Below are positions 1 to 64,000 of a DNA stretch of 64,000 nucleotides, one piece after another. Source of the DNA: Thermodesulfobacteriota bacterium (GTDB taxonomy: Bacteria > Desulfobacterota > Desulfarculia > JACQYL01). The stretch is taken from the NCBI GenBank assembly GCA_963675595.2, contig CAXXLZ010000002.1, positions 2,752,001 to 2,816,000 on the forward strand. The letters run 5' to 3'. The translations under genes and the position numbers were made by a program. The notes under the pieces are model-generated. The model was not told the origin of the DNA. It did no database searches and saw only the letters and a list, made by a program, of their open reading frames with translations. Position 1 is the stretch's first letter. Every line of letters begins with the position of its first letter.

Positions 1-397
1 ACAAGTTGGACACCTCGATCCGTTTCTTGAGGCCCACCACCTGCCACACAAAGGCGTTCCAGGATTCGCTGGGGAACCGGGGTATATTCAGCAGGGAACT
101 CACGGCGAGATTGATCAGCCCCCTGTACTTATAATACAGAATCCGGTCCGGGGTAACCAGGGAGTGAAGCACCCTTTTCACAAAAAACACCGACCCCTGT
201 TTGAGGTCTTCGCTAAAGGGCCTTTCGACGATCTCGGAAAGTTTCCGGAAAATCTCCTCGTCGACGGCCTCCTCATCTTCCCGGACTTCAATCGATTCCC
301 GAACCGGACGATCATTCGGACGAAGAGTTGTTTCGGGAAGGGACCCGGCGGTCGCGGACGAAGCGCCGCCAAGAATTTCTACTGCATGTTCAGTCAC
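1..397 (-). CDS. 5' part of a CDS running off the window start; hypothetical protein (weak resemblance to KamA-family N-terminus)
   Basis: Manually read open frame from GTG 397 to window edge: VTEHAVEILGG...FPSESWNAFVWQVVGLKKRIEVSNL; divergent from the ABC gene. Confidence 0.55.
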   Translation of the reverse strand, partial: MTEHAVEILGGASSATAGSLPETTLRPNDRPVRESIEVREDEEAVDEEIFRKLSEIVERPFSEDLKQGSVFFVKRVLHSLVTPDRILYYKYRGLINLAVSSLLNIPRFPSESWNAFVWQVVGLKKRIEVSNL

Positions 398-505
398 TTG
401 TATTTCCAATATTCGATTTGAAGCGGGACGGATCCGTCCTTTCGGTACGTCCGAACCGCTGTAATGATTGACTGGCAAAATTCACGATGCTTTACTTGAA
501 AGCTT

Positions 506-1213
506 ATGGATTCACCGCTTATTTTTATTGAGAATGTAACTAAAATATATCGGAACGGTCAAGTGGAACAGGCGGCGCTCCGGGATGTGACTCTTTGCCT
601 TTCCAAAGGGGATTTCGTGAGTGTCATGGGGCCGAGCGGATGCGGTAAATCCACCTTGTTGAACCTGGTCGGCGGCCTGGACAAACCCACGCGAGGCCGG
701 ATCCTGTTCGACGGCCGGAACATGGCCTCCATGAGCGACGACGAGCTCACGATGCTCCGTAGGGATCGCATCGGATTGGTGTTCCAATTCTTCAACCTGC
801 TTCCACATCTGACCGCTCTCGAGAATACGGCCCTGCCCTTGTACATGTTGGGCGTCTCCACACGAGAGGCGAACCGCAGAGCACGGGAAATCCTCGATTA
901 CGTGGGATTGAGCAGATGGGAATCACACGTCCCCAGCCGACTGTCCGGCGGACAACAACAGCGGGTGGCCATCGCCCGCGGCTTGGTAAGAGAACCGGAA
1001 GTGCTGCTCGCCGACGAACCGACCGGCAATCTCGATTCCCATAACACCTCGGAAGTCATGTCTTTGTTCGAGCGTCTGAGTTCCGATATTCGACTGACCA
1101 TCATCCTGGTCACCCATCAGGCGGACGTGGCCGCCGGTGCCGACAAGATCATACATATGAACGACGGCTCCATTCCGGAATCTTCAACCCCATGCCCATC
1201 AAACGACGCATAA
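506..1213 (+). CDS. ABC transporter ATP-binding protein (LolD/MacB type)
   Basis: Walker A GPSGCGKS, signature LSGGQQQRV, LLADEPTGNLD, VTH switch. Confidence 0.95.
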   Translation: MDSPLIFIENVTKIYRNGQVEQAALRDVTLCLSKGDFVSVMGPSGCGKSTLLNLVGGLDKPTRGRILFDGRNMASMSDDELTMLRRDRIGLVFQFFNLLPHLTALENTALPLYMLGVSTREANRRAREILDYVGLSRWESHVPSRLSGGQQQRVAIARGLVREPEVLLADEPTGNLDSHNTSEVMSLFERLSSDIRLTIILVTHQADVAAGADKIIHMNDGSIPESSTPCPSNDA

Positions 1214-3774
1214 CGGCTTTCCTTCACATGCTCCGATACGTGGTGTTGGGCGATTTATCGGCCAACCGGGTCAAGTATGTGCTGACGATCTTGGGGATCG
1301 CTCTGGGCATCGCCATCTTCGTCGCCGTGGAAACCGCCAACCTGACCATCAACGAGAGCCTGGGACGCATGAAGGGTTACCGGGCGAGCTCCGCCGACCT
1401 GTTCATTTCCGCGAGAGACTTTGGATTCGACGAGAAACTGCTTACCATAGTGGATCGGCATCCCGAGGTGAAATCCGCCTTGCCGCTGGTCGTCGTCCCG
1501 GCTTCCATAGAAACGGCATCAGGAGAAATTCCCATTCAAGTGTACGGGACCGACCTCATCGCCGGGTTGAGCCGGTATGAGACAAGACGGATGCTCAAAC
1601 GCTTCCAGGGAAGCTTCATAGATATCGTAACGGACCCTGAAAGCATCATTCTCAGCGCCTCTTTTGCTGAAGAGTACGGGATTTCGACGGGACAACGCGT
1701 GATCATTCGGTCTTCCGACCGGACGCAGTCCTTCGTGGTCAAAGCCTTGGCCGAAGTCGACCGTCGACAGGCCTCCGGAGAAAACTATGCCTTGCTGGAC
1801 ATCGCGTTGGTTCAATGGAAGTTTGAGCGTCTGGGCCTCCTGGACCGTATCGATATTACCCTGAAACCCGGAGCGGATCCCTACCGAGTGGAGGCCCAAC
1901 TGAGGGCATCCATGCCCCCCTATGTGGACGTCTTCTCGAAGGAAGCCGGAGGGGCCGAGATGACCGGACTGGTGTCGTCCTTCCAGATGAACGTCACCAT
2001 TTTAAGTCTCATTTCTTTGCTCGTAGGCATGTTTCTCGTCTATAACACGGTATTCATATCCTACATTCGAAAACGCAGGCAGATCGGGATCCTTCGGGCT
2101 TTAGGGGTAACCCGGGGGGGAATCTTCTGGATATTCTCCGCCGAGAGTCTGTTCTATGGAACCTTGGGCGGTTTCGTGGGAATCTGGCTGGGTTATCTTC
2201 TCTCCTATTTCACGGTGGACTCCATGTCCACCACGGTGAACATGCTCTACGCCAAAATCGAACCGGCCCGAATCCATTTCTCCACGTCCGTCATGTCTTT
2301 CGGAATGTTCATGGGGATCGCGGCGTCCTTCGTCTCCTCCCTGATTCCGGCCATGGAGGCGGCGCGAGTGAGTCAGGCCGAAAGCCTGGCCCGCGGATCC
2401 TTCGAGGTGCGCTTCTCTTTCGTCCACCGCAAACTTCTGTATCCCGGTATCGGTCTCCTCGCCCTGGCTTATCTCCTCTCCCTCAGAGGGCCGGTGGTGG
2501 GTATTCCCGTGTTCGGCTACCTGGCCACCATGTGCGTCATGTTCGGCATGGCCTTGTTGACCGCGCCCGTGGCCGCCAAAGCCAACCAGCTGATCCGGGG
2601 CTTGGTGAGGGGCTGGTTCGGGGCCGAAGGCTTCCTGGCTCATAGGAACCTGGGACGCAATCTCGGACGCTCCTCGGTGATCCTTTGCGCGATCATGGTC
2701 AGCTTGGGGATGTCCGTGAGCTTCATGTTTATGATCCACAGCTTCCGATCGTCCCTGGAAAACCTGATCAACCAGGTAATCAAGTTCGATTTCGTGGTGG
2801 CGGACCGGCACAGTCTGGAGCGCGGGCTCCTCGCCCACCTGCCCAAGAGAATCACTCATGAAATCGAGGGCATTCCCGATGTGGGCGTGGTGGAGGGCTA
2901 CTCCATGATCGATCAGCCCTTTCGCAAGACCGGCATCGTCCTCATGAGCGTGGGATTGGACACCTATCAACGATACGATCAGATCCGATTCCTGTCGGGC
3001 GACAAGGCGCAAATCTATGATAAAGCCCGTTCCGGCGAAATTCTCATTTCGGAGGCCCTTTCCACCAAACACGATCTGGAAGTCGGAGACTCCATGGAAC
3101 TGCGCACTCCGGCTGGAACGGTAAGATTCCCCGTGGCGGGCATCTTCTATAACTACCAGTTCGAGCGGGGAATGGCCTACCTGGACAGATCGGTTTACGA
3201 AAGATACTATCCGCCCGATCGTCTTACAGGCGTGCACGTTTACGTGAAGGACCATGGAAATCCGGACCAGGTGTTCTCGGCCCTGGAAGATCGCATCGCC
3301 GGTCCCTTCGGCGCCGTGATCGTACCTCGGGACGAGTTGAAGCGTTACATCATGGAAGCTTTCGACCAAACCTTCGCCATCACCTACGCTCTGCAGCTCA
3401 TCGCCATTGTCGTGGCGGTACTGGCCGTTGTGAACACCTTCTCCGCGGCCATCATGGAAAGACGGCGAGAAATCGGCATCTTAAGGTGCATCGGTCTCTT
3501 TCGCTCACAGGTGCGCAAAATGATCCTGGTGGAAGCGGGCATCGTCGGCGGGGTCGGTTGCCTTCTCGGAGTCATCACCGGCACCCTTCTGGCGTTGATT
3601 CTGATCTTCGTCATCAACAAGCAATCTTTCGGCTGGAGCATTCATTTCCATGTGCCCCTGGTTTCCATCCTCTTGGGAACCTTGGCGGTGTTCATCACAA
3701 CGCTCCTGGCAGGAGTCATACCCGCCGCGCGAGCCGCGTCGACCGATCTGGGCGAGGCGTTTCGCCATGAATAG
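1192..3774 (+). CDS. ABC transporter permease with duplicated MacB-PCD/FtsX halves (AttF/G-like)
   Basis: Two FtsX motifs (RRQIGILRALG, RREIGILRCIG), many TM helices, overlaps ATPase gene. Confidence 0.9.
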   Translation: MPIKRRITAFLHMLRYVVLGDLSANRVKYVLTILGIALGIAIFVAVETANLTINESLGRMKGYRASSADLFISARDFGFDEKLLTIVDRHPEVKSALPLVVVPASIETASGEIPIQVYGTDLIAGLSRYETRRMLKRFQGSFIDIVTDPESIILSASFAEEYGISTGQRVIIRSSDRTQSFVVKALAEVDRRQASGENYALLDIALVQWKFERLGLLDRIDITLKPGADPYRVEAQLRASMPPYVDVFSKEAGGAEMTGLVSSFQMNVTILSLISLLVGMFLVYNTVFISYIRKRRQIGILRALGVTRGGIFWIFSAESLFYGTLGGFVGIWLGYLLSYFTVDSMSTTVNMLYAKIEPARIHFSTSVMSFGMFMGIAASFVSSLIPAMEAARVSQAESLARGSFEVRFSFVHRKLLYPGIGLLALAYLLSLRGPVVGIPVFGYLATMCVMFGMALLTAPVAAKANQLIRGLVRGWFGAEGFLAHRNLGRNLGRSSVILCAIMVSLGMSVSFMFMIHSFRSSLENLINQVIKFDFVVADRHSLERGLLAHLPKRITHEIEGIPDVGVVEGYSMIDQPFRKTGIVLMSVGLDTYQRYDQIRFLSGDKAQIYDKARSGEILISEALSTKHDLEVGDSMELRTPAGTVRFPVAGIFYNYQFERGMAYLDRSVYERYYPPDRLTGVHVYVKDHGNPDQVFSALEDRIAGPFGAVIVPRDELKRYIMEAFDQTFAITYALQLIAIVVAVLAVVNTFSAAIMERRREIGILRCIGLFRSQVRKMILVEAGIVGGVGCLLGVITGTLLALILIFVINKQSFGWSIHFHVPLVSILLGTLAVFITTLLAGVIPAARAASTDLGEAFRHE

Positions 3775-4954
3775 AAGGCGCCGCACGGAACCGGTGTTCT
3801 TCCCTTCGGCCGGGCGCCGGCTGATCTGCGCAAGTCTGTGGCTTGTGCTGCTCCTCTTCATAAGCGCGTCGGCTGCTGCTTCCGACAAAGGCCAAACATC
3901 GAAAAACCATGGTTCAGGACGCTTCATCCCCGTGGTTCCCGGAAAGGTTTGGCATTTTCCGGAAGACCATTACGCGCACCTCAATCATCGCATCGAGTGG
4001 TGGTACTTCACGGGAAACCTTCGCTCCGGGAATCGCCTTTTCGGGTACGAACTCACATTTTTTCGTTATGGTTTCGACAACCCCTTGATCCTGGAAAACC
4101 CCTCCGTCTGGGCGCTCAGAGACCTTTACTTCGCGCACTTCGCAGTTTCCGATATGACCTCCAAGCATTTTCTATATAGCGAAAAGGTGGAACGGGGTGT
4201 CTTGGACAAAGCGGGAGCCGATGCTCAAGAAAAGCGGGTATGGGCTGGAGATTGGTTTTTGGATCTGGGAGACCCTTGGGAGCTTCACGCCCAAGATGAA
4301 GCAAAGTCCGTTTCATTAAAGCTCCGTCCCGTTAAATCTCCCGTGTTCCACGGCAGGCAAGGGTACGCCCCCAAAGGGGAACGCCCGAATCAGGCATTTT
4401 ATTATTACTCGCTGACACGCCTCGCCACAGAGGGAACTTTGCGCATCGACGGCGAGACCTTTCCCGTCCAAGGGCTGAGCTGGATGGATCATGAGTTCGG
4501 TTCCCATCCCCTGGACACCGAAGATCGGGAAGGTTGGGATTGGTTCGGACTGCAGCTGGACGACGGGTCGGAGCTCATGCTTTATTGTCTTCGGCCTTCC
4601 GAGTCTTCCGGGACCGGATTCGGCCTTGGAACCCTCGTTTACCCGGATGGAACCAGCACTCACCTCACGATGAACGAATTTCGTATAGAGCCCTTGAGTT
4701 TCTGGAAGAGCCCCCAGAGCGGAGGGAGATATCCTGTGAAGTGGAAGTTGCGAATTCCCTCAAAATCATTATACTTGGAAGTCACGGCTGCGTTTAACTC
4801 CCAGGAACTCATCACCAACCGCAGCACCGGGGTCACCTACTGGGAGGGCGCAGTGGAAATTACGGGCAGACGCGGGGATGTTCCTCTGAATGGGAGGGGC
4901 TACGTGGAGATGACGGGATACGCCGCGCCTTTCAAGATGCAGGGAGCGCGGTAG
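3767..4954 (+). CDS. Exported CrtC/AttH-like lipocalin-domain protein
   Basis: FPEDHYAH, IEWWYFTGNL, SWMDHEF, WDWFGLQLDDG, YWEGAV, GYVEMTGY motifs; hydrophobic N-terminal segment; overlaps permease stop. Confidence 0.85.
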   Translation: MNRRRRTEPVFFPSAGRRLICASLWLVLLLFISASAAASDKGQTSKNHGSGRFIPVVPGKVWHFPEDHYAHLNHRIEWWYFTGNLRSGNRLFGYELTFFRYGFDNPLILENPSVWALRDLYFAHFAVSDMTSKHFLYSEKVERGVLDKAGADAQEKRVWAGDWFLDLGDPWELHAQDEAKSVSLKLRPVKSPVFHGRQGYAPKGERPNQAFYYYSLTRLATEGTLRIDGETFPVQGLSWMDHEFGSHPLDTEDREGWDWFGLQLDDGSELMLYCLRPSESSGTGFGLGTLVYPDGTSTHLTMNEFRIEPLSFWKSPQSGGRYPVKWKLRIPSKSLYLEVTAAFNSQELITNRSTGVTYWEGAVEITGRRGDVPLNGRGYVEMTGYAAPFKMQGAR

Positions 4955-5051
4955 GCCCTTCCGGCCGAACATCCTCAGAACGTCCAAACAACCCTAATTT
5001 CACCCGATCCGGCAGCGATAAATCACTTCTTCATATTGAAAGGAAGCAACC

Positions 5052-6302
5052 TTGAGAAGGACTTGTGCCATTCTGTTGCTGGTACTGACTCTCACATGCG
5101 GAGCCGCCTGGGCCGTTCCCGACGGAATCTGGAAAGACTCGGAGATTTCTCCCACCTACAACTTTTATGTTCAAACCTATGACGAAGCCTCCATGGTCGT
5201 CATCGTATCCAGGGGCGCAGACGAATTTTGGGTCTTCATGGATACGAACTTCTCCGACGGTTTCAGCGCGAATGAGGACATCTCCGGGGCGAACCATCGT
5301 TTGACGATCGTGTTCTCCGACGACGATTCCGCTGTTGCCAAGCTCACCTTCGACGGCGCCGCCGCGGAAACCTACGCCATTACGCGCACCGGCACCGCAC
5401 CCTACCCGACCACCGAAGTAGAGGGGACGCCCCCTTCAGGAAGCGTAACACCGCCGGGATCGCCCGTGAAAGGGGTCATTACCTTGGAGGGCGCCGCGGA
5501 GGACGACGTGGGAATCGACCATGTGGGCATCAAATGCGGAGACGCTCAGGAAGTCGAAGCCTCGTTCAACAAATACGCCGGAACGTTCAGTTACGTATGG
5601 GATACCACCTTCGAAGCCAACGGCGGCCTCACGCTGAAAATCAACGCTTACGACGTCGAAGGGCTGAGTTCGACCATCGCCTGCCTGACGGTGGAGGTGG
5701 ACAACACTTCCAAGCAGGTAAGTCTTCTGCTTCCCGCCGACGGCGACGTGGTTTATCCGCCCTTCAACCTCGACTGGCTCACCATCAGCGACGCCGTCCG
5801 GTATGTGGTTCAGGTGGCGGAAGACGAAGCCTTTGCCAACCTGATCGTCAATCGTGAATGGAGCATTCCTCCGTATACGTTCGCCGACTCCTCCCTTTTC
5901 GAGGGGACCGGCCCTTATTACTGGAGGGTGCGCGCCGTGTTGGATTCCGACGAAATCACTCCCTGGTCCGAAGCGAGGAAATTCTGCGCATCCGGTTCGT
6001 GTGGGTCCGGCGGAGGCGACGAGTTAGCCCAAGTTACGCTGATCACGCCGGACGACGGCGCCTCGGTGAGCGTTCCCGTGAAGATGATCTGGTCACAGGT
6101 TGAAAACGCTTCCGCCTACGAAATCAAAGTCTGTCTCGACGCCCAATGCGGCTTCGTCACTTTGGATCAGGACGACTGGCTCCATCCTTCCATGACCTTT
6201 TATGCAACCTCCGGAGTCGAGTATTACTGGAAAGCGAGGGCGAAGTACGCCGACGGACAGGCGGGCCCGTGGTCCGAGGTCCGGACATATACCACCCAGT
6301 AA
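5052..6302 (+). CDS. Secreted protein: DGxWKD N-terminal domain + Ig-like domain + two FN3-like modules
   Basis: SD (aaggaag) + TTG; signal peptide ending AWA; AEDDVGI...YVWDTT Ig-like module; two LLxPxDG...YYWRV/KA...PWSE repeats. Confidence 0.85.
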   Translation: MRRTCAILLLVLTLTCGAAWAVPDGIWKDSEISPTYNFYVQTYDEASMVVIVSRGADEFWVFMDTNFSDGFSANEDISGANHRLTIVFSDDDSAVAKLTFDGAAAETYAITRTGTAPYPTTEVEGTPPSGSVTPPGSPVKGVITLEGAAEDDVGIDHVGIKCGDAQEVEASFNKYAGTFSYVWDTTFEANGGLTLKINAYDVEGLSSTIACLTVEVDNTSKQVSLLLPADGDVVYPPFNLDWLTISDAVRYVVQVAEDEAFANLIVNREWSIPPYTFADSSLFEGTGPYYWRVRAVLDSDEITPWSEARKFCASGSCGSGGGDELAQVTLITPDDGASVSVPVKMIWSQVENASAYEIKVCLDAQCGFVTLDQDDWLHPSMTFYATSGVEYYWKARAKYADGQAGPWSEVRTYTTQ

Positions 6303-6359
6303 CGGAGGGCGGGGTCCGTGACGATTCGGACAGCCCACACGGAAAAGAGGGAGGACGCC

Positions 6360-7625
6360 ATGAAGAAAGCCGGGATATTTGTTCTGTGTTCCCTTTTTCT
6401 CTTCCTCGGTACGGCGTGGGCCACGCCGGACGGTGTTTGGAAAGACAACCCATCGAACCCCACCTACAATTTTTATGTTCAAACCTACCAGGGCGACTCC
6501 ATGATCGTGATCGTGGCCGCCGGGGTAGCGGATTTCTGGGTGTTTCTCGATTCGAATTACAAAGACGGGTTCACCGCTTCTCAAGACTTGAACGGCGACC
6601 CTCACCAAATCGTGATCAACTTCGCCAGTGATGATGCGGCGGTGGCGACCATCACGTTCCAGGGCTCTTCCGCGGCAAGTTACGCCATATCGAGGACGGT
6701 GCAGGCGCCCGCTTCCAGCTCTGGGGGAAGCGGCACGGGCAATCCGCCCTCCGGAGTTTTGACCGCCCCGTCCGGCGGAGCGAACTTGAGCGGCACCTAC
6801 CTCATCCAGGGCACGGCCACCGACGATGTGGGCGTTCAGAAGGTGGGGATCAAGATCGGAAGCGCCGCCGAGGTCAACGCAGCGTACAATTCGGCCACCA
6901 ACCAGTTCACCTACAGTTGGGACACCACCTCGGTGGCCGACGGCACGACCACGATCCAGGTGACGGTTTACGACACCGAAGGCCTGAACACCGTCATCGC
7001 CGCCATCACCGTTACGGTGAGCAACGGCGGGGGAAGTGGCGGAACCACCGTAAACCTGGTGTATCCGCCCGACGGAAGCACGGGGCTGGTCGCGCCCTTC
7101 GACCTGGAGTGGGACCCCGTGTCCGGAGCGTCCTCCTACCGAATTCAGATTTCCAACGATGCTTTGTTTACCAGCCTGGTGGACGATCGTTTCTGGGCCT
7201 CCACATTTTTCACCGTAACCGGGCTCACGGGCGGGCCTTTCTACTGGCGCGTGTCGGCAATCATCGGCGGCGTCCAGCAATCCTGGTCCAGTGAATGGGA
7301 CTTTTCGGGCACCGGAGGAGGAGGCGGGCCCGTTGTACCACCTCCCTCGGGAACGACCGTCACCCTCCTGACTCCGGCGAACGGAGCCAATGTGTTCTCA
7401 CCGGTGAGCATGACGTGGACGGCCGTCAGCGGCGCCATCGGGTATCATTTACAGATTTGTTATGATTCTTCCTGTTCCATCACCACCTATGACGATACCG
7501 CTTGGCCATACAGCGGCGCTGCGCTGCCGGCATCCCCGGGCACACGCTGGTGGCGAGTGCGCGCCAACCTGGGCGGCGGTGTTTACGGAGCCTGGACTTC
7601 CATCTGGTCTTTTGTGGTCAATTAA
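6360..7625 (+). CDS. Secreted protein, tandem paralog of 5052..6302
   Basis: SD ggagg + ATG; signal peptide ending AWA; same domain order; Gly/Ser-rich linkers. Confidence 0.88.
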   Translation: MKKAGIFVLCSLFLFLGTAWATPDGVWKDNPSNPTYNFYVQTYQGDSMIVIVAAGVADFWVFLDSNYKDGFTASQDLNGDPHQIVINFASDDAAVATITFQGSSAASYAISRTVQAPASSSGGSGTGNPPSGVLTAPSGGANLSGTYLIQGTATDDVGVQKVGIKIGSAAEVNAAYNSATNQFTYSWDTTSVADGTTTIQVTVYDTEGLNTVIAAITVTVSNGGGSGGTTVNLVYPPDGSTGLVAPFDLEWDPVSGASSYRIQISNDALFTSLVDDRFWASTFFTVTGLTGGPFYWRVSAIIGGVQQSWSSEWDFSGTGGGGGPVVPPPSGTTVTLLTPANGANVFSPVSMTWTAVSGAIGYHLQICYDSSCSITTYDDTAWPYSGAALPASPGTRWWRVRANLGGGVYGAWTSIWSFVVN

Positions 7626-7633
7626 GACAACGA

Positions 7634-7659
7634 AGGCGCGGCCGAAACCGGCCGCGCCT
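7634..7659. terminator. Hairpin between convergent genes
   Basis: aggcgcggccg-aaac-cggccgcgcct, perfect 11-bp stem, no clear U tract. Confidence 0.6.
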
Positions 7660-7692
7660 CCCAGTCCTCCGCATCTTTAATCCATCAACTCC

Positions 7693-9195
7693 CTATTTCA
7701 ATCCCATCCCCTCGAGAATTTTTTCCACGTCGCAATGCGCCTCAAAATGTTCGGCCAACTTGTCGTATTGATGAAATCTGCTGAGACGTCCTTTTCCGGG
7801 CCTTTGCTCTTTGAGTCCCTTCTTCTTTCTCAGCTCGTTGAAAATGCGAGCCCGAATCCCCGGTTTGTCGAAAAGCCCGTGCACATAACATCCGAATACC
7901 CGACCGTCGGGTGAGATGAAGCCGTCGTTCCACGTTTCCGACCCTCCGGGTTCCCGGATGGTCAATAAAGGCAAAGCGCCCTCCCCTTCGGAACGCGTGC
8001 GGCCCATATGGATTTCGTATCCGGCCACCTCTTCACCAGAGGGAAGATGGTTTCCGAGGACCCGCCGTACGATCTTGGTTCCCTCCAGAGTCGTGGTCAA
8101 AGGAAGCAAGCCCAAGCCCGGCACTCGCTTGCGGGGGGATTCCACACCCAGAGGGTCGAGGATGGTGGTTCCCAGGAGCTGATAGCCTCCGCAAAGGCCG
8201 ACGATGGGTCCGGGATAGCCCCGAATCTCCCGGCCGAAACCCTCGTTTTCCATCCACACGGCATCTTCCACCACGTTCTTGGTTCCCGGAAGCACCACCA
8301 GATCAAAGGGGGCCAGGTCACGACACCGATGAAGGTAGTGCAGGACCACGTCGGGTTCCTGCTCCAGGCATTCGAGGTCGGTAAAATTGGAGATTCCCGG
8401 AAGGCGGACCACGGCCACGTTGATCTTGTTTTCTTCGATGGGCTGAGTTCGCCTCTTGTCCATTTGAACCGCCACCGAATCTTCCGAATCCACATGGATG
8501 TCCGTGTAGTAGGGCACCAGTCCGAGAACGGGTTTTCGCGTTCGACGTTCGATGAAGTCGATGCCCGAGTCGAAAAGCCGCGGATCACCCCGAAATTTAT
8601 TAATGAGAAATCCCAGCGTCGCTGCTTTCTCTCCGGGAGACATGAGGACGGCGCTTCCCACGACTTGTGCAAAAACGCCGCCGCGGTCGATATCCGCCAC
8701 CAGCACCACGGGTGCTTCGACTTTGCGGGCCATGGCATAGTTCACCAAGTCGTTCTTCTTCAGGTTCATCTCGCAGCAACTTCCCGCCCCCTCCATGACG
8801 ATGACGTCGTGCTGGGCCGCGAGTACCTCGTAGGATTCCAGGACTTTTTGCCGGAGCTTCTTCTTGTAGGTATGATAATCGGCGGCCTCCATCTGCCCGA
8901 ACACCTTCCCCTGCAGGATGATCTGAGCACCCAACCCGGAAGAGGGTTTCAGTAGAATGGGATTCATGTGGATGGAAGGCAACACGCCGGCGGCCTCGGC
9001 CTGAACGATCTGGGCGCGGCCGATTTCGCCGCCTTCCACGGTTACGAATGAGTTGTTGGACATGTTTTGCGCCTTAAAAGGCGCCACACTGAATCCTCGG
9101 TTCTTGAGTATTCGACAGAATGCGGCGGTGACCACCGATTTGCCCACGTCGGAACCGGTTCCAAGGAACATGATGTTTCGAGTCTGTCGATTCAC
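7693..9195 (-). CDS. cobQ: Cobyric acid synthase
   Basis: GTGSDVGKS, PFKAQNMSNNS, EGAGS, DIDRGG, ISNFTD, glutaminase GLCGGYQ and YVHG. Confidence 0.95.
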   Translation of the reverse strand: MNRQTRNIMFLGTGSDVGKSVVTAAFCRILKNRGFSVAPFKAQNMSNNSFVTVEGGEIGRAQIVQAEAAGVLPSIHMNPILLKPSSGLGAQIILQGKVFGQMEAADYHTYKKKLRQKVLESYEVLAAQHDVIVMEGAGSCCEMNLKKNDLVNYAMARKVEAPVVLVADIDRGGVFAQVVGSAVLMSPGEKAATLGFLINKFRGDPRLFDSGIDFIERRTRKPVLGLVPYYTDIHVDSEDSVAVQMDKRRTQPIEENKINVAVVRLPGISNFTDLECLEQEPDVVLHYLHRCRDLAPFDLVVLPGTKNVVEDAVWMENEGFGREIRGYPGPIVGLCGGYQLLGTTILDPLGVESPRKRVPGLGLLPLTTTLEGTKIVRRVLGNHLPSGEEVAGYEIHMGRTRSEGEGALPLLTIREPGGSETWNDGFISPDGRVFGCYVHGLFDKPGIRARIFNELRKKKGLKEQRPGKGRLSRFHQYDKLAEHFEAHCDVEKILEGMGLK

Positions 9196-9202
9196 GTCAT
9201 CC

Positions 9203-10762
9203 TCACGGCTTAAGCAACTTTTCTATATCCAGTCGATCTTGAAAGCGTTTGATGCGCACTTCCGTCGTATCGATAACGGCCACTGCAGGTTTCTCCCGCT
9301 CCAAGTGTACGCGCCACGAATCATGGCCGGAAGGCGGCAGCCCCACCAGAGCCCAATCCTCTCCCGCCGCAGCCACGTGGGAGAAATCGAAAGCCCGCGT
9401 ACTGAGTACCTGCAAATCACTCTCCTCCAATCGGTTGCCGCAGGCAAGCAAAAGATCCGATCCGAGCTTGGAAAAGACGCAGGAGACTTCCGGCTGAAGA
9501 GCCTCATCCACGGAGGCAATTCCCACCCGGGCCGTACCGATGTCCACCAGGGATGTGAGGTCGTCTTCCTCGTGACGACTCGCATCCCAAGGGCAGTGGG
9601 TGTCTCGACGCTTCCGAGCCGAGCCGCCCGGGCGAACCACGAACAGAAGCCTGGTCGCGTGTTCGTTGCTCCCGATGTCGGCGCCCCACGCCAACGCCAG
9701 ATTGAACCGGTACGCCAGTCCCTCCATGTGCTCCATCCAGAAGTCGGCATCGGATTCCGCCTCTACGCAAAACAGAGGGCAAGGCAACACGGCTGTTCCC
9801 ACTTCGGACGGCAAAGAGGAGAGCCTCTTTTCCACCAGTTCGACGGCCTCCCCGGGCGTTCCGCATGTCGGCACGGGAATCGCCGCGACCGTTAAGGGAC
9901 CCGGTTGAGGAAGCTCATAGAAGGAAGTCAGGTCCCTCACCGACCTTAGGTCCAGATATATGGAGTGATAAAGGTCCGGACGGCGCATCTTCTTGAGCGG
10001 AGCCGCTCCGCGAGGCCGGATATTCCCTTTGTGCAGAGGCAGAGAGGCCATGAAGATTCGAGTCTCCGGGTCCGTTTCCTCGACCATTACCTCTCCCCAC
10101 GGCGCATAGATGCCGGAATGGGACAGTCGAGCATCGAGTTGGTCTTCGAAGCCGCCCCGATTGCAGATGGCCAAGTACACTCGGTTTTCCCTGGCCCGTG
10201 CGCGCCAGATTCGACGCGGATCCAAGCCTGTTGTGGGCCAGTTGGCCGGAACCAACACCAGATCCGCACCGCGCACGGCCGTCACTCTGGGAATCAGGCT
10301 GTGATAGGCATCCGAACAGATCAGCAAACCGATGCGCCCCCACGGAGTGGACAATATGTTTTTCTGCTTCACCGCTCCAGGACAGGCCCAACGAATTTCC
10401 GTGTTGATCTTCCGATACCGGAGAGCCGTTTTACCCTCCGGGTCCAACAAGACCGCCGAATTGTAGTAGATTCCGTTACGGGAGGTGACTTCAGGAAGCC
10501 CGACGGCGATATAAACACCTAGCCTCCGGGCCGTTTCGGCAAAAGCTCCCGTGGTGGGGCCGGGGACTTCTTCCACGAACGGTGCGACTTCTTTCCGGCT
10601 CTTAAAAGTATACCCGGTGGTAGCCAATTCCGTGTTCACGATGATATTCGCACCCGCCGAAGCCGCCTCTTCGTTCAATCGCAAAAGGGTCCGAATGTTT
10701 TCTTCGGGCTTTCGATGTTCGGGAGCAAAATGGACGAGCGCAATCTTCAGAAAATCAGCCAT
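9203..10762 (-). CDS. Carbon-nitrogen hydrolase (nitrilase family) with a long C-terminal extension
   Basis: E-K-C triad: NTELATTGY, YRKIN, LICSD; C-terminal half looks like a degenerate second domain. Confidence 0.85.
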   Translation of the reverse strand: MADFLKIALVHFAPEHRKPEENIRTLLRLNEEAASAGANIIVNTELATTGYTFKSRKEVAPFVEEVPGPTTGAFAETARRLGVYIAVGLPEVTSRNGIYYNSAVLLDPEGKTALRYRKINTEIRWACPGAVKQKNILSTPWGRIGLLICSDAYHSLIPRVTAVRGADLVLVPANWPTTGLDPRRIWRARARENRVYLAICNRGGFEDQLDARLSHSGIYAPWGEVMVEETDPETRIFMASLPLHKGNIRPRGAAPLKKMRRPDLYHSIYLDLRSVRDLTSFYELPQPGPLTVAAIPVPTCGTPGEAVELVEKRLSSLPSEVGTAVLPCPLFCVEAESDADFWMEHMEGLAYRFNLALAWGADIGSNEHATRLLFVVRPGGSARKRRDTHCPWDASRHEEDDLTSLVDIGTARVGIASVDEALQPEVSCVFSKLGSDLLLACGNRLEESDLQVLSTRAFDFSHVAAAGEDWALVGLPPSGHDSWRVHLEREKPAVAVIDTTEVRIKRFQDRLDIEKLLKP

Positions 10763-10969
10763 GGCAATCGAGGTGGAAAGCGAAACATTCGACGGCACCA
10801 AACAGTGTCGCCAAAGCGCGTGAAGGTTGGGTTTTGATTACGACCGACAGCGGACGCGAGTCGCAATGGTCACACGATTTCACGAATCACCGAGCGAAAA
10901 AAACAAGGCGTCTTCCAGGCGGGAATCCTCGATCGACCCGTCGCGAATTTATCCCGGACTCGGCGGACG

Positions 10970-11773
10970 TCACGACGCACCGGAAAGTCCGAAAAACCCG
11001 GCGGCGTTCTCGTACCCGAGGCGGGTCTTCCATTCTGCCGGAGTCTCGGGGTCTCTGAGAAACCGGACCTCGTCCTCGTGGAATTTCCCATTGGAATCCG
11101 TGTTGAGCATAAGCCGGTGCAAGGCTTGGGGATGCGCCCGCAGCATCTCGTGGACATCAGAAGGACGACATTTGATGCCCGATAGGGTGACCCCGGCCCA
11201 GTAGCCTCGTTCAAGAACCGATCCCAGGGTCTCGGGGACCAAATGGTCCACCACGATGCGCTCCGGATCCAAACCGGAACGATCCAGGATACCCAGAATC
11301 TCACCGGTAATCCGAGGCTTTTCTTTTCGAGGGGTATGCACACAGATACTAAGTCGGTCCCGTGGTGCGGCCGCATCCAAATGAGTCTGAAAAACAAGAC
11401 GCTCCAATTCGTCGCCCGTTTCCAGACCGATTTCTCCAACACCCAGGAAAAAGGGATCCTCAGCGGATTTCGTGAACAATTCCTCCAGAAAACGACGCAA
11501 GTTCTCCTCGCCGAAAGGCTCCGATGGAATGCAACGAGGGTGGATTCCCTCCACGTGATAGGCATGGAGGCCCTGAGCCCTCAGGTCCCTTACCAGGGCC
11601 GCATGCGCGTCGACGTAAGAGCCCGCTTCTTCCAGGGTGGTCGCCCCCTCACAGAACGCCCAGGAAACCACCGATACACCGTGTGATTTCAGCCATTGCG
11701 CCCGTTCGGGCCGACTCTCTACAATAAAATCAAGGTGAGCGTGGGAGTCGATAATGGGAGGCTCAGCGATCAC
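10970..11773 (-). CDS. TatD-family metallohydrolase
   Basis: IIDSHAHLD, GIHP, VGEIGLE, VHTPR, VVDH, LNTD. Confidence 0.85.
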   Translation of the reverse strand: MIAEPPIIDSHAHLDFIVESRPERAQWLKSHGVSVVSWAFCEGATTLEEAGSYVDAHAALVRDLRAQGLHAYHVEGIHPRCIPSEPFGEENLRRFLEELFTKSAEDPFFLGVGEIGLETGDELERLVFQTHLDAAAPRDRLSICVHTPRKEKPRITGEILGILDRSGLDPERIVVDHLVPETLGSVLERGYWAGVTLSGIKCRPSDVHEMLRAHPQALHRLMLNTDSNGKFHEDEVRFLRDPETPAEWKTRLGYENAAGFFGLSGAS

Positions 11774-14700
11774 TTGCGGCCCCCAAAGATTTCTCCGCCC
11801 TTAGGGCCTCAAGCGAAGCCTTTCCGTGAGCTCCGATGCTTTTAAGTGGGACTCCGCCCATGGAGGCGTCGGAATCATCGGACGAACCCGAGGCCAGGTC
11901 GATCAGTTCATCCACAGGGAAGTCGGCCAAGGTGCTCTCGCCATTGCCGATCACCACACGTTCGGGAAGGGAGGAGATGGGATAGAAGCCGAAAGCTTCT
12001 CCCTCATCGTCTATGTATCCGTTTCCGTTTCGATCCGTGCCCGCGGCCACGATGTAATTGCCCGCGGCGAGATGGGTCATGGCATAAGCGTAGTCCCCCG
12101 CCTTAAATACGAGGGCGACCTTCTGAGTGCTCAGGGTCAGAGGATCCACCGCCAGCACGTAAACCGGGCCCACATCGCCTCGACTCTCAGAGACCACGTC
12201 CTGCTTCTCCATGAGCACGGGGGCCTCCACGCTGCCGGAGGCCGGGGACTGCGCGGTGACGACGATCTTACCGCTGTAGGAACCGTCTTCAACAAGGGAT
12301 CTGTCCACCATGACCACGATTTCGGCGTCTTCGGCATCGGAAGTACCCACGCGCCCCTGGGTCTTGTCCACGGAAAGCCACGCATCCCCGTCCACGGTCA
12401 CCGTGAAATCGAACTCCCCGGAGGGATCGGTTCCTCCCACGTTGAGGACGGTGAGCACCAGCGCGGTTTTTTCCGTGCCGAAATTCAGGCTGGCGGGGTT
12501 CAAATCGGGAACGGGCACGCCCGACGAACCTGAGCCCGAGGCAAACTGCACGGCTGAAGACGCATCGATCAGGCCGTAGCCGAAGGTGGTGTCGTGCCCG
12601 GTCGAACCAAGGTCTTGGGTCAAGTATCCTTGGGCCAACCAGGTGTCGAATTGCTGAGGTGTAAATTTGTTCCCGGCGTGATCGGACATATAGGCCGCCT
12701 GCATGAGCGCGACCACGCCCGCGACGTGAGGGGTTGCCATGGAGGTACCTTGATACCGGCCGTAGGTGTAACCGATGGTCCCCTGGGAATCGTCTCCCAG
12801 GGTGGACAATACACCGTCGCTGAAACCGTCTCCGTTAAGGTCCGCGGAAGTATCGCCTCCCGGAGCGGCCACGTCCACCACCTGCCCATAATTGCTGTAA
12901 TATGCCTTCTTTTTGTCCAGATCCACCGCGGACACGGCGACGACTCCATCAACATTTGCGGGGACATATCCGCCGGCGTCGGCATTGTTGTTTCCAGCCG
13001 CGGCCACGACGACCACGCCGGCGCCACGTAGATCGTCGACCCCGCTCTGAAGCAGGTTGGAAGTCCCCGCACCGCCCAGGCTCATGTTGACCACGTCGGC
13101 CCGACGAGACGGAAGGGTTCCTGAATCGTTGGAAAGCCTCGCCGCGTAACGCATGGCCTGATAGATATCGTAGATGGTGCCTCCCTCGATACCCAGAACC
13201 CGAAGGTTCATGATCATACAGGAGTGGTCCACGCCGGCGACTCCGACTCCGTTGTCCGACGCGGCGCCCACGGTACCCGCCACATGGGTTCCATGGAACG
13301 AGGAAACACCGCTCGCGGCGTCTCCCGGGTCCGTGGGATCCGGGTCGATCCCGTCCCCGTCCCCTGCCGATCCGACGTTGCTGATGAAATCATACCCGGG
13401 CATGAACCGGGAAGAATCGAAGTCGGGGTGTTCCATCAGGATGCCCGTGTCCAGAACGGCCACCACGACTTCCCCGCTGCCGCGCGTCACGTTCCATGCC
13501 AGGGGAAGATTGACCAGGGGGTAATGCCATTGGTAGGTGTAATAGGGATCGTCGGGAAGGAATGACGGTCTGAGGATGTAGTTCGGTTCGGCCCACAGCA
13601 CATCGGATCGCGCTTTGAGCGCCTCGATTCTCTCGATGGTTTTCTCCCGGGACCGCTTCTTTCCCTCTTCCGCCAATGCGCTCACTCCCTCGGTTTCCAT
13701 GCCCGAAAACCGCACTAACGAGGGGCGTTGATCGACGTTCCCATGCGGGAGCAGGATGTCGGAAGTCGACTCCAAATTCAATGTCGTGGCGCCCTGCCGG
13801 AATCGCACAACCGCTTCGCCGGGCACGAATTCGGCTTCATCCGGAATGCTCTCGGAGCCTCCCACCGTTGCGGTCTGCCCCACGATGAGTGTGTAATTGG
13901 AGGACGCCCCGAAAAACCCCTGAATCGGTTCCACCCAGATGTAGGCCTCTCCGGTTTGGGTAGTGGTGGAAACTTGTTTGACTTTGTCGGATCCCGTGCT
14001 CGGAGAAACGATTTCGGATCCGCTCTCGTCCAACAAATGCAGATCCAACCTAAGATTGTCCGGGTCGGCGGTCACCAAAGCAACATACACCGGCCGGCCG
14101 GTGAGCTGAATTCGATAATAATCCTCATCGTAATTGAAGGGGCCGTACCGATTGGACCATCCGCCCACCGTGGCGGGCACGGAGATTTCCTGCGCCGTGG
14201 AGAGAGAATCGTTATCCCCTTGTTGATAGGGATCATTGGTATCCCAATCCGTATAAGCATCGGAGGCCATCGTCAGTTCACCCACCAAGTCCCCGTCGGC
14301 GGGCTCGACGGTGCTTCCGGGCGCCGTGAAAACGCGGTGCAGCTCCCCTTCACCCGAGGCGGAGCTTCCGGTTACCGGAAGGTCCCATGCGGCGGAGATT
14401 CCCAAAGGGTCAAGAGAATACTCCATCGACAGAATCCCGCCTTCTCCTGTGAGATCCTCTGCGTAAAACCCGTCCGAAACGGATGAATCCAAGAAAGCGA
14501 AAGTGGTATTGCACGAAGTCTCCCGCAGGACCACCAGACCCGAACCCGTATCGTAGTGTTGTACGTACAGGTTGACGTGGATGTCGTCGCCCGACTGCCC
14601 GTCTTTCCAGAGACCGCCGAATCCGGGAGCTTCGGGAACATCGAACCATTTGTAGATGGAGGAGTCCTCCACCGGGTTTCCCTGCACTGAAAGGGACGCG

Positions 14701-15044
14701 GCAGCCTCCTCCTGATCGAAGAACACCACGGTAAGATGATGACCGTTTCCGTCCACATCCTCCACATCGATGCCGTCGGAGTAGTCCTCGTCCAGAAAAA
14801 CGTAGAATTCTTCAAGGTTGGTGGTGGCTACGACAATGGCCGAGCCTTCTTCATAGGTCTGAATGAAGTAGTTTATGGATGGGGAGGCAGAGCCGGGTCG
14901 GACGTCTTTCCAAATTCCATCGAAAGCGGCCTGCACGGGCCCAATGAAAAACAGGAATAGAAAAAGAATGACGGATGAAGTAAACCAGCGAATCCGCGTT
15001 CCGTGTTCCATGGCCTGTGTCCTCCCAACCGCCTGCAAACCCAT
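11763..15044 (-). CDS. Secreted S8 (subtilisin-like) serine protease with tandem DGxWKD N-terminal domains and accessory beta-sandwich domains
   Basis: Triad VLDTG / HGTHVAGT / GTSMATPHVAG, oxyanion AAGNN; signal peptide ending VQA. Confidence 0.93.
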   Translation of the reverse strand: MGLQAVGRTQAMEHGTRIRWFTSSVILFLFLFFIGPVQAAFDGIWKDVRPGSASPSINYFIQTYEEGSAIVVATTNLEEFYVFLDEDYSDGIDVEDVDGNGHHLTVVFFDQEEAAASLSVQGNPVEDSSIYKWFDVPEAPGFGGLWKDGQSGDDIHVNLYVQHYDTGSGLVVLRETSCNTTFAFLDSSVSDGFYAEDLTGEGGILSMEYSLDPLGISAAWDLPVTGSSASGEGELHRVFTAPGSTVEPADGDLVGELTMASDAYTDWDTNDPYQQGDNDSLSTAQEISVPATVGGWSNRYGPFNYDEDYYRIQLTGRPVYVALVTADPDNLRLDLHLLDESGSEIVSPSTGSDKVKQVSTTTQTGEAYIWVEPIQGFFGASSNYTLIVGQTATVGGSESIPDEAEFVPGEAVVRFRQGATTLNLESTSDILLPHGNVDQRPSLVRFSGMETEGVSALAEEGKKRSREKTIERIEALKARSDVLWAEPNYILRPSFLPDDPYYTYQWHYPLVNLPLAWNVTRGSGEVVVAVLDTGILMEHPDFDSSRFMPGYDFISNVGSAGDGDGIDPDPTDPGDAASGVSSFHGTHVAGTVGAASDNGVGVAGVDHSCMIMNLRVLGIEGGTIYDIYQAMRYAARLSNDSGTLPSRRADVVNMSLGGAGTSNLLQSGVDDLRGAGVVVVAAAGNNNADAGGYVPANVDGVVAVSAVDLDKKKAYYSNYGQVVDVAAPGGDTSADLNGDGFSDGVLSTLGDDSQGTIGYTYGRYQGTSMATPHVAGVVALMQAAYMSDHAGNKFTPQQFDTWLAQGYLTQDLGSTGHDTTFGYGLIDASSAVQFASGSGSSGVPVPDLNPASLNFGTEKTALVLTVLNVGGTDPSGEFDFTVTVDGDAWLSVDKTQGRVGTSDAEDAEIVVMVDRSLVEDGSYSGKIVVTAQSPASGSVEAPVLMEKQDVVSESRGDVGPVYVLAVDPLTLSTQKVALVFKAGDYAYAMTHLAAGNYIVAAGTDRNGNGYIDDEGEAFGFYPISSLPERVVIGNGESTLADFPVDELIDLASGSSDDSDASMGGVPLKSIGAHGKASLEALRAEKSLGAASDR

Positions 15045-15047
15045 GCC

Positions 15048-15815
15048 TTAGAAGCTGACGGTAATACCCGCGAACGGGCCCGCCAAGTCGTAGTCCTGAT
15101 CGAGTCCGTCGGATTCCAGATCAACACTCAAGAAGCGATATCCGAGCCCCAAATCCATAAAGGCAAAAGGAGTTAGAGAGACTTCCGCTATGGCGTCCAC
15201 CAAGTGTTCATCCGAAGCCCAGTATCCCCCTCCTTTCAGGCGAACCTCAAGAACATCCGCTAGAAATCCGAGGTGAAGCTGCAATCCTCCGAGGGGACGA
15301 ATCCAGGAGAAGTCGATGTCTCCTTTTTGGCTCCCGCTCTCTATGCTCATGTTTCCCGTTTGGTATCTTCCGGCCAGAAAGACGTCCAGAGAAAATCCCG
15401 CGAGTATGTTTTCGAGGTCGAGTAGGGTAAAGGAGTATTCCATCTCCAACATGGTCCACTGGAGATTGGAATCCAATTGAGCATCCGAGGCAAAAGACTC
15501 CCCCGCGAACTGCAGGGATTTACCGGGCCTGTGCGTTTCCGATTGATCGAAGTAAGTGATGCCGAAGGAAAAATGATGCCGACCGATTCCAACGAAGGCC
15601 TCACCGAAAGGGACCCAGGAATATCCGAAATCCAGGTCGTCCTGAAGGTTGAGCACGGAACCCGTATCGCCGTTATTGCCTTGAATTTGCCCGTCGACAT
15701 TGGCGAGCCACAAATGGCCTCTGACTCCCACGTCGAAAGCGTGACTTGTGGATGTCAAAACGAAGAGACACATCCCGATAGTACAAACCCAACGCAACAT
15801 TTCCACTCTTCTCAT
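15048..15815 (-). CDS. Outer-membrane beta-barrel protein (TIGR04219-like)
   Basis: Signal peptide ending SHA, amphipathic strands, LGYR motif, C-terminal GPFAGITVSF. Confidence 0.8.
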   Translation of the reverse strand: MRRVEMLRWVCTIGMCLFVLTSTSHAFDVGVRGHLWLANVDGQIQGNNGDTGSVLNLQDDLDFGYSWVPFGEAFVGIGRHHFSFGITYFDQSETHRPGKSLQFAGESFASDAQLDSNLQWTMLEMEYSFTLLDLENILAGFSLDVFLAGRYQTGNMSIESGSQKGDIDFSWIRPLGGLQLHLGFLADVLEVRLKGGGYWASDEHLVDAIAEVSLTPFAFMDLGLGYRFLSVDLESDGLDQDYDLAGPFAGITVSF

Positions 15816-16098
15816 AGAACCCCCTTATCGACGGTTGGTGCCGAGTTCCTCCTCCTATTGCTTCTATACCACATCCTGCGAACGTTTTCATAGGGGGATC
15901 CCGGACGACGGACAGTCGGAAGGGCTGTTGCCTGATGACAATTATCCCCAATCTATGTTACCGGAGAAAGAGGATAATAATTAAGAATGATTAAAGCGGT
16001 CATCGTTCCGGAAAGGCGATCTCCGGCTCCGGAGCCTAACGACCTTCAACTCAATAAATCTTTATCCGGCCGCAGCATTCTTCAGTTGCGAAACGTAT

Positions 16099-17661
16099 GT
16101 GCAAACCCAAGGAGCCCCCGCACAGCCAATGCGTCATCCAATCCTTGGAACGGCCTTCGTTTGCCTTTGCCTCTCCCTGATTTTTTCCTGGCTACTCGGG
16201 TACCTGCTCGTTGTAGAAAGCGACCGATCGCTTCTGTTCAAGAAAGAGCTCCTATCGGAAAGCCGTTATCCTTTTGTCCCCGGACCCGAGATGGAAATGG
16301 AATTCAGATCCGGAAAGGCCGCTCTCGCCGCCGCTCTGCCGTATGCGGCGACTTTGGGGGTGGGCCTGCCGGCCCTGTTGCTCCCTTTGACCCTGCTGAT
16401 TCGGCGTCGCAACTTCGGAGGCAAATATGTCCCCGCTCTTTCGGTGTCCGCCCTCATGCTGCTCGGCTTCAATCTTGAGGGCTTCCGACCATGGGAGAGC
16501 TTATACGCCTTGGGCACGGGAGGCTGGCTCGCGCTTTGGATTTCCGGAAGATGCAATCCGCAAAGCGACTTCGGGCCGGACCGCACGGCGATTTTCGGAA
16601 TTACCGGAGCGGCCCTTCTCATCGTCTTCGTATGCTGCGGCACCGGAATCCGTGACTTCAAAGCGCTGAGGGATGCCGTGTTGTTGAGCAACGCACCGGG
16701 TACCACCCTGTGCGACCTGTATTATCATTACACCTTGGCGGCGGCCGAACCGTTGAAACCTCCTTGGGAGAAGACTCAGCCCATCGCTCTCTTGCAGACC
16801 AAGGGATTCACCGGCCCAATGATGGATATTGTTCTACGACAGGCGGAGGCGGAAGGCGTGATTCCGCTGAAGACGTCCGAGTCGGAGGTCCCGCCCGGAG
16901 TCGACTGGGTCGTTTCCACGCAAGGCGGAGAGCTCATGATCCGACGCGCACACGGCTGGAGCGGCCGTCACTTCCTTTTCCCCGCTCCGAGCATCAAGGA
17001 TCGTCGCCTGTTCAGCGATGAAAAGTCGCTCACCTCCTGGTTGGGCTTGAGGTCATGGCTCAAATTGAGCGTGACCGTAGGACTGCCGACGGCGATTCTC
17101 TGGTTGCTTTCCTTCATGCTCCGTAGATTCGTGGGTCGGACTACCCGATGGGCGGGGGCGAAGAGCCCCACCCCGGGAGATTTCCTGCTCATCATTTCAG
17201 GCCTCGGAGCCGCGGTCCTGTTCTATTTGAACCCGTTTCCGACCGACCCGGCGGAGCTGCTGCGCCGCGCGGAAAGTCAAGAAGGCTGGGCCCGAGTGCG
17301 CGCCTTGCGCGCCCTCGCCGAGCAAAATTCAGAGCCCCTCTCCGGAGACTTTCTCATCAGGTTTCTCACGAGTCACGACCCGCGACTTCGATATTGGGCT
17401 GCGATCGCCGTCATCGGAGGCGGGGGACCCGACCTGCGAAAGGCCTTGATTGAAAACCTCGACTCTCCCCAAGTTCATGTGGCCGCAGCCTCCGCATCCG
17501 CGCTTGCACGTTTCAAAGAACCTCCCTTCGTCGCCCTCGCATCGGCCTTTCATTCCCAGGCTCGTTGGTACCTCCGTGAAACGATTTATCGGATATTCCG
17601 GAAACACGACGGGAAACCTCCGCTTCTCTTCCTTTCTCCGTCTCAGGACGATTCCACATGA
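16099..17661 (+). CDS. Membrane protein with C-terminal HEAT-like repeats
   Basis: Multiple TM segments; RVRALRALA, DPRLRYWAAIA, VHVAAASASALA repeats. Confidence 0.7.
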   Translation: MQTQGAPAQPMRHPILGTAFVCLCLSLIFSWLLGYLLVVESDRSLLFKKELLSESRYPFVPGPEMEMEFRSGKAALAAALPYAATLGVGLPALLLPLTLLIRRRNFGGKYVPALSVSALMLLGFNLEGFRPWESLYALGTGGWLALWISGRCNPQSDFGPDRTAIFGITGAALLIVFVCCGTGIRDFKALRDAVLLSNAPGTTLCDLYYHYTLAAAEPLKPPWEKTQPIALLQTKGFTGPMMDIVLRQAEAEGVIPLKTSESEVPPGVDWVVSTQGGELMIRRAHGWSGRHFLFPAPSIKDRRLFSDEKSLTSWLGLRSWLKLSVTVGLPTAILWLLSFMLRRFVGRTTRWAGAKSPTPGDFLLIISGLGAAVLFYLNPFPTDPAELLRRAESQEGWARVRALRALAEQNSEPLSGDFLIRFLTSHDPRLRYWAAIAVIGGGGPDLRKALIENLDSPQVHVAAASASALARFKEPPFVALASAFHSQARWYLRETIYRIFRKHDGKPPLLFLSPSQDDST

Positions 17662-18362
17662 CAAACGAAGCGCCAAAACGGCAGAGGGGGGGCGGTTCGC
17701 TTGGATTGCCCGTCGCCCTGGGACTGCTTTCCGCTGCAGCGCTGATCGAGTGGTGTTGGTCTCGATGGGCCCCGACACTCCTTCCCACGATTTCGGCGAA
17801 CGCGATCCTCTCCACCGCCCTGGTACGGATCACGGATATTCTGCTGGTTGTGCTCTTCTTGAAAAGATCCGGCGGATCCTGGGAAACGGTGGGACTCGGA
17901 CGTAAGCCGGCCGCCGAAGGTTTGCGAACCGGGTTGATCTGGTGTGTGATCTTGGGGTTGGGCGCCCTTGGAATCGGCGCGGTATATGGGCTGGTATACG
18001 GAGCCCCTCCCCGCCTGTTTTCTCCGCTGCACCGACCCTGGTTCGTCCCCTCCCCGCTGGGATGGTGTTATCTTGCGACCACCGCCCTGCTGAGCCCCGC
18101 GGCGGAAGAACTGATCTTTCGCGGTGTTTTTTACAACGCGTTACGATCCAGGATGTCCGTCCCCTCGGCAATTCTCCTATCCGTTTCGATTTTCGCGGCG
18201 GCGCACGGTTCGGACTGGACGCGCATCCTTCCGGCCGCCGTTGGAGGTCTGATATTCAGCTTGGCCTTCGAGAAAACCCGAAGCCTGTGGACGCCGCTGC
18301 TCATCCACTCGGTGGGAAACACCGCCCTCTGGCTCTATGGGTGGATTACTTTAATGGAATGA
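17658..18362 (+). CDS. CPBP (CAAX/Abi) family intramembrane glutamic endopeptidase
   Basis: AEELIFRG, FAAAH, HSVGN motifs; ATGA overlap with upstream gene. Confidence 0.9.
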   Translation: MTNEAPKRQRGGGSLGLPVALGLLSAAALIEWCWSRWAPTLLPTISANAILSTALVRITDILLVVLFLKRSGGSWETVGLGRKPAAEGLRTGLIWCVILGLGALGIGAVYGLVYGAPPRLFSPLHRPWFVPSPLGWCYLATTALLSPAAEELIFRGVFYNALRSRMSVPSAILLSVSIFAAAHGSDWTRILPAAVGGLIFSLAFEKTRSLWTPLLIHSVGNTALWLYGWITLME

Positions 18363-18521
18363 GGCGCCGCAGGGTTCGCGTGAAATTCGAGTCTTAAGAG
18401 GAGGCCCCTCGGTGGGGTTTGAACCGCGGGGAGCGGAACGGTCCGGCGGCCCCGTCCCGGTTCGGCGTTGAAGGGGCGTCGCGGGCGGGAGTTCCCTTTC
18501 CCTGCGACGCCTCCGGCAGCA

Positions 18522-20087
18522 TCAGATGACCTTTCGGTCTTTCCCTTCCCAGTATTTGGATCGCAATTCCCTCTTGAGAATTTTGCCATAGTTGTTCTTG
18601 GGAAGATCGTCCACGATGTCCACGGACTTGGGTTTCTTGTAGCCGGCGATGTTGTTTTTGCAGAACTCGATGAGCTCGGCCTCGTCCAACGTGGCGTCTT
18701 TGTTCAAGGAAACCACCGCCTTGATGGCCTCACCCCATTTGTCGTCCGGGACGCCGATGACAGCCACCTCCCGCACCGCCGGATGACGAATGATCACCTC
18801 CTCGATCTCTCGTGGGTAAACGTTTTCCCCTCCGGTGATGATCATATCCTTCGATCGGTCCATGATGAAAAGGTACCCCTTCTCATCCATGTAGCCCATG
18901 TCTCCGGTGTGGAGCCATCCACTTCGAAGCGCGGATGCGGTTGCTTCCGGATTCCGCCAGTAGCCTTTCATCACCAGGTCCGAGCGGGTGACGATTTCAC
19001 CCGTCTCCCCCCTGGGTAACTCTCGATCCTCGTCGTCGAAAATGGCCACTTCCACGTCGGTACGTTGAATCCCCGCGGAAGAGAGGCGAGCCGTCCGTTC
19101 CGGACCGCCGTCGATCACGTGAGCCCATTGCGGAAGGTAGGTGATGGTCATGGGAGACTCGGCCTGTCCGAAGAGCTGAACAAGACAAGGCCCCAACTTG
19201 TTCACCGCTTCCGTCAGGTCCTTGACCAACATGGGCGCTCCCCCATAGTTCAACGCCTTGAGTGAGCTCAGGTCATGCTTTTCCAGCGCCGGATGGTCCA
19301 GGAGCAGACGAATCATGGTCGGAGCGGCGAACATGTTCGTAATCCGATGTTTTTCGATGGTCTCAAAAACAAGCTCGGGCTTAAAGGATTTGGACTCCAA
19401 AATGACGTTCACGGCCCCTTTGCCGAAATTGGGGAGCGCATACAACCCGCTCCCGTGGGAAAGTGGTGCCGCATGCAGCACGGCATCCTGCGGGCCCATA
19501 CCCGGTCGGATATCCGCGTAGAAGTTCATGGTCATGGCCAGGAGGTTCCGGTGCGTAAGCATGGCTCCCTTGGGAAGCCCGGTCGTTCCCGAAGTGTAGA
19601 AAAGCCAGGCCACGTCGTCGGGCTCCACGTCTCGTTCGCGAAACCGATCCGAGTTCCCTTGAATCAGCGTTTCGTAATCCAGAAACCCGTCCGCGGCCCC
19701 CTCCATGCTGATCACATGATCGACACGGGGAATTCGATCCCGAATCTCGACTACGGCTTCATTGAACTCGGGAGAAATTACCGCCGCTTTTGCCTCCGAG
19801 TGATCCATAATAAACGCGAATTCCTTGGGATGAAGACGGAAATTGATGGGTACGGAACCGCATCCCAGCTTGAAGCAAGCGAAGATCGCCTCAAGCATCT
19901 GTGGGTAGTTGTACATGAGGACCGCCACGTGATCCCCTTGACGGATACCCAGCTCGATCAGAGCATTGGCCAAGCGGTTCACACGGGCGTTGAACTCCGT
20001 GTAGGAAAGCTGTCTGTCGCCATGAACCACCGCCAAGTTTTCAGGCATGGCCTCGGCGGATTTCGTCACCAGTTTGCCGACGTTCAT
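18522..20087 (-). CDS. Acyl-CoA synthetase (AMP-binding, long-chain fatty acid-CoA ligase family)
   Basis: YTSGTTGLPKG, FGQAE, WLHTGDMG, DRSKDMIITGGENVYPREIE, GKILKR. Confidence 0.93.
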   Translation of the reverse strand: MNVGKLVTKSAEAMPENLAVVHGDRQLSYTEFNARVNRLANALIELGIRQGDHVAVLMYNYPQMLEAIFACFKLGCGSVPINFRLHPKEFAFIMDHSEAKAAVISPEFNEAVVEIRDRIPRVDHVISMEGAADGFLDYETLIQGNSDRFRERDVEPDDVAWLFYTSGTTGLPKGAMLTHRNLLAMTMNFYADIRPGMGPQDAVLHAAPLSHGSGLYALPNFGKGAVNVILESKSFKPELVFETIEKHRITNMFAAPTMIRLLLDHPALEKHDLSSLKALNYGGAPMLVKDLTEAVNKLGPCLVQLFGQAESPMTITYLPQWAHVIDGGPERTARLSSAGIQRTDVEVAIFDDEDRELPRGETGEIVTRSDLVMKGYWRNPEATASALRSGWLHTGDMGYMDEKGYLFIMDRSKDMIITGGENVYPREIEEVIIRHPAVREVAVIGVPDDKWGEAIKAVVSLNKDATLDEAELIEFCKNNIAGYKKPKSVDIVDDLPKNNYGKILKRELRSKYWEGKDRKVI

Positions 20088-20222
20088 CTTGAAACCCCTA
20101 CTCTTGATTCACGGAAGGATATATCACCCAGAAGTATTCGCGGAGGCTGCCCCCGCTTCCGTCGGAAGAGCCTCCAAAACGCCATGCACCGGCACCCATG
20201 CCGGAATGGATCCGGCTCGGTT

Positions 20223-21014
20223 TTAGGCCATGACCCAACCTCCGTCCACGTTCAATACCTGGCCGGTAATATAGTCGGAAGCGCAGGAAGCCAAAAACAC
20301 GATCGCTTCGGCCATATCCTCGGGCGCCCCCATTCTCGCGATGGGCAGACTCGAGACTCCGTAGTCGTACCCCCGGGTCATTTCGGTTTCGCAGGCGCCC
20401 GGCGCAATGGCATTGACATAAATACCGTCTTTGGCCACGTCCTTGGCCACCCATCGGGTCAGCGCCAGCACGCCGCCTTTTGCCGAGGCATAAGCCGGAC
20501 CCGAACGCCCCCGAATCTTCTCCGGTGAATCGTCCTGTTTGGATACCGCACCGCCGATGATACCCGAGATGGAACTGACGTTGACGATTTTTCCGTAACC
20601 TTGTTCCCGCATATACGGATAAGCGGCCTGGATGCAGAGAAAGGTCCCTTTCAGAATCACGCTCACAACCCGGTCCCAAGCCTCTTCCGGAGTGTCCGCC
20701 AGGGTATCCCGATGGACGATTCCCGCATTGTTCACCAGTATGTCCAGACGCCCGAGCGCTTCCACGGCCTTCCGGATCATCTCCTTTACGTCCGCTCCCC
20801 GGGAAACGTCGGCCTGTATGGAATAGGCCTTGCGCCCCATTCCGCGGATTCGTTCCACGACCTCGTCCGATGGGAGCAAATCGGACACGGCCACGTCCGC
20901 TCCTTCGCGGGCCAGAGCAAGGGCCGCGGCGGCGCCGATCCCACGGGACCCGCCGGTGACCAAGGCGCAACGTCCTTCAAGATTAATGGGACGACTGACG
21001 TTTGATTGCGGCAT
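20223..21014 (-). CDS. SDR family oxidoreductase (FabG-like)
   Basis: TGGSRGIG, NNAG, YASAK, VNAIAPG, VDGG. Confidence 0.92.
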   Translation of the reverse strand: MPQSNVSRPINLEGRCALVTGGSRGIGAAAALALAREGADVAVSDLLPSDEVVERIRGMGRKAYSIQADVSRGADVKEMIRKAVEALGRLDILVNNAGIVHRDTLADTPEEAWDRVVSVILKGTFLCIQAAYPYMREQGYGKIVNVSSISGIIGGAVSKQDDSPEKIRGRSGPAYASAKGGVLALTRWVAKDVAKDGIYVNAIAPGACETEMTRGYDYGVSSLPIARMGAPEDMAEAIVFLASCASDYITGQVLNVDGGWVMA

Positions 21015-21134
21015 GACTCAACCTCCGGTGATCTGCATCCAATGGATCCCCGCAGCAAAATACTCGGATTGCGAATTCCTTCCCGTTGCTTCCCACCCAA
21101 CCCCGAACCTTCCGCGTTCTTCCTTTCGCGCAGC

Positions 21135-22475
21135 TTACCTGCCCATGGTTTCGGGCAACCAGTAACTCAGGATCGGCAGGGCGAAAAGCACGGTGGTGGT
21201 GATCAGCTCCAGGATGACGAACCAGAAACATCCTTTGAAAATGTCCGTCAGCGATACGTCCCGGATAACCCCGGCGAGCACATAAACGTTCAGCCCAACC
21301 GGCGGCGTGATGAGGCCCACTTCGCACAACTTGGTGGAAAGGATTCCGAACCACATGGGATTGTACCCCAACTGGGTGACCACTACGGGATACATGATGG
21401 GAAGAGTGACCAGCAACAGCGAAAAGGAGTCCAACAACATCCCGAGAGGGATATACACAATCAGAAACGCACCCACGATCAGCATGGGGTGCACCGGCAG
21501 GGTGGCCACCCATTCGGAGATCATCTGGGGGACCTGGGCCAATGTCAGAAAAAAACTGTAGAGACCCGCTCCCACGATCACGATGAACACCATGCAGGTG
21601 GTACGAAGGGTCCCTACAAAACACTCGAGAATATCGCTTCTCAGGTTGGCGTCCCCCCGGCGGCGGAACAGCAGCCCGACGAAGGCAAAGAAGGATCCTA
21701 CCGCAGCCGCCTCGGTGGGTGTGAACCAGCCGATGTAGATTCCACCGACCACAACCAAGAAGAGCGCCAGTACGCCCCAGGCATCTCTGAGGGAACGAAA
21801 TCGTTCGATCCAGGTATAGCTTTCGGGATCGGGAGCCAATGTGGGTTCCCACCGGCTGAGCGCCGTAAGGCCGAGTACGTACACCAGAACCGAAATCAAC
21901 CCGGGAATGACTCCTGCAACCAGCATGGACCCTACCGAGGTATCCGTAATGACTCCATAGAATACCAAAATCACGCTGGGCGGGATCAAAATCCCCAACA
22001 CGCCGCCTGCCGCCACGATGCCGCAGGCCAGCTTGGGATCGTATCCATGCTTGCGCATCTCAGGTACGGCCACCGCACCCATGGTGGCGGCCGTGGCCAC
22101 ACTGGACCCGGAGCAGGCGGCGAATCCGGCGCTGCCGATGATGGCCGCCACGCCCAAACCCGCGGGGAACCGGGAGAACCACTTACGGCCCATGGAAAAG
22201 ATGTCCTGTCCCAACCCCGCCTTGAAGGCGAAGTTCCCCATGATGACAAACAGAGGGACCACGACCAGCAAATAGCTGGCGGTCTGGACATAAGGGAAGA
22301 CCTTGAGCTGCGTCAGAGCCATGTCCCAACTGGAAATGGCGGCGCATCCCAGAAAACCGCTGAGACCGAGGGACACGTACACGGGAATGCCCAGGGCGAG
22401 CATTACCAATACCAAGGGTATGCTGAGTATAACGGCGAGCGAAGGATCTAACATGGAACTGCTTTCAATGATCAA
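21135..22475 (-). CDS. dctM: TRAP transporter large permease
   Basis: SGSSVATAA, GILIPPS, TPTEAA, GLITPPVGLN. Confidence 0.93.
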   Translation of the reverse strand: MIIESSSMLDPSLAVILSIPLVLVMLALGIPVYVSLGLSGFLGCAAISSWDMALTQLKVFPYVQTASYLLVVVPLFVIMGNFAFKAGLGQDIFSMGRKWFSRFPAGLGVAAIIGSAGFAACSGSSVATAATMGAVAVPEMRKHGYDPKLACGIVAAGGVLGILIPPSVILVFYGVITDTSVGSMLVAGVIPGLISVLVYVLGLTALSRWEPTLAPDPESYTWIERFRSLRDAWGVLALFLVVVGGIYIGWFTPTEAAAVGSFFAFVGLLFRRRGDANLRSDILECFVGTLRTTCMVFIVIVGAGLYSFFLTLAQVPQMISEWVATLPVHPMLIVGAFLIVYIPLGMLLDSFSLLLVTLPIMYPVVVTQLGYNPMWFGILSTKLCEVGLITPPVGLNVYVLAGVIRDVSLTDIFKGCFWFVILELITTTVLFALPILSYWLPETMGR

Positions 22476-22481
22476 TGGGGG

Positions 22482-23033
22482 TCAGCGGGTTTGTTCCTGC
22501 AGAGGAATTCGGCCTCGAAGATGCTCGATCTCTTTCCACATATCCAGAATCAACTGGATGTTGAGCATCCAACACCCGATGGGCACAAGACATTTCACCC
22601 ACCAGATGGGCATCTGGACGGTTCCCCAGCGAAACTCCCGGATACGGATCGACTCGATGGCTCCGACCGCGGTTTGCCATCCCAAAATAAAGACAAAGAT
22701 GAAACAAATGAGCCAGGCTAAAAAGCTCAAACGACAAGCGGTGCGTAGAGACACACGCTCCAACAGAGCGGTCACCCGTATGTGGCCTCTTTCGATCTGA
22801 GTCCAGGCGAGGCCCAGGAACACGCAAATCACCAAAATGACTTCGTTCAGTTCGAAAATTCCGGCGATGGGTGAATTGAGGAAGTAACGAGCGGTGGCGT
22901 CTATGGTTGTACTGAACATCATAACGGCAATGGTGGCCCCGGCGATCGACGCCATGACCACACAGAATTTTCGATAGGCTTCCGAGATTCGTTGAACCAG
23001 AAGTCTTTGCGGTTGCGGAGAATTTTCAGTCAC
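22482..23033 (-). CDS. dctQ: TRAP transporter small permease
   Basis: Four TM helices, GHIRV motif, lies between dctP and dctM. Confidence 0.9.
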   Translation of the reverse strand: MTENSPQPQRLLVQRISEAYRKFCVVMASIAGATIAVMMFSTTIDATARYFLNSPIAGIFELNEVILVICVFLGLAWTQIERGHIRVTALLERVSLRTACRLSFLAWLICFIFVFILGWQTAVGAIESIRIREFRWGTVQMPIWWVKCLVPIGCWMLNIQLILDMWKEIEHLRGRIPLQEQTR

Positions 23034-23113
23034 TGCTTATCCCGCCGTATTTCGATGGATCCATGAAACCCGGAGGCGAGGAACCCGCAGGTCCCCACCG
23101 CCGGGAAATGACC

Positions 23114-24265
23114 TTAGGATTTCTTTCCGTATTTCGCCGAGTAGACTTCCCATGGATTCTTCAGCTTGCCCGGTTCATACTTCTTGATCAGGGCGTCCAC
23201 TTTGTCCTGGAAGCCCTGCCCGTCGAATTTCATGGGTTTTGCGATATTCTCGATCCACATTTCGTATTGGGCCGGCTGTACGAGGTGAGTCGCCTTCTGG
23301 ATTTCCTCTTTGCTCAAGGTCGAGAATTTGGCCCCGGCCTGGACCATCTTATCCACGCTTTCTTCCGTAAGCTGCGTGTAGAGCTCGAGATACCTCCAAT
23401 TGTAGAGGTCATCAACGGTCTTCTGGATGATTTCCTTGAGATCGTCGGGAAGGGATTGATAGAGCTTGCGGTTCATAACCACGGTGGTGGGAGCATGGGC
23501 GCCGGCGCCGCCTTCCACGATGTAGGGCGCTTGTTCGTGCAGCTTCATTTTCTCCGCGGTGATAAAGGCGAAAGCGAACACCCCGTCCAGGATACCGCGT
23601 TCCAATGAAGTGTACACCTCACCCGCCACGATAGGCATCCCGCGTCCGCCCAGGCGATCGATGGTGTCCGCACCGATACCATAGCCGCGCACCTTCTTCC
23701 CCTTAAGCCCCTCCACGGCGGTCAGAGGCTCCTTCATCATAAAGGGGCAGTAGCTCCAGTTGGTGAAATAAAGCACCTGCGCGTTGTTCTTGTCTTCCCA
23801 TTCCTTGCGCAGTTCGGGAGTCTCGGCATACATGTCCCGGCACACGTACAGCAGGGAGTCGGCATGGTCGCAGCCTCGATAGTACCATTCCAGCCCCCGG
23901 CTCAACGGAACGTCGGAGGGATAGTATCCGTAGCTGATCAGTGAGATTTCCGACAGTCCGTCGCGAATGGCCGGGAGATGCTGTCCCACCTTATGTAGAG
24001 AGCCGGACCAGAACTTCTTGATCTCAATCCGCCCATCCGTCCGCTTGACCAATTCATCCAGGAACCAATTGTCCAGCTGGGCCGTCTCCGCCGTTTGACC
24101 GATGTAACAATCGTACTTCATGACCCACTTGCCTTCTTTGGCCGCTCTGGCGGGATTAAACCCCGGAACCACGGTCAGGCATGCGCCCAACGCCGCACCG
24201 CTCAGGACCGTCGTTCGAAGGAACTCACGTCGAGATAGGCCTTTCTTGTCTTGATCACCTACCAT
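23114..24265 (-). CDS. dctP: TRAP substrate-binding protein with Tat signal
   Basis: SD aaaggagg; SRREFLR twin-arginine; RTDGRIEI, GLKGKKVR, EVYTSLERGILDG. Confidence 0.9.
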   Translation of the reverse strand: MVGDQDKKGLSRREFLRTTVLSGAALGACLTVVPGFNPARAAKEGKWVMKYDCYIGQTAETAQLDNWFLDELVKRTDGRIEIKKFWSGSLHKVGQHLPAIRDGLSEISLISYGYYPSDVPLSRGLEWYYRGCDHADSLLYVCRDMYAETPELRKEWEDKNNAQVLYFTNWSYCPFMMKEPLTAVEGLKGKKVRGYGIGADTIDRLGGRGMPIVAGEVYTSLERGILDGVFAFAFITAEKMKLHEQAPYIVEGGAGAHAPTTVVMNRKLYQSLPDDLKEIIQKTVDDLYNWRYLELYTQLTEESVDKMVQAGAKFSTLSKEEIQKATHLVQPAQYEMWIENIAKPMKFDGQGFQDKVDALIKKYEPGKLKNPWEVYSAKYGKKS

Positions 24266-24644
24266 CACAACTCCTCCTTTGGTGTATATAGGGTGCATGG
24301 GCTTCGGCCGCAGAGACGAACCAAACTCAAAACGCGGCAACCCTTTAAAACCTGGGCTGGGGGTTCCAAAAATCGTTTTCGATGCTTTTCGGGATTCCGG
24401 CAAACAACCTAATACGGCCCCTTGCAGGGCGTCAAGATAAAAGCTCTTCCGGAATCCCGCCTTCGGAGAAGCTTCAGGTTCGATTCGTCAAAAGGCGCGA
24501 CTGCAAAGTCCGATTGTGGCAACCGCCCGGAATTGGTACTATCCGGTCGCTTGCCCGGCCGAATTCGGACGCGGCAAGGCTCCGGTTCTTTCAAACAGGC
24601 GCATGTCGGCAATCTCCCGACCCCAAACATCGAGGAGGACGGAT

Positions 24645-25442
24645 ATGGACAACGCGGGTATGGTCAAGGCGGCGGATTACATTTATGAAGTTCTTCGACT
24701 TCGGACGCTCCCCATCGGGGTCCGGTTTCAGGAAACGGCTTCCGGCTTCCCTGAGAAGACTCAGAGGCCCTCCAAACACATGAACAAGCGAATCACGGTT
24801 TGTCAGGCGGTCACCCTCGCCAGAACCTACGGGTGGACCGTGGGGCTCACCCGAGACGACCTGAAATGCGTTCCCGCCATGATGGCTTTGGGTATGAGTC
24901 GGTCGGCGGACCCCAAGGAGGACCTCGGAAAACTCTGGTGCGAAGTCGGACTGGCCTCCGACGGCGACAAGGCGGGCTCCGAGCTCTCCGCCATGACCTT
25001 TTTCTCCGAAGGCGAAGTCGAGGGCCTTCTCATGGCTCCCCTCAGAAAAGGAGTCTTCCAGCCCGATTTGGTGCTCCTTTACGGTAATCCCGCGCAGATC
25101 ATGCGATTGGTTCAGGCCTGGACATTCATGGAGGGAGGAAAGGTGATCGGCCAAATCGGCGGGAAAGTCGAATGTTCGGAGTACCTCATGGCTCCCCATA
25201 AAGAGCAGAGCCCTCGTGTGGCGATTCCCGGCTTGGGAGACCGCATCTTTTCCATGACGCAGGACGATGAGCTCGTCTTCTCCCTTCCGTTCAAGGATTT
25301 GGAGGAGCTCACCGAAGGTTTGTCCCGGGCCGGAGCCAAGATCGGCGCTAAGTACCCCGTAACTTTCTATATGAACTACGAGCCTGAGTTGCCGTCAAAC
25401 TACGGTGAGATGGGGCGCAAGGTAGGTCTCTTTGAGGATTGA
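24645..25442 (+). CDS. DUF169 family protein
   Basis: SD gaggagg; PIGVRF, CQAVTLAR...G, PDLVLLYGNPAQIMRL, GDR...DDEL. Confidence 0.85.
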   Translation: MDNAGMVKAADYIYEVLRLRTLPIGVRFQETASGFPEKTQRPSKHMNKRITVCQAVTLARTYGWTVGLTRDDLKCVPAMMALGMSRSADPKEDLGKLWCEVGLASDGDKAGSELSAMTFFSEGEVEGLLMAPLRKGVFQPDLVLLYGNPAQIMRLVQAWTFMEGGKVIGQIGGKVECSEYLMAPHKEQSPRVAIPGLGDRIFSMTQDDELVFSLPFKDLEELTEGLSRAGAKIGAKYPVTFYMNYEPELPSNYGEMGRKVGLFED

Positions 25443-25660
25443 TGCCGGAATGGCTCGGACGGAAGAAGGGGGTTTCGTGTTTCCTCGGAGTCCTTGGCCG
25501 ATTGGGTTTTGAAGATTCCGATCTTCCGGCGACACCTTAAATGAGGCTGTGAGCGAAGTCGCCCCGCCCGGTCGAACGCTTCCGCGCAGGGCCGTCGTCC
25601 GACTCCATCGGCTTGACGGTGACCGGTGGGAATGATAAGCAGACTCAAATTCCACTCGGG

Positions 25661-27358
25661 ATGGAGGATACCTTGTTCAATCAGATGAAAACCTTGTGCG
25701 CCGCCGTGTTGGTGATTGTCTTCGCTACCGCAGTTCATGCCGCCGAACCCAAAAGCGTCATGGTTCTGCCTTTCACCGTCAACGCCCAAAAGGACCTCTC
25801 CTTCCTCCAGTCCGGGATTCAGGATATGCTTTCTTCCCGTCTGAGCTGGAAGGATCACGTGAACATACTGGATAAATCGCAAGCCCAGGGTGTTTATCGA
25901 AAACTCGAGGGGAGGTTCTCCACCGAAAACATTCAAAAGGAGGCGCTGGCGGCCGATGCCGACTACGTGGTTTACGGCAGCCTGACGGTCCTTGGTGAAG
26001 CGGTGAGCCTGGACGCCAAAGTGCTCGACGTCAAGCTCGGCGTCGACGTCCAAACGGTTTCCAAAGGCTTGGGGAGTATGGATCAGCTGATTCCCGCGGT
26101 GGGCGATTTCGCCGACTCCGTGAACCAAAAGGTTTTCAAGAAGGGAACCGCTGTTGCCACAGTCCCCGAGCCCCCTGCGGCATCGGATGAACCCTCGGCC
26201 GATCAGGAGGTTAAATCCCGCTTATCACCCGACTATTTCATGAGTCCGCAGGATCGAATCGATGTCTCCGCTTTGGGACCCGGCATCGTAAGGCAAGGAG
26301 GCGCCGGCAAGCCGGTACTTTGGAGGAGCCACGTTCTGCCCATGAACATAAAAGGCTTCGACATCGGTGATATGGACGGGGACGGCAAAAACGACCTGGT
26401 CGCCGTGACCGAGCAGGATGTCATTGTATTCAAACGAACGGAAGCCGGTATCGGAGAAATCGCCAAGTTCACCATCGGGAGCTTCAACACGCTGGTTTGC
26501 GTGGATATCGCCGACCTCGACCACAACGGCGTGGGCGAAGCCTACGTGGTAAACGAAACCGGAAGCATGGGAGAGACGAATTCCCTGGTGCTGGAAATGC
26601 AGGGCGGCCGCCTCGTTCCCGTCATACGTAACATACCCTGGAGTTTTCGCGTCGTTCAGGATCCCGATACCGGGGAATCCATTCTCATCGGGCAGCGCAA
26701 GAAATTCGACGGGTTTGCCAAGGGCGTGTACAAATTGAGACGTAAAGGAAATGAAATCGTGGCGGAAAAGGAGCTGAGACTGCCGTCCCGAGCCAACGCG
26801 TTCAATTTCAACCTCGCCGACCTGAACAACGACGGAAAGACCCGCGCCGTGCTCATCAACGACAACAGCTACCTGGAAGTCTATTCACTCGCCGGCGACT
26901 CCTTGTGGGAGAGCGATTATTATTTCGGCGGCACTTTGAACTACGTCATTCTCAAGTATGAAAATCCGTTCACATCGGAGGTGTCGGACCGGATGTACGT
27001 ACCGGCAAGAATCGTTATCACGGACCTTGATGAGGACGGCATCCCCGAAGTGATCGTCAATCGGAACCGCTCTTCCACGTTCCGTCTGACCAGTCGCTAC
27101 AAATTCTTCTCGGGAAGCCAAATCGTATCGCTGTCCTGGCGGGGCCTGGGGCTCTTGGAAAACTGGTCCACAACCAAAATCCCGGGCTATGTTCCCGATT
27201 ACCAGGTCAAGGATCTGGACAACGACGGCATCAGCGACTTGGTGGTGGTTATGGTCAAGCTCGATCCCACGGGACTGGCCCAGCCGAAAAGCACCTTCAT
27301 CGCTTTCCAGGTCACGCCCGAAAGCAGGGAAAAGGAGAGCGGGGGAGGCGCAAAATAG
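25661..27358 (+). CDS. Exported protein with TolB-N/CsgG-like N-terminal domain and FG-GAP/VCBS repeats
   Basis: Signal peptide ending VHA; VMVLPF...GIQDMLSSRL; five DxD/NxxG repeats (GDMDGDGKND, ADLDHNG, ADLNNDG, TDLDEDG, KDLDNDG). Confidence 0.8.
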   Translation: MEDTLFNQMKTLCAAVLVIVFATAVHAAEPKSVMVLPFTVNAQKDLSFLQSGIQDMLSSRLSWKDHVNILDKSQAQGVYRKLEGRFSTENIQKEALAADADYVVYGSLTVLGEAVSLDAKVLDVKLGVDVQTVSKGLGSMDQLIPAVGDFADSVNQKVFKKGTAVATVPEPPAASDEPSADQEVKSRLSPDYFMSPQDRIDVSALGPGIVRQGGAGKPVLWRSHVLPMNIKGFDIGDMDGDGKNDLVAVTEQDVIVFKRTEAGIGEIAKFTIGSFNTLVCVDIADLDHNGVGEAYVVNETGSMGETNSLVLEMQGGRLVPVIRNIPWSFRVVQDPDTGESILIGQRKKFDGFAKGVYKLRRKGNEIVAEKELRLPSRANAFNFNLADLNNDGKTRAVLINDNSYLEVYSLAGDSLWESDYYFGGTLNYVILKYENPFTSEVSDRMYVPARIVITDLDEDGIPEVIVNRNRSSTFRLTSRYKFFSGSQIVSLSWRGLGLLENWSTTKIPGYVPDYQVKDLDNDGISDLVVVMVKLDPTGLAQPKSTFIAFQVTPESREKESGGGAK

Positions 27359-27383
27359 GGGTTCGAAGTCAGCCTGTAATCCC

Positions 27384-27414
27384 GGGCCCTTCCCCATGGG
27401 GAGGGCCCTTTCTT
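27384..27414 (+). terminator. Rho-independent terminator
   Basis: gggcccttcccc-at-ggggagggccc followed by tttctt. Confidence 0.6.
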
Positions 27415-27471
27415 ATGGTCCGACGACGCCGTCAACGCTCTGCGGGAAGGACGGGCGCGGCTCACCCCCGA

Positions 27472-28272
27472 TCATATTTCATGGGCCTTGTCGGCTCGGC
27501 CCTTCACCGGCCAAAGAGCGAGTAGGCCGCCGAGCAGACAAATCACCCCGGTCGCTTTGACGAAGACCTCCGTCCCCGGATAACCGGAATGGTAGAAAAA
27601 TATCTGGAACAGGGCCGCGCCGGTTAGAGCCCCACCCCACACTCGGACGAAGGCTTTCGAGGCTCCCCACGTCGCGCGGTGCGCGATCCGGACACCGATC
27701 CAACCGCAGGTCCATCCCAGCATAATCCCTCCGAGAACATCGGCCGGCCAATGAACTCCCACTACGCAGCGTGAAAGCCCCGCCAGGCACGCCATAATCG
27801 TCAGGCCGGCTCTGCCGGCCGGGTTTCGCACCCAGGAACCGCAAAGCACCGCGGCAAGTGCGAAGGCGGTCGATGTATGCCCCGATGGAAAAGAGCCGTG
27901 CAGCAGGGCGGGACCGATGACGTGCAGGGTGTCGGCGGGGAGGAGAGCGGGTGGGCGAGGAGACGGAATCAGGGCGTGAAGCGTATGTAGAAAAGCCGTA
28001 ACAAGCAAAGTGGCGATCACCATGCCCCAAACGGCCTCCGAACGCCGACGAAGCAAGGGAAAGACCAGGACCACGGCCATCAGCCCGTCCCCCAGGAGGG
28101 TCACATGGGCCCATAAGCCGTCCCCGGTATACTTGGATAGACCGTTCAACACCAAGAAGAGATCGCGATTCCACCCTTTCCACAGCAACGCGGCGAGCAG
28201 GATGCCGGCGATCAGGGGGGGAAGCCATACCCAAGGGGAAGGTAGGTGCGTATCCGGAGCGTTGTCACTCAT
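27472..28272 (-). CDS. PAP2-family membrane phosphatase (lipid A or undecaprenyl-PP phosphatase-like)
   Basis: SPRP, SFPSGH, SRCVVGVHWPADV. Confidence 0.88.
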   Translation of the reverse strand: MSDNAPDTHLPSPWVWLPPLIAGILLAALLWKGWNRDLFLVLNGLSKYTGDGLWAHVTLLGDGLMAVVLVFPLLRRRSEAVWGMVIATLLVTAFLHTLHALIPSPRPPALLPADTLHVIGPALLHGSFPSGHTSTAFALAAVLCGSWVRNPAGRAGLTIMACLAGLSRCVVGVHWPADVLGGIMLGWTCGWIGVRIAHRATWGASKAFVRVWGGALTGAALFQIFFYHSGYPGTEVFVKATGVICLLGGLLALWPVKGRADKAHEI

Positions 28273-29830
28273 TGGATTCCGTGATCCTTGCCAGAGCCAC
28301 GTTACCCTTCCGGTACAGAAGTTCATGGGGGGGCAACTCTTCGAGTTTGTCGACTCGGGTGAACGCGACTTCCCCCGCGGCCGGATCTCGGCGGGGGGTC
28401 GGAGAGCCACGGTATACGCTGAAGCTGGGCATGTCTACGCGCCACATGACCACATCCCAGCCTTTTTCTTTGGCAAGTTGTCCCACCTCTTTTACGGGCC
28501 CCTGAATGATGTTTCCAGCCGTTGGAATGATGGTGTGGGCGGCGAGAAAAGCAATGAGCAACCCGGAAAAAATGAGCCCCTGCCAGGGGGGAAGTTTTCG
28601 AGAAAAGGCCAAGGCGGCCACGACCGTCAATACGGCCAGGGTCCAGAAACGGTAGGACGCTCCCAGATGTTCCGCGGCATAATCCAGAACGGCCAAGGCC
28701 TCCACTTCGTGGACATGCGGGCGAACAAGGGCCGGCACCTGGGGCAGCAACGCCACCGCGATCAGGAGAAGCAAAGGAGGCGTGAAAGCGGCGAGGCGGC
28801 CCTTCAGTCGATCTCGGTGTACGGCCATAAGAATGAACAAAGGGGTTATGCCGTGCATGAGATAATGGGGGAGCTTGGTCCCTGAAAAAGAAAAGAAAAT
28901 CAGGACGAAGCCGAACCAGATCCAAAGGAAACGTTCGAGGGGGTTCTTCAGCGAGGAGCGGAACCTTGGGATCATTTTCAGGAGAAGGCCTGTAAACGGC
29001 AGCACGATGACCAGCGTTACGAGGGGATAATAATAAAGTCCTCCACTATGGCCTTCCATGGGCGAAAGATACCGACTCACGTTGTGTCTCAGGAAAAAGC
29101 CGTCGATAAAAGGCTGACCTTCCTTGACATACTGGGCCACGTACCAGGGAAACGTCGTGAGGGCGAAAATCGCCGGACCTGCGGGACGCGTCACGGCTCG
29201 CAACCAGTCCCGCCAACGTCCCTCGAATAGAAAGAAGAGGAAACCCACGGCCAAAGGGACGAGCACCGCAATCGGTCCTTTGGTGAGAAACCCCAGAGCG
29301 GACCATAGGAACACTCGATTTCTACGGGCGGGAGAGCCGTCCAGGGCGTAGAGGTAGGTCTCGAAAAGGCTGAGGGCGATGAACAGATTAACCACCGCAT
29401 CCGCTGTGGCCGCCCGTCCCAGCACCAACATCCATAAGCTGCCCGCTCCCATGAGAGCGGCGGTGAAAGCGCTTTCCCGATCCAACACTTTTTCGGTGAA
29501 GCGAAATATGGACAGAACCCAAAGGGCGGACGCAAGGGCCGAAGGGAGTCTGAAGGCGGTTTCGTTCACGCCCAACAAAAGAACGCTCAGGGCCTGCAGC
29601 CAATAGATCAGGATCGGCTTGTCGTATCTTGGAACGCCGTTGAGATAGGTGGAAATAAAATCTCCCCGCTCGAACATCTCCCTTGTGGCTTCACTGAAGG
29701 CTCCTTCATCCACGTCAAAGAGCGGCGCGGCGCCCAAGTTATAGAAGAAGGAAATCGCCAATGCCGCGAAGAGAAACCAGATGGAATACTTACTGAAATC
29801 CAACCCGCTATTCGGCGCGTGCTGTGTCAT
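28265..29830 (-). CDS. ArnT/PMT-family (GT-C) glycosyltransferase
   Basis: FDVDEGAF, DKPILIYW, FRLPSAL, LTKGP, TKLPHY. Confidence 0.9.
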   Translation of the reverse strand: MTQHAPNSGLDFSKYSIWFLFAALAISFFYNLGAAPLFDVDEGAFSEATREMFERGDFISTYLNGVPRYDKPILIYWLQALSVLLLGVNETAFRLPSALASALWVLSIFRFTEKVLDRESAFTAALMGAGSLWMLVLGRAATADAVVNLFIALSLFETYLYALDGSPARRNRVFLWSALGFLTKGPIAVLVPLAVGFLFFLFEGRWRDWLRAVTRPAGPAIFALTTFPWYVAQYVKEGQPFIDGFFLRHNVSRYLSPMEGHSGGLYYYPLVTLVIVLPFTGLLLKMIPRFRSSLKNPLERFLWIWFGFVLIFFSFSGTKLPHYLMHGITPLFILMAVHRDRLKGRLAAFTPPLLLLIAVALLPQVPALVRPHVHEVEALAVLDYAAEHLGASYRFWTLAVLTVVAALAFSRKLPPWQGLIFSGLLIAFLAAHTIIPTAGNIIQGPVKEVGQLAKEKGWDVVMWRVDMPSFSVYRGSPTPRRDPAAGEVAFTRVDKLEELPPHELLYRKGNVALARITESNE

Positions 29831-30848
29831 GTTCGGTATACCAAGACTCTCCCGGAGCCGATCCCGGACTCGGTTCGGTGGGACGAACCACGTAGGATTT
29901 CACTTCGGAGGATTCAAAATAGGTTCGTGCAATGAATTCGGCAATGATGCCGGTGGTCAGGAACTGAAGGCAGGCGATCACCGAAACCACCCCCACGAGC
30001 AGCAGAGGGCGTGTGCCGATGTTTTCACCGAGAATGATTTTGACAAAGCCCAAATACCCGAGAATCGCCCCCCCGGCAAGGCCGAAGGCGATTCCGATGC
30101 TTCCGAAAAAGTGTCCGGGCCGAGCGCGATATTTCATGAAGAAGTAGACGACCAGCAGGTCCAGAATGGTACGAAACGTTCTTGAGAGGCCGTACTTCGA
30201 CTGTCCGTATTTCCTGGGATGATGCGTGACCTCTTCCTCGGCGATGCGTGAAACCGAGGTGAAGGCGGCCATCCACGCCGGAATGAAGCGGTGCATTTCA
30301 CCGTACAGTCGTACGTTCTTGATCACCGAAGCCCGGTAGATCTTGAGGCTGCAGCCATAGTCGTGCAATCGGATCCCCGTGACCCAGCCGATCAGTCGAT
30401 TGGCGATCCAGGAAGGAACCTTGCGGACGATCAGGCTGTCTCTTCGATTCTTCCTCCATCCCACCAGCAAGTCCAGATCTTCGTTGAACAGTCGTTCCAC
30501 AAGACGGGGTATGTCTTTAGGATCGTTTTGAAGATCCCCGTCCAGTGTTGCGATGAAAGCGCCCCGCGCCGCGTCGATGCCGGCCTGCATGGCGGCCGTC
30601 TGGCCGAAATTGCGCTGCAGGGTTACGACGCGCACATGGGGACCGTAAGACTCTCGCAGTTCCTTAAGGCGTGCCGGGGTGCGGTCCTTGCTTCCGTCGT
30701 CCACGAAAATGCATTCCCAGGGATGAGCATAGGCCTTCATGGCCTGATGGATCCATTCGGCCAAAATGACGACGTTCTCCGCTTCGTTATAAACGGGAAC
30801 AACCACGGAAACGGATTTTGAATCTGGTGGGTCCGATTGTTGAGTCAT
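29808..30848 (-). CDS. GT2 polyprenol-phosphate glycosyltransferase (ArnC-like)
   Basis: VPVYNE, VDDGSKD, RNFGQTAA, DGDLQNDP, HRFIP, two C-terminal TM helices. Confidence 0.92.
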   Translation of the reverse strand: MTQQSDPPDSKSVSVVVPVYNEAENVVILAEWIHQAMKAYAHPWECIFVDDGSKDRTPARLKELRESYGPHVRVVTLQRNFGQTAAMQAGIDAARGAFIATLDGDLQNDPKDIPRLVERLFNEDLDLLVGWRKNRRDSLIVRKVPSWIANRLIGWVTGIRLHDYGCSLKIYRASVIKNVRLYGEMHRFIPAWMAAFTSVSRIAEEEVTHHPRKYGQSKYGLSRTFRTILDLLVVYFFMKYRARPGHFFGSIGIAFGLAGGAILGYLGFVKIILGENIGTRPLLLVGVVSVIACLQFLTTGIIAEFIARTYFESSEVKSYVVRPTEPSPGSAPGESWYTEHDTARAE

Positions 30849-31035
30849 GGGCTTGCTTTTCGGTTCCAGGCTTCAGACAGCGGAAGATACGGAGCTTCCG
30901 GGGAATTCCCGGGCCTCGAAGGAGACGGAGGGCTCCTCGGATTTAAGCTACCCGGTTGCCTGCTCGACTAATGGATCCCCGCTTCGGAGTCAAGTCCCAA
31001 CCATCCCGGAAAAGAGTGAGGTGGGATCCGCGGAC

Positions 31036-31066
31036 AAAAAACCCGCGCCCCGAAGGGCGCGGGTTT
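31036..31066 (-). terminator. Rho-independent terminator of the porin gene
   Basis: Plus strand aaacccgcgccc-cgaa-gggcgcgggttt; A6 run at 31036-31041 gives a U tract on the minus strand. Confidence 0.85.
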
Positions 31067-31090
31067 CCGTTCGGCCGATTTCAGACCGAT

Positions 31091-32239
31091 TTAGAACACG
31101 AACTGGAACTGGACACCGACCAGCAGGTCGCTTCCGAGATCCTTCTGGCCGCCTTCGGTGACGTTGACGTCGTCGCCAAAGTTGTACCAGCCGATTTCAG
31201 GGCTGAGGGTGAAGTTACCCGAAATGGAGTAAGGAACGCGAGCGACCAGCATGTAGCGGGTGTTCTCGTCGTCGTTTTCCCACAGGTCGTTTTCCACATG
31301 CTGAATACCACCGATGAGGTGAACGGCCAGAGGCTTGCCGCCGAAGGACACGTCAAAGTAACCGCCCCAGCAGAAGGTGCTCTCGGTGCCGCCGTCCTCG
31401 TCGATCTGTACGTTCGGGCTGGCGTTATGTCCGCTGTAACCCGCGTTGTAGTAAGTCCTGTACAGGTTGCCCACGTTGTCGCCGAAGTGAGCGGAAACCT
31501 TGGCGCCGATCATACCGGCTTTGATGGAGACGGGAACTTCCACCACCCACCCAAAGACGGAGCTGTCTTTGTTGGGGGTGTCTTCCGCGTCGGCATGCAG
31601 GAAGGTCACGTTGGGCAGGACGGAGAAGTTGGCGCTGTTGAAACCACCCACCAAATGGACTCTCGGGATGACGTTGTATTCTTCGCCGGTGCCGAAAATT
31701 CCGAAGGGATAGGTGTTGGAAACGCCGACCGCAAAGTAGAGCGGGCCGCCCTGATAAATCAGGTTGACCTGAGCGGCACGGTCATAGATGTTACCAAAGC
31801 CGATGCCGATGATCTTGCCGGCGCGGCCGAGGCCGAAGAGCTGCGTGGGGTTCTGACGGCAGGCGCCGATGGGTTCGGTGTGCCCGGCCTCAATGGTCAT
31901 GGGACCGAAGTTGTACCATCCGTAAAGTTTACGGAAGTTGACGTTGGCGAAGCCCACGCCGGCGCTGTCGTTATCACTGCCCACTCCGAGTTCGAAGTAG
32001 CCGCCGCATTCCTCGGTGGTGCACTTGGAATACAGTCTGGAGTGATGAGGCATGCTCACGAACACATCGCCCACCGAGCTGTCAACGGTGGGATTCTGGC
32101 TAAGCACACGGTCTTCGTTGCGATAGTAGTAACCCACGTCGGTGTAAGCCATCATACCAACCACAAAGTCCGCCTTCGCGGGTACCGCAAAGCTCACCGC
32201 GATGACCAAAGCCGCGGCCACCAAAAACAACCTTCTCAT
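31091..32239 (-). CDS. Outer-membrane porin
   Basis: Signal peptide ending AKA, Gly/aromatic-rich strands, C-terminal VGVQFQFVF, strong SD aggagg. Confidence 0.85.
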   Translation of the reverse strand: MRRLFLVAAALVIAVSFAVPAKADFVVGMMAYTDVGYYYRNEDRVLSQNPTVDSSVGDVFVSMPHHSRLYSKCTTEECGGYFELGVGSDNDSAGVGFANVNFRKLYGWYNFGPMTIEAGHTEPIGACRQNPTQLFGLGRAGKIIGIGFGNIYDRAAQVNLIYQGGPLYFAVGVSNTYPFGIFGTGEEYNVIPRVHLVGGFNSANFSVLPNVTFLHADAEDTPNKDSSVFGWVVEVPVSIKAGMIGAKVSAHFGDNVGNLYRTYYNAGYSGHNASPNVQIDEDGGTESTFCWGGYFDVSFGGKPLAVHLIGGIQHVENDLWENDDENTRYMLVARVPYSISGNFTLSPEIGWYNFGDDVNVTEGGQKDLGSDLLVGVQFQFVF

Positions 32240-32406
32240 GTTCTCTCCTCCTAATGATTCGTCAATTGCTGACCGGACCCTCTAAATCCGGCCAATTGTA
32301 CAACTCACCAACTCCCTCTAACAAAGACTCTCCGTGTCACCTCCTCACCTGTTGGATTTGAGGGGAAAAATCCCCTCCCATTGAGCGTATCCGGCTCAAT
32401 AATCGC

Positions 32407-32435
32407 CGAATAACATTACCCATAGATTGTGTCAA
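32407..32435 (-). promoter_or_regulatory. Putative sigma70 promoter of the porin
   Basis: Perfect TTGACA, 17-nt spacer ending in TGt, weak -10 TATTCG; AT-rich upstream. Confidence 0.5.
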
Positions 32436-32474
32436 GATTTTTTTGCAGAAATGTGTGGTCTTTTCAATACCCTA

Positions 32475-33068
32475 CTACGCCTCTACACGCCGGTCCTTCT
32501 TGCGCCTCGCGCCCGGCAAAGGACGCATCTCCGCTCCCTTGCCCAATTCCTTCAAGTGGACATGGATCCCTCTGAAAAAAGGCAGCCGCCATCGCACCTG
32601 TTTGAACAAAATCCGCATGAGAATATAAAAAAGCAGGAACGGAAACGCGTACCCCACCCGGTTTCCCGCGAAAGGCAGAGGAAAGGGCAATTCGAACGGA
32701 ACCCCGGAAAAACGTTTGCCCATCCAGTCGAGCGCCAAAGGAATCGGCCAAAGCATTCCCGCTCCCAGGGCGATCTGGTAGAAGAAGGACCGGCCGAAAG
32801 CATCGTTGGCTTGCTTGTTGCACGCCGTGTACCCCGCCTTGTCCCCCAACTCCAGCGCCTCCATGGACAGATTGTGCATTTTGACCATTTCCTCGTTGTG
32901 ATCCCGGATGAATTTCCGATTGATCAACAGGGCCGACGCCATGGTCAGTTCGCCGCACAGCACCGCCAGCAAAGCCAGCACCGCCGTCCCCAGGTAGAAG
33001 CCCAGCCACGGGTTCTCCGGAACGCGGTACCCGTAAATCAAAAGGGCGTCCATCCATTCAGGCCACAT
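32475..33068 (-). CDS. Hypothetical membrane protein
   Basis: About three TM segments; directly downstream of the TauE gene; start chosen at ATG 33068 (ORF extends to 33107). Confidence 0.7.
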   Translation of the reverse strand: MWPEWMDALLIYGYRVPENPWLGFYLGTAVLALLAVLCGELTMASALLINRKFIRDHNEEMVKMHNLSMEALELGDKAGYTACNKQANDAFGRSFFYQIALGAGMLWPIPLALDWMGKRFSGVPFELPFPLPFAGNRVGYAFPFLLFYILMRILFKQVRWRLPFFRGIHVHLKELGKGAEMRPLPGARRKKDRRVEA

Positions 33069-33114
33069 ATTCCCCTGTTCCCATTCCCACAGGCCGTCGG
33101 CCCGCACCGAAACA

Positions 33115-34263
33115 TCAGAAAGGCGGCAGCCAACTCGTTCCTAAGAAGCCCTTGGTGGTGTAACGAATACCCACGTAAAGCGCCAATACCACGAACAACC
33201 TCTTGAGCCAGATGTCCGGTATATACTTGGAGGTTCTGGGACCGATCATGGATCCCACGAAGATTCCGATTAATTCCACGCCGATGAGCCCCCAATGGAC
33301 CGGAACGTCCTTGCTGACCATGTAGGTCGTAACGGAAATCACCATGCCCACGAGCACCGTCAATGCGGAAGTACCGGCCACCAGGAACATGGGCAGACCG
33401 GCTATGGAGGTCAGAAAAGGAACGAACAGGAATCCGCCGCCCACGCCGATGAAAGAAGCCATCGCGGCAATGAGCAGACCGCCGATAACCGGCACGATGG
33501 GGGTAAAGCTGAATTCGGCTCCGAAGAAGGTAAAGTGCACTTTCGCGGGGCTCCAACTCAAGACTTTGACCCCTTGCTCCAGTGCGGCGCTCGAATCCTT
33601 TTGTTTGACGGATTTCTCGAAAGCCGCGGCCGCCGCTTTGGCCGCTTTCTTTCGGGCCTGACCCCTCGGAGTGGTTTCATAGAAAAGGAATCCGCCGATA
33701 ATCAAGACCACCAGTCCGAAGTACCCCAAGTACTCTCGGAGATTGATCTTGCCCGCGGTGAATACGGGTATCAGGTAGGACCCCAGGATCGAGCCCAATG
33801 CAAGACAGATCCCCAGAGGAAGCACCAGTCTCCGCATGCGATAGTAGTTGAGAGAACTGATGAAGGCGCTCAAGCCCACCAGCCACTGGTTCGAAACCCG
33901 AATCGAGTCCGTGATCGTCTTGTTCAGCGGATGTCCTTTGCCGAAAGACTTGGCATAGTCCCCCAGTCCGAAAACCGTGATGTGGCCCACTCCGGCCATG
34001 ATGCCCCCGAAGGCGCCCACACTGGAGAAAATCCACCCCACCCAGATCGCCCAGAAAAAGCCCACCACATAGCTCACCTGAGGCCCGCCGGGGATCCCCA
34101 GAAATCCGGGAGCGGCGTTGGGGTCCAACCGCCCGCTTTCGATGCCCGCTTGAATGGCGTCGGAAAGGGTATCCGCGAAAGCGGGCGCCGCAATCAATAA
34201 ACCAACGGATAGAAGAAGCCAAACCGCCAACCCGACCGAACACATCCTCACACCAAGCTTCAT
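33115..34263 (-). CDS. Sulfite exporter TauE/SafE (TSUP) family protein
   Basis: VGAFGGIMAG and GVGGGFLFVP repeats, VAGTS; N-terminal signal-like extension; SD ggaggt. Confidence 0.88.
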   Translation of the reverse strand: MKLGVRMCSVGLAVWLLLSVGLLIAAPAFADTLSDAIQAGIESGRLDPNAAPGFLGIPGGPQVSYVVGFFWAIWVGWIFSSVGAFGGIMAGVGHITVFGLGDYAKSFGKGHPLNKTITDSIRVSNQWLVGLSAFISSLNYYRMRRLVLPLGICLALGSILGSYLIPVFTAGKINLREYLGYFGLVVLIIGGFLFYETTPRGQARKKAAKAAAAAFEKSVKQKDSSAALEQGVKVLSWSPAKVHFTFFGAEFSFTPIVPVIGGLLIAAMASFIGVGGGFLFVPFLTSIAGLPMFLVAGTSALTVLVGMVISVTTYMVSKDVPVHWGLIGVELIGIFVGSMIGPRTSKYIPDIWLKRLFVVLALYVGIRYTTKGFLGTSWLPPF

Positions 34264-34404
34264 TCGTCACCTCCAGACCGTTTCAACCGCAGGGGCCTTT
34301 TCACCCCGCCGTCACGGGTTGTTATGAAATTCTTCCATATCTCCCGGCTTCAGCCGGGAAGTTACCTGCATGAGCCGAGCCCTCTCCAACCTTCGCACCC
34401 GAGA

Positions 34405-35244
34405 TCATTCCACTCCGAGCTCTTCTTTGATGCGTCGGATGATGTTCAGAAACGCCCGCGCCACATCCGAATCCGGACGCGCTTCGAACACGGGTGTGCC
34501 GTTGTCGCTTAGGGAAACCAATTCAGGATCCAAAGGAATCCCGCCCAGAAACGGCAGCCCGGCTTCCGATGCCAGCCTTTTCCCGCCTCCGGTCTTGAAC
34601 GGATCGATGACCCCGCCGCAGTGAGGACACACGAGCCCGCTCATGTTCTCCACAATCCCCATTCGCAGGTTCAGTCGGCGACAAAATTGTACGGACTTGC
34701 GCACGTCGGCCAGCGAAAGCTCTTGGGAAGTGGTCACGATCACCGCGAAGGCGTCCGGAATCATACGAGCCGCGGTCATGGGCTCGTCGCCGGTACCGGG
34801 CGGCGCGTCCACCACGAGATAATCCAGGTCTCCCCAAGGAACATCCGCGACGAATTGACGGATCATGTTGGTTTTGAGGGGGCCTTTCCAGATAACCGAC
34901 GCGTCCTTGTCGCGAAGGAGCGATTCCACGGACATGACCTCAAAGCCTTCGCGATAGACGACGGGGTCCATGGTCCGGTCCTCCCGGACCCGAGTCATCC
35001 GGTCCTTGATTCCGAGGAGTCCGGGTACGCTGGGACCATGTAGATCCACGTCCAGCAGGCCCACTTTGGAGCCTTCGGCATACAACCCGCAGGCCAGGTT
35101 CACGGCAACGGTGCTCTTACCCACCCCACCCTTGCCGCTCATGACCAACAGCTTGTGCCTGATATGGTCGAGAGACCGCCGGATCATTTCATCCTGGAGG
35201 GCTTTCACGGCACCCCGACAAGATTTCCCTTTTTCAGCGGTCAT
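34405..35244 (-). CDS. mrp: Mrp/NBP35 (ApbC) Fe-S carrier ATPase
   Basis: SGKGGVGKST, DVDLHGPS, DAPPGTGDE, ENMSGLVCPHC. Confidence 0.92.
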   Translation of the reverse strand: MTAEKGKSCRGAVKALQDEMIRRSLDHIRHKLLVMSGKGGVGKSTVAVNLACGLYAEGSKVGLLDVDLHGPSVPGLLGIKDRMTRVREDRTMDPVVYREGFEVMSVESLLRDKDASVIWKGPLKTNMIRQFVADVPWGDLDYLVVDAPPGTGDEPMTAARMIPDAFAVIVTTSQELSLADVRKSVQFCRRLNLRMGIVENMSGLVCPHCGGVIDPFKTGGGKRLASEAGLPFLGGIPLDPELVSLSDNGTPVFEARPDSDVARAFLNIIRRIKEELGVE

Positions 35245-35346
35245 CGGTCCGCCTCTGAAATCTCCGAATCCATAAATACCTCATAGAATCTCTTCACGAA
35301 ACCCCACCCGCTCGAACGATACGAGCGCGGAAGTCATGGCGCCTCA

Positions 35347-36504
35347 TCAGCCGCGACCGGCCCCGGCCGTCTTCATGGTCTCGATCTCCTCGGCGGGGCG
35401 GCCGCCTCCCATTGTGCGTCCCATTCGGTCCCGCAAAGCGGACCTCACCGCTTCCATCTCTTCGTCGTCCGGAATGTAAGGGTAGTTCCACTGGCGCACG
35501 CCGGGCAGACAGTTCCCGAAGGGACGATTGCACGCCACTTCCCCGTCCCTGCCGGGACAACCCGAGGTCATAAAAGGAGTCCGCCGCTCCACGGTTTCCA
35601 GAAAAACCTTCTCCGGAACCCCGAAGTCCCGGATGCGGCCGGCGTCGTCGAAACGCATGCTCTCGGCCCGGACTTGGTTTTCCTCGATGAGAAAACGGGC
35701 GACCTGCAACATGAGGTACTCATCCCAAGGAGGCTGGGGTAGATGTGCAAGCCGAGAATTCGATTCCGCGAAGAAACTGAACAGGTGGATCAGAGCCCCC
35801 GCATCGTGAACGCGCTGGAAGACTTCCACAAGCCGGCGTTGAGTTTCCCCCAGCCCCACGATCAGATGCACGCTCACTCGGAACTCCCCGAAAATGCTTA
35901 CCGAATCGTGAACCGTTCGCCAATATCGGTCCCAACGATGAGGCCCCCGTACGCCCGCTCCACGAAACTCCTTGAAAAGGTCTTCGTCGGCGGCATCCAG
36001 AGCCACCCCGATCATGTCGGCGCCGGCATCGCGGTAAGCTTCCAGGTCCTTTGAGGACAACACGGTGGGAGCGCAAAGAACGGAAAGAGGGAGATCGCAG
36101 GCCGAAGTGATGGTACGAGTGAGATTCAAGGTATCCCGTACCGCCCGCGGATGAGTGACCATTGAGATGCAAACCCGTCGCAATCTTTGCGATTGCGTCC
36201 TCATGCGCTCAATGATTTCCGAGACCGGCAGCGTGGGCCACCCCACTTTGATGAAGCTCTTTTCCTCATACTCTCCGGGACGATGGCGCGCCAAACCGCA
36301 ATAGGCGCAATTGGCGCGACAGCCTTCCGCGTAGGTCAGAAGAAGATTCACACAAGGATTTTTCGCACCTCGGTAAAAACGGCCCGGCAAGAACCCGAGC
36401 TCCATGGCGGTGGCCGTGCTCAGTTTCAGCACATCCGGGCTCTCCAGACGGACTTCCGGTTCACCGCAGGCGCCCTGAGGTTGAAAAACTTCCGTATCAG
36501 CCAT
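35347..36504 (-). CDS. Radical SAM protein, LipS2-like sulfur insertase
   Basis: CRANCAYC; HLIVGLGET; C-terminal TSGCPG...ACNRP resembling the TxGCPxC(N/D)RP motif of LipS2. Confidence 0.75.
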   Translation of the reverse strand: MADTEVFQPQGACGEPEVRLESPDVLKLSTATAMELGFLPGRFYRGAKNPCVNLLLTYAEGCRANCAYCGLARHRPGEYEEKSFIKVGWPTLPVSEIIERMRTQSQRLRRVCISMVTHPRAVRDTLNLTRTITSACDLPLSVLCAPTVLSSKDLEAYRDAGADMIGVALDAADEDLFKEFRGAGVRGPHRWDRYWRTVHDSVSIFGEFRVSVHLIVGLGETQRRLVEVFQRVHDAGALIHLFSFFAESNSRLAHLPQPPWDEYLMLQVARFLIEENQVRAESMRFDDAGRIRDFGVPEKVFLETVERRTPFMTSGCPGRDGEVACNRPFGNCLPGVRQWNYPYIPDDEEMEAVRSALRDRMGRTMGGGRPAEEIETMKTAGAGRG

Positions 36505-37600
36505 GGGCTTCCTTTGCTGATTCCAATAGTCCGGAAGACGAAGGAGTGGGCCGTTTCGCGGCTACAACGGCTTCCGCCAGAGCTTCGGGATCCACTCCGT
36601 GAATCATGTCCGGCACCCAGACCTTCCGGATGGCTTCCAGAACCGATTCCTTTCCCACATAGGTCCATTTCAGCGCCGACTCGATCCGATTTACCGATTC
36701 CACGGATGAAAAGAAATCCCCGGTAATCACCACCTGATCGATGACGTTGCCGGCAGTGGAAAGGTACACTTGGAGCAGCCCGCCCGGTGTCTTTCGGAGC
36801 GCTTCCCCCATGCGGGACCGTGGATGCTTGTGGGAAAAGACCCAGGACGGATCGCGGTAACGGTTCATTTCCAACTCCCGCGCCGTCCGTTCTTCCCATT
36901 CCGTGGGGCTCGAGTTTTCGAAACGGACCTGCAACTCCTCCTCGAAGGATCGGATCACGGCCCTTATCACTTCGTCCATCCCCGGGTTCCGTCCCGCCTC
37001 CCGGGAAATGGTGGTCAATCTTTCGCTGAAACAGCTGTATCCTTTGTCGTAGATCTTCTCCGTGGGCGTGTTCATGATGTCCAGCATGAGGTCCACGTCG
37101 AATTCCACCAGAAGACTCGCATGAAACAGCACCGCATTGCCGATTTCATTGGAAGCGGACAAACCCGCCAGCTTTTTGCCGCTCACCTCGATATCGTTCT
37201 TGGGACGAAATCCGGCTTCGATTCCCAGAGCTTCCAAAGCACGCATCACCGCCCGACTCATGGCCTGGAAAAGGCTCCGGATCCCTTTTCCGGTTCTTGA
37301 GTTTCCAAGAGAGACTCCGAGCCCGAGAGCCACCACCTCCGGCCCCATGATCACCGTTCCGCCGCCGGTGCTCCTGCGATTATAGGCAACGCCTCGATCT
37401 TTGCACCGATCGAGCTTCAGAGCGGCCCGTATGTCCTGGTATCGCCCCACGATGGCGGCGGGTTCAAAAGTATATAGATGAAGAATGGGAGGGGAATTCC
37501 GCTGAAAAACGGCATGGGGCAACATATCGTCCACGGACAGGCCTTCCGTGACGGGCACACGACGTTTCCAGTCTTCGAAGAGTCTCCACGTTTCCGTCAT
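36497..37600 (-). CDS. Lipoate-protein ligase with fused C-terminal accessory domain (Lpl(AB) type)
   Basis: RRSTGGGTV, PKNDI...GKKLAG, C-terminal KTPGGL...ITGDFF. Confidence 0.9.
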   Translation of the reverse strand: MTETWRLFEDWKRRVPVTEGLSVDDMLPHAVFQRNSPPILHLYTFEPAAIVGRYQDIRAALKLDRCKDRGVAYNRRSTGGGTVIMGPEVVALGLGVSLGNSRTGKGIRSLFQAMSRAVMRALEALGIEAGFRPKNDIEVSGKKLAGLSASNEIGNAVLFHASLLVEFDVDLMLDIMNTPTEKIYDKGYSCFSERLTTISREAGRNPGMDEVIRAVIRSFEEELQVRFENSSPTEWEERTARELEMNRYRDPSWVFSHKHPRSRMGEALRKTPGGLLQVYLSTAGNVIDQVVITGDFFSSVESVNRIESALKWTYVGKESVLEAIRKVWVPDMIHGVDPEALAEAVVAAKRPTPSSSGLLESAKEAHG

Positions 37601-37604
37601 GAAA

Positions 37605-38045
37605 TCACGATGTCTTGGCGCGTTCTTCTTCCGCGTGGGAGATTTCCCGATCGATCCATTCCTTCACCGCGTCTCCATGGAACAGCTTGGAGAGCTCCTC
37701 ATCCAGATCCGAGGGCTTCATCCGAAACACCCAACCGCCCCCATAAGGGTCCGTGTTGACCAAAGTGACTTCGTCTTCCAGGTCCTCGTTCACCTCGATG
37801 ATCGTGCCGGAGAGGGGAGAGCACAGTTTGCCGATCCACTTACGGCTCTGAATCTTTCCGCAGACTTCCCCCTGCTCCACTTCGTCGTCTTCCTCGGGCA
37901 TGTCCACAAACACGATCTCTCCGGCCTCTTTCTGAAAGAAATCGTTCATCCCCACCGTTACGCTCCCGTCCTCTTCAAGGCGGGCCCAACTATGTTCCTC
38001 GTGATAGTAAAGATCATCAGGCAGCGAAAAATCCTGGAATTCCAT
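37605..38045 (-). CDS. GcvH-like lipoyl-carrier protein (LbpA type)
   Basis: YHEEHSWAR, lipoyl-Lys motif IQSRKWIG, SPLSG, NTDPYGGGW; SD aaggag. Confidence 0.88.
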   Translation of the reverse strand: MEFQDFSLPDDLYYHEEHSWARLEEDGSVTVGMNDFFQKEAGEIVFVDMPEEDDEVEQGEVCGKIQSRKWIGKLCSPLSGTIIEVNEDLEDEVTLVNTDPYGGGWVFRMKPSDLDEELSKLFHGDAVKEWIDREISHAEEERAKTS

Positions 38046-38123
38046 GGCCCTTCTCTCCTTTCTCAGCAACGCGCCAACCGATCCCGCCGGGTGAAGTCCA
38101 CCGTCTTCCCGGCCCGATTCGTC

Positions 38124-38381
38124 TCAAACGGACCCCGCCATTTTCCGGTTCACCTTGGTACGGATTTCAAAAAGATTCTCCGAACCGTGTAATTCTCCCG
38201 CAAGGAAACGCTCACGCGTCCGCACCGGTTCCGGATTCAAATATCGGAGACCCCCGACGCAGACGGCACCACCACAATTGTTGCACACTCTGCGGCCCGG
38301 GTAAAGAGACTCGTCCGAATCAACATGGTCCCGACAGGCTCTCAACCGCCAGTCTTTTGATTCCACATCCATATTCACCAT
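38124..38381 (-). CDS. Small hypothetical Cys-containing protein
   Basis: 85-aa co-oriented ORF filling the gap between hdrA and the lipoyl carrier; CNNCGGAVC. Confidence 0.3.
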   Translation of the reverse strand: MVNMDVESKDWRLRACRDHVDSDESLYPGRRVCNNCGGAVCVGGLRYLNPEPVRTRERFLAGELHGSENLFEIRTKVNRKMAGSV

Positions 38382-38411
38382 CCGCTTTCCAGAAATTTCG
38401 GCCTTGCCCGC

Positions 38412-41261
38412 TTATGGGGACGGGGTTACGTCAAGCAACGCGGCGATCCTTGCAGACATCGCCGAGTCGGGCGGATCGCTCAGCGTGATGGCTCCCGCGG
38501 GACATTCGGCAACGCAGACACCGCAAGCACGACACAAGAAAGGGTCGATTCGGCTCACGTTCCCATCTCTGACGGCGGGTGCGCCGTAGGGACAGACTCG
38601 GACACAGGCCAGGCACGCTTGACAACGCCCCGCATCCACTACCGCGGAAACTCTCTCACGGCCCAGATCCTTGAGGAACAGAGCCGCACGCAAGGCCGCG
38701 GACTTGGCCTGCCGCACCGTTTCCTCCAAAGACTTGGGCGATTGGACCAGTCCGGCCGCAAAAACCCCGAAAACCGCCGTTTCTTCACTCAATAAGGGCA
38801 TACGGGCGTCGGAGATGAAACCTGAATCGTCCCGGGCGACCCCGAGTTCCTTCAGCCATTCCCCGGAGTCTCCCGGAACCATGGCCGATGCCAGCACCAG
38901 TCGGTCGGCGGGTGTCTCGATGTCCGCGTTAAGCAACTCATCGAAAAAGACAACGTAGACGCGTCCACCCCGGATTTCAACTCGAGGCTTCCGCTCGGGC
39001 GAAAACCGCGAGAACAGGATACCCGCCTCCCTCGCCTCCCGATAAAGCTCCTCCCGAAAACCATAGGTCCGAATGTCGCGGTGCAAAATAAATATCGAGG
39101 CCTGGGGGCGAAGCTTTTTCAAAAAAAGAGCGCTTTGAATGGAATGAGTGCAACAAACCCGGCTGCAGTAAGGCCTGTCCGAATCCCGAGACCCCACGCA
39201 TTGGATGAAGACCGCACGGGACACATCGTTCAGGGCCTCCGCCCCCAATCGCAGCTGTTCGTCCATCTCTCCGTGAGTCAGCACGCCAGGATGGCTTCCA
39301 TACCCGTATAACGAAGGGCGGATTTCCTCCGCCCCGGTGGCTACGACCACCGCCCCGTGCTCCAAAACACTGCGGGCTCCTTCGGGACCCTCGAGCTCCG
39401 TGATGAACGCGCCTCCTCGACCTCGCGTGCGCAGAGGCCGCGTCCGGTTCATCATGGTGAGCAAGGGTTCGGTCCGGGCCTCGGCCAACAGTCCCTCCAT
39501 AAAAGGAGGTACGGGCGTACCATTCCACAGGGCGGCCATGCGACGTGCGTTCCCGCCGAAAGTCTCGGTACGCTCGACCAACACCACCGGCACCCGCATT
39601 CGGCACAGTTCCAGAGAAACGCACAATCCCGCCGCACCGCCTCCCACCACCAGCACTTCCTTACGGAAAGGAATCGACTTGATTTCCGGCGGAGCGCCGG
39701 CCGTCACTGAGGCCAGGGCCTCATTCACGAGGGATCGGGCCTTTCCCAATGCCGCATGAGGAGCGTCCCGGTGAACCCAAGCGCATTGCTCCCTCAGGTT
39801 GGCCATGGCCATAAAGCGAGGAGGGAAGCCTGCGGCTTCCAATCGGTTCTTGAACAGAGGCCCCAAGATCCTTTCGGAGCAGGAGGCGATCACCAGCCGG
39901 TTCAGATCGTGCGTCCGGACCGCGGACATCATGGAAGCCAATGCCGCATCGCTGCACGCATAAGAAGTCCGTTCCGTGTGCGCCACCAAAGGAAGGGAAG
40001 CGCATCGGGTTTCCAGGCTTGAAAGGTCGATCACGTTGCCCACGTTCCCGCCGCACCCGCACAAAAAAACGCCGACGCGGGGAGGTCCGTCGTTCACCGT
40101 GGTATTCGGAAGTCGTTTGGGAGCCGTCGCGTCCTCGAGGAGAGTCCGGGCGCAGCAGGCCGCGGCGGCCGAAGCCTGGGATAGAGACTCCGCCACGTCT
40201 TTTGGACTCTCAAAAGCCCCCGCAACATAAATTCCCGGGCGGGAAGTCCACACCGAGTCCAAAGGATCGGTCGAAGCGAATCCGTAAGGGTTCAGGTCGA
40301 CGCCCAACACTTCCGCCGTTCGGCGTGCCTCCACCGACGGCTGCAATCCGACGCTCAACACTGCCAGGTCCACCTCTCGTTCTTGTCTCGCTCCGTCTTC
40401 CGATTCAAAGCAGAATCGCAGGCTTCCCGTTTCCGGAGCTTCTTCGATGGCGGGAATTCGCCCGTAAGCGAATTCGACGCCGTGGTCTCGCCGAGCCTTT
40501 TCGAAGTAGGGATCCAAGTCTTTTTCATGCGCGCGAACATCCATGAAATAGATGCGGACCTCGGCGTCCGGAAGCAGTTCCTTAACGGCCACGGCCTCCT
40601 TTACGGCATAGGCGCAGCACACGGAGGAGCAGTAGGGATTACCGCATCGGGTGTCCCTGGAGCCCACGCACTGAAGGAACGCGATCCGCTGAGGAGTCGC
40701 CCCGTCGGACGGACGAAGCAGTCCCCTGCCGGAAGATTCGCCGGGACGAATCCATTCCTCCAAGTCCACCGAAGTCACCACATTGGGCATTCGGCCGTAT
40801 CCGTATTCCGGTTTCAGGGCGGCATCGAAGGGAACACAACCCGGCGCCAGAATCACGGCCTGAACATCCAACGTTTCTTTGGACCGGAGGCCTTCTTCCG
40901 GGCCGTGGATTACGGAAACGGAGAAGCTGCCGGATGTGCCCGAAAAGGCGTCGATCTCCGCATTCGTCCATATTCGGATACCCGGGCGGGTCGCAGCTTC
41001 GTTCACACGACTCGACAATACGCAGTCCGCACAGTCGTTGGTGGGAAACAGTTTGTCCAGCCGGGCGAGGAGGCCCCCGGGAGAGGAAGCGGAATCCAAG
41101 ACAACGCATCCGAGTCCCAGGTCGTCCAGGTCCAAAGCCGCCTGCAATCCCGCGATTCCTCCACCTACGACCAGGACTGTGGAAAGATTGTTCGGTGCTG
41201 GTTGAATATCACTGGCTTTCATGGCATTGGCGTCGGTTTCTTTCAGGTTGTGCTTTCCCAA
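38412..41261 (-). CDS. hdrA: Heterodisulfide reductase subunit A-like flavoprotein with two FAD modules
   Basis: Two GGGxAG motifs, FPTNDC, two CVGSRD...YCSxVCC motifs, internal CGCGGN, C-terminal 2x CxxCxxCxxxCP. Confidence 0.92.
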   Translation of the reverse strand: MGKHNLKETDANAMKASDIQPAPNNLSTVLVVGGGIAGLQAALDLDDLGLGCVVLDSASSPGGLLARLDKLFPTNDCADCVLSSRVNEAATRPGIRIWTNAEIDAFSGTSGSFSVSVIHGPEEGLRSKETLDVQAVILAPGCVPFDAALKPEYGYGRMPNVVTSVDLEEWIRPGESSGRGLLRPSDGATPQRIAFLQCVGSRDTRCGNPYCSSVCCAYAVKEAVAVKELLPDAEVRIYFMDVRAHEKDLDPYFEKARRDHGVEFAYGRIPAIEEAPETGSLRFCFESEDGARQEREVDLAVLSVGLQPSVEARRTAEVLGVDLNPYGFASTDPLDSVWTSRPGIYVAGAFESPKDVAESLSQASAAAACCARTLLEDATAPKRLPNTTVNDGPPRVGVFLCGCGGNVGNVIDLSSLETRCASLPLVAHTERTSYACSDAALASMMSAVRTHDLNRLVIASCSERILGPLFKNRLEAAGFPPRFMAMANLREQCAWVHRDAPHAALGKARSLVNEALASVTAGAPPEIKSIPFRKEVLVVGGGAAGLCVSLELCRMRVPVVLVERTETFGGNARRMAALWNGTPVPPFMEGLLAEARTEPLLTMMNRTRPLRTRGRGGAFITELEGPEGARSVLEHGAVVVATGAEEIRPSLYGYGSHPGVLTHGEMDEQLRLGAEALNDVSRAVFIQCVGSRDSDRPYCSRVCCTHSIQSALFLKKLRPQASIFILHRDIRTYGFREELYREAREAGILFSRFSPERKPRVEIRGGRVYVVFFDELLNADIETPADRLVLASAMVPGDSGEWLKELGVARDDSGFISDARMPLLSEETAVFGVFAAGLVQSPKSLEETVRQAKSAALRAALFLKDLGRERVSAVVDAGRCQACLACVRVCPYGAPAVRDGNVSRIDPFLCRACGVCVAECPAGAITLSDPPDSAMSARIAALLDVTPSP

Positions 41262-41268
41262 TGTGAGA

Positions 41269-42153
41269 TCACTCGATACCGAGTCTCTTCAGGAGCTTTT
41301 TCGGCTTGACGATGTTCTGCTTAAATCCGAGTTCCTTGGAAGAAAACCCCATACCCAAGCCCAAGATTTGGGTAATGAAAAGGACGGGCAGCTCGAAAGG
41401 CTCTCCGGACGCCGTGTCGATGCTCTTCTGGTTCGATTCGTACATAACCGAACAGAAAGGACAGGCCACAGTCAGGACCTCGGCTGTGGAATCCCGCAAG
41501 GCGTTGAGTTTGGACCGGGCCGCGGCCACGGCGGTTTCCGGGTCGTAAGCCATCACCGGCCCCCCGCAACATTTTGTTTTCCCAGGGTAATCCGTAGTGC
41601 GAGCCCCTGTGAGCCGTGCGAGTCGATCCAGAGAAGAGGGCGCTTCCACACTGTCGAAGCCATGAAGCTCCGAGGGCTTGATGAAATGACAGCCGTGGTG
41701 CGCGGCCACCGTAACGGCGGAGAGGTCTATCTTCATTGCATCGCCCACGGCCTTCAGTCCCACCTCGTCGTGGAGAAAGGGCACAATATGCGAAACCTTC
41801 ACGCCGCCTTCATACCGCAAGCCCACGCGTTCCAACTTCCGGTCGACTTCGCGCCTCAATTCCGGGCGGTGATCCAGCTCCACCGCGGCCTCCTTTAAAG
41901 AGGAGGTGCAGGAACTGCACAAGGTAAGGATATCCAGACCTTCCCGACGGGCCAGGGTCAAATTCGCGGCCGCCAGCGTGATCGCGGCCGTTTCGTCCAT
42001 GGCTTTCAAGGGAAAGCCGCAGCAGGCGAAGGTGAACACGTCGACCAAGTCGACGCCCAGGGCGAGACAAACGCGCCGTGCCGAGGCCTCGTAGTGCCTC
42101 GTGCGGGCCGGAATGGTGCATCCCAAGAAAAGTGCTTTGCGCATGTTATCCAT
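41269..42153 (-). CDS. hdrB: Heterodisulfide reductase subunit B
   Basis: Two CCG domains: GC...CCG...CSSC and HHGCH...CCGG...CPFC. Confidence 0.93.
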   Translation of the reverse strand: MDNMRKALFLGCTIPARTRHYEASARRVCLALGVDLVDVFTFACCGFPLKAMDETAAITLAAANLTLARREGLDILTLCSSCTSSLKEAAVELDHRPELRREVDRKLERVGLRYEGGVKVSHIVPFLHDEVGLKAVGDAMKIDLSAVTVAAHHGCHFIKPSELHGFDSVEAPSSLDRLARLTGARTTDYPGKTKCCGGPVMAYDPETAVAAARSKLNALRDSTAEVLTVACPFCSVMYESNQKSIDTASGEPFELPVLFITQILGLGMGFSSKELGFKQNIVKPKKLLKRLGIE

Positions 42154-42323
42154 AAATTGAGTTACTCCGGCGATTCAGTGCCCAACCCTCTCCAAGCGTC
42201 TCCCCAGCGGACGGCCGGGGGACGAGCACTTGCCCGCATCTCTCGGCGGTTTTGGGCTCGGGACGAAAGCCGTTGTGTCCCCGTGCGGCGAACACGGATG
42301 GAGAGACGCATTTCCGGAAACAA

Positions 42324-42827
42324 TCACGGTTTCACCGGCGCAAGGTCGTCCGCCAACAATGCGCCCGCATCTTCCAACACGGTGGGCAACTCCGGCAGAT
42401 CGAGTTTGACCCGTTTCTTATTGTCGAAGTCACTGATCTCGTAGATTCTGCCCATCCGGGAAAGGCTCTCCAACTGGATATTGGTTCCCGCCGGCGCATA
42501 ACCGGAGCGATACGCCATGTTCTTGAGAACGGTCATGAGCTCCGCGATATGCACGCCTTGAGGGCACCGTTCCCGACAGGCGTAACAGGAAGCGCAAAGC
42601 CACACGAAACCACCGGACAACACCTCCTTTTTCATGCCGAAAAGGCACATGCGGATAAGGCGGCGAGGGTTGAAGCGCTCATCGACTTCGCGGATGGGAC
42701 AGCTCATGGTGCAGGTTCCACAAGCGAAACAGGCGGCGAGGCTCTCCCCGCCGGGCCGGCTCCGAATTTCCATTGCGAACGAAGGGTCCAATTCTTCTAC
42801 GGCAATACGATTCAAAGCGAACTCCAA
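42324..42827 (-). CDS. hdrC: Heterodisulfide reductase subunit C
   Basis: CFACGTCTMSCP and WLCASCYACRERCP. Confidence 0.92.
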   Translation of the reverse strand: MEFALNRIAVEELDPSFAMEIRSRPGGESLAACFACGTCTMSCPIREVDERFNPRRLIRMCLFGMKKEVLSGGFVWLCASCYACRERCPQGVHIAELMTVLKNMAYRSGYAPAGTNIQLESLSRMGRIYEISDFDNKKRVKLDLPELPTVLEDAGALLADDLAPVKP

Positions 42828-42858
42828 GATATTGAGAACAGCCGAAGCGGCTAGACGC

Positions 42859-42899
42859 GACGGCGGTTATCCATAACCGTCGTCCTCACAGGCTGTCAA
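42859..42899 (-). promoter_or_regulatory. Putative hdr promoter with overlapping inverted repeat
   Basis: TTGACA at 42899-42894 (minus); IR gacggcggttat-cc-ataaccgtcgtc at 42859-42884. Confidence 0.45.
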
Positions 42900-42943
42900 G
42901 CCGGCGGGAGACATTTCTTACCCGTCGGCGGACACTGCGAAGG

Positions 42944-43483
42944 TCAGGAAGTCGGTGCGAGGTCTTCGAGGGCTCGTGCGTAAGCGTTGAATGCTTCGTC
43001 GCCGAAAAGCACGAAACGCACTTTTTCAATCTCCGGATGATCCTTCAGGTACGCCCGAACAGCGGACAGAGCAACGGAAGCGGCCCGGTCCAAAGGATAA
43101 CCGTACGCACCCGTACTGATCGAGGGGAAGGCCACGCTCTTTAAACCGTTTTCCGACGCCAATTCCAGGCTCTTGCGGTAGGCGCCCGCAAGCGCCTGCG
43201 GCTCACCGGACCCTCCTCCGGACCAAATGGGACCCACCGCATGGATTACCCGTCGCGCCTTCAAGTTTCCCGCGGTGGTGATCACGGCACTCCCCGTGGG
43301 ACATCCGCCGAGCCGACGACATTCCTCCATGATCTTGGGGCCGCCCGCCCTGTGTATGGCTCCGTCCACTCCACCCCCTCCCGCAAGCCGGGCATTGGCC
43401 GCATTGACGATCGCGTCGGTGCCTTCGTGAGTGATGTCGCCTTTCACCAGCTCGATCCACGACCCGTTAACACGTACTTCCAT
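42944..43483 (-). CDS. Macro-domain O-acetyl-ADP-ribose deacetylase (YmdB-like)
   Basis: GDIT, AIVNAAN, GGGGVDGAIH, HAVGP, SISTGAYGYP. Confidence 0.93.
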   Translation of the reverse strand: MEVRVNGSWIELVKGDITHEGTDAIVNAANARLAGGGGVDGAIHRAGGPKIMEECRRLGGCPTGSAVITTAGNLKARRVIHAVGPIWSGGGSGEPQALAGAYRKSLELASENGLKSVAFPSISTGAYGYPLDRAASVALSAVRAYLKDHPEIEKVRFVLFGDEAFNAYARALEDLAPTS

Positions 43484-43508
43484 GAAGAACCCTCCATACA
43501 CCATACGT

Positions 43509-44126
43509 TCAGGCGTTCCGCCGGGCCTGATTCCAACGTGATTCGGTGCCGTTCATCAACCGGGTGATGTTGCCGTGATGCTTCGCCACCACCAACCCTC
43601 CCATAGCCAGGCCGAGCCAGAAAAGCGGTCCGGATCCCTGCAACCAGAAGCAGGCGGCCGGCATGACGAGAGCCGCCGCGATGGAACCGACGGAAACGTA
43701 CTTCGTAATCAAGACACCCAGGAGAAAGGCGGCCACACAAACCACAAGCACCTGAGGCGCGGCCGCCACAAGCACTCCCAAGCCCGTGGCCACGCCCTTT
43801 CCGCCTCGGAATCCAAGATACAGCGGAAACAGATGTCCGGCAAAGGCCGCCAAGCCGCAGGCCGCCGCGGTCCAGGAAAGGTCCGCGTTCCCGCTCCCCT
43901 CGGCGGCCAGAGCCGCCCAAACGGGCAGTGCCCCTTTGAGAGCGTCCGCCAACAGGGTCAGGACTCCGGCCTTCTTTCCCACCACCCTGGCGACGTTGGT
44001 GGCGCCGATGTTCCCACTTCCTTGTGACCGAATGTCCACCCGGGCATATTTCCTGGCCAGAATCAGGCCTGTGGGAACGGAGCCCAGGAGATACGCAAAC
44101 ACAACCAGAGCCGCTTTGATTTCCAT
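43509..44126 (-). CDS. plsY: Glycerol-3-phosphate acyltransferase
   Basis: YLLGSVP, GSGNIGATN, GHLFP, FRGGKGVAT, HHGNITRL. Confidence 0.95.
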   Translation of the reverse strand: MEIKAALVVFAYLLGSVPTGLILARKYARVDIRSQGSGNIGATNVARVVGKKAGVLTLLADALKGALPVWAALAAEGSGNADLSWTAAACGLAAFAGHLFPLYLGFRGGKGVATGLGVLVAAAPQVLVVCVAAFLLGVLITKYVSVGSIAAALVMPAACFWLQGSGPLFWLGLAMGGLVVAKHHGNITRLMNGTESRWNQARRNA

Positions 44127-44449
44127 GTCCTATTTCCTCACTGAGGCCGGCCCCTCGACGGATTATTTTACGTACGATCGACGAGTTCACATCGGACGTG
44201 AAAACGGAACCACAACCTCCAAATATTTTAAATTAGTGTAACACACCCGGACCCTGGGAAAAAAGGGATGCCGCGGCGTGCTCCTTCCGGGGGCCTGACT
44301 TGAAGATCTCTCAAGCCACCATTTTTTGCTTGCCTTATTGATTGTCTTAAACTATGAAGAGGCCACCCGTGTCGATTGGTCGTTGGGCCTTCGGACCGTT
44401 TTCGTACAGCCCGGAGGCAGCTCGAAGAGCGGAAAAGCAAGGGGGAATT

Positions 44450-44596
44450 ATGGGGAATGGAACCCTTTCGAGGCGCAACGCGCACCACTCGGGACTGGAA
44501 GGCGGAGCCGAATTTATGGCCCGCATGTACAAAGTCCTGACCGTCGGTTTCGCATTGATAGCCTTGACCGGCATTGCCAATGCCATTCTGGGGTGA
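44450..44596 (+). CDS. Small membrane protein (48 aa)
   Basis: SD ggggg + ATG; MGNGTLSRR...MYKVLTVGFALIALTGIANAILG; upstream TTGCTT-16-TAAACT (44326-44353); downstream hairpin. Confidence 0.55.
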   Translation: MGNGTLSRRNAHHSGLEGGAEFMARMYKVLTVGFALIALTGIANAILG

Positions 44597-44629
44597 AACC
44601 GGGAGAAATTAGACTTTTTTTCTCAGGTA

Positions 44630-44653
44630 AAGGGGGACCTTCGGGTCCCCCTT
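44630..44653. terminator. UUCG-capped hairpin, probable terminator
   Basis: aagggggacc-ttcg-ggtccccctt. Confidence 0.65.
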
Positions 44654-44767
44654 CCCATTTGCGGCCTTCGTCATGAACGCGCCCCTTGATCCCTCCCTTT
44701 CGGATTGTTAATTTCTAAGAAAGTGAAGGAATAGTCCGAAACGCGCAAAACGCGAGAGGAGATCATC

Positions 44768-44917
44768 ATGGACGAAGAGAAATTCAAATGTGAAGCCTGC
44801 GGTAAGGAATTCGACCGTGAAGGCGCGGTGCATGAATGTCGGGTATGCCACCGAACGCACTGCGATGAATGCATCAACCACGAAGGACTTTGCGAGCCCT
44901 GTGCCGAGAAAAAATAG
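44768..44917 (+). CDS. Small Cys-rich zinc-finger-like protein (49 aa)
   Basis: SD gaggag + ATG; MDEEKFKCEACGKEFDREGAVHECRVCHRTHCDECINHEGLCEPCAEKK with four CxxC pairs. Confidence 0.75.
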   Translation: MDEEKFKCEACGKEFDREGAVHECRVCHRTHCDECINHEGLCEPCAEKK

Positions 44918-45103
44918 GCTGAGGGCCGTTTTGGCTCCGGCAGGGGGTGGAGAAGGCCGAGGGAAGCGTCTTCCGCCCTTGCCGGGCAATGTCTATTGTG
45001 AGAGAGTGGAAACCCTTCCTCGTTCTTTTCGATTGCGAACGCCTTCCATCTTTGGGAGGTAATTCGATCACCAAAACACAAGCCATCGCCGCCGGAGTTC
45101 ATT

Positions 45104-45844
45104 ATGGATTTACAGGACGTCTTTCTCAAGCTGGACCGCACGGCGCTCGAACGTTACGCGCTCAGCGCGTTGCATCGACTCGTGGTTCACTACGGTCTCT
45201 GGTTTCGTGAAACCATCCACCAGATGGGTGAAACCGAGGCTTTTCGAATGCAGGAACAGGTCTGGGACGCGCTGTGGGGAAACCACATTAAACGGCTGGG
45301 TAAGACCCTTGATTTCGAGGTCAAGGACGATTTGCCGACGTGGCTCGGCACCCTGGACGATGACCGGCTTCGCTCCCTGATTACCGCTCTCAGCGTCAAC
45401 TGGCTGGCCAACGACGGCATCTGGTTTCAGGCCGTCGAAAATAAATCGAGCATGGTGGAGGCGAAACTGGCCAATGATACCTGTTGGGGCCGTTTCTCTC
45501 CCATCGAGGCTCGTGAGATCGCCCGAATGCTCGAACTCCCGGCCGACGGCGGCCTGGAGGCCTTGAAGACCGCTCTGGCCCATCGGCTGTACGCCCGCTT
45601 AAATCGCATGACCGTGGAAGACGAGTCCGACAATTCGATCATCCTCTATGTGAACGATTGCCGGGTGCAAGACGCCAGAAAGAAGAAGGGACTGGCCGAC
45701 TACCCCTGCAAGTCCGGAGGCTCCATCGAATACACCTATTTCGCCCGGACCGTCGACGCCCGAATTCAAACGGAATGCATAGCCTGCCCGCCGGACGCGC
45801 ACCCCGGAGAATGGTACTGCGCTTGGCGTTTTCGGATCGAATAA
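45104..45844 (+). CDS. DUF6125-like protein
   Basis: HYGLWF, WLANDGIWFQAVE, CRVQDAR, YPCKSGG, CIACPPD, YCAWRF. Confidence 0.75.
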   Translation: MDLQDVFLKLDRTALERYALSALHRLVVHYGLWFRETIHQMGETEAFRMQEQVWDALWGNHIKRLGKTLDFEVKDDLPTWLGTLDDDRLRSLITALSVNWLANDGIWFQAVENKSSMVEAKLANDTCWGRFSPIEAREIARMLELPADGGLEALKTALAHRLYARLNRMTVEDESDNSIILYVNDCRVQDARKKKGLADYPCKSGGSIEYTYFARTVDARIQTECIACPPDAHPGEWYCAWRFRIE

Positions 45845-46031
45845 CGTCCATTGTAGGCAATCGTCTTTGGGGAACTTTCCGGAAATCGTCGCCTGCCCCC
45901 CCTCGAAAGTCCGGAACGAGGGGGAGTCTCTCGTGCTTTCGACGATCCGGAGGATGCGAAGGCCAAGTACCGTCTTCACCCTGTGATTCGGCGACGCCTC
46001 CGATGGAACGCTTCCCAACGATAGGATTCCA

Positions 46032-46919
46032 GTGGAACGCATTGATCTGCACACGCACAGCAAAGCGTCGGACGGAACCCTGAGCCCGACGGAACTCGTC
46101 GTCCGAGCTCGGGATCTGGGCCTGAAGGCCCTGGGACTCACCGACCACGATACGGTGGAAGGGCTTGATGAGGCGCTCGGCGCCGGAAAGTCACTGGGAT
46201 TTCAGGTGGTTCCGGGCGTTGAAATCAGCGTGCGAGTGCCCACTTCAGGTTCCATGCATTTGCTGGGTTATTTCATCGACCATCAGAACTCCGCTCTGCT
46301 TGATCGGCTGTTGAGGCTGCAGCAGTCTCGGAAAGACAGAAATCCCCAAATCATTGAGAAGCTCAACAGGCTGGGCTTGCAGATCACCCTCCGGGAGGTG
46401 GAGGATGTTTCCGGAGGAGGCCAGACCGGAAGGCCCCACATCGCATCCGTGCTGCAAGCCAAGGGCTACGTATCGGGGATCCAGGACGCCTTCGATCGCT
46501 ATTTGAAAAAAGGAGCTCCCGCCCATGTTCCCAAATATCGTTTCGAACCTGAAATCGCGTTCCGTATGATCCATGAAGCGGGGGGCGTCTCCAGTCTGGC
46601 CCACCCTTATACGTTGGCTGAGGACTTCGGCGAGCTGGAGCGTTGGATCAAGAAGTTCAAGGAATTGGGATTAGGGGGGATCGAGGTCTACTACTCGGAG
46701 CATTCTCCCGGACAGACTCGTTTCTACAAAGACCTGGCCCGGCGTTACGGTCTGGCCCAAACCGGAGGCAGCGACTTTCACGGGGCCAACAAGCCCGAAA
46801 TCGAGTTGGGCATCGGGAAAGGAGGACTTGAGATTCCTTACGAGCTGCTCCGCGATCTCGAGGCTTTAAAGATGAAAGGGCTCTCTCACGTCTCGGACTC
46901 GGAAAAGGAGCCGACTTGA
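46032..46919 (+). CDS. PHP-domain phosphoesterase (TrpH/YciV-like)
   Basis: DLHTHSKASDG, TDHD, GVEIS, LAHP, GGSDFHG. Confidence 0.92.
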   Translation: MERIDLHTHSKASDGTLSPTELVVRARDLGLKALGLTDHDTVEGLDEALGAGKSLGFQVVPGVEISVRVPTSGSMHLLGYFIDHQNSALLDRLLRLQQSRKDRNPQIIEKLNRLGLQITLREVEDVSGGGQTGRPHIASVLQAKGYVSGIQDAFDRYLKKGAPAHVPKYRFEPEIAFRMIHEAGGVSSLAHPYTLAEDFGELERWIKKFKELGLGGIEVYYSEHSPGQTRFYKDLARRYGLAQTGGSDFHGANKPEIELGIGKGGLEIPYELLRDLEALKMKGLSHVSDSEKEPT

Positions 46920-47662
46920 CAGACAGTCCCCCCGTGGTTCCAACAAATGAAGAACGGAAGCGGGCCCCCGGACTGAGCATATCCAGGGAAAAGCTGGAGA
47001 GACAGGCCCGAACGTTCAAAGAGTCGGCCGGAAACTACCTCTTGGGGGTCACGGGCGGCATCGCGTCCGGGAAAAGCACGGTTTGCTCCATGTTGGAGGC
47101 TCTCGGCTATCCCCTGGTGGATCTGGACGTTCTCGCCCGCAAGGTGGTCGAGCCGGGTAGATCGGCTTGGCGACAAATAGTCGAACGATTCGGCAAAGAA
47201 GTCTTGTTTCCCGATGAAACCCTCGACCGGAAGAAGCTGGCGGGGATCGTTTTCCGGAATCCCGCACTGAGAGACGTGCTTGAGGGATTCACCCATCCAC
47301 CCATCTTTGATGAGCTGTTCGACCAAATGCGACTCATTGCGGACCGCGATCCCGGGGCCGTGATCCAGGTAGCGGTTCCCCTCCTCGTGGAACTCGACTT
47401 GAAATTCCTGTTCCACGGCGTGCTGCTGGTTTACGTGCCGCGTGGAGTGCAGCTTAGTCGTCTCATGACCCGAGACGGCATCGACCGCGAAGCCGCGGAA
47501 GATCGTCTCCGCGCCCAACTCCCTCTCGACTCCAAAGTATCCTATGCGGATTTCGTCATCGACAACCAGGGCACCATGGAGGAAACCCGAAGACAGGTGG
47601 AGGCTCTGAGGCTTCGCCTGGACGGTATTCGAAGCGAGGGGACCCCGCAACCGCGGCCGTAA
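46916..47662 (+). CDS. coaE: Dephospho-CoA kinase
   Basis: GVTGGIASGKST, LDRKKLA, THPPI, VPLL, ADFVIDN. Confidence 0.92.
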   Translation: MTDSPPVVPTNEERKRAPGLSISREKLERQARTFKESAGNYLLGVTGGIASGKSTVCSMLEALGYPLVDLDVLARKVVEPGRSAWRQIVERFGKEVLFPDETLDRKKLAGIVFRNPALRDVLEGFTHPPIFDELFDQMRLIADRDPGAVIQVAVPLLVELDLKFLFHGVLLVYVPRGVQLSRLMTRDGIDREAAEDRLRAQLPLDSKVSYADFVIDNQGTMEETRRQVEALRLRLDGIRSEGTPQPRP

Positions 47663-47688
47663 AGGTTTAAACACGGAAGGGACGGACC

Positions 47689-48456
47689 ATGCGGGTCACC
47701 ATTCTGGGGTCGGGAACGGGACTGCCTTCGGCAAGAAGAGCGTCCCCCGGCATCTGGGTGCGGGCGGGGAGCCGAAACCTTCTGTTCGACTCAGGCCCGG
47801 GAGCCCTCACCCAACTCGCTCGAGCGGGTTTGTCCATTCATGAGCTCGATTTTCTCTGCTACACGCATTTTCATCCCGATCACACGCTCGACCTTCTGGC
47901 TTTTCTCTTCGCCTCCAGGAACCCGATGCAGCCGCCGAGGACACGACCCTTCACCATACTGGCCCCTTCGGGATTCTCCGTCTGGTACCGGAAGGCCGTG
48001 GACCTCTACGGGAACTGGGTGGAACCCCCGGAAGGAAGTATGAACGTCGTGGAACTCGCTCCGGAGCCCGGCAGATACCCCCTCACAGAGCGACTGCTGA
48101 TCGAGGCCCGGCCGGTGGAGCATACTCCCCACAGCCTGGGATTTCGTCTGGAGGAACGACCCGGAGGGATCATGGCCTACGGCGGCGACTCGGACGTATG
48201 CCCGGAGCTGGTGGAATTGGGACGAAACGCGGACATCTTCGTGCTGGAGTGCTCCATGCCCAACGAATGCAAAATCGCGGGCCATTTGACTCCGGAGCAG
48301 GCCGCCGTCACGGCGGCTCGTTCGGCTGCGCGGCGGCTCGTTCTCACGCACTTGTACCCGCCGTGCGACGAAGTCGACTTGAAGGCCCAGTGCGGAAACG
48401 GCTTCCCGGGGGAAATCATCGTGGGTGAGGACCTCATGAGCTTCGAAGTTCCGTGA
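47689..48456 (+). CDS. MBL-fold hydrolase, RNase Z-like
   Basis: ILGSG, FDSGPG, THFHPDH, GHLT, LTHLYP. Confidence 0.85.
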   Translation: MRVTILGSGTGLPSARRASPGIWVRAGSRNLLFDSGPGALTQLARAGLSIHELDFLCYTHFHPDHTLDLLAFLFASRNPMQPPRTRPFTILAPSGFSVWYRKAVDLYGNWVEPPEGSMNVVELAPEPGRYPLTERLLIEARPVEHTPHSLGFRLEERPGGIMAYGGDSDVCPELVELGRNADIFVLECSMPNECKIAGHLTPEQAAVTAARSAARRLVLTHLYPPCDEVDLKAQCGNGFPGEIIVGEDLMSFEVP

Positions 48457-48523
48457 TTTCTCAAGATTGGAAACTACTCCGGATTTTAGTTCGCAGACAG
48501 GATTTCCACGGAAGAAGTATGTT

Positions 48524-49453
48524 ATGAAACCGGAGTTACGTTATCGAGACCTCAACGGCTATCTCAGGGAACGTTTCGGATGCCGAGTACAAAAAGTGTC
48601 CTTGGATGCCGGATTCTCCTGTCCCAACCGGGACGGCGCCAAGGGGCGAGGGGGCTGCAGCTACTGCAATTCCAGGGGCTCGGGCACGGGAGCCTTCGCT
48701 CTGGAACCCGACGTTCGAACGCAATTAAAGAAAGGAATTGAATTCTACCGCCGAAGATACAAGGCGAAAAAGTTTCTTGCCTATTTTCAATCGTTTTCCA
48801 ACACTTACGCGGCGTTGGATCGGCTGGAACGGCTTTACACTTCGGTGCTCGAAGAACCCGACGTGGTGGGTCTGAGCGTTGGAACCCGACCGGACTGTGT
48901 CGAAGAGGAAAAATTGGACCTGCTGGCACGGATTGCGGAAACCAAAACGGTCTGGCTCGAACTGGGCCTACAAAGTGCTTCCGACGAAACTTTGCTGTGC
49001 ATAAACCGTGGACACACGGTGGCGGATTTCGCCGATGCCGTGCGGAACGCCCATGCACGGGGTCTGCCCGTATGCACGCACGTGATACTCGGTTTGCCCG
49101 GCGAGGAGCGGGAGCATGTATTGCGCACGGCCGAGTTCTGCGCGGACCTGAAAATCGAGGGGCTCAAGCTGCATCAATTATACGTGCTCCGGGGCACCGC
49201 CCTGGAACGGGATTATCTCGAAGGCCGGTACGAACCTTTGTCTCTGGAACAATACGCGGAATGGGCCGTGGAATTTCTGGAGTTCATTCCTCCTTGGACC
49301 GTGGTGCAAAGGCTCACCGGAGACCCCGACCGGAAGGAACTCGCCGCTCCGGCATGGGCGGTGGAGAAGAATCGTATCCGGAATGCGGTGTTCGAAGTTT
49401 TCGAAAAAAGAAATACTCGCCAAGGGGCGAAGTACGCATGCGCAAACAAATGA
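48524..49453 (+). CDS. TIGR01212/YhcC-family radical SAM protein
   Basis: FSCPNRDG...GGCSYC, YFQSFSNTY, GTRPDC, ELGLQS, INRGH. Confidence 0.9.
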   Translation: MKPELRYRDLNGYLRERFGCRVQKVSLDAGFSCPNRDGAKGRGGCSYCNSRGSGTGAFALEPDVRTQLKKGIEFYRRRYKAKKFLAYFQSFSNTYAALDRLERLYTSVLEEPDVVGLSVGTRPDCVEEEKLDLLARIAETKTVWLELGLQSASDETLLCINRGHTVADFADAVRNAHARGLPVCTHVILGLPGEEREHVLRTAEFCADLKIEGLKLHQLYVLRGTALERDYLEGRYEPLSLEQYAEWAVEFLEFIPPWTVVQRLTGDPDRKELAAPAWAVEKNRIRNAVFEVFEKRNTRQGAKYACANK

Positions 49454-49506
49454 ACGACGTCACGTCATATCGACGGTCCGGCAAGGGCCGTGAGAAGGCT
49501 TGATAG

Positions 49507-49857
49507 GTGAGGCGCACGGATCGGAGTTCGGATATGATACTGGATCGAGAGGGCGCGTTGAAACGCCTCGGCGATATGGAGCGGGTTCTGGAGAAATTGA
49601 CCTTGATCTTCATCGAGGAAGCGCCGAACCGAAAAGCAAACCTGGAAAACGCCATGGACACGGAGGATTGGGAAATCATGGCCCGCGAAGCGCATTCGCT
49701 GAAAAGCGGGGGGGCCACCATCGGCGCCGTATCCTTCGCGTCTTGGGCCAATACTTTGGAGAAGGCGGCACGGGCCCGAGACAGCCGTGCTTCGGGCGCC
49801 GCTTTGCCCCATGTCCTGGCGGAACTGGAATCTTTGGTGAGCATACTCTCTCCATAG
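49507..49857 (+). CDS. Stand-alone Hpt phosphotransfer protein
   Basis: AHSLKSGGATIGA motif. Confidence 0.85.
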   Translation: MRRTDRSSDMILDREGALKRLGDMERVLEKLTLIFIEEAPNRKANLENAMDTEDWEIMAREAHSLKSGGATIGAVSFASWANTLEKAARARDSRASGAALPHVLAELESLVSILSP

Positions 49858-50032
49858 ACGATGGAGAAGGGCCGGAGCCGGGCCGTAGAAGGACCCGGGA
49901 CGCCACAAGTGCCTACAGTGAAATCGGGATCGAAATGCAGTATACGATCCATAGACTCCGAAGTGATGCGGACATAAGATGGAATTCAGGTAAGAGAAAA
50001 TCTCCGCCTTATCCTCTTCCACTCACTCGCTT

Positions 50033-50072
50033 GAGGGGCGGGACTCGCGTGAAGTCCCGCCCCTCGTCTTTT
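50033..50072 (+). terminator. Rho-independent terminator
   Basis: gaggggcgggact-cgcgtga-agtcccgcccctc, 13-bp stem, then gtctttt. Confidence 0.75.
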
Positions 50073-50168
50073 CGGAAGCCCCTTCGCCCCATCCCGAAAC
50101 AAGAAAGATGATGCGACACCTTCCCTCAGCAAGGGGAGATACTCAAAAGGTCGACAACGAATGCAAGC

Positions 50169-51125
50169 CTAAGAAACCATTCGCCGATCGTGATGGCGGG
50201 ACAAGAAGAACGCCTTCATTTCCTGAAGAATGCTTTCCTCCTCTTGGGGATGAAGCCATTTGGCCTCCGCGACTCCCCCGAACCAGGTCAGCTGGCGTTT
50301 GGCGAAACGTCTGGTGTCCCTCTTCAGGAGCCTTGAAGTCTCCTCAAGGGAAAGCTCACCTCGAATGTAGCATGCCGCATGCCGGTATCCGATGGCCTGC
50401 ATGGGGCCGGGATCAGCGGAGTAGCCCATGTCCAGAAGACGCTTCACTTCCTGAATGAGGCCCGCCGCCAGCATCTCGTCCGTACGTCGGTCGATGCGAT
50501 GAAAGAGCTCTTCTCTGGGACGATTCAGCACCAGATACAGTACGTCCCATTCCCGGTTTCGAAACCCGTGTTCTTTGTGCGCTCGAGTGATGGAACTCCC
50601 CGTGAGTTCGAAAACCTCGACGGCGCGCACAATGCGAACCAAGTCGTTGGGATGGATTCGGGCCGCCGCCTCCGGATCCATGCGATTGAGTGCGGAGTGG
50701 AGAGCGGGGGAGCCCTCCTCCAGGGCTTGGGCCTTCAGACGGGCTCTCAGTTCGGGCGAGGACGGAGGCGACGGGAACAGGCCATGAAGCAGGGCCTTGA
50801 TATAAAGCCCCGTTCCGCCCACCACCAGGACGCGTTTCCCTCTCTGGAAGATACCGCTTACGGCCTCCGAGGCTTCTCTGCGGAACCGGGCCGCATCGTA
50901 GGGCTCGTCGGGGAAGACGACGTCGATGAGATGGTGGGGAACCCGACCTCTCTCTTCAGGCGTGGCCTTCGCGGTTCCGATGTCCATGAAACGATACACC
51001 TGCATCGAGTCCGCGTTAACAATCTCGGCGCCCAGTGTTTCAGCGGCCTTCAGGGATAGTCGGGTCTTACCGACGCCCGTGGGTCCCGTCATTACGACGA
51101 TCCGAGGTCGAGAGCGAGGTTCCAC
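50169..51125 (-). CDS. miaA: tRNA dimethylallyltransferase
   Basis: GPTGVGKT, ADSMQVY, DIGTAK, PHHLID, VGGTGLY, AKRQLTW; start estimated. Confidence 0.95.
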   Translation of the reverse strand: MEPRSRPRIVVMTGPTGVGKTRLSLKAAETLGAEIVNADSMQVYRFMDIGTAKATPEERGRVPHHLIDVVFPDEPYDAARFRREASEAVSGIFQRGKRVLVVGGTGLYIKALLHGLFPSPPSSPELRARLKAQALEEGSPALHSALNRMDPEAAARIHPNDLVRIVRAVEVFELTGSSITRAHKEHGFRNREWDVLYLVLNRPREELFHRIDRRTDEMLAAGLIQEVKRLLDMGYSADPGPMQAIGYRHAACYIRGELSLEETSRLLKRDTRRFAKRQLTWFGGVAEAKWLHPQEEESILQEMKAFFLSRHHDRRMVS

Positions 51126-51142
51126 AATCGTGCTTTCAGTAA

Positions 51143-52924
51143 TCAGGTTCGCTTGAGGTCGCGTAGGATTTCCGGATAGTCCACCCGTTTCCACACCGGA
51201 CGGCCGTGTGGACAATGGTGCGGGCCTTTGAGAGCCATGAGGTCTTCCACCAACGCCTCCATCTCGAGTTGATTCAGTGCCCTACCCGACCGGACGGAAC
51301 CGTGACAAGCCATGGAGGCCAACACGTGTTCCATGGCGGAGCCCCCTTCCCTCCTTTGAGAGGGTCCTTCGATGCGCGCCAGAACGTCCCTCACCACCAC
51401 GGTCGCTTCAAGCCCCGCACAAACGGCGGGAATCGTGCGGACTAGATAGGTGGTTTCTCCGAAAGGCTCCAACTCGATGCCCGCCGCACCGAGCTCTTCC
51501 CGCAGGTCTTTCAAAACGAGTGATTCCCGAGGAGTCAGATCGAGAATCGCGGGAGAGACGAGGGCTTGTCGCGGCACGGGGCCTTGGGCGAGAGAATTTT
51601 TTAGCCGATGGTATACGATCCGTTCATGAGCGGCATGCTGGTCCACGATGAGAAGCCCTTCGTCCGTCTCCAAGAGGATGTAACTCTTGCCGAGCTGTCC
51701 GATGACTTTGAGCAAAGGCGCGGGCTCCATGGACGGAAGCCGCAGCTGTTCGACCGACTCCTCCGGCTGTGCCGGTACAGGGCTCGCCGCCGGTTCCCGA
51801 ACCTCGTGTCGCCTTCCCTCAATTGGCCTTGCCGGGACCGCGGCGAAGCGCGGCATTCCGTCGCCGGGCCTCCGCCCCCAATCCGGAGCGCGCCCGGTGG
51901 AGGAACGGCTTCGGGTCGCGGCGATTCCGTCCGGAGTTTCCGATGCAAGCCCCCCTTCCACCGCTCGAACCACCAGGTCGTAAAGCTTCGACGGGGACCT
52001 GAACCGCACTTCGGCCTTGGCGGGGTGCACGTTCACATCCACTTCGGCGGGATCCGTTTCCAGAAGAAGCACGGCCAGGGGATAAGCGCCTTTGGAGAGA
52101 AACGGCCGGTAGGCGTCAAGCACGGCTTTGTGAATCAAGCGATCCTTGACGGGCCTGCCGTTGACATAGACATAAAGATGCCGTGGAGCGGTTCGGGATA
52201 TTTCGGGCGGAGCCAGAAGCCCCGAGACTCTGGGAAGGCCGGCTCCGGACGAGAAGTCGAGCGTCCGGCCCGCTATGGCCCGCCCCCACAAAAACACCAA
52301 CCGGTCGCGAAGAGTCGTCCCTTTGGGAAACTCCATCGCTTTCTTGCCGTCCACTCGAAGTTCGAAACGGATGTCGGGGCAAGCCAGGGCGGTGCGGATG
52401 AAACCGTCCGCCACGTGCTGCATCTCCGTGGAAACGCTTTTTAGAAACTTGAGCCTGACCGGGGTATTATAAAAGAGTCGGGAGGCGGATATGCGTGTCC
52501 CCACGGGCATGGCGATCTCTTCCACGTTGCGGACCGTTCCGCCCTCCACCAGAATGCGCTGGCCCGTTTCCCGGTCCGCGACGCGGCTCTCCAATGTCAA
52601 ACGGCTCACCGAGGCAATGCTGGGCAAAGCCTCGCCTCTGAACCCCAACGACCGAACGGCGAACAGGTCTTCCTCGCGGATCAGCTTGCTCGTGGCATGC
52701 CGTTCTATGGCCAGAAGCATGTCGTCGGGCTCCATGCCGCAGCCGTTGTCCACCAGAGTAATGTTCTTACGCCCGCCCCCTTCCACCGCCGCGAAGATCC
52801 GGTCGGCGCCGGCGTCCACCGCGTTTTCCAGGAGTTCCTTCAGCACGGAAGCGGGCCGTTCCACCACTTCCCCGGCGGCGATCTTGTTGGCCAGAATGTC
52901 GGGCAAGAGCTTGATTTTGGGCAT
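51143..52924 (-). CDS. mutL: DNA mismatch repair endonuclease
   Basis: IAAGEVVERPAS, HATSK, GFRGEAL, DVNVHPAK, DQHAAHER, ACH, CPHGRP. Confidence 0.97.
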   Translation of the reverse strand: MPKIKLLPDILANKIAAGEVVERPASVLKELLENAVDAGADRIFAAVEGGGRKNITLVDNGCGMEPDDMLLAIERHATSKLIREEDLFAVRSLGFRGEALPSIASVSRLTLESRVADRETGQRILVEGGTVRNVEEIAMPVGTRISASRLFYNTPVRLKFLKSVSTEMQHVADGFIRTALACPDIRFELRVDGKKAMEFPKGTTLRDRLVFLWGRAIAGRTLDFSSGAGLPRVSGLLAPPEISRTAPRHLYVYVNGRPVKDRLIHKAVLDAYRPFLSKGAYPLAVLLLETDPAEVDVNVHPAKAEVRFRSPSKLYDLVVRAVEGGLASETPDGIAATRSRSSTGRAPDWGRRPGDGMPRFAAVPARPIEGRRHEVREPAASPVPAQPEESVEQLRLPSMEPAPLLKVIGQLGKSYILLETDEGLLIVDQHAAHERIVYHRLKNSLAQGPVPRQALVSPAILDLTPRESLVLKDLREELGAAGIELEPFGETTYLVRTIPAVCAGLEATVVVRDVLARIEGPSQRREGGSAMEHVLASMACHGSVRSGRALNQLEMEALVEDLMALKGPHHCPHGRPVWKRVDYPEILRDLKRT

Positions 52925-53101
52925 GAGCGACTCCGGCTGTCGACGGGTCAAGGATTGTCAAAGAGTCGGCGGATATGATAGGGTTGCAATCTAGGGAGGG
53001 CCTTAGCAGGGTTCTTCTTAACATCGAGGACCCCCGCCGAACCGCCGATCGCCTTCTTCCAAACCTCGGCGGGGGTCTTTGTCGAACGTCGGGGGTCAAC
53101 T

Positions 53102-53278
53102 ATGGATCGTAGCATGGACCAGCGCGAAGAGTCCGTTCTGAAAGCCACAAAGGAAATCGTCGTCAAGTTCATCGAAACCGGACGACTCAGCCTCAGTTCC
53201 TTCGAGGAAGCCTATGTGTTGGTGAGCCGGGTCGTTCGGGAAAACATTCGGACCCCGGAAGAGCCTTCCGAAGAATAG
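53102..53278 (+). CDS. Small hypothetical protein (58 aa)
   Basis: MDRSMDQREESVLKATKEIVVKFIETGRLSLSSFEEAY...; SD ggggg; fills the gap between mutL and the nucleotidyltransferase. Confidence 0.7.
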   Translation: MDRSMDQREESVLKATKEIVVKFIETGRLSLSSFEEAYVLVSRVVRENIRTPEEPSEE

Positions 53279-53343
53279 TCCCCCCGGCCGCTTCCTCGCC
53301 GCCTACATCCTCCCCCGATCGTTCACGCCCATTGGTCGGCTCC

Positions 53344-54072
53344 TCAGCACTTGTTGGCGCCGGTCTGAGCCACCAGACTGCTCGCCCGGAGCAGGGAGTC
53401 AAACGTACCCGCGTCGGTCCACCACCCTTCGAGCATGCTCCAGGTCATGGTCCCCTGCTCAATATACGCGTTGTTTACGTCGGTGATCTCCAATTCCCCT
53501 CTGGCGGAAGGTTTGAGAGTCTGGATAATCTCGAACACAGAGGGGTCGTACATATAGATTCCCACCACGGCGTAGGAGGAAGGCGGGTTGACGGGCTTCT
53601 CGATGATCTTCACGACCCGGTTCCCATCCACGATGGGAACGCCGAACCGGTGAGGATCGGGCACTTCTTTGAGCAGAATCTTGGCGCCGGTCTTCTGCCT
53701 CTTGAATTCCTCCACCGCCCCAATGATGTTATTCTCGATGATGTTGTCGCCCAAGACCACACAGATTTGTTGGTTGTCCGCGAAGTATTCGGCCACTCGT
53801 AATGCGTCGGCGATACCGCCTTCTCCCTCCTGGTAAGCGTAATTCAGGTGTTTCAGGCCGAAATCCCGGCCGTTGGCCAGCAACTTGAGGAAATCACCGG
53901 CATTGTTCCCGCCCGTGACGATGGTAATGTCGTCGATCCCCGCATTCACCAAGGTCTGAAGCGGGTAAAAAATCATGGGCTTGTCGTACACGGGAAGCAG
54001 ATGCTTGTTGGTGATACGGGTGAGCGGATACAACCGGGTCCCCAATCCGCCTGCCAGAATAATGCCTTTCAT
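53344..54072 (-). CDS. Glucose-1-phosphate thymidylyltransferase-like sugar nucleotidyltransferase (short SpsI/RfbA type)
   Basis: GIILAGGLGTRLYP, KHLLPVYDKPMI, LGDN, EKP, RGELEITD. Confidence 0.9.
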   Translation of the reverse strand: MKGIILAGGLGTRLYPLTRITNKHLLPVYDKPMIFYPLQTLVNAGIDDITIVTGGNNAGDFLKLLANGRDFGLKHLNYAYQEGEGGIADALRVAEYFADNQQICVVLGDNIIENNIIGAVEEFKRQKTGAKILLKEVPDPHRFGVPIVDGNRVVKIIEKPVNPPSSYAVVGIYMYDPSVFEIIQTLKPSARGELEITDVNNAYIEQGTMTWSMLEGWWTDAGTFDSLLRASSLVAQTGANKC

Positions 54073-54851
54073 GCATGCTCCTTTTTCATTGTGTCCGGTC
54101 CGGGGTAACGGACCTCCACCAGATAAAGACCATGGGCCGGCGCTTTGGGGCCGGCGAGACGGCGGTCTTTCGATTCCAGAATGCTCCGAACGGCGTTGGA
54201 GTCCATCTTATTCCTACCCACCTCCACCAAGGTGCCCACCAGGTTTCGGACCATGTGCCTCAGGAACCCGTTCGCGGAAACGGCGATCCGGATCATCCCG
54301 GGTTCCGTTTCCAGGATCGAAAATTGTGTGATGGTACGCACCGGGTTCAAATCGTCCCCCCCCGAAGACCGGAAAGAGGAAAAATCCAACGTGCCGGTAA
54401 GCAGGGGAAGACACCGCCGCATGCCCTCCGTGTCAAGGGGACGGCCTACGTGCCAAGCCCGCCGCAGCAAAAGCGCCGAACGGTAAGGCTTGTTCCATAT
54501 CAGGTAGTGATACGTCTTGGAGACACTCGAAAAGCGGGCATGAAACTCCGCGGGCGCGTCCTCCGCGCCTACCACGGCAATATCCCGCGGCAGCAGGGCG
54601 TTGAGCGCGTTTTGAAACACACCCGCCGGATACTCGGCATCGGTGTGGAAATGGGCCACCTGCCCCCAGGCATGGACACCGGCATCGGTTCTCCCCGACG
54701 CGTAAACCGTGACCGCCGCCCCGAGCATCCGGCCTAGAGCATCCTCCAAGACCCCCTGGATGGTCAAAGCGTCGGCCTGTCTCTGCCATCCCGCGTACGC
54801 GCCCCCGTCGTATTCGAGCACCAGCTTGATGGTTCTTTGCGCGCGTACCAC
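54069..54851 (-). CDS. truA: tRNA pseudouridine(38-40) synthase
   Basis: YDG..YAGWQRQ, SGRTDAGVHA, FHARF, FLRHMVR, APAHGL. Confidence 0.97.
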   Translation of the reverse strand: MVRAQRTIKLVLEYDGGAYAGWQRQADALTIQGVLEDALGRMLGAAVTVYASGRTDAGVHAWGQVAHFHTDAEYPAGVFQNALNALLPRDIAVVGAEDAPAEFHARFSSVSKTYHYLIWNKPYRSALLLRRAWHVGRPLDTEGMRRCLPLLTGTLDFSSFRSSGGDDLNPVRTITQFSILETEPGMIRIAVSANGFLRHMVRNLVGTLVEVGRNKMDSNAVRSILESKDRRLAGPKAPAHGLYLVEVRYPGPDTMKKEHA

Positions 54852-54867
54852 GAAAGGAAACCTTCCG

Positions 54868-55905
54868 TCAAGGGAACACGGGCACCAGTCTCAGCCCTGC
54901 GGTTTCTTCCAAGCCGAGCATAAGATTCATATTTTGGACGGCCTGCCCGGAAGCGCCTTTGACCAGATTGTCGATGGCGGAAACCACGACGACACGACCG
55001 GTCCGTCCATCCACTCTGAGCCCCAAGTCGCAGAAATTGGACCCCGTCACATTCGAGGTGGCGGGAAAGGACTCGGGAGGCAGCACCCGAATGAAAGGTT
55101 CGTCGCGATAAAACGCTTCCATTTCCTCCAACAGACCTTCCGTGGTCGGGTCACCCAAAATGCGGGCATAGACCGTTGTCAGGATTCCCCGATTCATGGG
55201 CGTCAAGTGGGGAGTGAAGGTTATGGTCACCGGTGCGCCCGCGACAAAAGAAAGCTCCTGTTCGATCTCGGGAGTGTGCCGGTGTTGGCCCACTTTGTAG
55301 GCCTTGAAGGACTCGTTCACTTCGCAGAAAACGGTGCCCTGGGCGGGAGCCCGGCCTGCGCCGCTGGCGCCGCTCTTCGAATCCACGATGATCGTGGATA
55401 CATCCACTCGGCGGTTCTTGAGCAAAGGGGCCAGGGCCAGTATGGCGCTGGTGGGATAGCAACCGGGATTTCCCACCAACTGAGCCGAACGCACGTCTTC
55501 CTTATGAAGTTCCGGTAGTCCGTAAACGGCCTGCGCCAGGAGTTCGGGTGAACTGTGGGTATGATACCATTCCGCGTAGACACCGGCGTTGCGGAAGCGA
55601 AAATCCGCGCTCAAGTCCACGACCTTAAGCCCCTCCGCCAGCAGCTTGGGAACGAATTCCATGGCGGTTTCGTGCGGAAGGGCCGTGAACGCCGTGCTCG
55701 CCTTGGCAGCCACGGACTTGGGGTCGGGCGCCTCGAAGGTAAGATCGGTGAATCCTCCCAAAGACGGGAAGACTCGGGAAACCTTTTTCCCCGCATACTG
55801 GCGACTGGTCACACAAGCGACATGCAACTCGGGATGGTGGGCGAGCAGTCGGATGAGCTCGATTCCGGTGTACCCCGAAGCGCCGATGATTGCGGTCTCG
55901 GTCAT
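54868..55905 (-). CDS. argC: N-acetyl-gamma-glutamyl-phosphate reductase
   Basis: GASGYTG, DLSADFR, GNPGCYPT, HRHTPEI, DNLVKGASGQA. Confidence 0.97.
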   Translation of the reverse strand: MTETAIIGASGYTGIELIRLLAHHPELHVACVTSRQYAGKKVSRVFPSLGGFTDLTFEAPDPKSVAAKASTAFTALPHETAMEFVPKLLAEGLKVVDLSADFRFRNAGVYAEWYHTHSSPELLAQAVYGLPELHKEDVRSAQLVGNPGCYPTSAILALAPLLKNRRVDVSTIIVDSKSGASGAGRAPAQGTVFCEVNESFKAYKVGQHRHTPEIEQELSFVAGAPVTITFTPHLTPMNRGILTTVYARILGDPTTEGLLEEMEAFYRDEPFIRVLPPESFPATSNVTGSNFCDLGLRVDGRTGRVVVVSAIDNLVKGASGQAVQNMNLMLGLEETAGLRLVPVFP

Positions 55906-55934
55906 GGCAAGGACCTCCGGTGCAAGGGTTCATG

Positions 55935-55967
55935 AAAAAAGGGAGGGGCTGCGCACCCTCCCTTTTC
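55935..55967 (-). terminator. Rho-independent terminator after rpsI
   Basis: Minus strand aaaagggaggg-tgcgcagc-ccctccctttttt. Confidence 0.8.
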
Positions 55968-55993
55968 CAATCGATTACCGAAAATGGTATGGA

Positions 55994-56389
55994 TCAGCGT
56001 TTGGAATACTGGTACCTGGCTCGCGCACCCCTGAGTCCGTATTTCTTTCTTTCCTTCACGCGGTCGTCGCGCGTGAGAAAACCGGCGCGCTTCAGCACCG
56101 TGCGGAACTCGGGATTGACCTGGAGCAGGGCCTTGCTGATTCCATGTTTCACGGCGCCCGCCTGACCGGAGATGCCCCCTCCCCTCGCAGTGACCACCAC
56201 GTCGTATTTGTTCAGGGTACTGGTGATCTGGAAGGGTTGACGAACCACCATGCAGGCGGTTTCCCGGCCGAAATACTCTTCCATGGAGCGATTATTGATG
56301 AGTATTCTCCCGGTGCCGGGTTTCAGCCAAGTTCTGGCGATGGCTGATTTCCTTTTCCCAGTGGCGTAGATGGTCTGCTGTGCGGCCAA
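55994..56389 (-). CDS. rpsI: 30S ribosomal protein S9
   Basis: [33 protein letters not shown]; TTG start. Confidence 0.98.
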
Positions 56390-56399
56390 GAGCCTCTCC

Positions 56400-56831
56400 T
56401 CAGTGTAATTGCAACGTTTTGGGTTGCTGGGCTTGGTGGGGGTGTTCGGGGCCCGCGTACACCTTGAGCTTCTTCAGCATGCTGCGCCCCAAAGGATTCT
56501 TGGGAAGCATGCCTCGAACGGCAAACACAACGATGCGCTCGGGATGCTTCTTGAGCATATCTTTGGCTCCGGTGGCCTTGATGCCCCCCAAGTAGCCGGA
56601 ATGGCGGTAATAGGTCTTCTGATCCCACTTGCGGCCGGTCAGGCGGATCTTTTCAGCGTTGACCACCACAATGAAGTCACCCGTATCCATGTGCGGCGTG
56701 TAGGTGGGCTTGTTCTTCCCTCGAAGGCAAAGGGCGATGCGGCTGGCCATACGGCCCAAGGTCTGTCCCTCGGCGTCCACAACATACCAGTCACGCTTTA
56801 TGTCATCCCGTTTTGCGGAGTAGGTCTTCAT
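56400..56831 (-). CDS. rplM: 50S ribosomal protein L13
   Basis: [40 protein letters not shown]. Confidence 0.98.
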
Positions 56832-56866
56832 AAATAAGGCACTCCCAGTGAAAAAATGAAGTTTTC

Positions 56867-56895
56867 TTTATAGGGAGTTCTCCGAGACGTGTCAA
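56867..56895 (-). promoter_or_regulatory. sigma70 promoter of rplM-rpsI
   Basis: TTGACA-17 nt-TATAAA on the minus strand. Confidence 0.85.
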
Positions 56896-56924
56896 GGAAA
56901 AATATCCAAAAAGTGGATCGCGTT

Positions 56925-57914
56925 TCAAATGATGAAGGGAGCAAACTCCGCTTTGGGGCGGCTCCGGCCTCTTTGAGGCGGGAAGGGGCCGCCGATGGGT
57001 CGAAGCACGACCACCCGAGCTTCCTCCCCTTCCCCTACGTCGCCGTAACTCGCGGCCAAATCCGCCGCGTCCTGCAACTCCCCGGGGGCGGCTCCTTCCG
57101 GCACGAGCACCACGGGACCGGGAATGTCCGCGCATTGGAGCGCCGGAATAGGCTCCGGGGTCAACGACAAAAGGGCGTCGTTTTCCTCTTTGTCCCTTCC
57201 CACCACCAGTTTGAGGCCGGATTTCATGCGAAAGTGTCTTCCCGTTTTAAGGATTTCCATTTCCCAAACCTCGGGTCGGGGACCCCGGTGAGTGAAAAGA
57301 TCCCTCAGTCGGCGGGAAAAAACCTCTTCGGTCAGGCGGCATCCCCCAGCGGGCGCCGGATAGGACTCCAATCCCAGTTCCTCGGCGAGAGCTATTTGGG
57401 GTTTACGGGACCTGCCCTTGAAATCCGGGAGCAGTGAACGATCCACCCACCCCTGTTCCTCGGGAAAGGTTTCGGCAAGGCAACGAGCGCTCAAGGGACG
57501 CAGCAGTCGCGCCCCGATCCCCGATTCCCGAGCCACCTGCGCCAGGGAACGGAGCGTTTGCGACATGGGCCGCTGGCCCAGCACCTCCCCCGTAAATACG
57601 AAATGCGCCTCCTGCGGCCCCATCAACTCTCCCGCAATGCGCACCATGAGCGTATGGCAGTCGATGCAGGGATTCATGTTTCTGCCGAAGCCGTGTTTCG
57701 GGGCGGCCAGCATGTCCAGATATCGGTCCGTGATGTCCGTTACGATGAGGGGAATGCCCGTTCTCTCAGAGGCATCGCGTGCGTTGCGGTCTCCGAAGAA
57801 AGGTGTGCGGAAACACACCTGAACCACTTCGATTCCTTGATGTTTCAACACAAGGGCGGCCAGAGTGCTGTCCAATCCTCCCGACGTGAGGCCGATGGCT
57901 TTGATTCTCTGCAT
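56925..57914 (-). CDS. PP-loop tRNA thiolation-type protein (ThiI/MnmA-like)
   Basis: SGGLDS, NPCIDCH, TGEVLGQRPMSQ, PAGGC, GRHFR. Confidence 0.8.
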   Translation of the reverse strand: MQRIKAIGLTSGGLDSTLAALVLKHQGIEVVQVCFRTPFFGDRNARDASERTGIPLIVTDITDRYLDMLAAPKHGFGRNMNPCIDCHTLMVRIAGELMGPQEAHFVFTGEVLGQRPMSQTLRSLAQVARESGIGARLLRPLSARCLAETFPEEQGWVDRSLLPDFKGRSRKPQIALAEELGLESYPAPAGGCRLTEEVFSRRLRDLFTHRGPRPEVWEMEILKTGRHFRMKSGLKLVVGRDKEENDALLSLTPEPIPALQCADIPGPVVLVPEGAAPGELQDAADLAASYGDVGEGEEARVVVLRPIGGPFPPQRGRSRPKAEFAPFII

Positions 57915-58004
57915 GGATAGGATATTATTCCGGAAACGGAACCCGAATCAACCGGTGAGTCCGCAAAGAGAGCGACATGAAAATACTGTGAGAGGATACC
58001 CGGC

Positions 58005-58604
58005 GTGATTGAGGCCGTGCTGTTCGACTTTGATGGAACGCTTACCCGGCCCGGAGCCATCGATTTTCGAGCCATTAAACAACGACTGGGCTGCCCGGAA
58101 ACCGAAGCGCTCCTTGAATTCATCGACCGCCTCGACCCTTCTTTCGGGCTTGAGGCTATGAGGATTCTCGAAGAAATGGAGCTTGAGGCCGCCCACCGCG
58201 CCCAACCCAACGAGGGGGCTCTGGAGCTGCTCTCGGCCATGAAACGGGAGGACATGCCTTTCGGCCTTCTGAGCCGCAACAGGGCGGCCGCCATCGAGGT
58301 TTCTCTCCGAGCCTTTCCAGGGATGTCGCTTTCGGATTTCGCCGCCGTCATCACCCGCGAACAGGCCCCGCCCAAGCCGGACCCGGCGGGGGTGCTCCTG
58401 GCCTCGTCCCGAATGGGCGTCACCCCCGGCAACCTATTGTTGGTGGGGGATTATCGTTTCGACATCATCGCGGGCCAACGAGCGGGCACCCGCACCGCGT
58501 TTCTCACCAACGGCCGGGCTTCGCAGCCGGTTCCGGGCGACCCCGTTCCCGACTTCCGGATCGAGCGTCTGCGACAGATCCACACGCTCCTGAATCTCGA
58601 TTGA
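58005..58604 (+). CDS. HAD-superfamily hydrolase
   Basis: FDFDGTL, SRN, KPDP, VGDYRFD. Confidence 0.9.
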   Translation: MIEAVLFDFDGTLTRPGAIDFRAIKQRLGCPETEALLEFIDRLDPSFGLEAMRILEEMELEAAHRAQPNEGALELLSAMKREDMPFGLLSRNRAAAIEVSLRAFPGMSLSDFAAVITREQAPPKPDPAGVLLASSRMGVTPGNLLLVGDYRFDIIAGQRAGTRTAFLTNGRASQPVPGDPVPDFRIERLRQIHTLLNLD

Positions 58605-58832
58605 GTCCGGCAACGCACCGGGCGGCCGCTCTACGCCGACCTCCCCGCTCCTCGCTCCGTTTTTCCAAGAAAGACGCCGGGCGTTTCCGCTTACTTCACC
58701 CCGTCCATATGCCCGAGAAGAACTTTGTATTCCAACGGGCACAATGCGAGGATACCAAGCACCGAAAGGGGGCCGCCGACCGGGCCGCCGCAGGCGACGG
58801 CGTTCAAAAGTTGTAGGTTTTGTAAATTTTTC

Positions 58833-58859
58833 TAAAGTTATACGTACGTTTTCCGATGG
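58833..58859 (+). promoter_or_regulatory. Putative sigma28 (FliA) promoter
   Basis: TAAAGTTA-11 nt-TCCGATGG versus consensus TAAAGTTT-N11-GCCGATAA. Confidence 0.6.
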
Positions 58860-58985
58860 TCTAATTGCAGCAGAGATGAAACTTACAGGCTGAACAAGGA
58901 GGTTCTTATGCCGTAGAGCATCAAGGCTTGGGCCGCCGGAATGGACCCTAGGGATTAGTGGTCTGACTGCACAGGGAGGTGTGGA

Positions 58986-59363
58986 ATGTTCACTTCCGGT
59001 CTTCATCTGCTGATTAACGTTCCACCAGAGAAGAAGTACACTTCCACGCAGGTCAGCTCCCAACTTAACGTCCCCCGGAGTACCCTCAGGTATTGGGAAA
59101 AGGAATTCGCCGAATTCATCTCGACCCAGGAAACCAGTGGGAAACACCGCAGGTATGGTCCCCGTGAAATCGAGGTACTCAAGGAGATCCAGGATCTCCT
59201 CGAAAACAAGCAGTATACCATTGCGGGCGCCAAACGCAGGATGCGGATCAATCGGGACAACGGCAGCTTCGAGCGAGTACTGAATCGAGCCGTTCAGGAA
59301 GTCGAAGGAGGCAAGACCCTATCGGAAGTCGCCTCCAGGATGAAAAGAAGACTCGATCTGTAA
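58986..59363 (+). CDS. MerR-family HTH regulator
   Basis: STLRYWEKEF, GKHRRY, YTIAGAK; SD gggaggt. Confidence 0.9.
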   Translation: MFTSGLHLLINVPPEKKYTSTQVSSQLNVPRSTLRYWEKEFAEFISTQETSGKHRRYGPREIEVLKEIQDLLENKQYTIAGAKRRMRINRDNGSFERVLNRAVQEVEGGKTLSEVASRMKRRLDL

Positions 59364-59621
59364 GCTCGACGCCGAACCCCTTCCGGAAACTGTTTCCCCG
59401 GATCACCGGCATGCATTGCCGGCCGCGGGAAGGTAGAGCCGGAAGAACCGTGGGGAATAGGGAGCGCACCGGCAACAGGTGCTAGGAAATCACGCGGAAA
59501 CGCATGACCCCGGGACCCTCAAAAAGGGACCGGGCAGGATGAGCGGGTGCGGTTTCGAATCACGAGACCGCTTCGGGAAGAAACTTGAACCGGTGGAACG
59601 GTCGGCAGGCGAAAGCAACGA

Positions 59622-59660
59622 CTCGCATGGTCCCAAGGGCCATGCGAGCTCTTTCCTTCC
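59622..59660 (+). terminator. Strong hairpin, probable terminator
   Basis: ctcgcatggtcc-caa-gggccatgcgag then ctctttccttcc. Confidence 0.6.
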
Positions 59661-59748
59661 GCGCCGAGACGACTCCCGCTTCGCGGCAATTCCTCATGGA
59701 CTCCCACGTGGAGCATCCTCACCGAAAGACCAAGCTATCCCGTCGCCT

Positions 59749-60108
59749 TCAGGATTCCCGTTCGCGAACGTGGACGAGCCCTTGGTCGATCAGACCCCGG
59801 ATGTGGTCGTCATCAAGGGAATAATAGACCATCTTGCCCTGTTTTCGATATTTTACCAGGCGCAAATTACGCAGCAGACGCAGCTGATGGCTGGTGGCCG
59901 ATTCGGACAGATCGAGCAGTGCGGAAAGATCGCACACGCAGAGCTCTTCCGCCGCCAGGGCCATAAGAATTCTCAGGCGGGACGGTTCCCCCATGATTTT
60001 AAAGGTTTCGGCCAAGCGCCGAGTGTCGTTCTCCTCCGCGAGCCCGTCTCTCGCCTTTTCCACCCGTTCGTGGTGGACCATGCGGACTTCACAAATATCT
60101 TCCCGCAC
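59749..60108 (-). CDS. ArsR/SmtB metalloregulator (CadC/ZiaR-like)
   Basis: ELCVCDL, SATSHQLRLLR, VYYSLDDDH...H. Confidence 0.92.
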   Translation of the reverse strand: MREDICEVRMVHHERVEKARDGLAEENDTRRLAETFKIMGEPSRLRILMALAAEELCVCDLSALLDLSESATSHQLRLLRNLRLVKYRKQGKMVYYSLDDDHIRGLIDQGLVHVRERES

Positions 60109-60152
60109 CCTAGCGGCTTCCTTTCCGGACTTTGAAGACCGGACGCTCGGAG

Positions 60153-61304
60153 CTACAGCGCACCGATGAGTCGGGCGATGACCAAACGCTGAACCTCGGA
60201 CGTTCCTTCACCGATTTCGAGCAATTTTTGATCCCGATAAAAACGTTCAACATCGTATTCCTGCATGAGGCCGTACCCGCCGTGGAGTTGTACCGCGTGG
60301 TTTACGCATTCCCGCATGACTTCCGAGCAATATAGTTTGGCCATGGCGGAAACCTTGGTGAAATTCTGTCCTGTTTGACAAAGCCAGCACGCCTTGTACA
60401 ACAGGAGCCTGGCGGTTTCGATGGACGTGGCCATGTCCGCCAGCTTGAAGGCGTTCACCTGAAATCGTCCGATGGGCTGCCCAAACTGGATCCTCTCGCC
60501 GGCATATTTCAAGGCCAGATCCAAAGCCCCTTGAGCTCCGCCCAAACCCATGGCTCCGATACTCAACCGACCTCGATCCAGAGTCCCGAGCATCTGCTGG
60601 AAACCTCTGCCTCTCGCACCCAGCAGGTTTTCTTCCGGAACCCGACAATCGTCGAAGTACAATTCACTGGTGTTGCTCGCCCTCCACATCATCTTGTTGT
60701 GCATCGGTCTGGCTGTAAATCCGGGGGTCCCATTCTCCACCAGGACGCAACTCAATTCTTTCTTGCCGTTCTCCCCGGCCCCGGTCTTGCACAGAATGGT
60801 GGAACCCCGGGTAATGTCCGTGGAAGCGTTGGTGATGAAAATCTTGCTCCCGTTGATCACCCATCCTTTACCGTCGGGCTTGGCCGTGGTCTGGGTATTG
60901 CCCGCGTCGGACCCGGCATTGGGCTCCGTGAGTCCGAATCCCCAGAGCGCCTTGCCGGAGCACAAGTCGGGCAGGTACTTCCGTTTCTGCTCTTCGTTTC
61001 CATAATAATACAGGGGGCCGATGCCCAAAGAATTGGCCGCGGCCACCGTGGCCCCGTGAGAACCGTCCACACGAGCCACCTCCTCAACGGCGATGATATA
61101 GGAAAGATAGTCCATTTCCTGGCCGCCGTATTCTTCGGACACGAACATGCCGAAAAGGCCCAACTCCCCCATGGCTTTCATGGTTTCGTAAGAGAATTCC
61201 TCCTTCCGATCCAGCTCTTGGACTACGGGCTTGATCACTTTCAAGGCGAATTCACGAACCGATTTCCTCAAGATTTCCTGTTCCGTGGAAAGCGAGAAAT
61301 CCAT
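60153..61304 (-). CDS. Acyl-CoA dehydrogenase
   Basis: FGLTEPNAGSDA, INGSKIFITN, RIQFGQPI, QLHGGYG, EIGEGTSEVQR. Confidence 0.95.
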   Translation of the reverse strand: MDFSLSTEQEILRKSVREFALKVIKPVVQELDRKEEFSYETMKAMGELGLFGMFVSEEYGGQEMDYLSYIIAVEEVARVDGSHGATVAAANSLGIGPLYYYGNEEQKRKYLPDLCSGKALWGFGLTEPNAGSDAGNTQTTAKPDGKGWVINGSKIFITNASTDITRGSTILCKTGAGENGKKELSCVLVENGTPGFTARPMHNKMMWRASNTSELYFDDCRVPEENLLGARGRGFQQMLGTLDRGRLSIGAMGLGGAQGALDLALKYAGERIQFGQPIGRFQVNAFKLADMATSIETARLLLYKACWLCQTGQNFTKVSAMAKLYCSEVMRECVNHAVQLHGGYGLMQEYDVERFYRDQKLLEIGEGTSEVQRLVIARLIGAL

Positions 61305-61680
61305 GTCGGCTCCTCTGTGCAATGGGTGGCGGCACCATGGGGGAAAACGAAACGACTATAGGCAGCGGCCCGATGCCCTGTCAATCAAAAAGCCGGTGCC
61401 CGTGAACCGCCCATTGCCTTCTTTTGCTTGTTATTTCCACAAGTAAGAGGGCGAAGGCTTCCATGCGGACGGACACGTCGCGCGCAGCGAAGAACCACTG
61501 GAATCGCCTGCCGGAGTTCAGGCCCTCGGCTTGATCTTTGGCCGATCACGAGGTAATGAAAAGAGCCGGGTAAGCGTCTTAGGGGCGTTTTTCCCCGGTA
61601 AGGACGGGTTGGAGCAATCATCCGACCCGGCTCTCAAGCCGCCCGTTCCGGGCTCCATTATCCATCCACGAGGAAACCAC

Positions 61681-62910
61681 ATGTCTTTTCAACGCATATC
61701 CGCCCGGCTCGACCAAATGGTCCCGGAAATGATTGAATGGCAAAGACGACTGACCGCCATCCCGGCTCTCGGCCCGGACAACGGCGGGGACGGAGAAGAA
61801 GAGAAGGCTCGATTCCTGCGGGAGGCGATGAAGGCTCTCCGGCCTGATGAGACCCACGAGATCAATGCACCCGACAAGCGCGTTTCATGCGGTTTTCGCC
61901 CCAATCTCGCCTATATTTGGAAAGGCTCCGATTCAAGCCGCAAAATCTGGGTGCTCACCCACATGGACATTGTGCCTCCGGGCGAACTCCGGCTGTGGGA
62001 CGGCGATCCCTATGTGCTGCGCGTGGCCGGGGACCGAATTCACGGCAGGGGAGTGGAGGACAACCAGCACGATCTGGTTTCTTCGGTCATGGGCGTCAAG
62101 GCGCTTCTCGACGAAGGTCTGCGCCCCAAGTACGACGTGGGCCTGATGTTCGTCTCGGACGAGGAAACCGGAAGTCGGTACGGGCTGAAATATGTCCTTG
62201 AAGAACGGCCCGGCTTCTTCAAGGATCATGACCTCATCGTGGTGCCCGACATGGGCAATGAAGAGGGAACGCTCGTCGAAGTGGCGGAAAAGAGCATGCT
62301 CTGGATGCGCTTTCGAGTTCTCGGAAAGCAATGCCACGCCAGCACGCCTGCAAACGGGGTCAACTCCCTGAAAGCCGCAGCCGGCCTTATTCTGGCTCTG
62401 GACCGACTGCACTCGATTTTCAGCGATCGAGACCCGGTGTTCGATCCTCCTGAAAGTACTTTCGAGTGCACGAAGAAAGAGGCCAACGTCCCCAATGTGA
62501 ACACCATTCCGGGAGAGGACGTATTTTATATGGACAGCCGGATCCTTCCCGGATACGACCTCAAAGACATCCTTGAGGAAGTGGATCGGATCCGCCTGGA
62601 AACGGAAGCGAAATACGGGGTGACCATTGAAGCCGGTCCGGTGATGAACGACCAGGCCGCACCGCCGACGGATCCCGCTTCACCCGTGGTTTTGAGTCTG
62701 GTGGAAGCCGTCAAGGCGGTTACGGGAACCAACGCTGCGCCCGGGGGAGTGGGCGGAGGCACCGTGGCGGCCTTTTTCCGTCGAGCGGGACTTCCCGCGG
62801 CAGTGTGGTGCACATCCAACGATACCGCCCATCAGCCCAACGAATATTGCACCCTGAACTCCATGCTCACGGACGCCAAGGTGTTCGCCCACCTCTTTCT
62901 CAACCCCTGA
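61681..62910 (+). CDS. M20 family metallohydrolase (ArgE/DapE-like)
   Basis: THMDIVP, GRGVEDN, SDEETGS, CHAS, AHQPNEY. Confidence 0.9.
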   Translation: MSFQRISARLDQMVPEMIEWQRRLTAIPALGPDNGGDGEEEKARFLREAMKALRPDETHEINAPDKRVSCGFRPNLAYIWKGSDSSRKIWVLTHMDIVPPGELRLWDGDPYVLRVAGDRIHGRGVEDNQHDLVSSVMGVKALLDEGLRPKYDVGLMFVSDEETGSRYGLKYVLEERPGFFKDHDLIVVPDMGNEEGTLVEVAEKSMLWMRFRVLGKQCHASTPANGVNSLKAAAGLILALDRLHSIFSDRDPVFDPPESTFECTKKEANVPNVNTIPGEDVFYMDSRILPGYDLKDILEEVDRIRLETEAKYGVTIEAGPVMNDQAAPPTDPASPVVLSLVEAVKAVTGTNAAPGGVGGGTVAAFFRRAGLPAAVWCTSNDTAHQPNEYCTLNSMLTDAKVFAHLFLNP

Positions 62911-62945
62911 GGCCTGCCGAGAATATTTCCCTGAAAGGAGGCGCT

Positions 62946-63836
62946 ATGCATATTCAATCGCCCGGACGAATCAACGACCGGCTGTTGTTCCTCGGAGACT
63001 CCAAAATCTGCATGTATCTGCTTATGGGGGAAAACTACCTGCTGATCGGTGGAGGCATGTCTTTTTCACCTCCGGCGGTGGAAAAGCAACTGGACGAACA
63101 CGGCATCGACAGAGAGCGCCTGAACGGCCTTCTCATCCTGCATTCCCATTTCGATCACTGCACCGCGGCGCCCTATTTCCGGAAGGCCTATCCCGGATTG
63201 CGCATCTACGCCTCCGGAGAGGCTCGTCGAATTTTCGAGAAACCCAAGGCTGTCGGGCTCATCGCACAATTCGAGGGCCGGGCGCGAGAAAACAGAGGCG
63301 TGCCGCCCGAGTTCAACGGAATTCCCTTGTCGTTCGACGGGCTCCAGGTGGATCAAACCGTGTCGGACGGAGACGTCATCTCCCTGGGAGTTGACCTGTC
63401 CGTTCGAATATTCGAGACGCCCGGACACAGCAAATGCAGTCTGACGGCCTATTCTCCGGAACTCAAGCTCCTCTTTCCGTCCGACGGTGCGCCGCTTCCC
63501 CTGAGGGAAGGAGAGCCGCCCGTGATCATGGCCAACGACGACTTCCCGGCATACATCCGTTCTTTGGAGCGGTTACAGGACCTGGAAACCGAGTACTGCG
63601 CGTTCGAGCACGGCGGAGTGCTGGCAGGAGAGGAAGCTCGAAATTTTGTCAAAGAAGGGCTCGAACAGGCCCGTTACCTTAGGACCAACCTCCAAACGCG
63701 GCTGGCCCACGGCGATTCGGAGACCGACATCGCCGGCGAGATCGCGGCGGACGCCGGACGTGAAGGCAGCCTCGACTTCATCCCCGACGACGTTCTGCAT
63801 CATGTGATTCAACACATGGTGAAAACCGCGAAATAG
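62946..63836 (+). CDS. MBL-fold metallohydrolase
   Basis: HSHFDH, TPGHS, FPSD, EHGG; SD aaggagg. Confidence 0.88.
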   Translation: MHIQSPGRINDRLLFLGDSKICMYLLMGENYLLIGGGMSFSPPAVEKQLDEHGIDRERLNGLLILHSHFDHCTAAPYFRKAYPGLRIYASGEARRIFEKPKAVGLIAQFEGRARENRGVPPEFNGIPLSFDGLQVDQTVSDGDVISLGVDLSVRIFETPGHSKCSLTAYSPELKLLFPSDGAPLPLREGEPPVIMANDDFPAYIRSLERLQDLETEYCAFEHGGVLAGEEARNFVKEGLEQARYLRTNLQTRLAHGDSETDIAGEIAADAGREGSLDFIPDDVLHHVIQHMVKTAK

Positions 63837-63917
63837 GTCGGTCGAAGATTCCTCTCCGGTCTCCGCGACGGCTCTGACCATGTTGAAAACCGCGGAGACC
63901 GAACCATTTCGCATGCG

Positions 63918-64000
63918 TTACCAGAGCACCACGAACTTCCTGCCTTCCCTAAGTTCTCCCCTGAGTTTTTCCATATGTCTCAGGGAGGCAATTTCCCGTT
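63918..64000 (-). CDS. 3' end of a CDS entering from the right edge
   Basis: Open frame ...REIASLRHMEKLRGELREGRKFVVLW-TAA; inverted repeat cggtctccgcg/cgcggagaccg at 63857-63901 between convergent genes. Confidence 0.45.
   Translation of the reverse strand, partial: REIASLRHMEKLRGELREGRKFVVLW

Follow-up and report, generated by a model that had tools for sequence, protein, structure and literature searches.

Single modules shared by a large set of an organism's genes have in the past led to the dockerin/cohesin, SLH, PEP-CTERM/exosortase, T9SS C-terminal domain and T11SS barrel systems. Dockerins are helical, EF-hand-like Ca2+ units of ~70 aa, duplicated, portable and mostly terminal, which bind cohesins, and the Slam/T11SS cargo barrel of Proteobacteria is thought to direct the transfer of folded periplasmic proteins to the cell surface. 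Barrels of the D-aminopeptidase (DAP) type are fixed in one enzyme family, where they gate the active site, and the calycins are defined by a G-x-W motif. As described for diderms, Slam/T11SS cargo carries soluble, 8-stranded barrels once or twice per exported protein (PMC5449769, PMC12282271), with diverse effector domains fused to a C-terminal or central barrel of this type (PMC12282271), while the account of the T9SS C-terminal domain (Por_Secre_tail) of Bacteroidota is that of a beta-rich unit of ~80-100 aa, common to many secreted proteins of a lineage, which routes them through the outer membrane and onto the surface (PMC4804311). Based on sequence profiles, genome comparisons and structure models, we propose, with a probability of roughly 45%, that the predicted double barrel presented here is a portable handle that keeps exported proteins at a site which they share in the cell envelope or matrix.

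The window, i.e. the whole stretch of 64,000 nucleotides that was analysed, contains four copies of the module on three genes. Gene A (5052..6302, + strand) is a 416-aa ORF composed of a signal peptide, one module copy (5118..5402, +; aa 23-117; hmmsearch E 5e-45), a Pro/Thr/Ser linker, a Big_7 Ig domain (aa 134-196, Pfam E 3.5e-6) and two Ig/FN3-like repeats. Gene B (6318..7625, +; 435 aa as the longest ORF, with the Met at aa 15 as the likely true start) has the same layout, including its single copy (6426..6710, +; aa 37-131; hmmsearch E 2e-44). Gene C (11763..15044, - strand; 1093-aa ORF) combines a signal peptide and a tandem module pair (copy 1, 14634..14924, -, aa 41-137, hmmsearch E 7e-42; copy 2, 14319..14621, -, aa 142-242, hmmsearch E 5e-35) with a long linker region, Peptidase_S8, and BACON-like and C-terminal beta-rich parts. 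Its subtilase (S8) catalytic domain (12573..13472, -; PF00082 at aa 525-824, E 1.4e-46) lies outside the module and is cargo. In agreement with the sequence-only reading, which had recognised one domain in four copies, these align over 110 columns, with 55, 41 and 36% identity to copy 1 of the alignment and 17 invariant columns (G W K D .. N .. Q. Y .. S .. V .. F. D .. D G .. D .. G). Genes A and B are full-length paralogues of each other (39% identity, E 6e-100), and the description as otherwise unrelated thus applies to gene C only. The module copies of all three begin 1-2 residues past the predicted A-x-A signal-peptidase site, as read from the sequence. The signal peptide of gene A contains a Cys (LTLTC), with a Thr at -1, which we take to mean that there is no canonical lipobox; none of the three proteins has a hydrophobic C-terminal tail, and the earlier statement that they lack a C-terminal TM sorting signal thus stands.

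A profile built from the four copies reached far beyond these three proteins and onto diverse cargo, yielding 121 further or identical genome matches at E <= 0.01. The family in this 6.8-Mb genome amounts to 123 copies of ~95-100 aa on 72 ORFs, and the best non-member after iteration is at E = 0.54 only, so that the similarity is not due to chance. Two copies in tight tandem are present in 51 of the 72 ORFs and one copy in 21; this usual pairing had been overlooked before. Across databases, the module is lineage-restricted and uncatalogued, as supposed earlier when no named family was recognised. Pfam returned 0 families for the four window copies at E <= 10, and in none of the 72 carriers, searched over their full length, does the module coincide with the best stretch of a family; no NCBIfam family matched more than 3 of the 123 copies (best E 0.0023), and a PDB sequence search reached E 0.82 at best. 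In the ESM Atlas, both the module (best score 0.88) and the cargo of one carrier that lacks a Pfam family (L073; 0.89) stayed below the lead level of 0.9, and a search of genome contigs gave 46 pattern matches, of which 0 were confirmed. A homologue search with a 150-aa stand-alone module protein recovered only the protein itself and one relative, both unnamed, and ten representative protein clusters held 1-7 members each under uninformative names. Keyword searches of the literature gave no description of the module, although an unnamed domain is hardly searchable by words and may well have been published. World-wide, the family comprises 218 of 1.84 billion representative proteins; the profile accordingly annotates 200-odd 'hypothetical' proteins and flags them as exported.

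The module is N-terminal in ~25, C-terminal in ~31, internal in 12 and alone in 4 of the 72 ORFs, and its earlier designation as an N-terminal domain therefore has to be abandoned. Among the best 150 proteins world-wide, 64 carry it C-terminally, 52 N-terminally and 10 internally, and 24 are stand-alone. N-terminal modules directly follow the signal peptide (26 of 29 start at most 6 aa from a small-x-small site) and C-terminal ones occupy the extreme end, with Pro/Thr/Ser linkers coming after modules. A signal-like hydrophobic N-terminus was detected in 60 of 72 carriers using a crude regular expression, a lipobox-like signal in 5 of 72 only. In the carrier L045, which contains a methyltransferase domain, a signal peptide is not visible. 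Judging from the signal-peptide-like N-termini, the carriers are presumably exported. Their cargo includes peptidases (S8, C1, C13, M12, trypsin), six FGE-sulfatase-domain proteins, esterases, GSDH, transglutaminase, PIG-L and PEBP, and further lectin/CBM96, NHL, RCC1, PKD and CarboxypepD_reg repeats; in 22 of 72 carriers a Pfam family is absent altogether. The idea of a portable module fused to unrelated exported cargo, put forward from the window alone, is hence well founded across the 72 ORFs, where two S8 peptidases bear the module at opposite ends, N-terminally in gene C and C-terminally in L050. Orthologues of gene C in two relatives (G001 and G002) have kept the N-terminal pair. As the module is placed at either end of ~70 different exported proteins, it probably represents a shared address or anchor.

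Module-bearing paralogues exist for 32 of 72 cargos, indicating that part of the family expansion is plain gene duplication. Module-free paralogues were found for 8 of 72, two pairs being 66-67% identical, and such recent paralogues with and without module therefore imply that its gain or loss concerned one functional unit. We envisage that gene shuffling would attach the barrel pair to the free end of an exported protein, so that it either follows the Sec signal peptide directly or forms the final ~100-200 residues. After export, the double barrel would act as a common non-covalent handle, through which enzymes and adhesin-like proteins might be held at one site, for instance on a scaffold protein, a polymer of the surface or some component of the outer membrane, with binding that is probably cation-assisted. 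Such a handle is suggested by the cargo diversity, the copy number and the terminal, but end-independent, position, by the export signals, the movement as a pair and the many-or-none distribution (see below), by cargo that can do without the module, as in the module-free paralogues, and by the acidity of every copy with its conserved Asp loop. Against it speak the carrier that lacks a visible signal peptide and the 24 of 150 proteins consisting of the module only, which would be needless for a pure anchor.

The AlphaFold2 model of the module (gene A, aa 22-115; pLDDT 96.7) has eight strands in sequence order and no helix of at least 4 residues according to DSSP. This confident model, combined with weak fold matches, suggests an 8-stranded antiparallel up-and-down beta-barrel of the calycin/avidin type, compatible with the 'calycin-like' guess made from the sequence. 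The top Foldseek rows are all calycins, at TM 0.45-0.59, with a best E of 0.046 and none at E <= 0.001, and the top VIA Z of 9.5 exceeds only slightly the 7-8 typically obtained for unmatched models. Like the lipocalins and other calycins, the module shares the 8-stranded up-and-down barrel and the G-x-W in the first strand (G 100% and W 79% conserved across 319 distinct copies); however, these proteins have a C-terminal helix packed on the barrel, whereas the modelled module has no helix and is only 94 aa long. The best VIA match is D-aminopeptidase DAP (1ei5_A; Z 9.5, with 73 residues superimposed at an rmsd of 1.9 A and 11% identity), in which barrels B and C are accessory barrels on a hydrolase. 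Accessory in the same way are the lipocalin-like domains at the C-termini of PBP-type esterases and thioesterases (IS11 and SurE, both at Z 6.7, and Rv0907). Unlike the barrels of DAP and the esterases, the module moves between unrelated cargos, and there is no sequence similarity to them. Named calycin-barrel likenesses are further provided by Treponema Tp0751 (Z 9.0, 88 residues aligned), the avidins (Z 8.4-8.5) and Bacteroides BT_2261 (Z 8.0), BACUNI_03039 and BACEGG_00036. Calycin-like proteins are stand-alone binders, in contrast to the module as a tandem terminal unit on multidomain proteins.

The fold matches include lipocalins, avidins, the Tp0751 adhesin and lipocalin-like proteins of Bacteroides that bind lipids and sugars, which brings up a different role, namely that of a substrate- or ligand-binding module, lectin/CBM-like or for small molecules. 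Secreted enzymes would then be delivered to a particle or polymer outside the cell and not to the cell's own surface. Many carbohydrate-binding modules are terminal and arranged in tandem, similar to the terminal tandems found here, and the 24 of 150 module-only proteins would fit soluble lectins. However, it is not carbohydrate-active enzymes that dominate the cargo but peptidases, adhesin-type repeats and FGE-sulfatase domains, conservation is lowest in the loops where the barrel is presumed to be open, and 94 aa presumably leave scant room for a cavity, making us doubt this explanation. The conserved residues (among them columns G2, W4, Y14, Q16, Y18, G21, S22, D39 and F62) appear to be located in the strands and in the loops at the barrel end that bears the termini, with the most variable loops at the opposite end. 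Because the best-conserved residues, assigned by strand order, are in strands and termini-end loops, a conserved binding face is not evident, which also weighs against the proposed handle.

The usual unit is modelled as two barrels packed head to tail without a linker (pTM 0.83 for the gene C pair). Copy-to-copy spacing is uniform, with a median of 100 aa (IQR 98-101, 160 proteins), in 72 of 102 cases a copy is closest to the one that has the corresponding position in a different protein, and the pairing is retained across three bacterial families. With the tandem model, all matches in Foldseek and VIA were to individual barrels; among chains covering both of them, 3rby ranks first (Z 6.3, rmsd 4.4). 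In a FastTree phylogeny of 151 copies, which is weak, being unrooted and based on an 86-column alignment, all 28 copies from the two other families fall into one clade of 30 leaves. Due to this single outside-family clade in a weak tree, the split between copy 1 and copy 2 cannot be dated before the separation of the lineages.

Every copy is acidic, with a median net charge of -8, and copies of the window's bacterial family share a conserved D-x-D-x-x-D-G loop. Per 100 aa, the charge is -9.0 for the module, -0.4 for the proteome and -6.3 for the rest of the carrier proteins; since the remainder of the carriers is acidic too, acidity is not peculiar to the module and loses weight as an argument for a handle. 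A further possibility is self-association, where barrels would bind to those of other proteins, with Ca2+ as a possible bridge, and cross-link their carriers into a coat or matrix. Avidin-type barrels oligomerise, two barrels per protein would permit chains or networks, and acidic copies with conserved Asp loops are compatible with bridging; yet the packing of the two barrels within one protein may use up the self-interface, and we judge this scenario very improbable. As a small acidic, probably Ca2+-dependent module on tens of unrelated secreted proteins, duplicated and mostly terminal, the module resembles dockerins, from which it differs in being a predicted all-beta barrel pair of ~200 aa on cargo that is not cellulolytic; a scaffold resembling cohesins was not noticed. 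Identity with a dockerin was rejected, as the model is all-beta and no carrier has a Pfam dockerin match.

Other known sorting signals were likewise set aside. In the T9SS, the domain occurs once per protein and always at the C-terminus, whereas the module is found at either terminus or internally and mostly comes in pairs, and TIGR04183 gave 0 matches in the genome (with a silent control). A tail of the PEP-CTERM type, made up of a motif, a transmembrane helix and a basic end, is not compatible with carrier C-termini that are devoid of a hydrophobic tail; of the 2 PEP-CTERM matches in the genome, neither falls on a carrier.

Cargo of the Slam/T11SS systems (TbpB, LbpB, fHbp, HpuA, haemophilin) resembles the module in that one or two soluble barrels of 8 strands are joined to varied effectors. 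By analogy, the barrels could form an outer-membrane translocation tag, recognised by a translocon or by type II secretion, that moves folded periplasmic proteins to the surface. Fold class, copy number and the many-or-none phyletic pattern are as in T11SS cargo, and NHBA, fHbp, a haemophore and TbpB are among the VIA matches (Z 7.5 to 6.1), although ranking below generic barrels. A GspD-type secretin above the curated cut-off is found in 8 of 8 module-positive genomes compared to 11 of 38 module-negative relatives; owing to these 11 genomes, type II secretins are not specific to carriers. The host itself, a diderm, has type II secretins, and a periplasmic site is possible, which argues against a handle at the envelope surface or matrix. 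While the T11SS barrel is C-terminal or central, the module is, apart from 31 C-terminal and 12 internal cases, also N-terminal in 25, i.e. about as often as C-terminal. Moreover, it has no Pfam sequence match to the TbpBBD or lipoprotein C domain families, and its carriers are mostly not lipoproteins, in line with the few lipobox-like signals, and far more numerous per genome than T11SS cargo. SlipAM/DUF560 (PF04575) gave no match in six module-positive genomes (G000, G001, G002, G048, G064 and G158), a weak point as none of the 14 control genomes was matched either. Taken together, translocation by such a tag seems unlikely to us.

The check for co-occurring genes, proposed along with the original observation, did not reveal a partner: within 6 kb of module genes no gene family recurs, only repeat elements, ABC ATPases and regulators. 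A 255-aa OMP-barrel-like gene (15048..15815, -), without Pfam match, is located 3 nt upstream of gene C, and its orthologues in G001 and G002 are directly upstream of the module-S8 orthologue. It is, however, single-copy in the genome and found only in the window's bacterial family, and is hence rejected as a general partner; it is a conserved partner gene of the S8 protease C only. Giant proteins with 193-aa repeats beside two carriers were dismissed as well, being restricted to this genome (0 of 40 relatives, 0 of 5 other carrier genomes). That no neighbour recurs, and that both candidates are too restricted, counts against a handle with a dedicated partner.

With regard to distribution, all three genomes of the window's bacterial family are positive (123, 84 and 38 matches), while 0 of 38 genomes from sister families have the module. 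Two other families contribute five genomes with 20-40 matches each, and none was found in the remaining 395 of a phylum sample of 400 genomes. The range thus covers three bacterial families of one phylum, always with 20-123 copies per carrier genome, a many-or-none pattern that, by analogy, would be typical of sorting or anchoring systems. The empty partner search, conserved residues that look structural and the 32 of 72 cargos with module-bearing paralogues would also suit a passive structural element, i.e. a solubility, folding or spacer domain without specific partner that was duplicated within one lineage. Such an element is difficult to reconcile with the many unrelated cargo families and the use of both ends, with a pair kept over three bacterial families, and with recent paralogues that differ in having the module, and we consider it highly improbable.

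A portable handle remains our preferred explanation; the most novel alternative, which we regard as quite unlikely, is that the double barrel marks cargo for a pathway of secretion or surface display that has not been described so far, in a non-proteobacterial diderm lineage. In that case, an outer-membrane component would recognise the barrel pair at either cargo end, and the pathway, with its own tag and its own translocon or receptor, would be a functional parallel to T11SS/Slam, handling ~1% of the proteome. Irrespective of function, ~1% of the organism's genes (72 ORFs) share one uncatalogued module. If a partner is found, a ~200-aa handle usable at either protein end may become a surface-display tool. 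Defined by boundaries, a profile and a confidently predicted fold, the tag offers a way into the exoproteome organisation of a little-studied lineage. Members of this lineage are seen mostly in sediment and mat metagenomes.

The window encodes three proteins that share a module of ~95-100 residues, namely those of gene A (5052-6302, + strand, 416-aa ORF), gene B (6318-7625, + strand, 435-aa ORF) and gene C (11763-15044, - strand, 1093-aa ORF), the last with two copies. The four copies align across 110 columns, 17 of which are invariant, the other three being 55, 41 and 36% identical to that of A, and a profile built from them recovers all four (E between 5e-45 and 5e-35) at residues 23-117 of A, 37-131 of B, and 41-137 and 142-242 of C, confirming the sequence-only reading that the same domain is present throughout. 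That reading had also described the S8 protease as otherwise unrelated to its companions. This holds for gene C, a subtilase (Pfam Peptidase_S8 at aa 525-824, E 1.4e-46) that has only the module in common with A and B, while A and B are themselves full-length paralogues (39% identity along the full length, E 6e-100), in which the module is followed by a Big_7 Ig domain and then two Ig/FN3-like repeats. In all three proteins the module starts 1-2 residues past an A-x-A site ending a signal-peptide-like segment; their C-termini are free of hydrophobic tails, in agreement with the earlier statement that a C-terminal transmembrane sorting signal is absent.

Applied to the whole genome (6.79 Mb, three contigs), the four-copy profile yields 121 matches at E <= 0.01. 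Iterated hmmsearch of 35,809 ORFs of at least 60 aa, taken from the longest start with no gene caller, converges on 123 module copies on 72 ORFs, two per carrier in 51 and one in 21, hence far beyond the three window proteins. A clear gap separates the family from all other ORFs, the best non-member reaching only E = 0.54. Pfam gives no match to the four window copies even at E <= 10, and on the 72 whole carriers no Pfam family has its best stretch on the module; among the 123 copies no NCBIfam family occurs in more than three (best E 0.0023), and a profile search of PDB sequences reaches E 0.82 at best. The proposal that the domain has no named family is thus upheld: the sequence family is absent from every library searched here, and what has precedents is its class of fold and the broader concept of terminal modules that are portable.

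AlphaFold2, supplied with the alignment of all 123 copies, models residues 22-115 of A with high confidence (pLDDT 96.7, pTM 0.88) as a helix-free fold whose eight strands follow one another in sequence order. Judging from the strand order, conservation would be highest in the strands and in the loops of the barrel end where both termini sit, and lowest in the loops opposite. Foldseek of this model against the PDB returns nothing at E <= 0.001, and its best rows are all calycins (E 0.046-0.2, TM 0.45-0.59), comprising tear lipocalin, nitrophorins, beta-lactoglobulin, odorant-binding protein, FABP/CRABP and Bacteroides lipocalin-like proteins. An exhaustive VIA search finds 10 chains with Z >= 8, among them the barrel domain of D-aminopeptidase 1ei5 (Z 9.5, rmsd 1.9 over 73 residues), designed 8-stranded barrels (Z 9.4 and 9.3), Cap15 (Z 9.2), Tp0751 (Z 9.0, 88 residues aligned) and avidins (Z 8.4-8.5), followed by BT_2261 (8.0), PliC (7.6), NHBA (7.5), fHbp (6.6) and TbpB (6.1). 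As Z 7-8 is typical of models without a true match, the module is best regarded as a generic small up-and-down calycin/avidin-type barrel and not as a member of any single family, and it is as such a generic type that the earlier guess of a calycin-like barrel agrees with the model. The tandem of C (aa 40-262, modelled from a 51-row alignment of the tandem unit) is predicted as two such barrels with the last dozen residues disordered (pLDDT 88.4, pTM 0.83); solved structures match either single barrel, never the whole pair.

The description as an N-terminal domain proved too narrow. With positions assigned by a crude signal-peptide regex and longest-ORF starts, the module lies right behind the signal peptide in 25 carriers of this genome, at the extreme C-terminus in 31 and internally in 12, the remaining 4 consisting of little beyond the module; the best 150 proteins world-wide, which include 41 of this genome's own, divide into 64 C-terminal, 52 N-terminal, 24 stand-alone and 10 internal cases, and 107 of them have two copies. 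In 26 of 29 cases an N-terminal module begins no more than 6 residues from a small-x-small site; after a C-terminal module just 3-25 residues remain, as a rule with an [FY]-x-[AP]-P-[DE]-like motif, which also occurs after the second copy of N-terminal pairs and therefore marks the true end of the module unit. Equivalent positions in the tandem are spaced by a median of 100 aa (IQR 98-101, 160 distinct tandem proteins), and in 72 of 102 cases a copy has its closest relative at the same position in another protein; by these sequence comparisons, the two tandem copies behave as one unit. The module is acidic in all 123 copies (median net charge -8), with -9.0 charges per 100 aa compared to -6.3 for the remainder of the carriers and a proteome median of -0.4.

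That the module is portable among diverse cargo is borne out by the 72 carriers, which include peptidases (two S8, two C1, three C13, one trypsin-like, one M12), six FGE-sulfatase-domain proteins, two esterases, single cases of glucose/sorbosone dehydrogenase, transglutaminase, PIG-L deacetylase and PEBP, proteins with Laminin_G_3, C-type-lectin/CBM96, or NHL and RCC1 propellers, a beta-helix protein, an arylsulfotransferase-like protein and many PKD/CarboxypepD_reg repeat proteins; 22 of the 72 have no Pfam family (E <= 1e-4). Even within one enzyme family the module occupies opposite ends, being N-terminal in the S8 peptidase of gene C and C-terminal in that of locus L050. Cargo from other genomes, scanned for 61 of the 109 foreign proteins among the best 150 (mainly short ones were omitted), adds C11 and C25 peptidases, LRR, Somatomedin_B and chitobiase-type domains, with no family at E <= 1e-10 in 29 of the 61. 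Module-less paralogues exist in the same genome for 8 of the 72 cargos, two of them at 66-67% identity, indicating that the module is gained or lost as a unit, and module-bearing paralogues exist for 32, so that part of the expansion is ordinary duplication. The densest cluster holds five module genes within 20 kb (C1:165699-185528), four large PKD/CarboxypepD_reg paralogues (1072-1590 aa) and a 100-aa fragment. Many PKD/CarboxypepD_reg carriers share a second recurrent terminal element, the C-terminal motif W-S-G-x-V-T-P-S-x-x-G-x-x-F-x-P-x-S-x-x-Y ... Q-x-x-Q-D-[FY], seen in loci L031-L034, L054, L057 and L088. The sole carrier that looks cytoplasmic is L045 (G000:C1:1196991-1198184), a 397-aa ORF that combines a SAM-methyltransferase domain with a C-terminal module and shows no signal peptide.

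The 123-copy profile matches 218 of 1,835,955,588 representative proteins at E <= 0.001, 187 at <= 1e-10 and 89 at <= 1e-30; ten clusters that were looked up have 1-7 members each, from metagenome collections and with no usable names. All three genomes of the window's family contain the module (123, 84 and 38 matches), and none of 38 genomes from sister families that share its order and class does. Of 400 further genomes sampled evenly across the phylum, only those of two families contain it, f15 (4/4) and f31 (1/1), and the remaining 395 give no match; full scoring gives 20, 40, 32 and 40 matches in the f15 genomes (61-79% complete) and 20 in that of f31. The carriers of these two families obey the same rules, with a tandem pair after the signal peptide or C-terminal and Thr/Pro-rich linkers, on cargo that, read from sequence, includes a HEMGH metallopeptidase, a papain-like peptidase, and BNR-like and BACON-like repeats. 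The positions conserved in every one of the three families are G2, W4, Y14, Q16, Y18, G21, [SG]22, T28, D30, D39 and F62, and only the window's family typically has a D-x-D-x-x-D-G loop.

The module is compact and terminus-independent, is found on ~1% of genes, is joined to unrelated and, by crude signal-peptide recognition, putatively exported proteins for which it is dispensable, and is either present tens of times in a genome or missing altogether. Together these traits point to an address that its carriers share, and away from a catalytic role or one tied to particular cargo, as is characteristic of portable modules for anchoring, docking or sorting. As the likeliest role, with a probability of roughly 45%, we propose non-covalent retention of the carriers at one site of the envelope or matrix that they have in common. 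The module's placement at both protein ends as well as internally is usual for anchors, SLH and dockerin among them, and unusual for threaded export signals. Counted against it are the module-only proteins, the misfit of L045, the putative status of any conserved binding face and of export itself, and the search for a binding partner among carrier neighbours, which found none; self-association of the modules we hold to be very improbable, and a passive structural element marginally more so. The main competing explanation, a tag for outer-membrane translocation, draws on Slam/T11SS cargo of Proteobacteria, which likewise has one or two soluble 8-stranded barrels in common, thought to steer it to the translocon (PMC5449769, PMC12282271). 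However, half of the modules are N-terminal, and no SlipAM homologue is found in six carrier genomes, in a search that is silent in the control genomes too. Such a tag is held to be unlikely, and a substrate- or ligand-binding unit equally so. GspD-type secretins above the curated cut-off occur in 8/8 carrier genomes, with two in that of the window, and also in 11/38 non-carriers.

Genes A and B are preceded by an ABC/FtsX-MacB pair and a CrtC-type lipocalin gene and followed by a convergent cobQ (stop 7693; B stop 7625), and a 13-bp GC-rich hairpin between the two stops (7632-7661) is probably a bidirectional terminator. Located 3 nt upstream of gene C, an outer-membrane-barrel-like gene (15048-15815, - strand, 255 aa, no Pfam match, ending ...GITVSF) is single-copy in this genome, and in the other two genera of the family (G001:C104, G002:C14) its orthologues lie directly upstream of the orthologous module-S8 gene; a sister-family genome and two carrier genomes of the f15/f31 type gave no match to it. 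This restricted occurrence ties it to protease C, of which it may be the membrane partner, and not to the module generally. Just past this pair are a 520-aa membrane protein with HEAT repeats (16099-17661, +) and, overlapping its end by 4 nt, a CPBP/Rce1-like intramembrane protease gene (17658-18362, +).

Genome-wide, carrier neighbours include no recurring gene family except repeat elements, ABC ATPases and regulators. Giant proteins of 2371 and 2725 aa without a Pfam match flank two module/FGE-sulfatase genes (G000:C2:942923-963038; loci L115, L116, L061 and L062); their repeat is a ~193-aa helical, Glu/Lys/Ala-rich unit in 21 copies, 52-100% identical, found in 0/40 relatives and 0/5 other carrier genomes. 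Another repeat element, marked by a 589-aa ORF, has nine copies in the genome (e.g. C2:1197302-1199071), five of which lie within 6 kb of module genes compared to 12.6% of the genome being so close, and it may contribute to module shuffling.

Follow-up and report, generated by a model that had tools for sequence, protein, structure and literature searches.

A GcvH-like lipoyl carrier and its loading enzymes behind hdrCBA in a Thermodesulfobacteriota genome: a candidate disulfide partner for HdrB

Hdr of sulfate reducers normally pairs with Flx or Mvh. The locus described here raises the question of what an HdrCBA set does when the genes directly behind it encode a GcvH-like lipoyl carrier and the enzymes that would load it, and whether HdrB may act on lipoamide bound to that carrier, as the original prediction proposed.

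Layout of the gene cluster

The window (the whole stretch of DNA analysed, 64 kb in length) contains the co-oriented run that had been predicted: ten genes at 32475-42827, all on the minus strand, in the order hdrC-hdrB-hdrA-orf85-GcvH-like-LplA-like-LipS2-like-Mrp-TauE-membrane protein (Table 1). The intergenic gaps from hdrC to the membrane protein gene are 170, 7, 30, 54, 4, -8 (an overlap), 102, 141, and 7 nt, and the gaps flanking orf85 have no terminator-like sites. Judged from the sequence, the carrier gene, whose start is probably Met-8 (position 38048), is followed in cotranslational packing by the genes for the ligase and the LipS2-like synthase half. The predicted lack of gcvP, gcvT, mvhD, and hydrogenase genes in the window also stands: NiFe-hydrogenase subunits, MvhD, and a GlcD-like protein of relatives, used as tblastn queries, have no match in the window, none of the 10 genomic MvhD/FlpD matches falls inside it, and GcvP and GcvT are not found even genome-wide (the genome is 98% complete).

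Table 1. Genes of the cluster, with positions in the window and family matches
Gene or product	Position	Strand	Length	Features
hdrC	42324..42827	-	167 aa	two [4Fe-4S] motifs; Fer4_8; TIGR03290 97.5 bits, below cut-off 160
hdrB	41269..42153	-	294 aa	CCG x2; TIGR03288 230 bits, below cut-off 345
hdrA	38412..41261	-	949 aa	tandem flavoprotein; NF040770 (HdrA2) 622 bits, below cut-off 1100
orf85	38124..38381	-		small Cys-containing protein between hdrA and carrier gene; no family match
GcvH-like lipoyl carrier	37605..38069	-	154 aa	length from TTG start; PF01597 129 bits
LplA-like lipoate:protein ligase	36497..37600	-	367 aa	PF21948 129 bits (catalytic), PF10437 36 bits; TIGR00545 148 bits, below cut-off 280
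LipS2-like radical SAM	35347..36504	-	385 aa	NF053743 214 bits, below cut-off 270; overlaps ligase gene by 8 nt
Mrp/ApbC-type Fe-S cluster carrier ATPase	34405..35244	-	279 aa	PF10609 304 bits; NF041136 (MrpORP) 350 bits, below cut-off 450
TauE/SafE-family membrane transporter	33115..34263	-	382 aa	PF01925 79 bits; about 8 hydrophobic segments (hydropathy)
Membrane protein	32475..33107	-	210 aa	unnamed Thermodesulfobacteriota family; no family match

Within the family the whole 12-gene order is kept, plsY and a macro-domain gene included, and little can therefore be concluded from local synteny by itself. The peripheral genes differ in how widely they are conserved at their positions. The product of orf85 is encoded at the same position in two genomes of the family (47% and 45% identity), and a look-alike search gave none that was informative (0.77). 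The mrp gene follows lipS2 in L010, L011, and L095, while tauE is conserved at its position only in L010 and L095, where the membrane protein gene also lies downstream of it; look-alike clusters of the membrane protein, at 0.96, are all unnamed.

Hdr subunits and the lipoyl carrier

HdrB, having two CCG domains, is of the disulfide-reductase catalytic-subunit type. Its ten cysteines (C12, 44, 45, 79, 82, 155, 195, 196, 231, and 234) are invariant in 31 sequences, and methanogen HdrB structures match it over the full length (9sfi_C, 198 bits; 5odc_B, 192 bits). All eight cluster cysteines of HdrC (C33, 36, 39, 43, 78, 81, 84, and 88) are invariant in 28 sequences. In HdrA, residues 29-373 form a short sHdrA-like module (6tjr_A, sHdrA, 166 bits over residues 28-369), and residues 394-949 form an HdrA-like unit with an N-terminal Cys-cluster domain, a second FAD domain, and a C-terminal 2x[4Fe-4S] ferredoxin domain. 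By their motifs, then, HdrB and HdrC have complete methanogen-type clusters and HdrA is a two-flavin tandem with a ferredoxin domain, all as read from sequence. The likeness to methanogen HdrABC (MvhAGD-HdrABC, 5odc; Fdh-Hdr, 7bkb) extends to all ten CCG cysteines of HdrB, both HdrC clusters, and the FAD, N-terminal Cys, and C-terminal ferredoxin domains of HdrA; however, all three subunits fall below the NCBIfam equivalog cut-offs, HdrA is a duplicated protein without the inserted ferredoxin domain (its alignment to 5odc_A is in five pieces), the window has neither hydrogenase nor MvhD, and a lipoyl protein takes the place of CoM-S-S-CoB as the proposed substrate. The HdrB sequences of the survey described below form a single group, distinct from the four other HdrB paralogues of this genome (support 91/95), and the HdrB of the cluster is closest to methanogen HdrB.

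The lipoyl lysine of the carrier lies within QSRKWIGK and aligns with that of E. coli GcvH. It is retained in all 25 sequences of alignment A4, where the motif S-x-K-W-x-G is invariant. The carrier exceeds the curated GcvH cut-offs (NF002270, 139 vs 117; TIGR00527, 124.6 vs 115.85), which would suit a protein serving glycine cleavage or a 2-oxoacid dehydrogenase encoded elsewhere. That reading is close to refuted: GcvP and GcvT are not found in the 98%-complete genome, the lysine of E. coli GcvH sits in ESVKAASD, and the single E2 of the genome, whose gene has an LpdA gene beside it outside the window, has its own lipoyl domain and is provided for by LipB and LipA. On these grounds glycine cleavage is not the carrier's job, and a 2-oxoacid complex is probably not either.

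The same genome has a second carrier, 43% identical, at a locus reading multihaem cytochrome, HdrD, carrier, HdrD, and then LplA/DUF116-LipT-LipS1-LipS2; this layout recurs in 7 of the 57 LipS2 loci of the phylum. The "LbpA module" that had been predicted for the cluster is present as carrier, ligase, and LipS2-like protein (one paralogue of which exists in the genome), but the term overstated the case, since the cluster holds one lipoyl-synthase half only and neither LipS1 nor LipT.

Association across genomes and the modelled complex

A survey of 301 genomes of the phylum for HdrB (E<=1e-65) gave 46 matches in 44 genomes. Among the matches listed, at least 21 of the 46 have a GcvH-like match within 3.3 kb on the same contig, in seven families (f1, f4, f15, f18, f37, f39, and f63), and 25 have no listed carrier near them, including all seven in f30 and all four in f77. 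The carrier gene is immediately beside hdrCB in 12 of 20 fetched loci, and the order varies: hdrA-hdrC-hdrB-gcvH, hdrB-hdrC-gcvH, or divergent from hdrC. The adjacency looked for across the phylum thus recurs in several forms. Carriers of the A4 type (at least 187 bits to the alignment) are present in 52 of the 301 genomes, 49 of which also have LipS2, and a high-scoring one accompanies HdrB of at least 43% identity in 28 of 29 genomes; these co-occurrence counts are overstated because related genomes are not independent. One relative, L072, has a single ORF, REC-GcvH-HdrC, followed by hdrB, and family f18 has narI-like-hdrD-gcvH. Outside the phylum, a WOR-3 genome reads hdrC-hdrB-hdrA/mvhD-mvhG-mvhA-gcvH-larA-glcD-hdrD.

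The modelling of HdrB with the carrier that had been suggested gave an HdrB-HdrC-carrier complex with a score of 0.61, against 0.24 for the best control. Of 80 solved complexes, 58 reach the mark for this score, as do 2 of 110 mismatched pairs; this calibration holds only roughly here because custom alignments were used. Partner pLDDT is at least 87 and the runs agree in at least 92% of contacts. In the model the lysine hairpin of the carrier (residues 61-74) lies against HdrB 16-17 and 239-243, which adjoin the CCG cysteines, and against the HdrC C-terminus.

Competing explanations and a possible mechanism

An unlikely alternative is that the triad of carrier, ligase, and LipS2 is a housekeeping platform for lipoate assembly, from which lipoate is relayed onward as by GcvH of Bacillus subtilis, and that the hdrCBA neighbourhood is an accident of synteny. 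The family-wide conservation of even plsY and the macro-domain gene fits this, as does the lipoate requirement of E2. The expectation that hdr and lipoyl genes stay linked in relatives holds only in part: among 80 loci of GcvH1, the closest carrier type, the ligase gene follows the carrier gene in most and the triad is complete in 65, yet the gene upstream is an inferred hisD with no hdr gene nearby in 62, and any hdr-like gene occurs in the flanks of only 8. Against a housekeeping role, LipB and LipA already serve E2, no LipL-type amidotransferase reaches the cut-off (the sole match, of 16 bits, is the ligase itself), carriers stand beside hdrCB in varying orders in seven families, a GcvH-HdrC fusion exists, the second carrier is sandwiched by two hdrD genes, and the modelled complex passed its controls. 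The relay of B. subtilis (LipM-LipA-LipL; PMC10332631, section 7) does resemble the present case in giving a GcvH-type protein a role independent of glycine cleavage; as that section describes it, it differs in its LipL-type transferase, none being detected here, where E2 has the canonical LipB/LipA route.

Sulfur oxidation of the sHdr kind, with the carrier presenting sulfane sulfur, Hdr making sulfite, and TauE exporting it, possibly as the oxidative branch of sulfur disproportionation, is slightly less probable again. The parts list fits: the cluster combines Hdr and a lipoyl carrier with LplA and LipS-type genes dedicated to it and with TauE, for which sulfite export has been proposed in Hyphomicrobium denitrificans (PMC11582611, Fig. 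7 legend); the N-terminal module of HdrA resembles sHdrA, and the genome has dsrA. Identity with the sHdr/LbpA system, to which the cluster had been likened, is nevertheless not supported, given the single hdrC, single hdrB, and 949-aa HdrA in place of C1B1A-hyp-C2B2, a carrier lacking the N- and C-terminal cysteines that section 6 of PMC6067878 gives for LbpA, and the absence of a sulfurtransferase gene: a scan of the 10 cluster genes and 9 neighbours gave no match to TusA, DsrE, or rhodanese families. The methanogen-like HdrB also speaks against it. The proposed link to sulfur-compound transport is weak, TauE being in the cluster but found with the module in no lineage beyond this family and L095. 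A regulatory or pseudo-substrate role, in which the GcvH fold docks on Hdr as a control, is improbable. It is suggested by L072, where three GcvH domains fused to response-regulator receiver domains, one of them also fused to HdrC, lack the lipoyl lysine, but the carrier of the window keeps the lysine, and most carriers precede a ligase and LipS2, sensible only for a lipoylated protein.

On balance the evidence leans towards the GcvH-like protein being a dedicated lipoylated redox carrier whose protein-bound dithiolane serves the HdrB active site of the adjacent HdrCBA as its dithiol/disulfide partner. The adjacency, the GcvH-HdrC fusion, the second carrier-HdrD locus, the modelled complex, and the lack of glycine cleavage point to the predicted functional tie; lipoamide as the substrate of HdrB is what we infer from them. 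In such a mechanism the LplA-like ligase (its C-terminal domain is LplB-like), LipS2, and a LipS1-like protein encoded elsewhere would build lipoate on this carrier only, and Mrp would supply Fe-S clusters. HdrB would reduce the lipoyl disulfide or oxidise the dihydrolipoyl form, and HdrA would link that step to ferredoxin and to another donor or acceptor, perhaps through flavin-based bifurcation. Bifurcation would be energetically tight, since lipoamide (about -290 mV) accepts electrons much less readily than CoM-S-S-CoB (about -140 mV). The carriers of the cluster and the second locus may move reducing equivalents between CCG proteins linked to the membrane and soluble Hdr, taking the role held elsewhere by CoM-S-S-CoB or DsrC.

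DsrC with DsrMK(JOP) is the "bacterial heterodisulfide" of sulfate reducers. It likewise is a small protein-borne dithiol/disulfide cycled by CCG-domain (HdrD-like) proteins, a logic shared by the second locus and the f18 arrangement; the redox group here, however, is not a pair of cysteines but a lysine-bound lipoyl cofactor, for which a dedicated ligase and synthase are required. Not all CCG proteins act on disulfides, GlcF and LutA being examples. Sulfur oxidisers with the sHdr-LbpA system and sLpl(AB)/LipS1/LipS2/LipT (Cao et al. 2018, PMC6067878; Tanabe et al. 2023, PMC10332631) likewise have an Hdr-type complex linked genetically to a GcvH-like single-domain lipoyl protein, which has its own LplA-type ligase and LipS-type radical SAM enzymes, the canonical lipoylation route again being in the genome; the present host differs in carrying dsrA and in belonging among uncultured Desulfobacterales-type relatives. 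The idea of a lipoyl group for Hdr is already in print as speculation: for the Ehe/HdrA2B2C2-GcvH cluster of Culexarchaeia, with GcvH inside the Hdr/hydrogenase cluster of a non-methanogen, Kohtz et al. 2022 (PMC9723716, section 28) suggested it as the possible unknown disulfide for HdrB. That one-paragraph proposal concerns an archaeal class and a membrane hydrogenase context, and the section names no ligase or synthase genes or survey, whereas here there are a carrier, maturation genes, and a phylum-wide survey. Protein-bound lipoate becomes a concrete candidate for the disulfide substrate of Hdr outside methanogens because the carrier and its own loading enzymes lie directly behind the hdr operon and the pairing is repeated in relatives in several forms.

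Gene run and Hdr subunits

The ten co-oriented genes of the original prediction are all present and lie close together on the minus strand. Upstream of the run lie plsY and a macro-domain gene, and downstream are glycosyltransferase genes. A consensus scan found no terminator-like site in the gaps either side of orf85. Orf85 has no Pfam or NCBIfam family and no informative look-alike, and the 210-aa membrane protein matches unnamed clusters only. The gap between hdrC and hdrB is 170 nt (42154-42323), compared with about 54 nt in L010, a locus of the same family, and nothing was found inside it.

Genes of the hdr-carrier run (window positions)
Feature	Position	Strand	Remark
hdrC	42827-42324	-	
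hdrB	42153-41269	-	two CCG domains
hdrA	41261-38412	-	949 aa
orf85	38381-38124	-	without family
GcvH-like carrier gene	38069-37605	-	
LplA-like ligase	37600-36497	-	catalytic and C-terminal domains
radical SAM gene	36504-35347	-	top model LipS2 (NF053743), 214 bits vs cut-off 270
Mrp/ApbC-type gene	35244-34405	-	
tauE	34263-33115	-	
210-aa membrane protein	33107-32475	-	

The placement of the Hdr subunits and of the carrier rests on PDB matches and gene content. The whole of HdrB can be aligned with HdrB structures from methanogens (9sfi_C, 198 bits; 5odc_B, 192 bits), and its ten CCG cysteines are invariant across 31 related sequences, as are the eight cluster cysteines of HdrC across 28. HdrB has the two CCG motifs (ten cysteines, two non-cubane clusters) of methanogen-type HdrABC. 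The three subunits score below the NCBIfam equivalog cut-offs (HdrA 622 vs 1100, HdrB 230 vs 345, HdrC 97.5 vs 160). HdrA is built in tandem. Its residues 29-373 match the HdrA FAD domain without the inserted ferredoxin domain, as well as 6tjr, the structure of a short sHdrA (166 bits). The N-terminal Cys-cluster domain of HdrA is matched by residues 394-540, and beyond these come another FAD-type domain and, at the C-terminus, a 2x[4Fe-4S] domain. The source genome has eight large HdrA paralogues, and of its ten MvhD matches, five have a single in-frame TGA, possibly for selenocysteine.

The carrier and the lipoylation genes of the genome

The carrier exceeds the GcvH cut-offs of NF002270 (139 vs 117) and TIGR00527 (124.6 vs 115.85), with 129 bits to PF01597. 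The lipoyl lysine of Escherichia coli GcvH aligns with a carrier lysine that is invariant in 25 sequences; the surrounding motif is QSRKWIGK in the carrier and ESVKAASD in E. coli GcvH. There are just two cysteines, at -7 and +6 from the lysine, and the latter is conserved among close relatives only. The absence of gcvP and gcvT that had been noted for the window extends to the whole genome (6.79 Mb, 3 contigs, 98% complete), which has no match to GcvP (PF02347) or GcvT (PF01571) anywhere; the controls gave matches in 10 and 11 out of 14 genomes. A role of the carrier in glycine cleavage was rejected for this reason.

The genome carries dsrA and a single 2-oxoacid dehydrogenase set (E1-beta, E2, and LpdA), as well as canonical LipA (378 bits) and LipB (141 bits vs a cut-off of 84). 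Three lipoyl-attachment enzymes (LipB, the LplA-like protein of the window, and an LplA/DUF116 fusion) accompany three obvious lipoyl acceptors, namely E2 and two GcvH-like carriers. LipS1-like genes lie outside the window cluster, at C2:302024 and C2:2510023 of the genome (219 and 214 bits vs a cut-off of 230), and LipT is found at the second carrier locus only. A third GcvH-related protein (NF045810, "GcvH_rel_desulf", 213 bits; L005 8443-10357, C2:2110443-2112357) adjoins a TsoB-like rhodanese/DsbD-fusion protein, another thiol/disulfide context.

The second carrier locus is outside the window, at C2:293288-304380 (L004 11288-19900; L006 1842-5380), and has the order multihaem cytochrome c, orf342, HdrD-like, GcvH-like, HdrD-like, LplA/DUF116, LipT-like, LipS1-like, LipS2-like. 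The LipT-like gene encodes a flavoprotein of the geranylgeranyl-reductase type, and the GcvH-like protein is 43% identical to the window carrier (tblastn). One genome therefore pairs a lipoyl carrier with CCG-domain proteins at two loci, and the arrangement of the second locus recurs in 7 of the 57 LipS2 loci of the phylum.

Relatives of the Hdr subunits and of the carrier

An initial scan of genome contigs with HdrA alone gave 75 pattern matches and zero relatives. Among 41 genomes searched, full-length orthologues of the window HdrA are found only in two other genomes of the same family. Both keep the order plsY-macro-hdrC-hdrB-hdrA-orf85-gcvH-lplA-lipS2-mrp(-tauE-membrane protein) with 45-78% identity, and plsY is also conserved, so family synteny by itself is no proof of a functional link. 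TauE, which had been proposed to connect the module with sulfur transport, accompanies it only in this family and in locus L095.

HdrB has 46 matches at E<=1e-65, in 44 of the 301 sampled genomes of the phylum. A GcvH-like gene is directly beside hdrCB in 12 of 20 HdrB loci examined. The best 150 of 511 matches to the alignment of 25 carriers were compared with the HdrB coordinates, so the 21 HdrB matches with a carrier on the same contig, no more than 3.3 kb away, are a lower bound; for the other 25 no such carrier is among the matches listed. The families with a carrier near HdrB are f1, f4 (6 of 6), f15 (2 of 2), f18 (3), f37 (4 of 4), f39 (1), and f63 (4 of 6). Among the matches listed, none is near HdrB in f30 (0 of 7), f77 (0 of 4), or the weaker f18, f20, and other matches. 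The gene order differs among families, with hdrA-hdrC-hdrB-gcvH followed by a GlcD::HdrD fusion in f4, narI-like-hdrD-gcvH divergent from hdrC-hdrB-hdrL-mvhD in f18, and hdrB-hdrC-gcvH in f15. In a maximum-likelihood tree, 31 HdrB rows cluster together, separate from the four other HdrB paralogues of the genome (support 91/95). They represent 30 distinct loci, since L076 and L159 come from a single contig. A carrier gene is adjacent in 18 of these rows, and in one further row it lies no more than 5 kb away.

The carrier-centred survey used one genome per species and an alignment of the closest carrier type, and the best 80 of 282 relatives were kept. By record titles these are mostly uncultured Desulfobacterales, Desulfatiglandales, and "Deltaproteobacteria", along with strain NaphS2, a few Thermoplasmatota, one WOR-3, and one Anaerolineales record. 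The carrier-ligase-LipS2 triad is complete in 65 of these 80 loci, and many of the remaining 15 stop at a contig edge. The gene upstream of the carrier belongs to one cluster in 62 of the 80, which is probably hisD, judging from the two members scanned. An hdr-like gene is in the flanks of just eight (L075, L076, L077, L095, L104, L112, L113, and L131), the strongest result against an obligate link between Hdr and the carrier. The survey from HdrB and the one from the carrier differ in this respect.

The lysine motif S-x-K-W-x-G is kept in all Hdr-adjacent carriers. Scores against the 25-carrier alignment are bimodal, being at least 187 bits in 52 of the 301 genomes and otherwise no more than 162. 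A LipS2 match is present in 49 of these 52 genomes (55 of 301 overall), and a high-scoring carrier is present in 28 of the 29 genomes with HdrB of at least 43% identity (the exception is 80% complete), although these counts overstate co-occurrence because the sampled genomes are related and not independent. A distant carrier variant with the motif E-A-G-K-Y occurs within lipS1-lplA-lipS2 clusters (L064, L066, and L067, from G065, G042, and G087); the L064 copy comes after a cytochrome gene and an HdrD-like gene.

Some relatives have fused or extended arrangements. In genome G072 (locus L072), a single 450-aa ORF comprises a receiver domain, GcvH, and HdrC, with hdrB and a large hdrA (1580 aa) coming after it. 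Two further receiver-GcvH proteins are upstream of the fusion, a histidine kinase and a sigma-54 activator are ahead of the three receiver-GcvH genes (10733-15217), and all three receiver-fused GcvH domains are without the lipoyl lysine. Another site in this genome has the order hdrB-like-gcvH-glcD-hdrD-x-lplA-lipS2. The WOR-3 record L112 has the co-oriented run hdrC-hdrB-hdrA/mvhD-mvhG-mvhA-gcvH-larA-glcD-like-hdrD-like (4139-14150); this is an Mvh-Hdr operon in the style of methanogens, with a lipoyl carrier included, in an organism that is not a methanogen.

Modelled complex and comparison with known systems

Folding of HdrB and HdrC with the carrier gave a score of 0.61 vs 0.24 for the best of three controls. 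Among solved complexes, 58 of 80 score this high, as do 2 of 110 mismatched pairs; this calibration is approximate since the alignments were author-made. Partner pLDDT is 87 or higher, and 92% or more of the contacts are common to the runs. On the carrier side, the confident interface consists of the hairpin with the lysine (residues 61-74, lysine 70), which contacts HdrB at 16-17, 205, 209, 239-243, and 278-283, and HdrC at 113 and 129-141; the contacted HdrB positions adjoin the CCG cysteines in the model. The model supports, rather than shows, binding of the carrier to HdrB and HdrC.

On balance, we lean towards the lipoylated carrier being the dithiol/disulfide partner of HdrB. The sequence features are observed, and beyond them the account is inference: turnover of the carrier by HdrB and the direction in which it runs, which electron partners HdrA uses, and bifurcation, if any. 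The potential of lipoamide is about -290 mV and that of CoM-S-S-CoB about -140 mV. A wider proposal, which is tentative and in our view somewhat improbable, is that lipoamide bound to a special GcvH-like family serves non-methanogen Hdr-type enzymes as their physiological "heterodisulfide", which would add a third carrier to CoM-S-S-CoB and DsrC. This family would be characterized by the S-x-K-W-x-G motif, its own ligase, and a LipS-type synthase, and the proposal would cover soluble HdrABC, Mvh-Hdr, GlcD-HdrD fusions, and membrane-linked HdrD/cytochrome modules in Desulfobacterota, WOR-3, and Thermoplasmatota. Lipoyl carriers would then link membrane and cytoplasm in a redox loop.

Few redox genes are as abundant in sulfate reducers and syntrophs as those of the HdrABC type. 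To our knowledge, the substrate of such complexes where coenzyme M and coenzyme B synthesis is missing is a long-standing question in anaerobic energy metabolism. The locus and its relatives provide a concrete, testable candidate, a small lipoyl protein suited to expression, to loading with its own ligase, and to assay with the purified complex. If the candidate is correct, a second non-classical role of lipoate would join the one in sHdr-LbpA, and a new carrier would have to be added to the electron-flow schemes of many uncultured sediment anaerobes.

Of the systems known, sHdr-LbpA with sLpl(AB)/LipS1/LipS2/LipT comes closest, and it follows the same logic. The original prediction had equated the lipoyl genes with an LbpA module, which fails on gene composition, on the cysteine pair of LbpA, and on sulfurtransferases. 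The sHdr gene set, in the available text of its description, is hdrC1-hdrB1-hdrA-hyp-hdrC2-hdrB2 with a short HdrA of about 350 aa (PMC12345210), whereas the window has one hdrC, one hdrB, and a 949-aa hdrA. The conserved lipoyl lysine is matched by the window carrier, but the two conserved cysteines of LbpA, described in the accessible part of PMC6067878 as close to the N- and C-termini, are missing from it. Of the maturation set sLpl(AB)-LipS1-LipS2(-LipT), the cluster has an LplA-like and a LipS2-like gene, the latter below its model cut-off; LipS1-like genes, also below theirs, and LipT are elsewhere in the genome. The sulfurtransferases DsrE, TusA, and rhodanese accompany sHdr, according to the portion available of PMC11094781; a Pfam scan found none of them among the ten cluster genes and nine neighbours. 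The interpretation as a lipoate-coupled Hdr system is partly supported, among other things by the carrier beside hdrCB in seven families and by the modelled complex, but membership in sHdr/LbpA is not.

The occurrence of LipS1/S2 outside sulfur oxidisers is already known, since sHdr is present in only 42% of LipS1/S2-containing bacteria (PMC10332631, available text). The lipoyl group of GcvH as the missing disulfide of HdrB is a printed suggestion for Culexarchaeia (PMC9723716, in the part accessible), the only one that the literature search turned up. In the literature searched, no account was found of an Hdr-GcvH-ligase module in Desulfobacterota, although the genome tables of PMC10332631 and PMC6067878 may include such genomes. 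A layout that recalls the C1B1...C2B2 of sHdr is seen in L166 of genome G299 (7411-10397), where two tandem hdrC-hdrB pairs are flanked by hdrA genes and no carrier gene is nearby.
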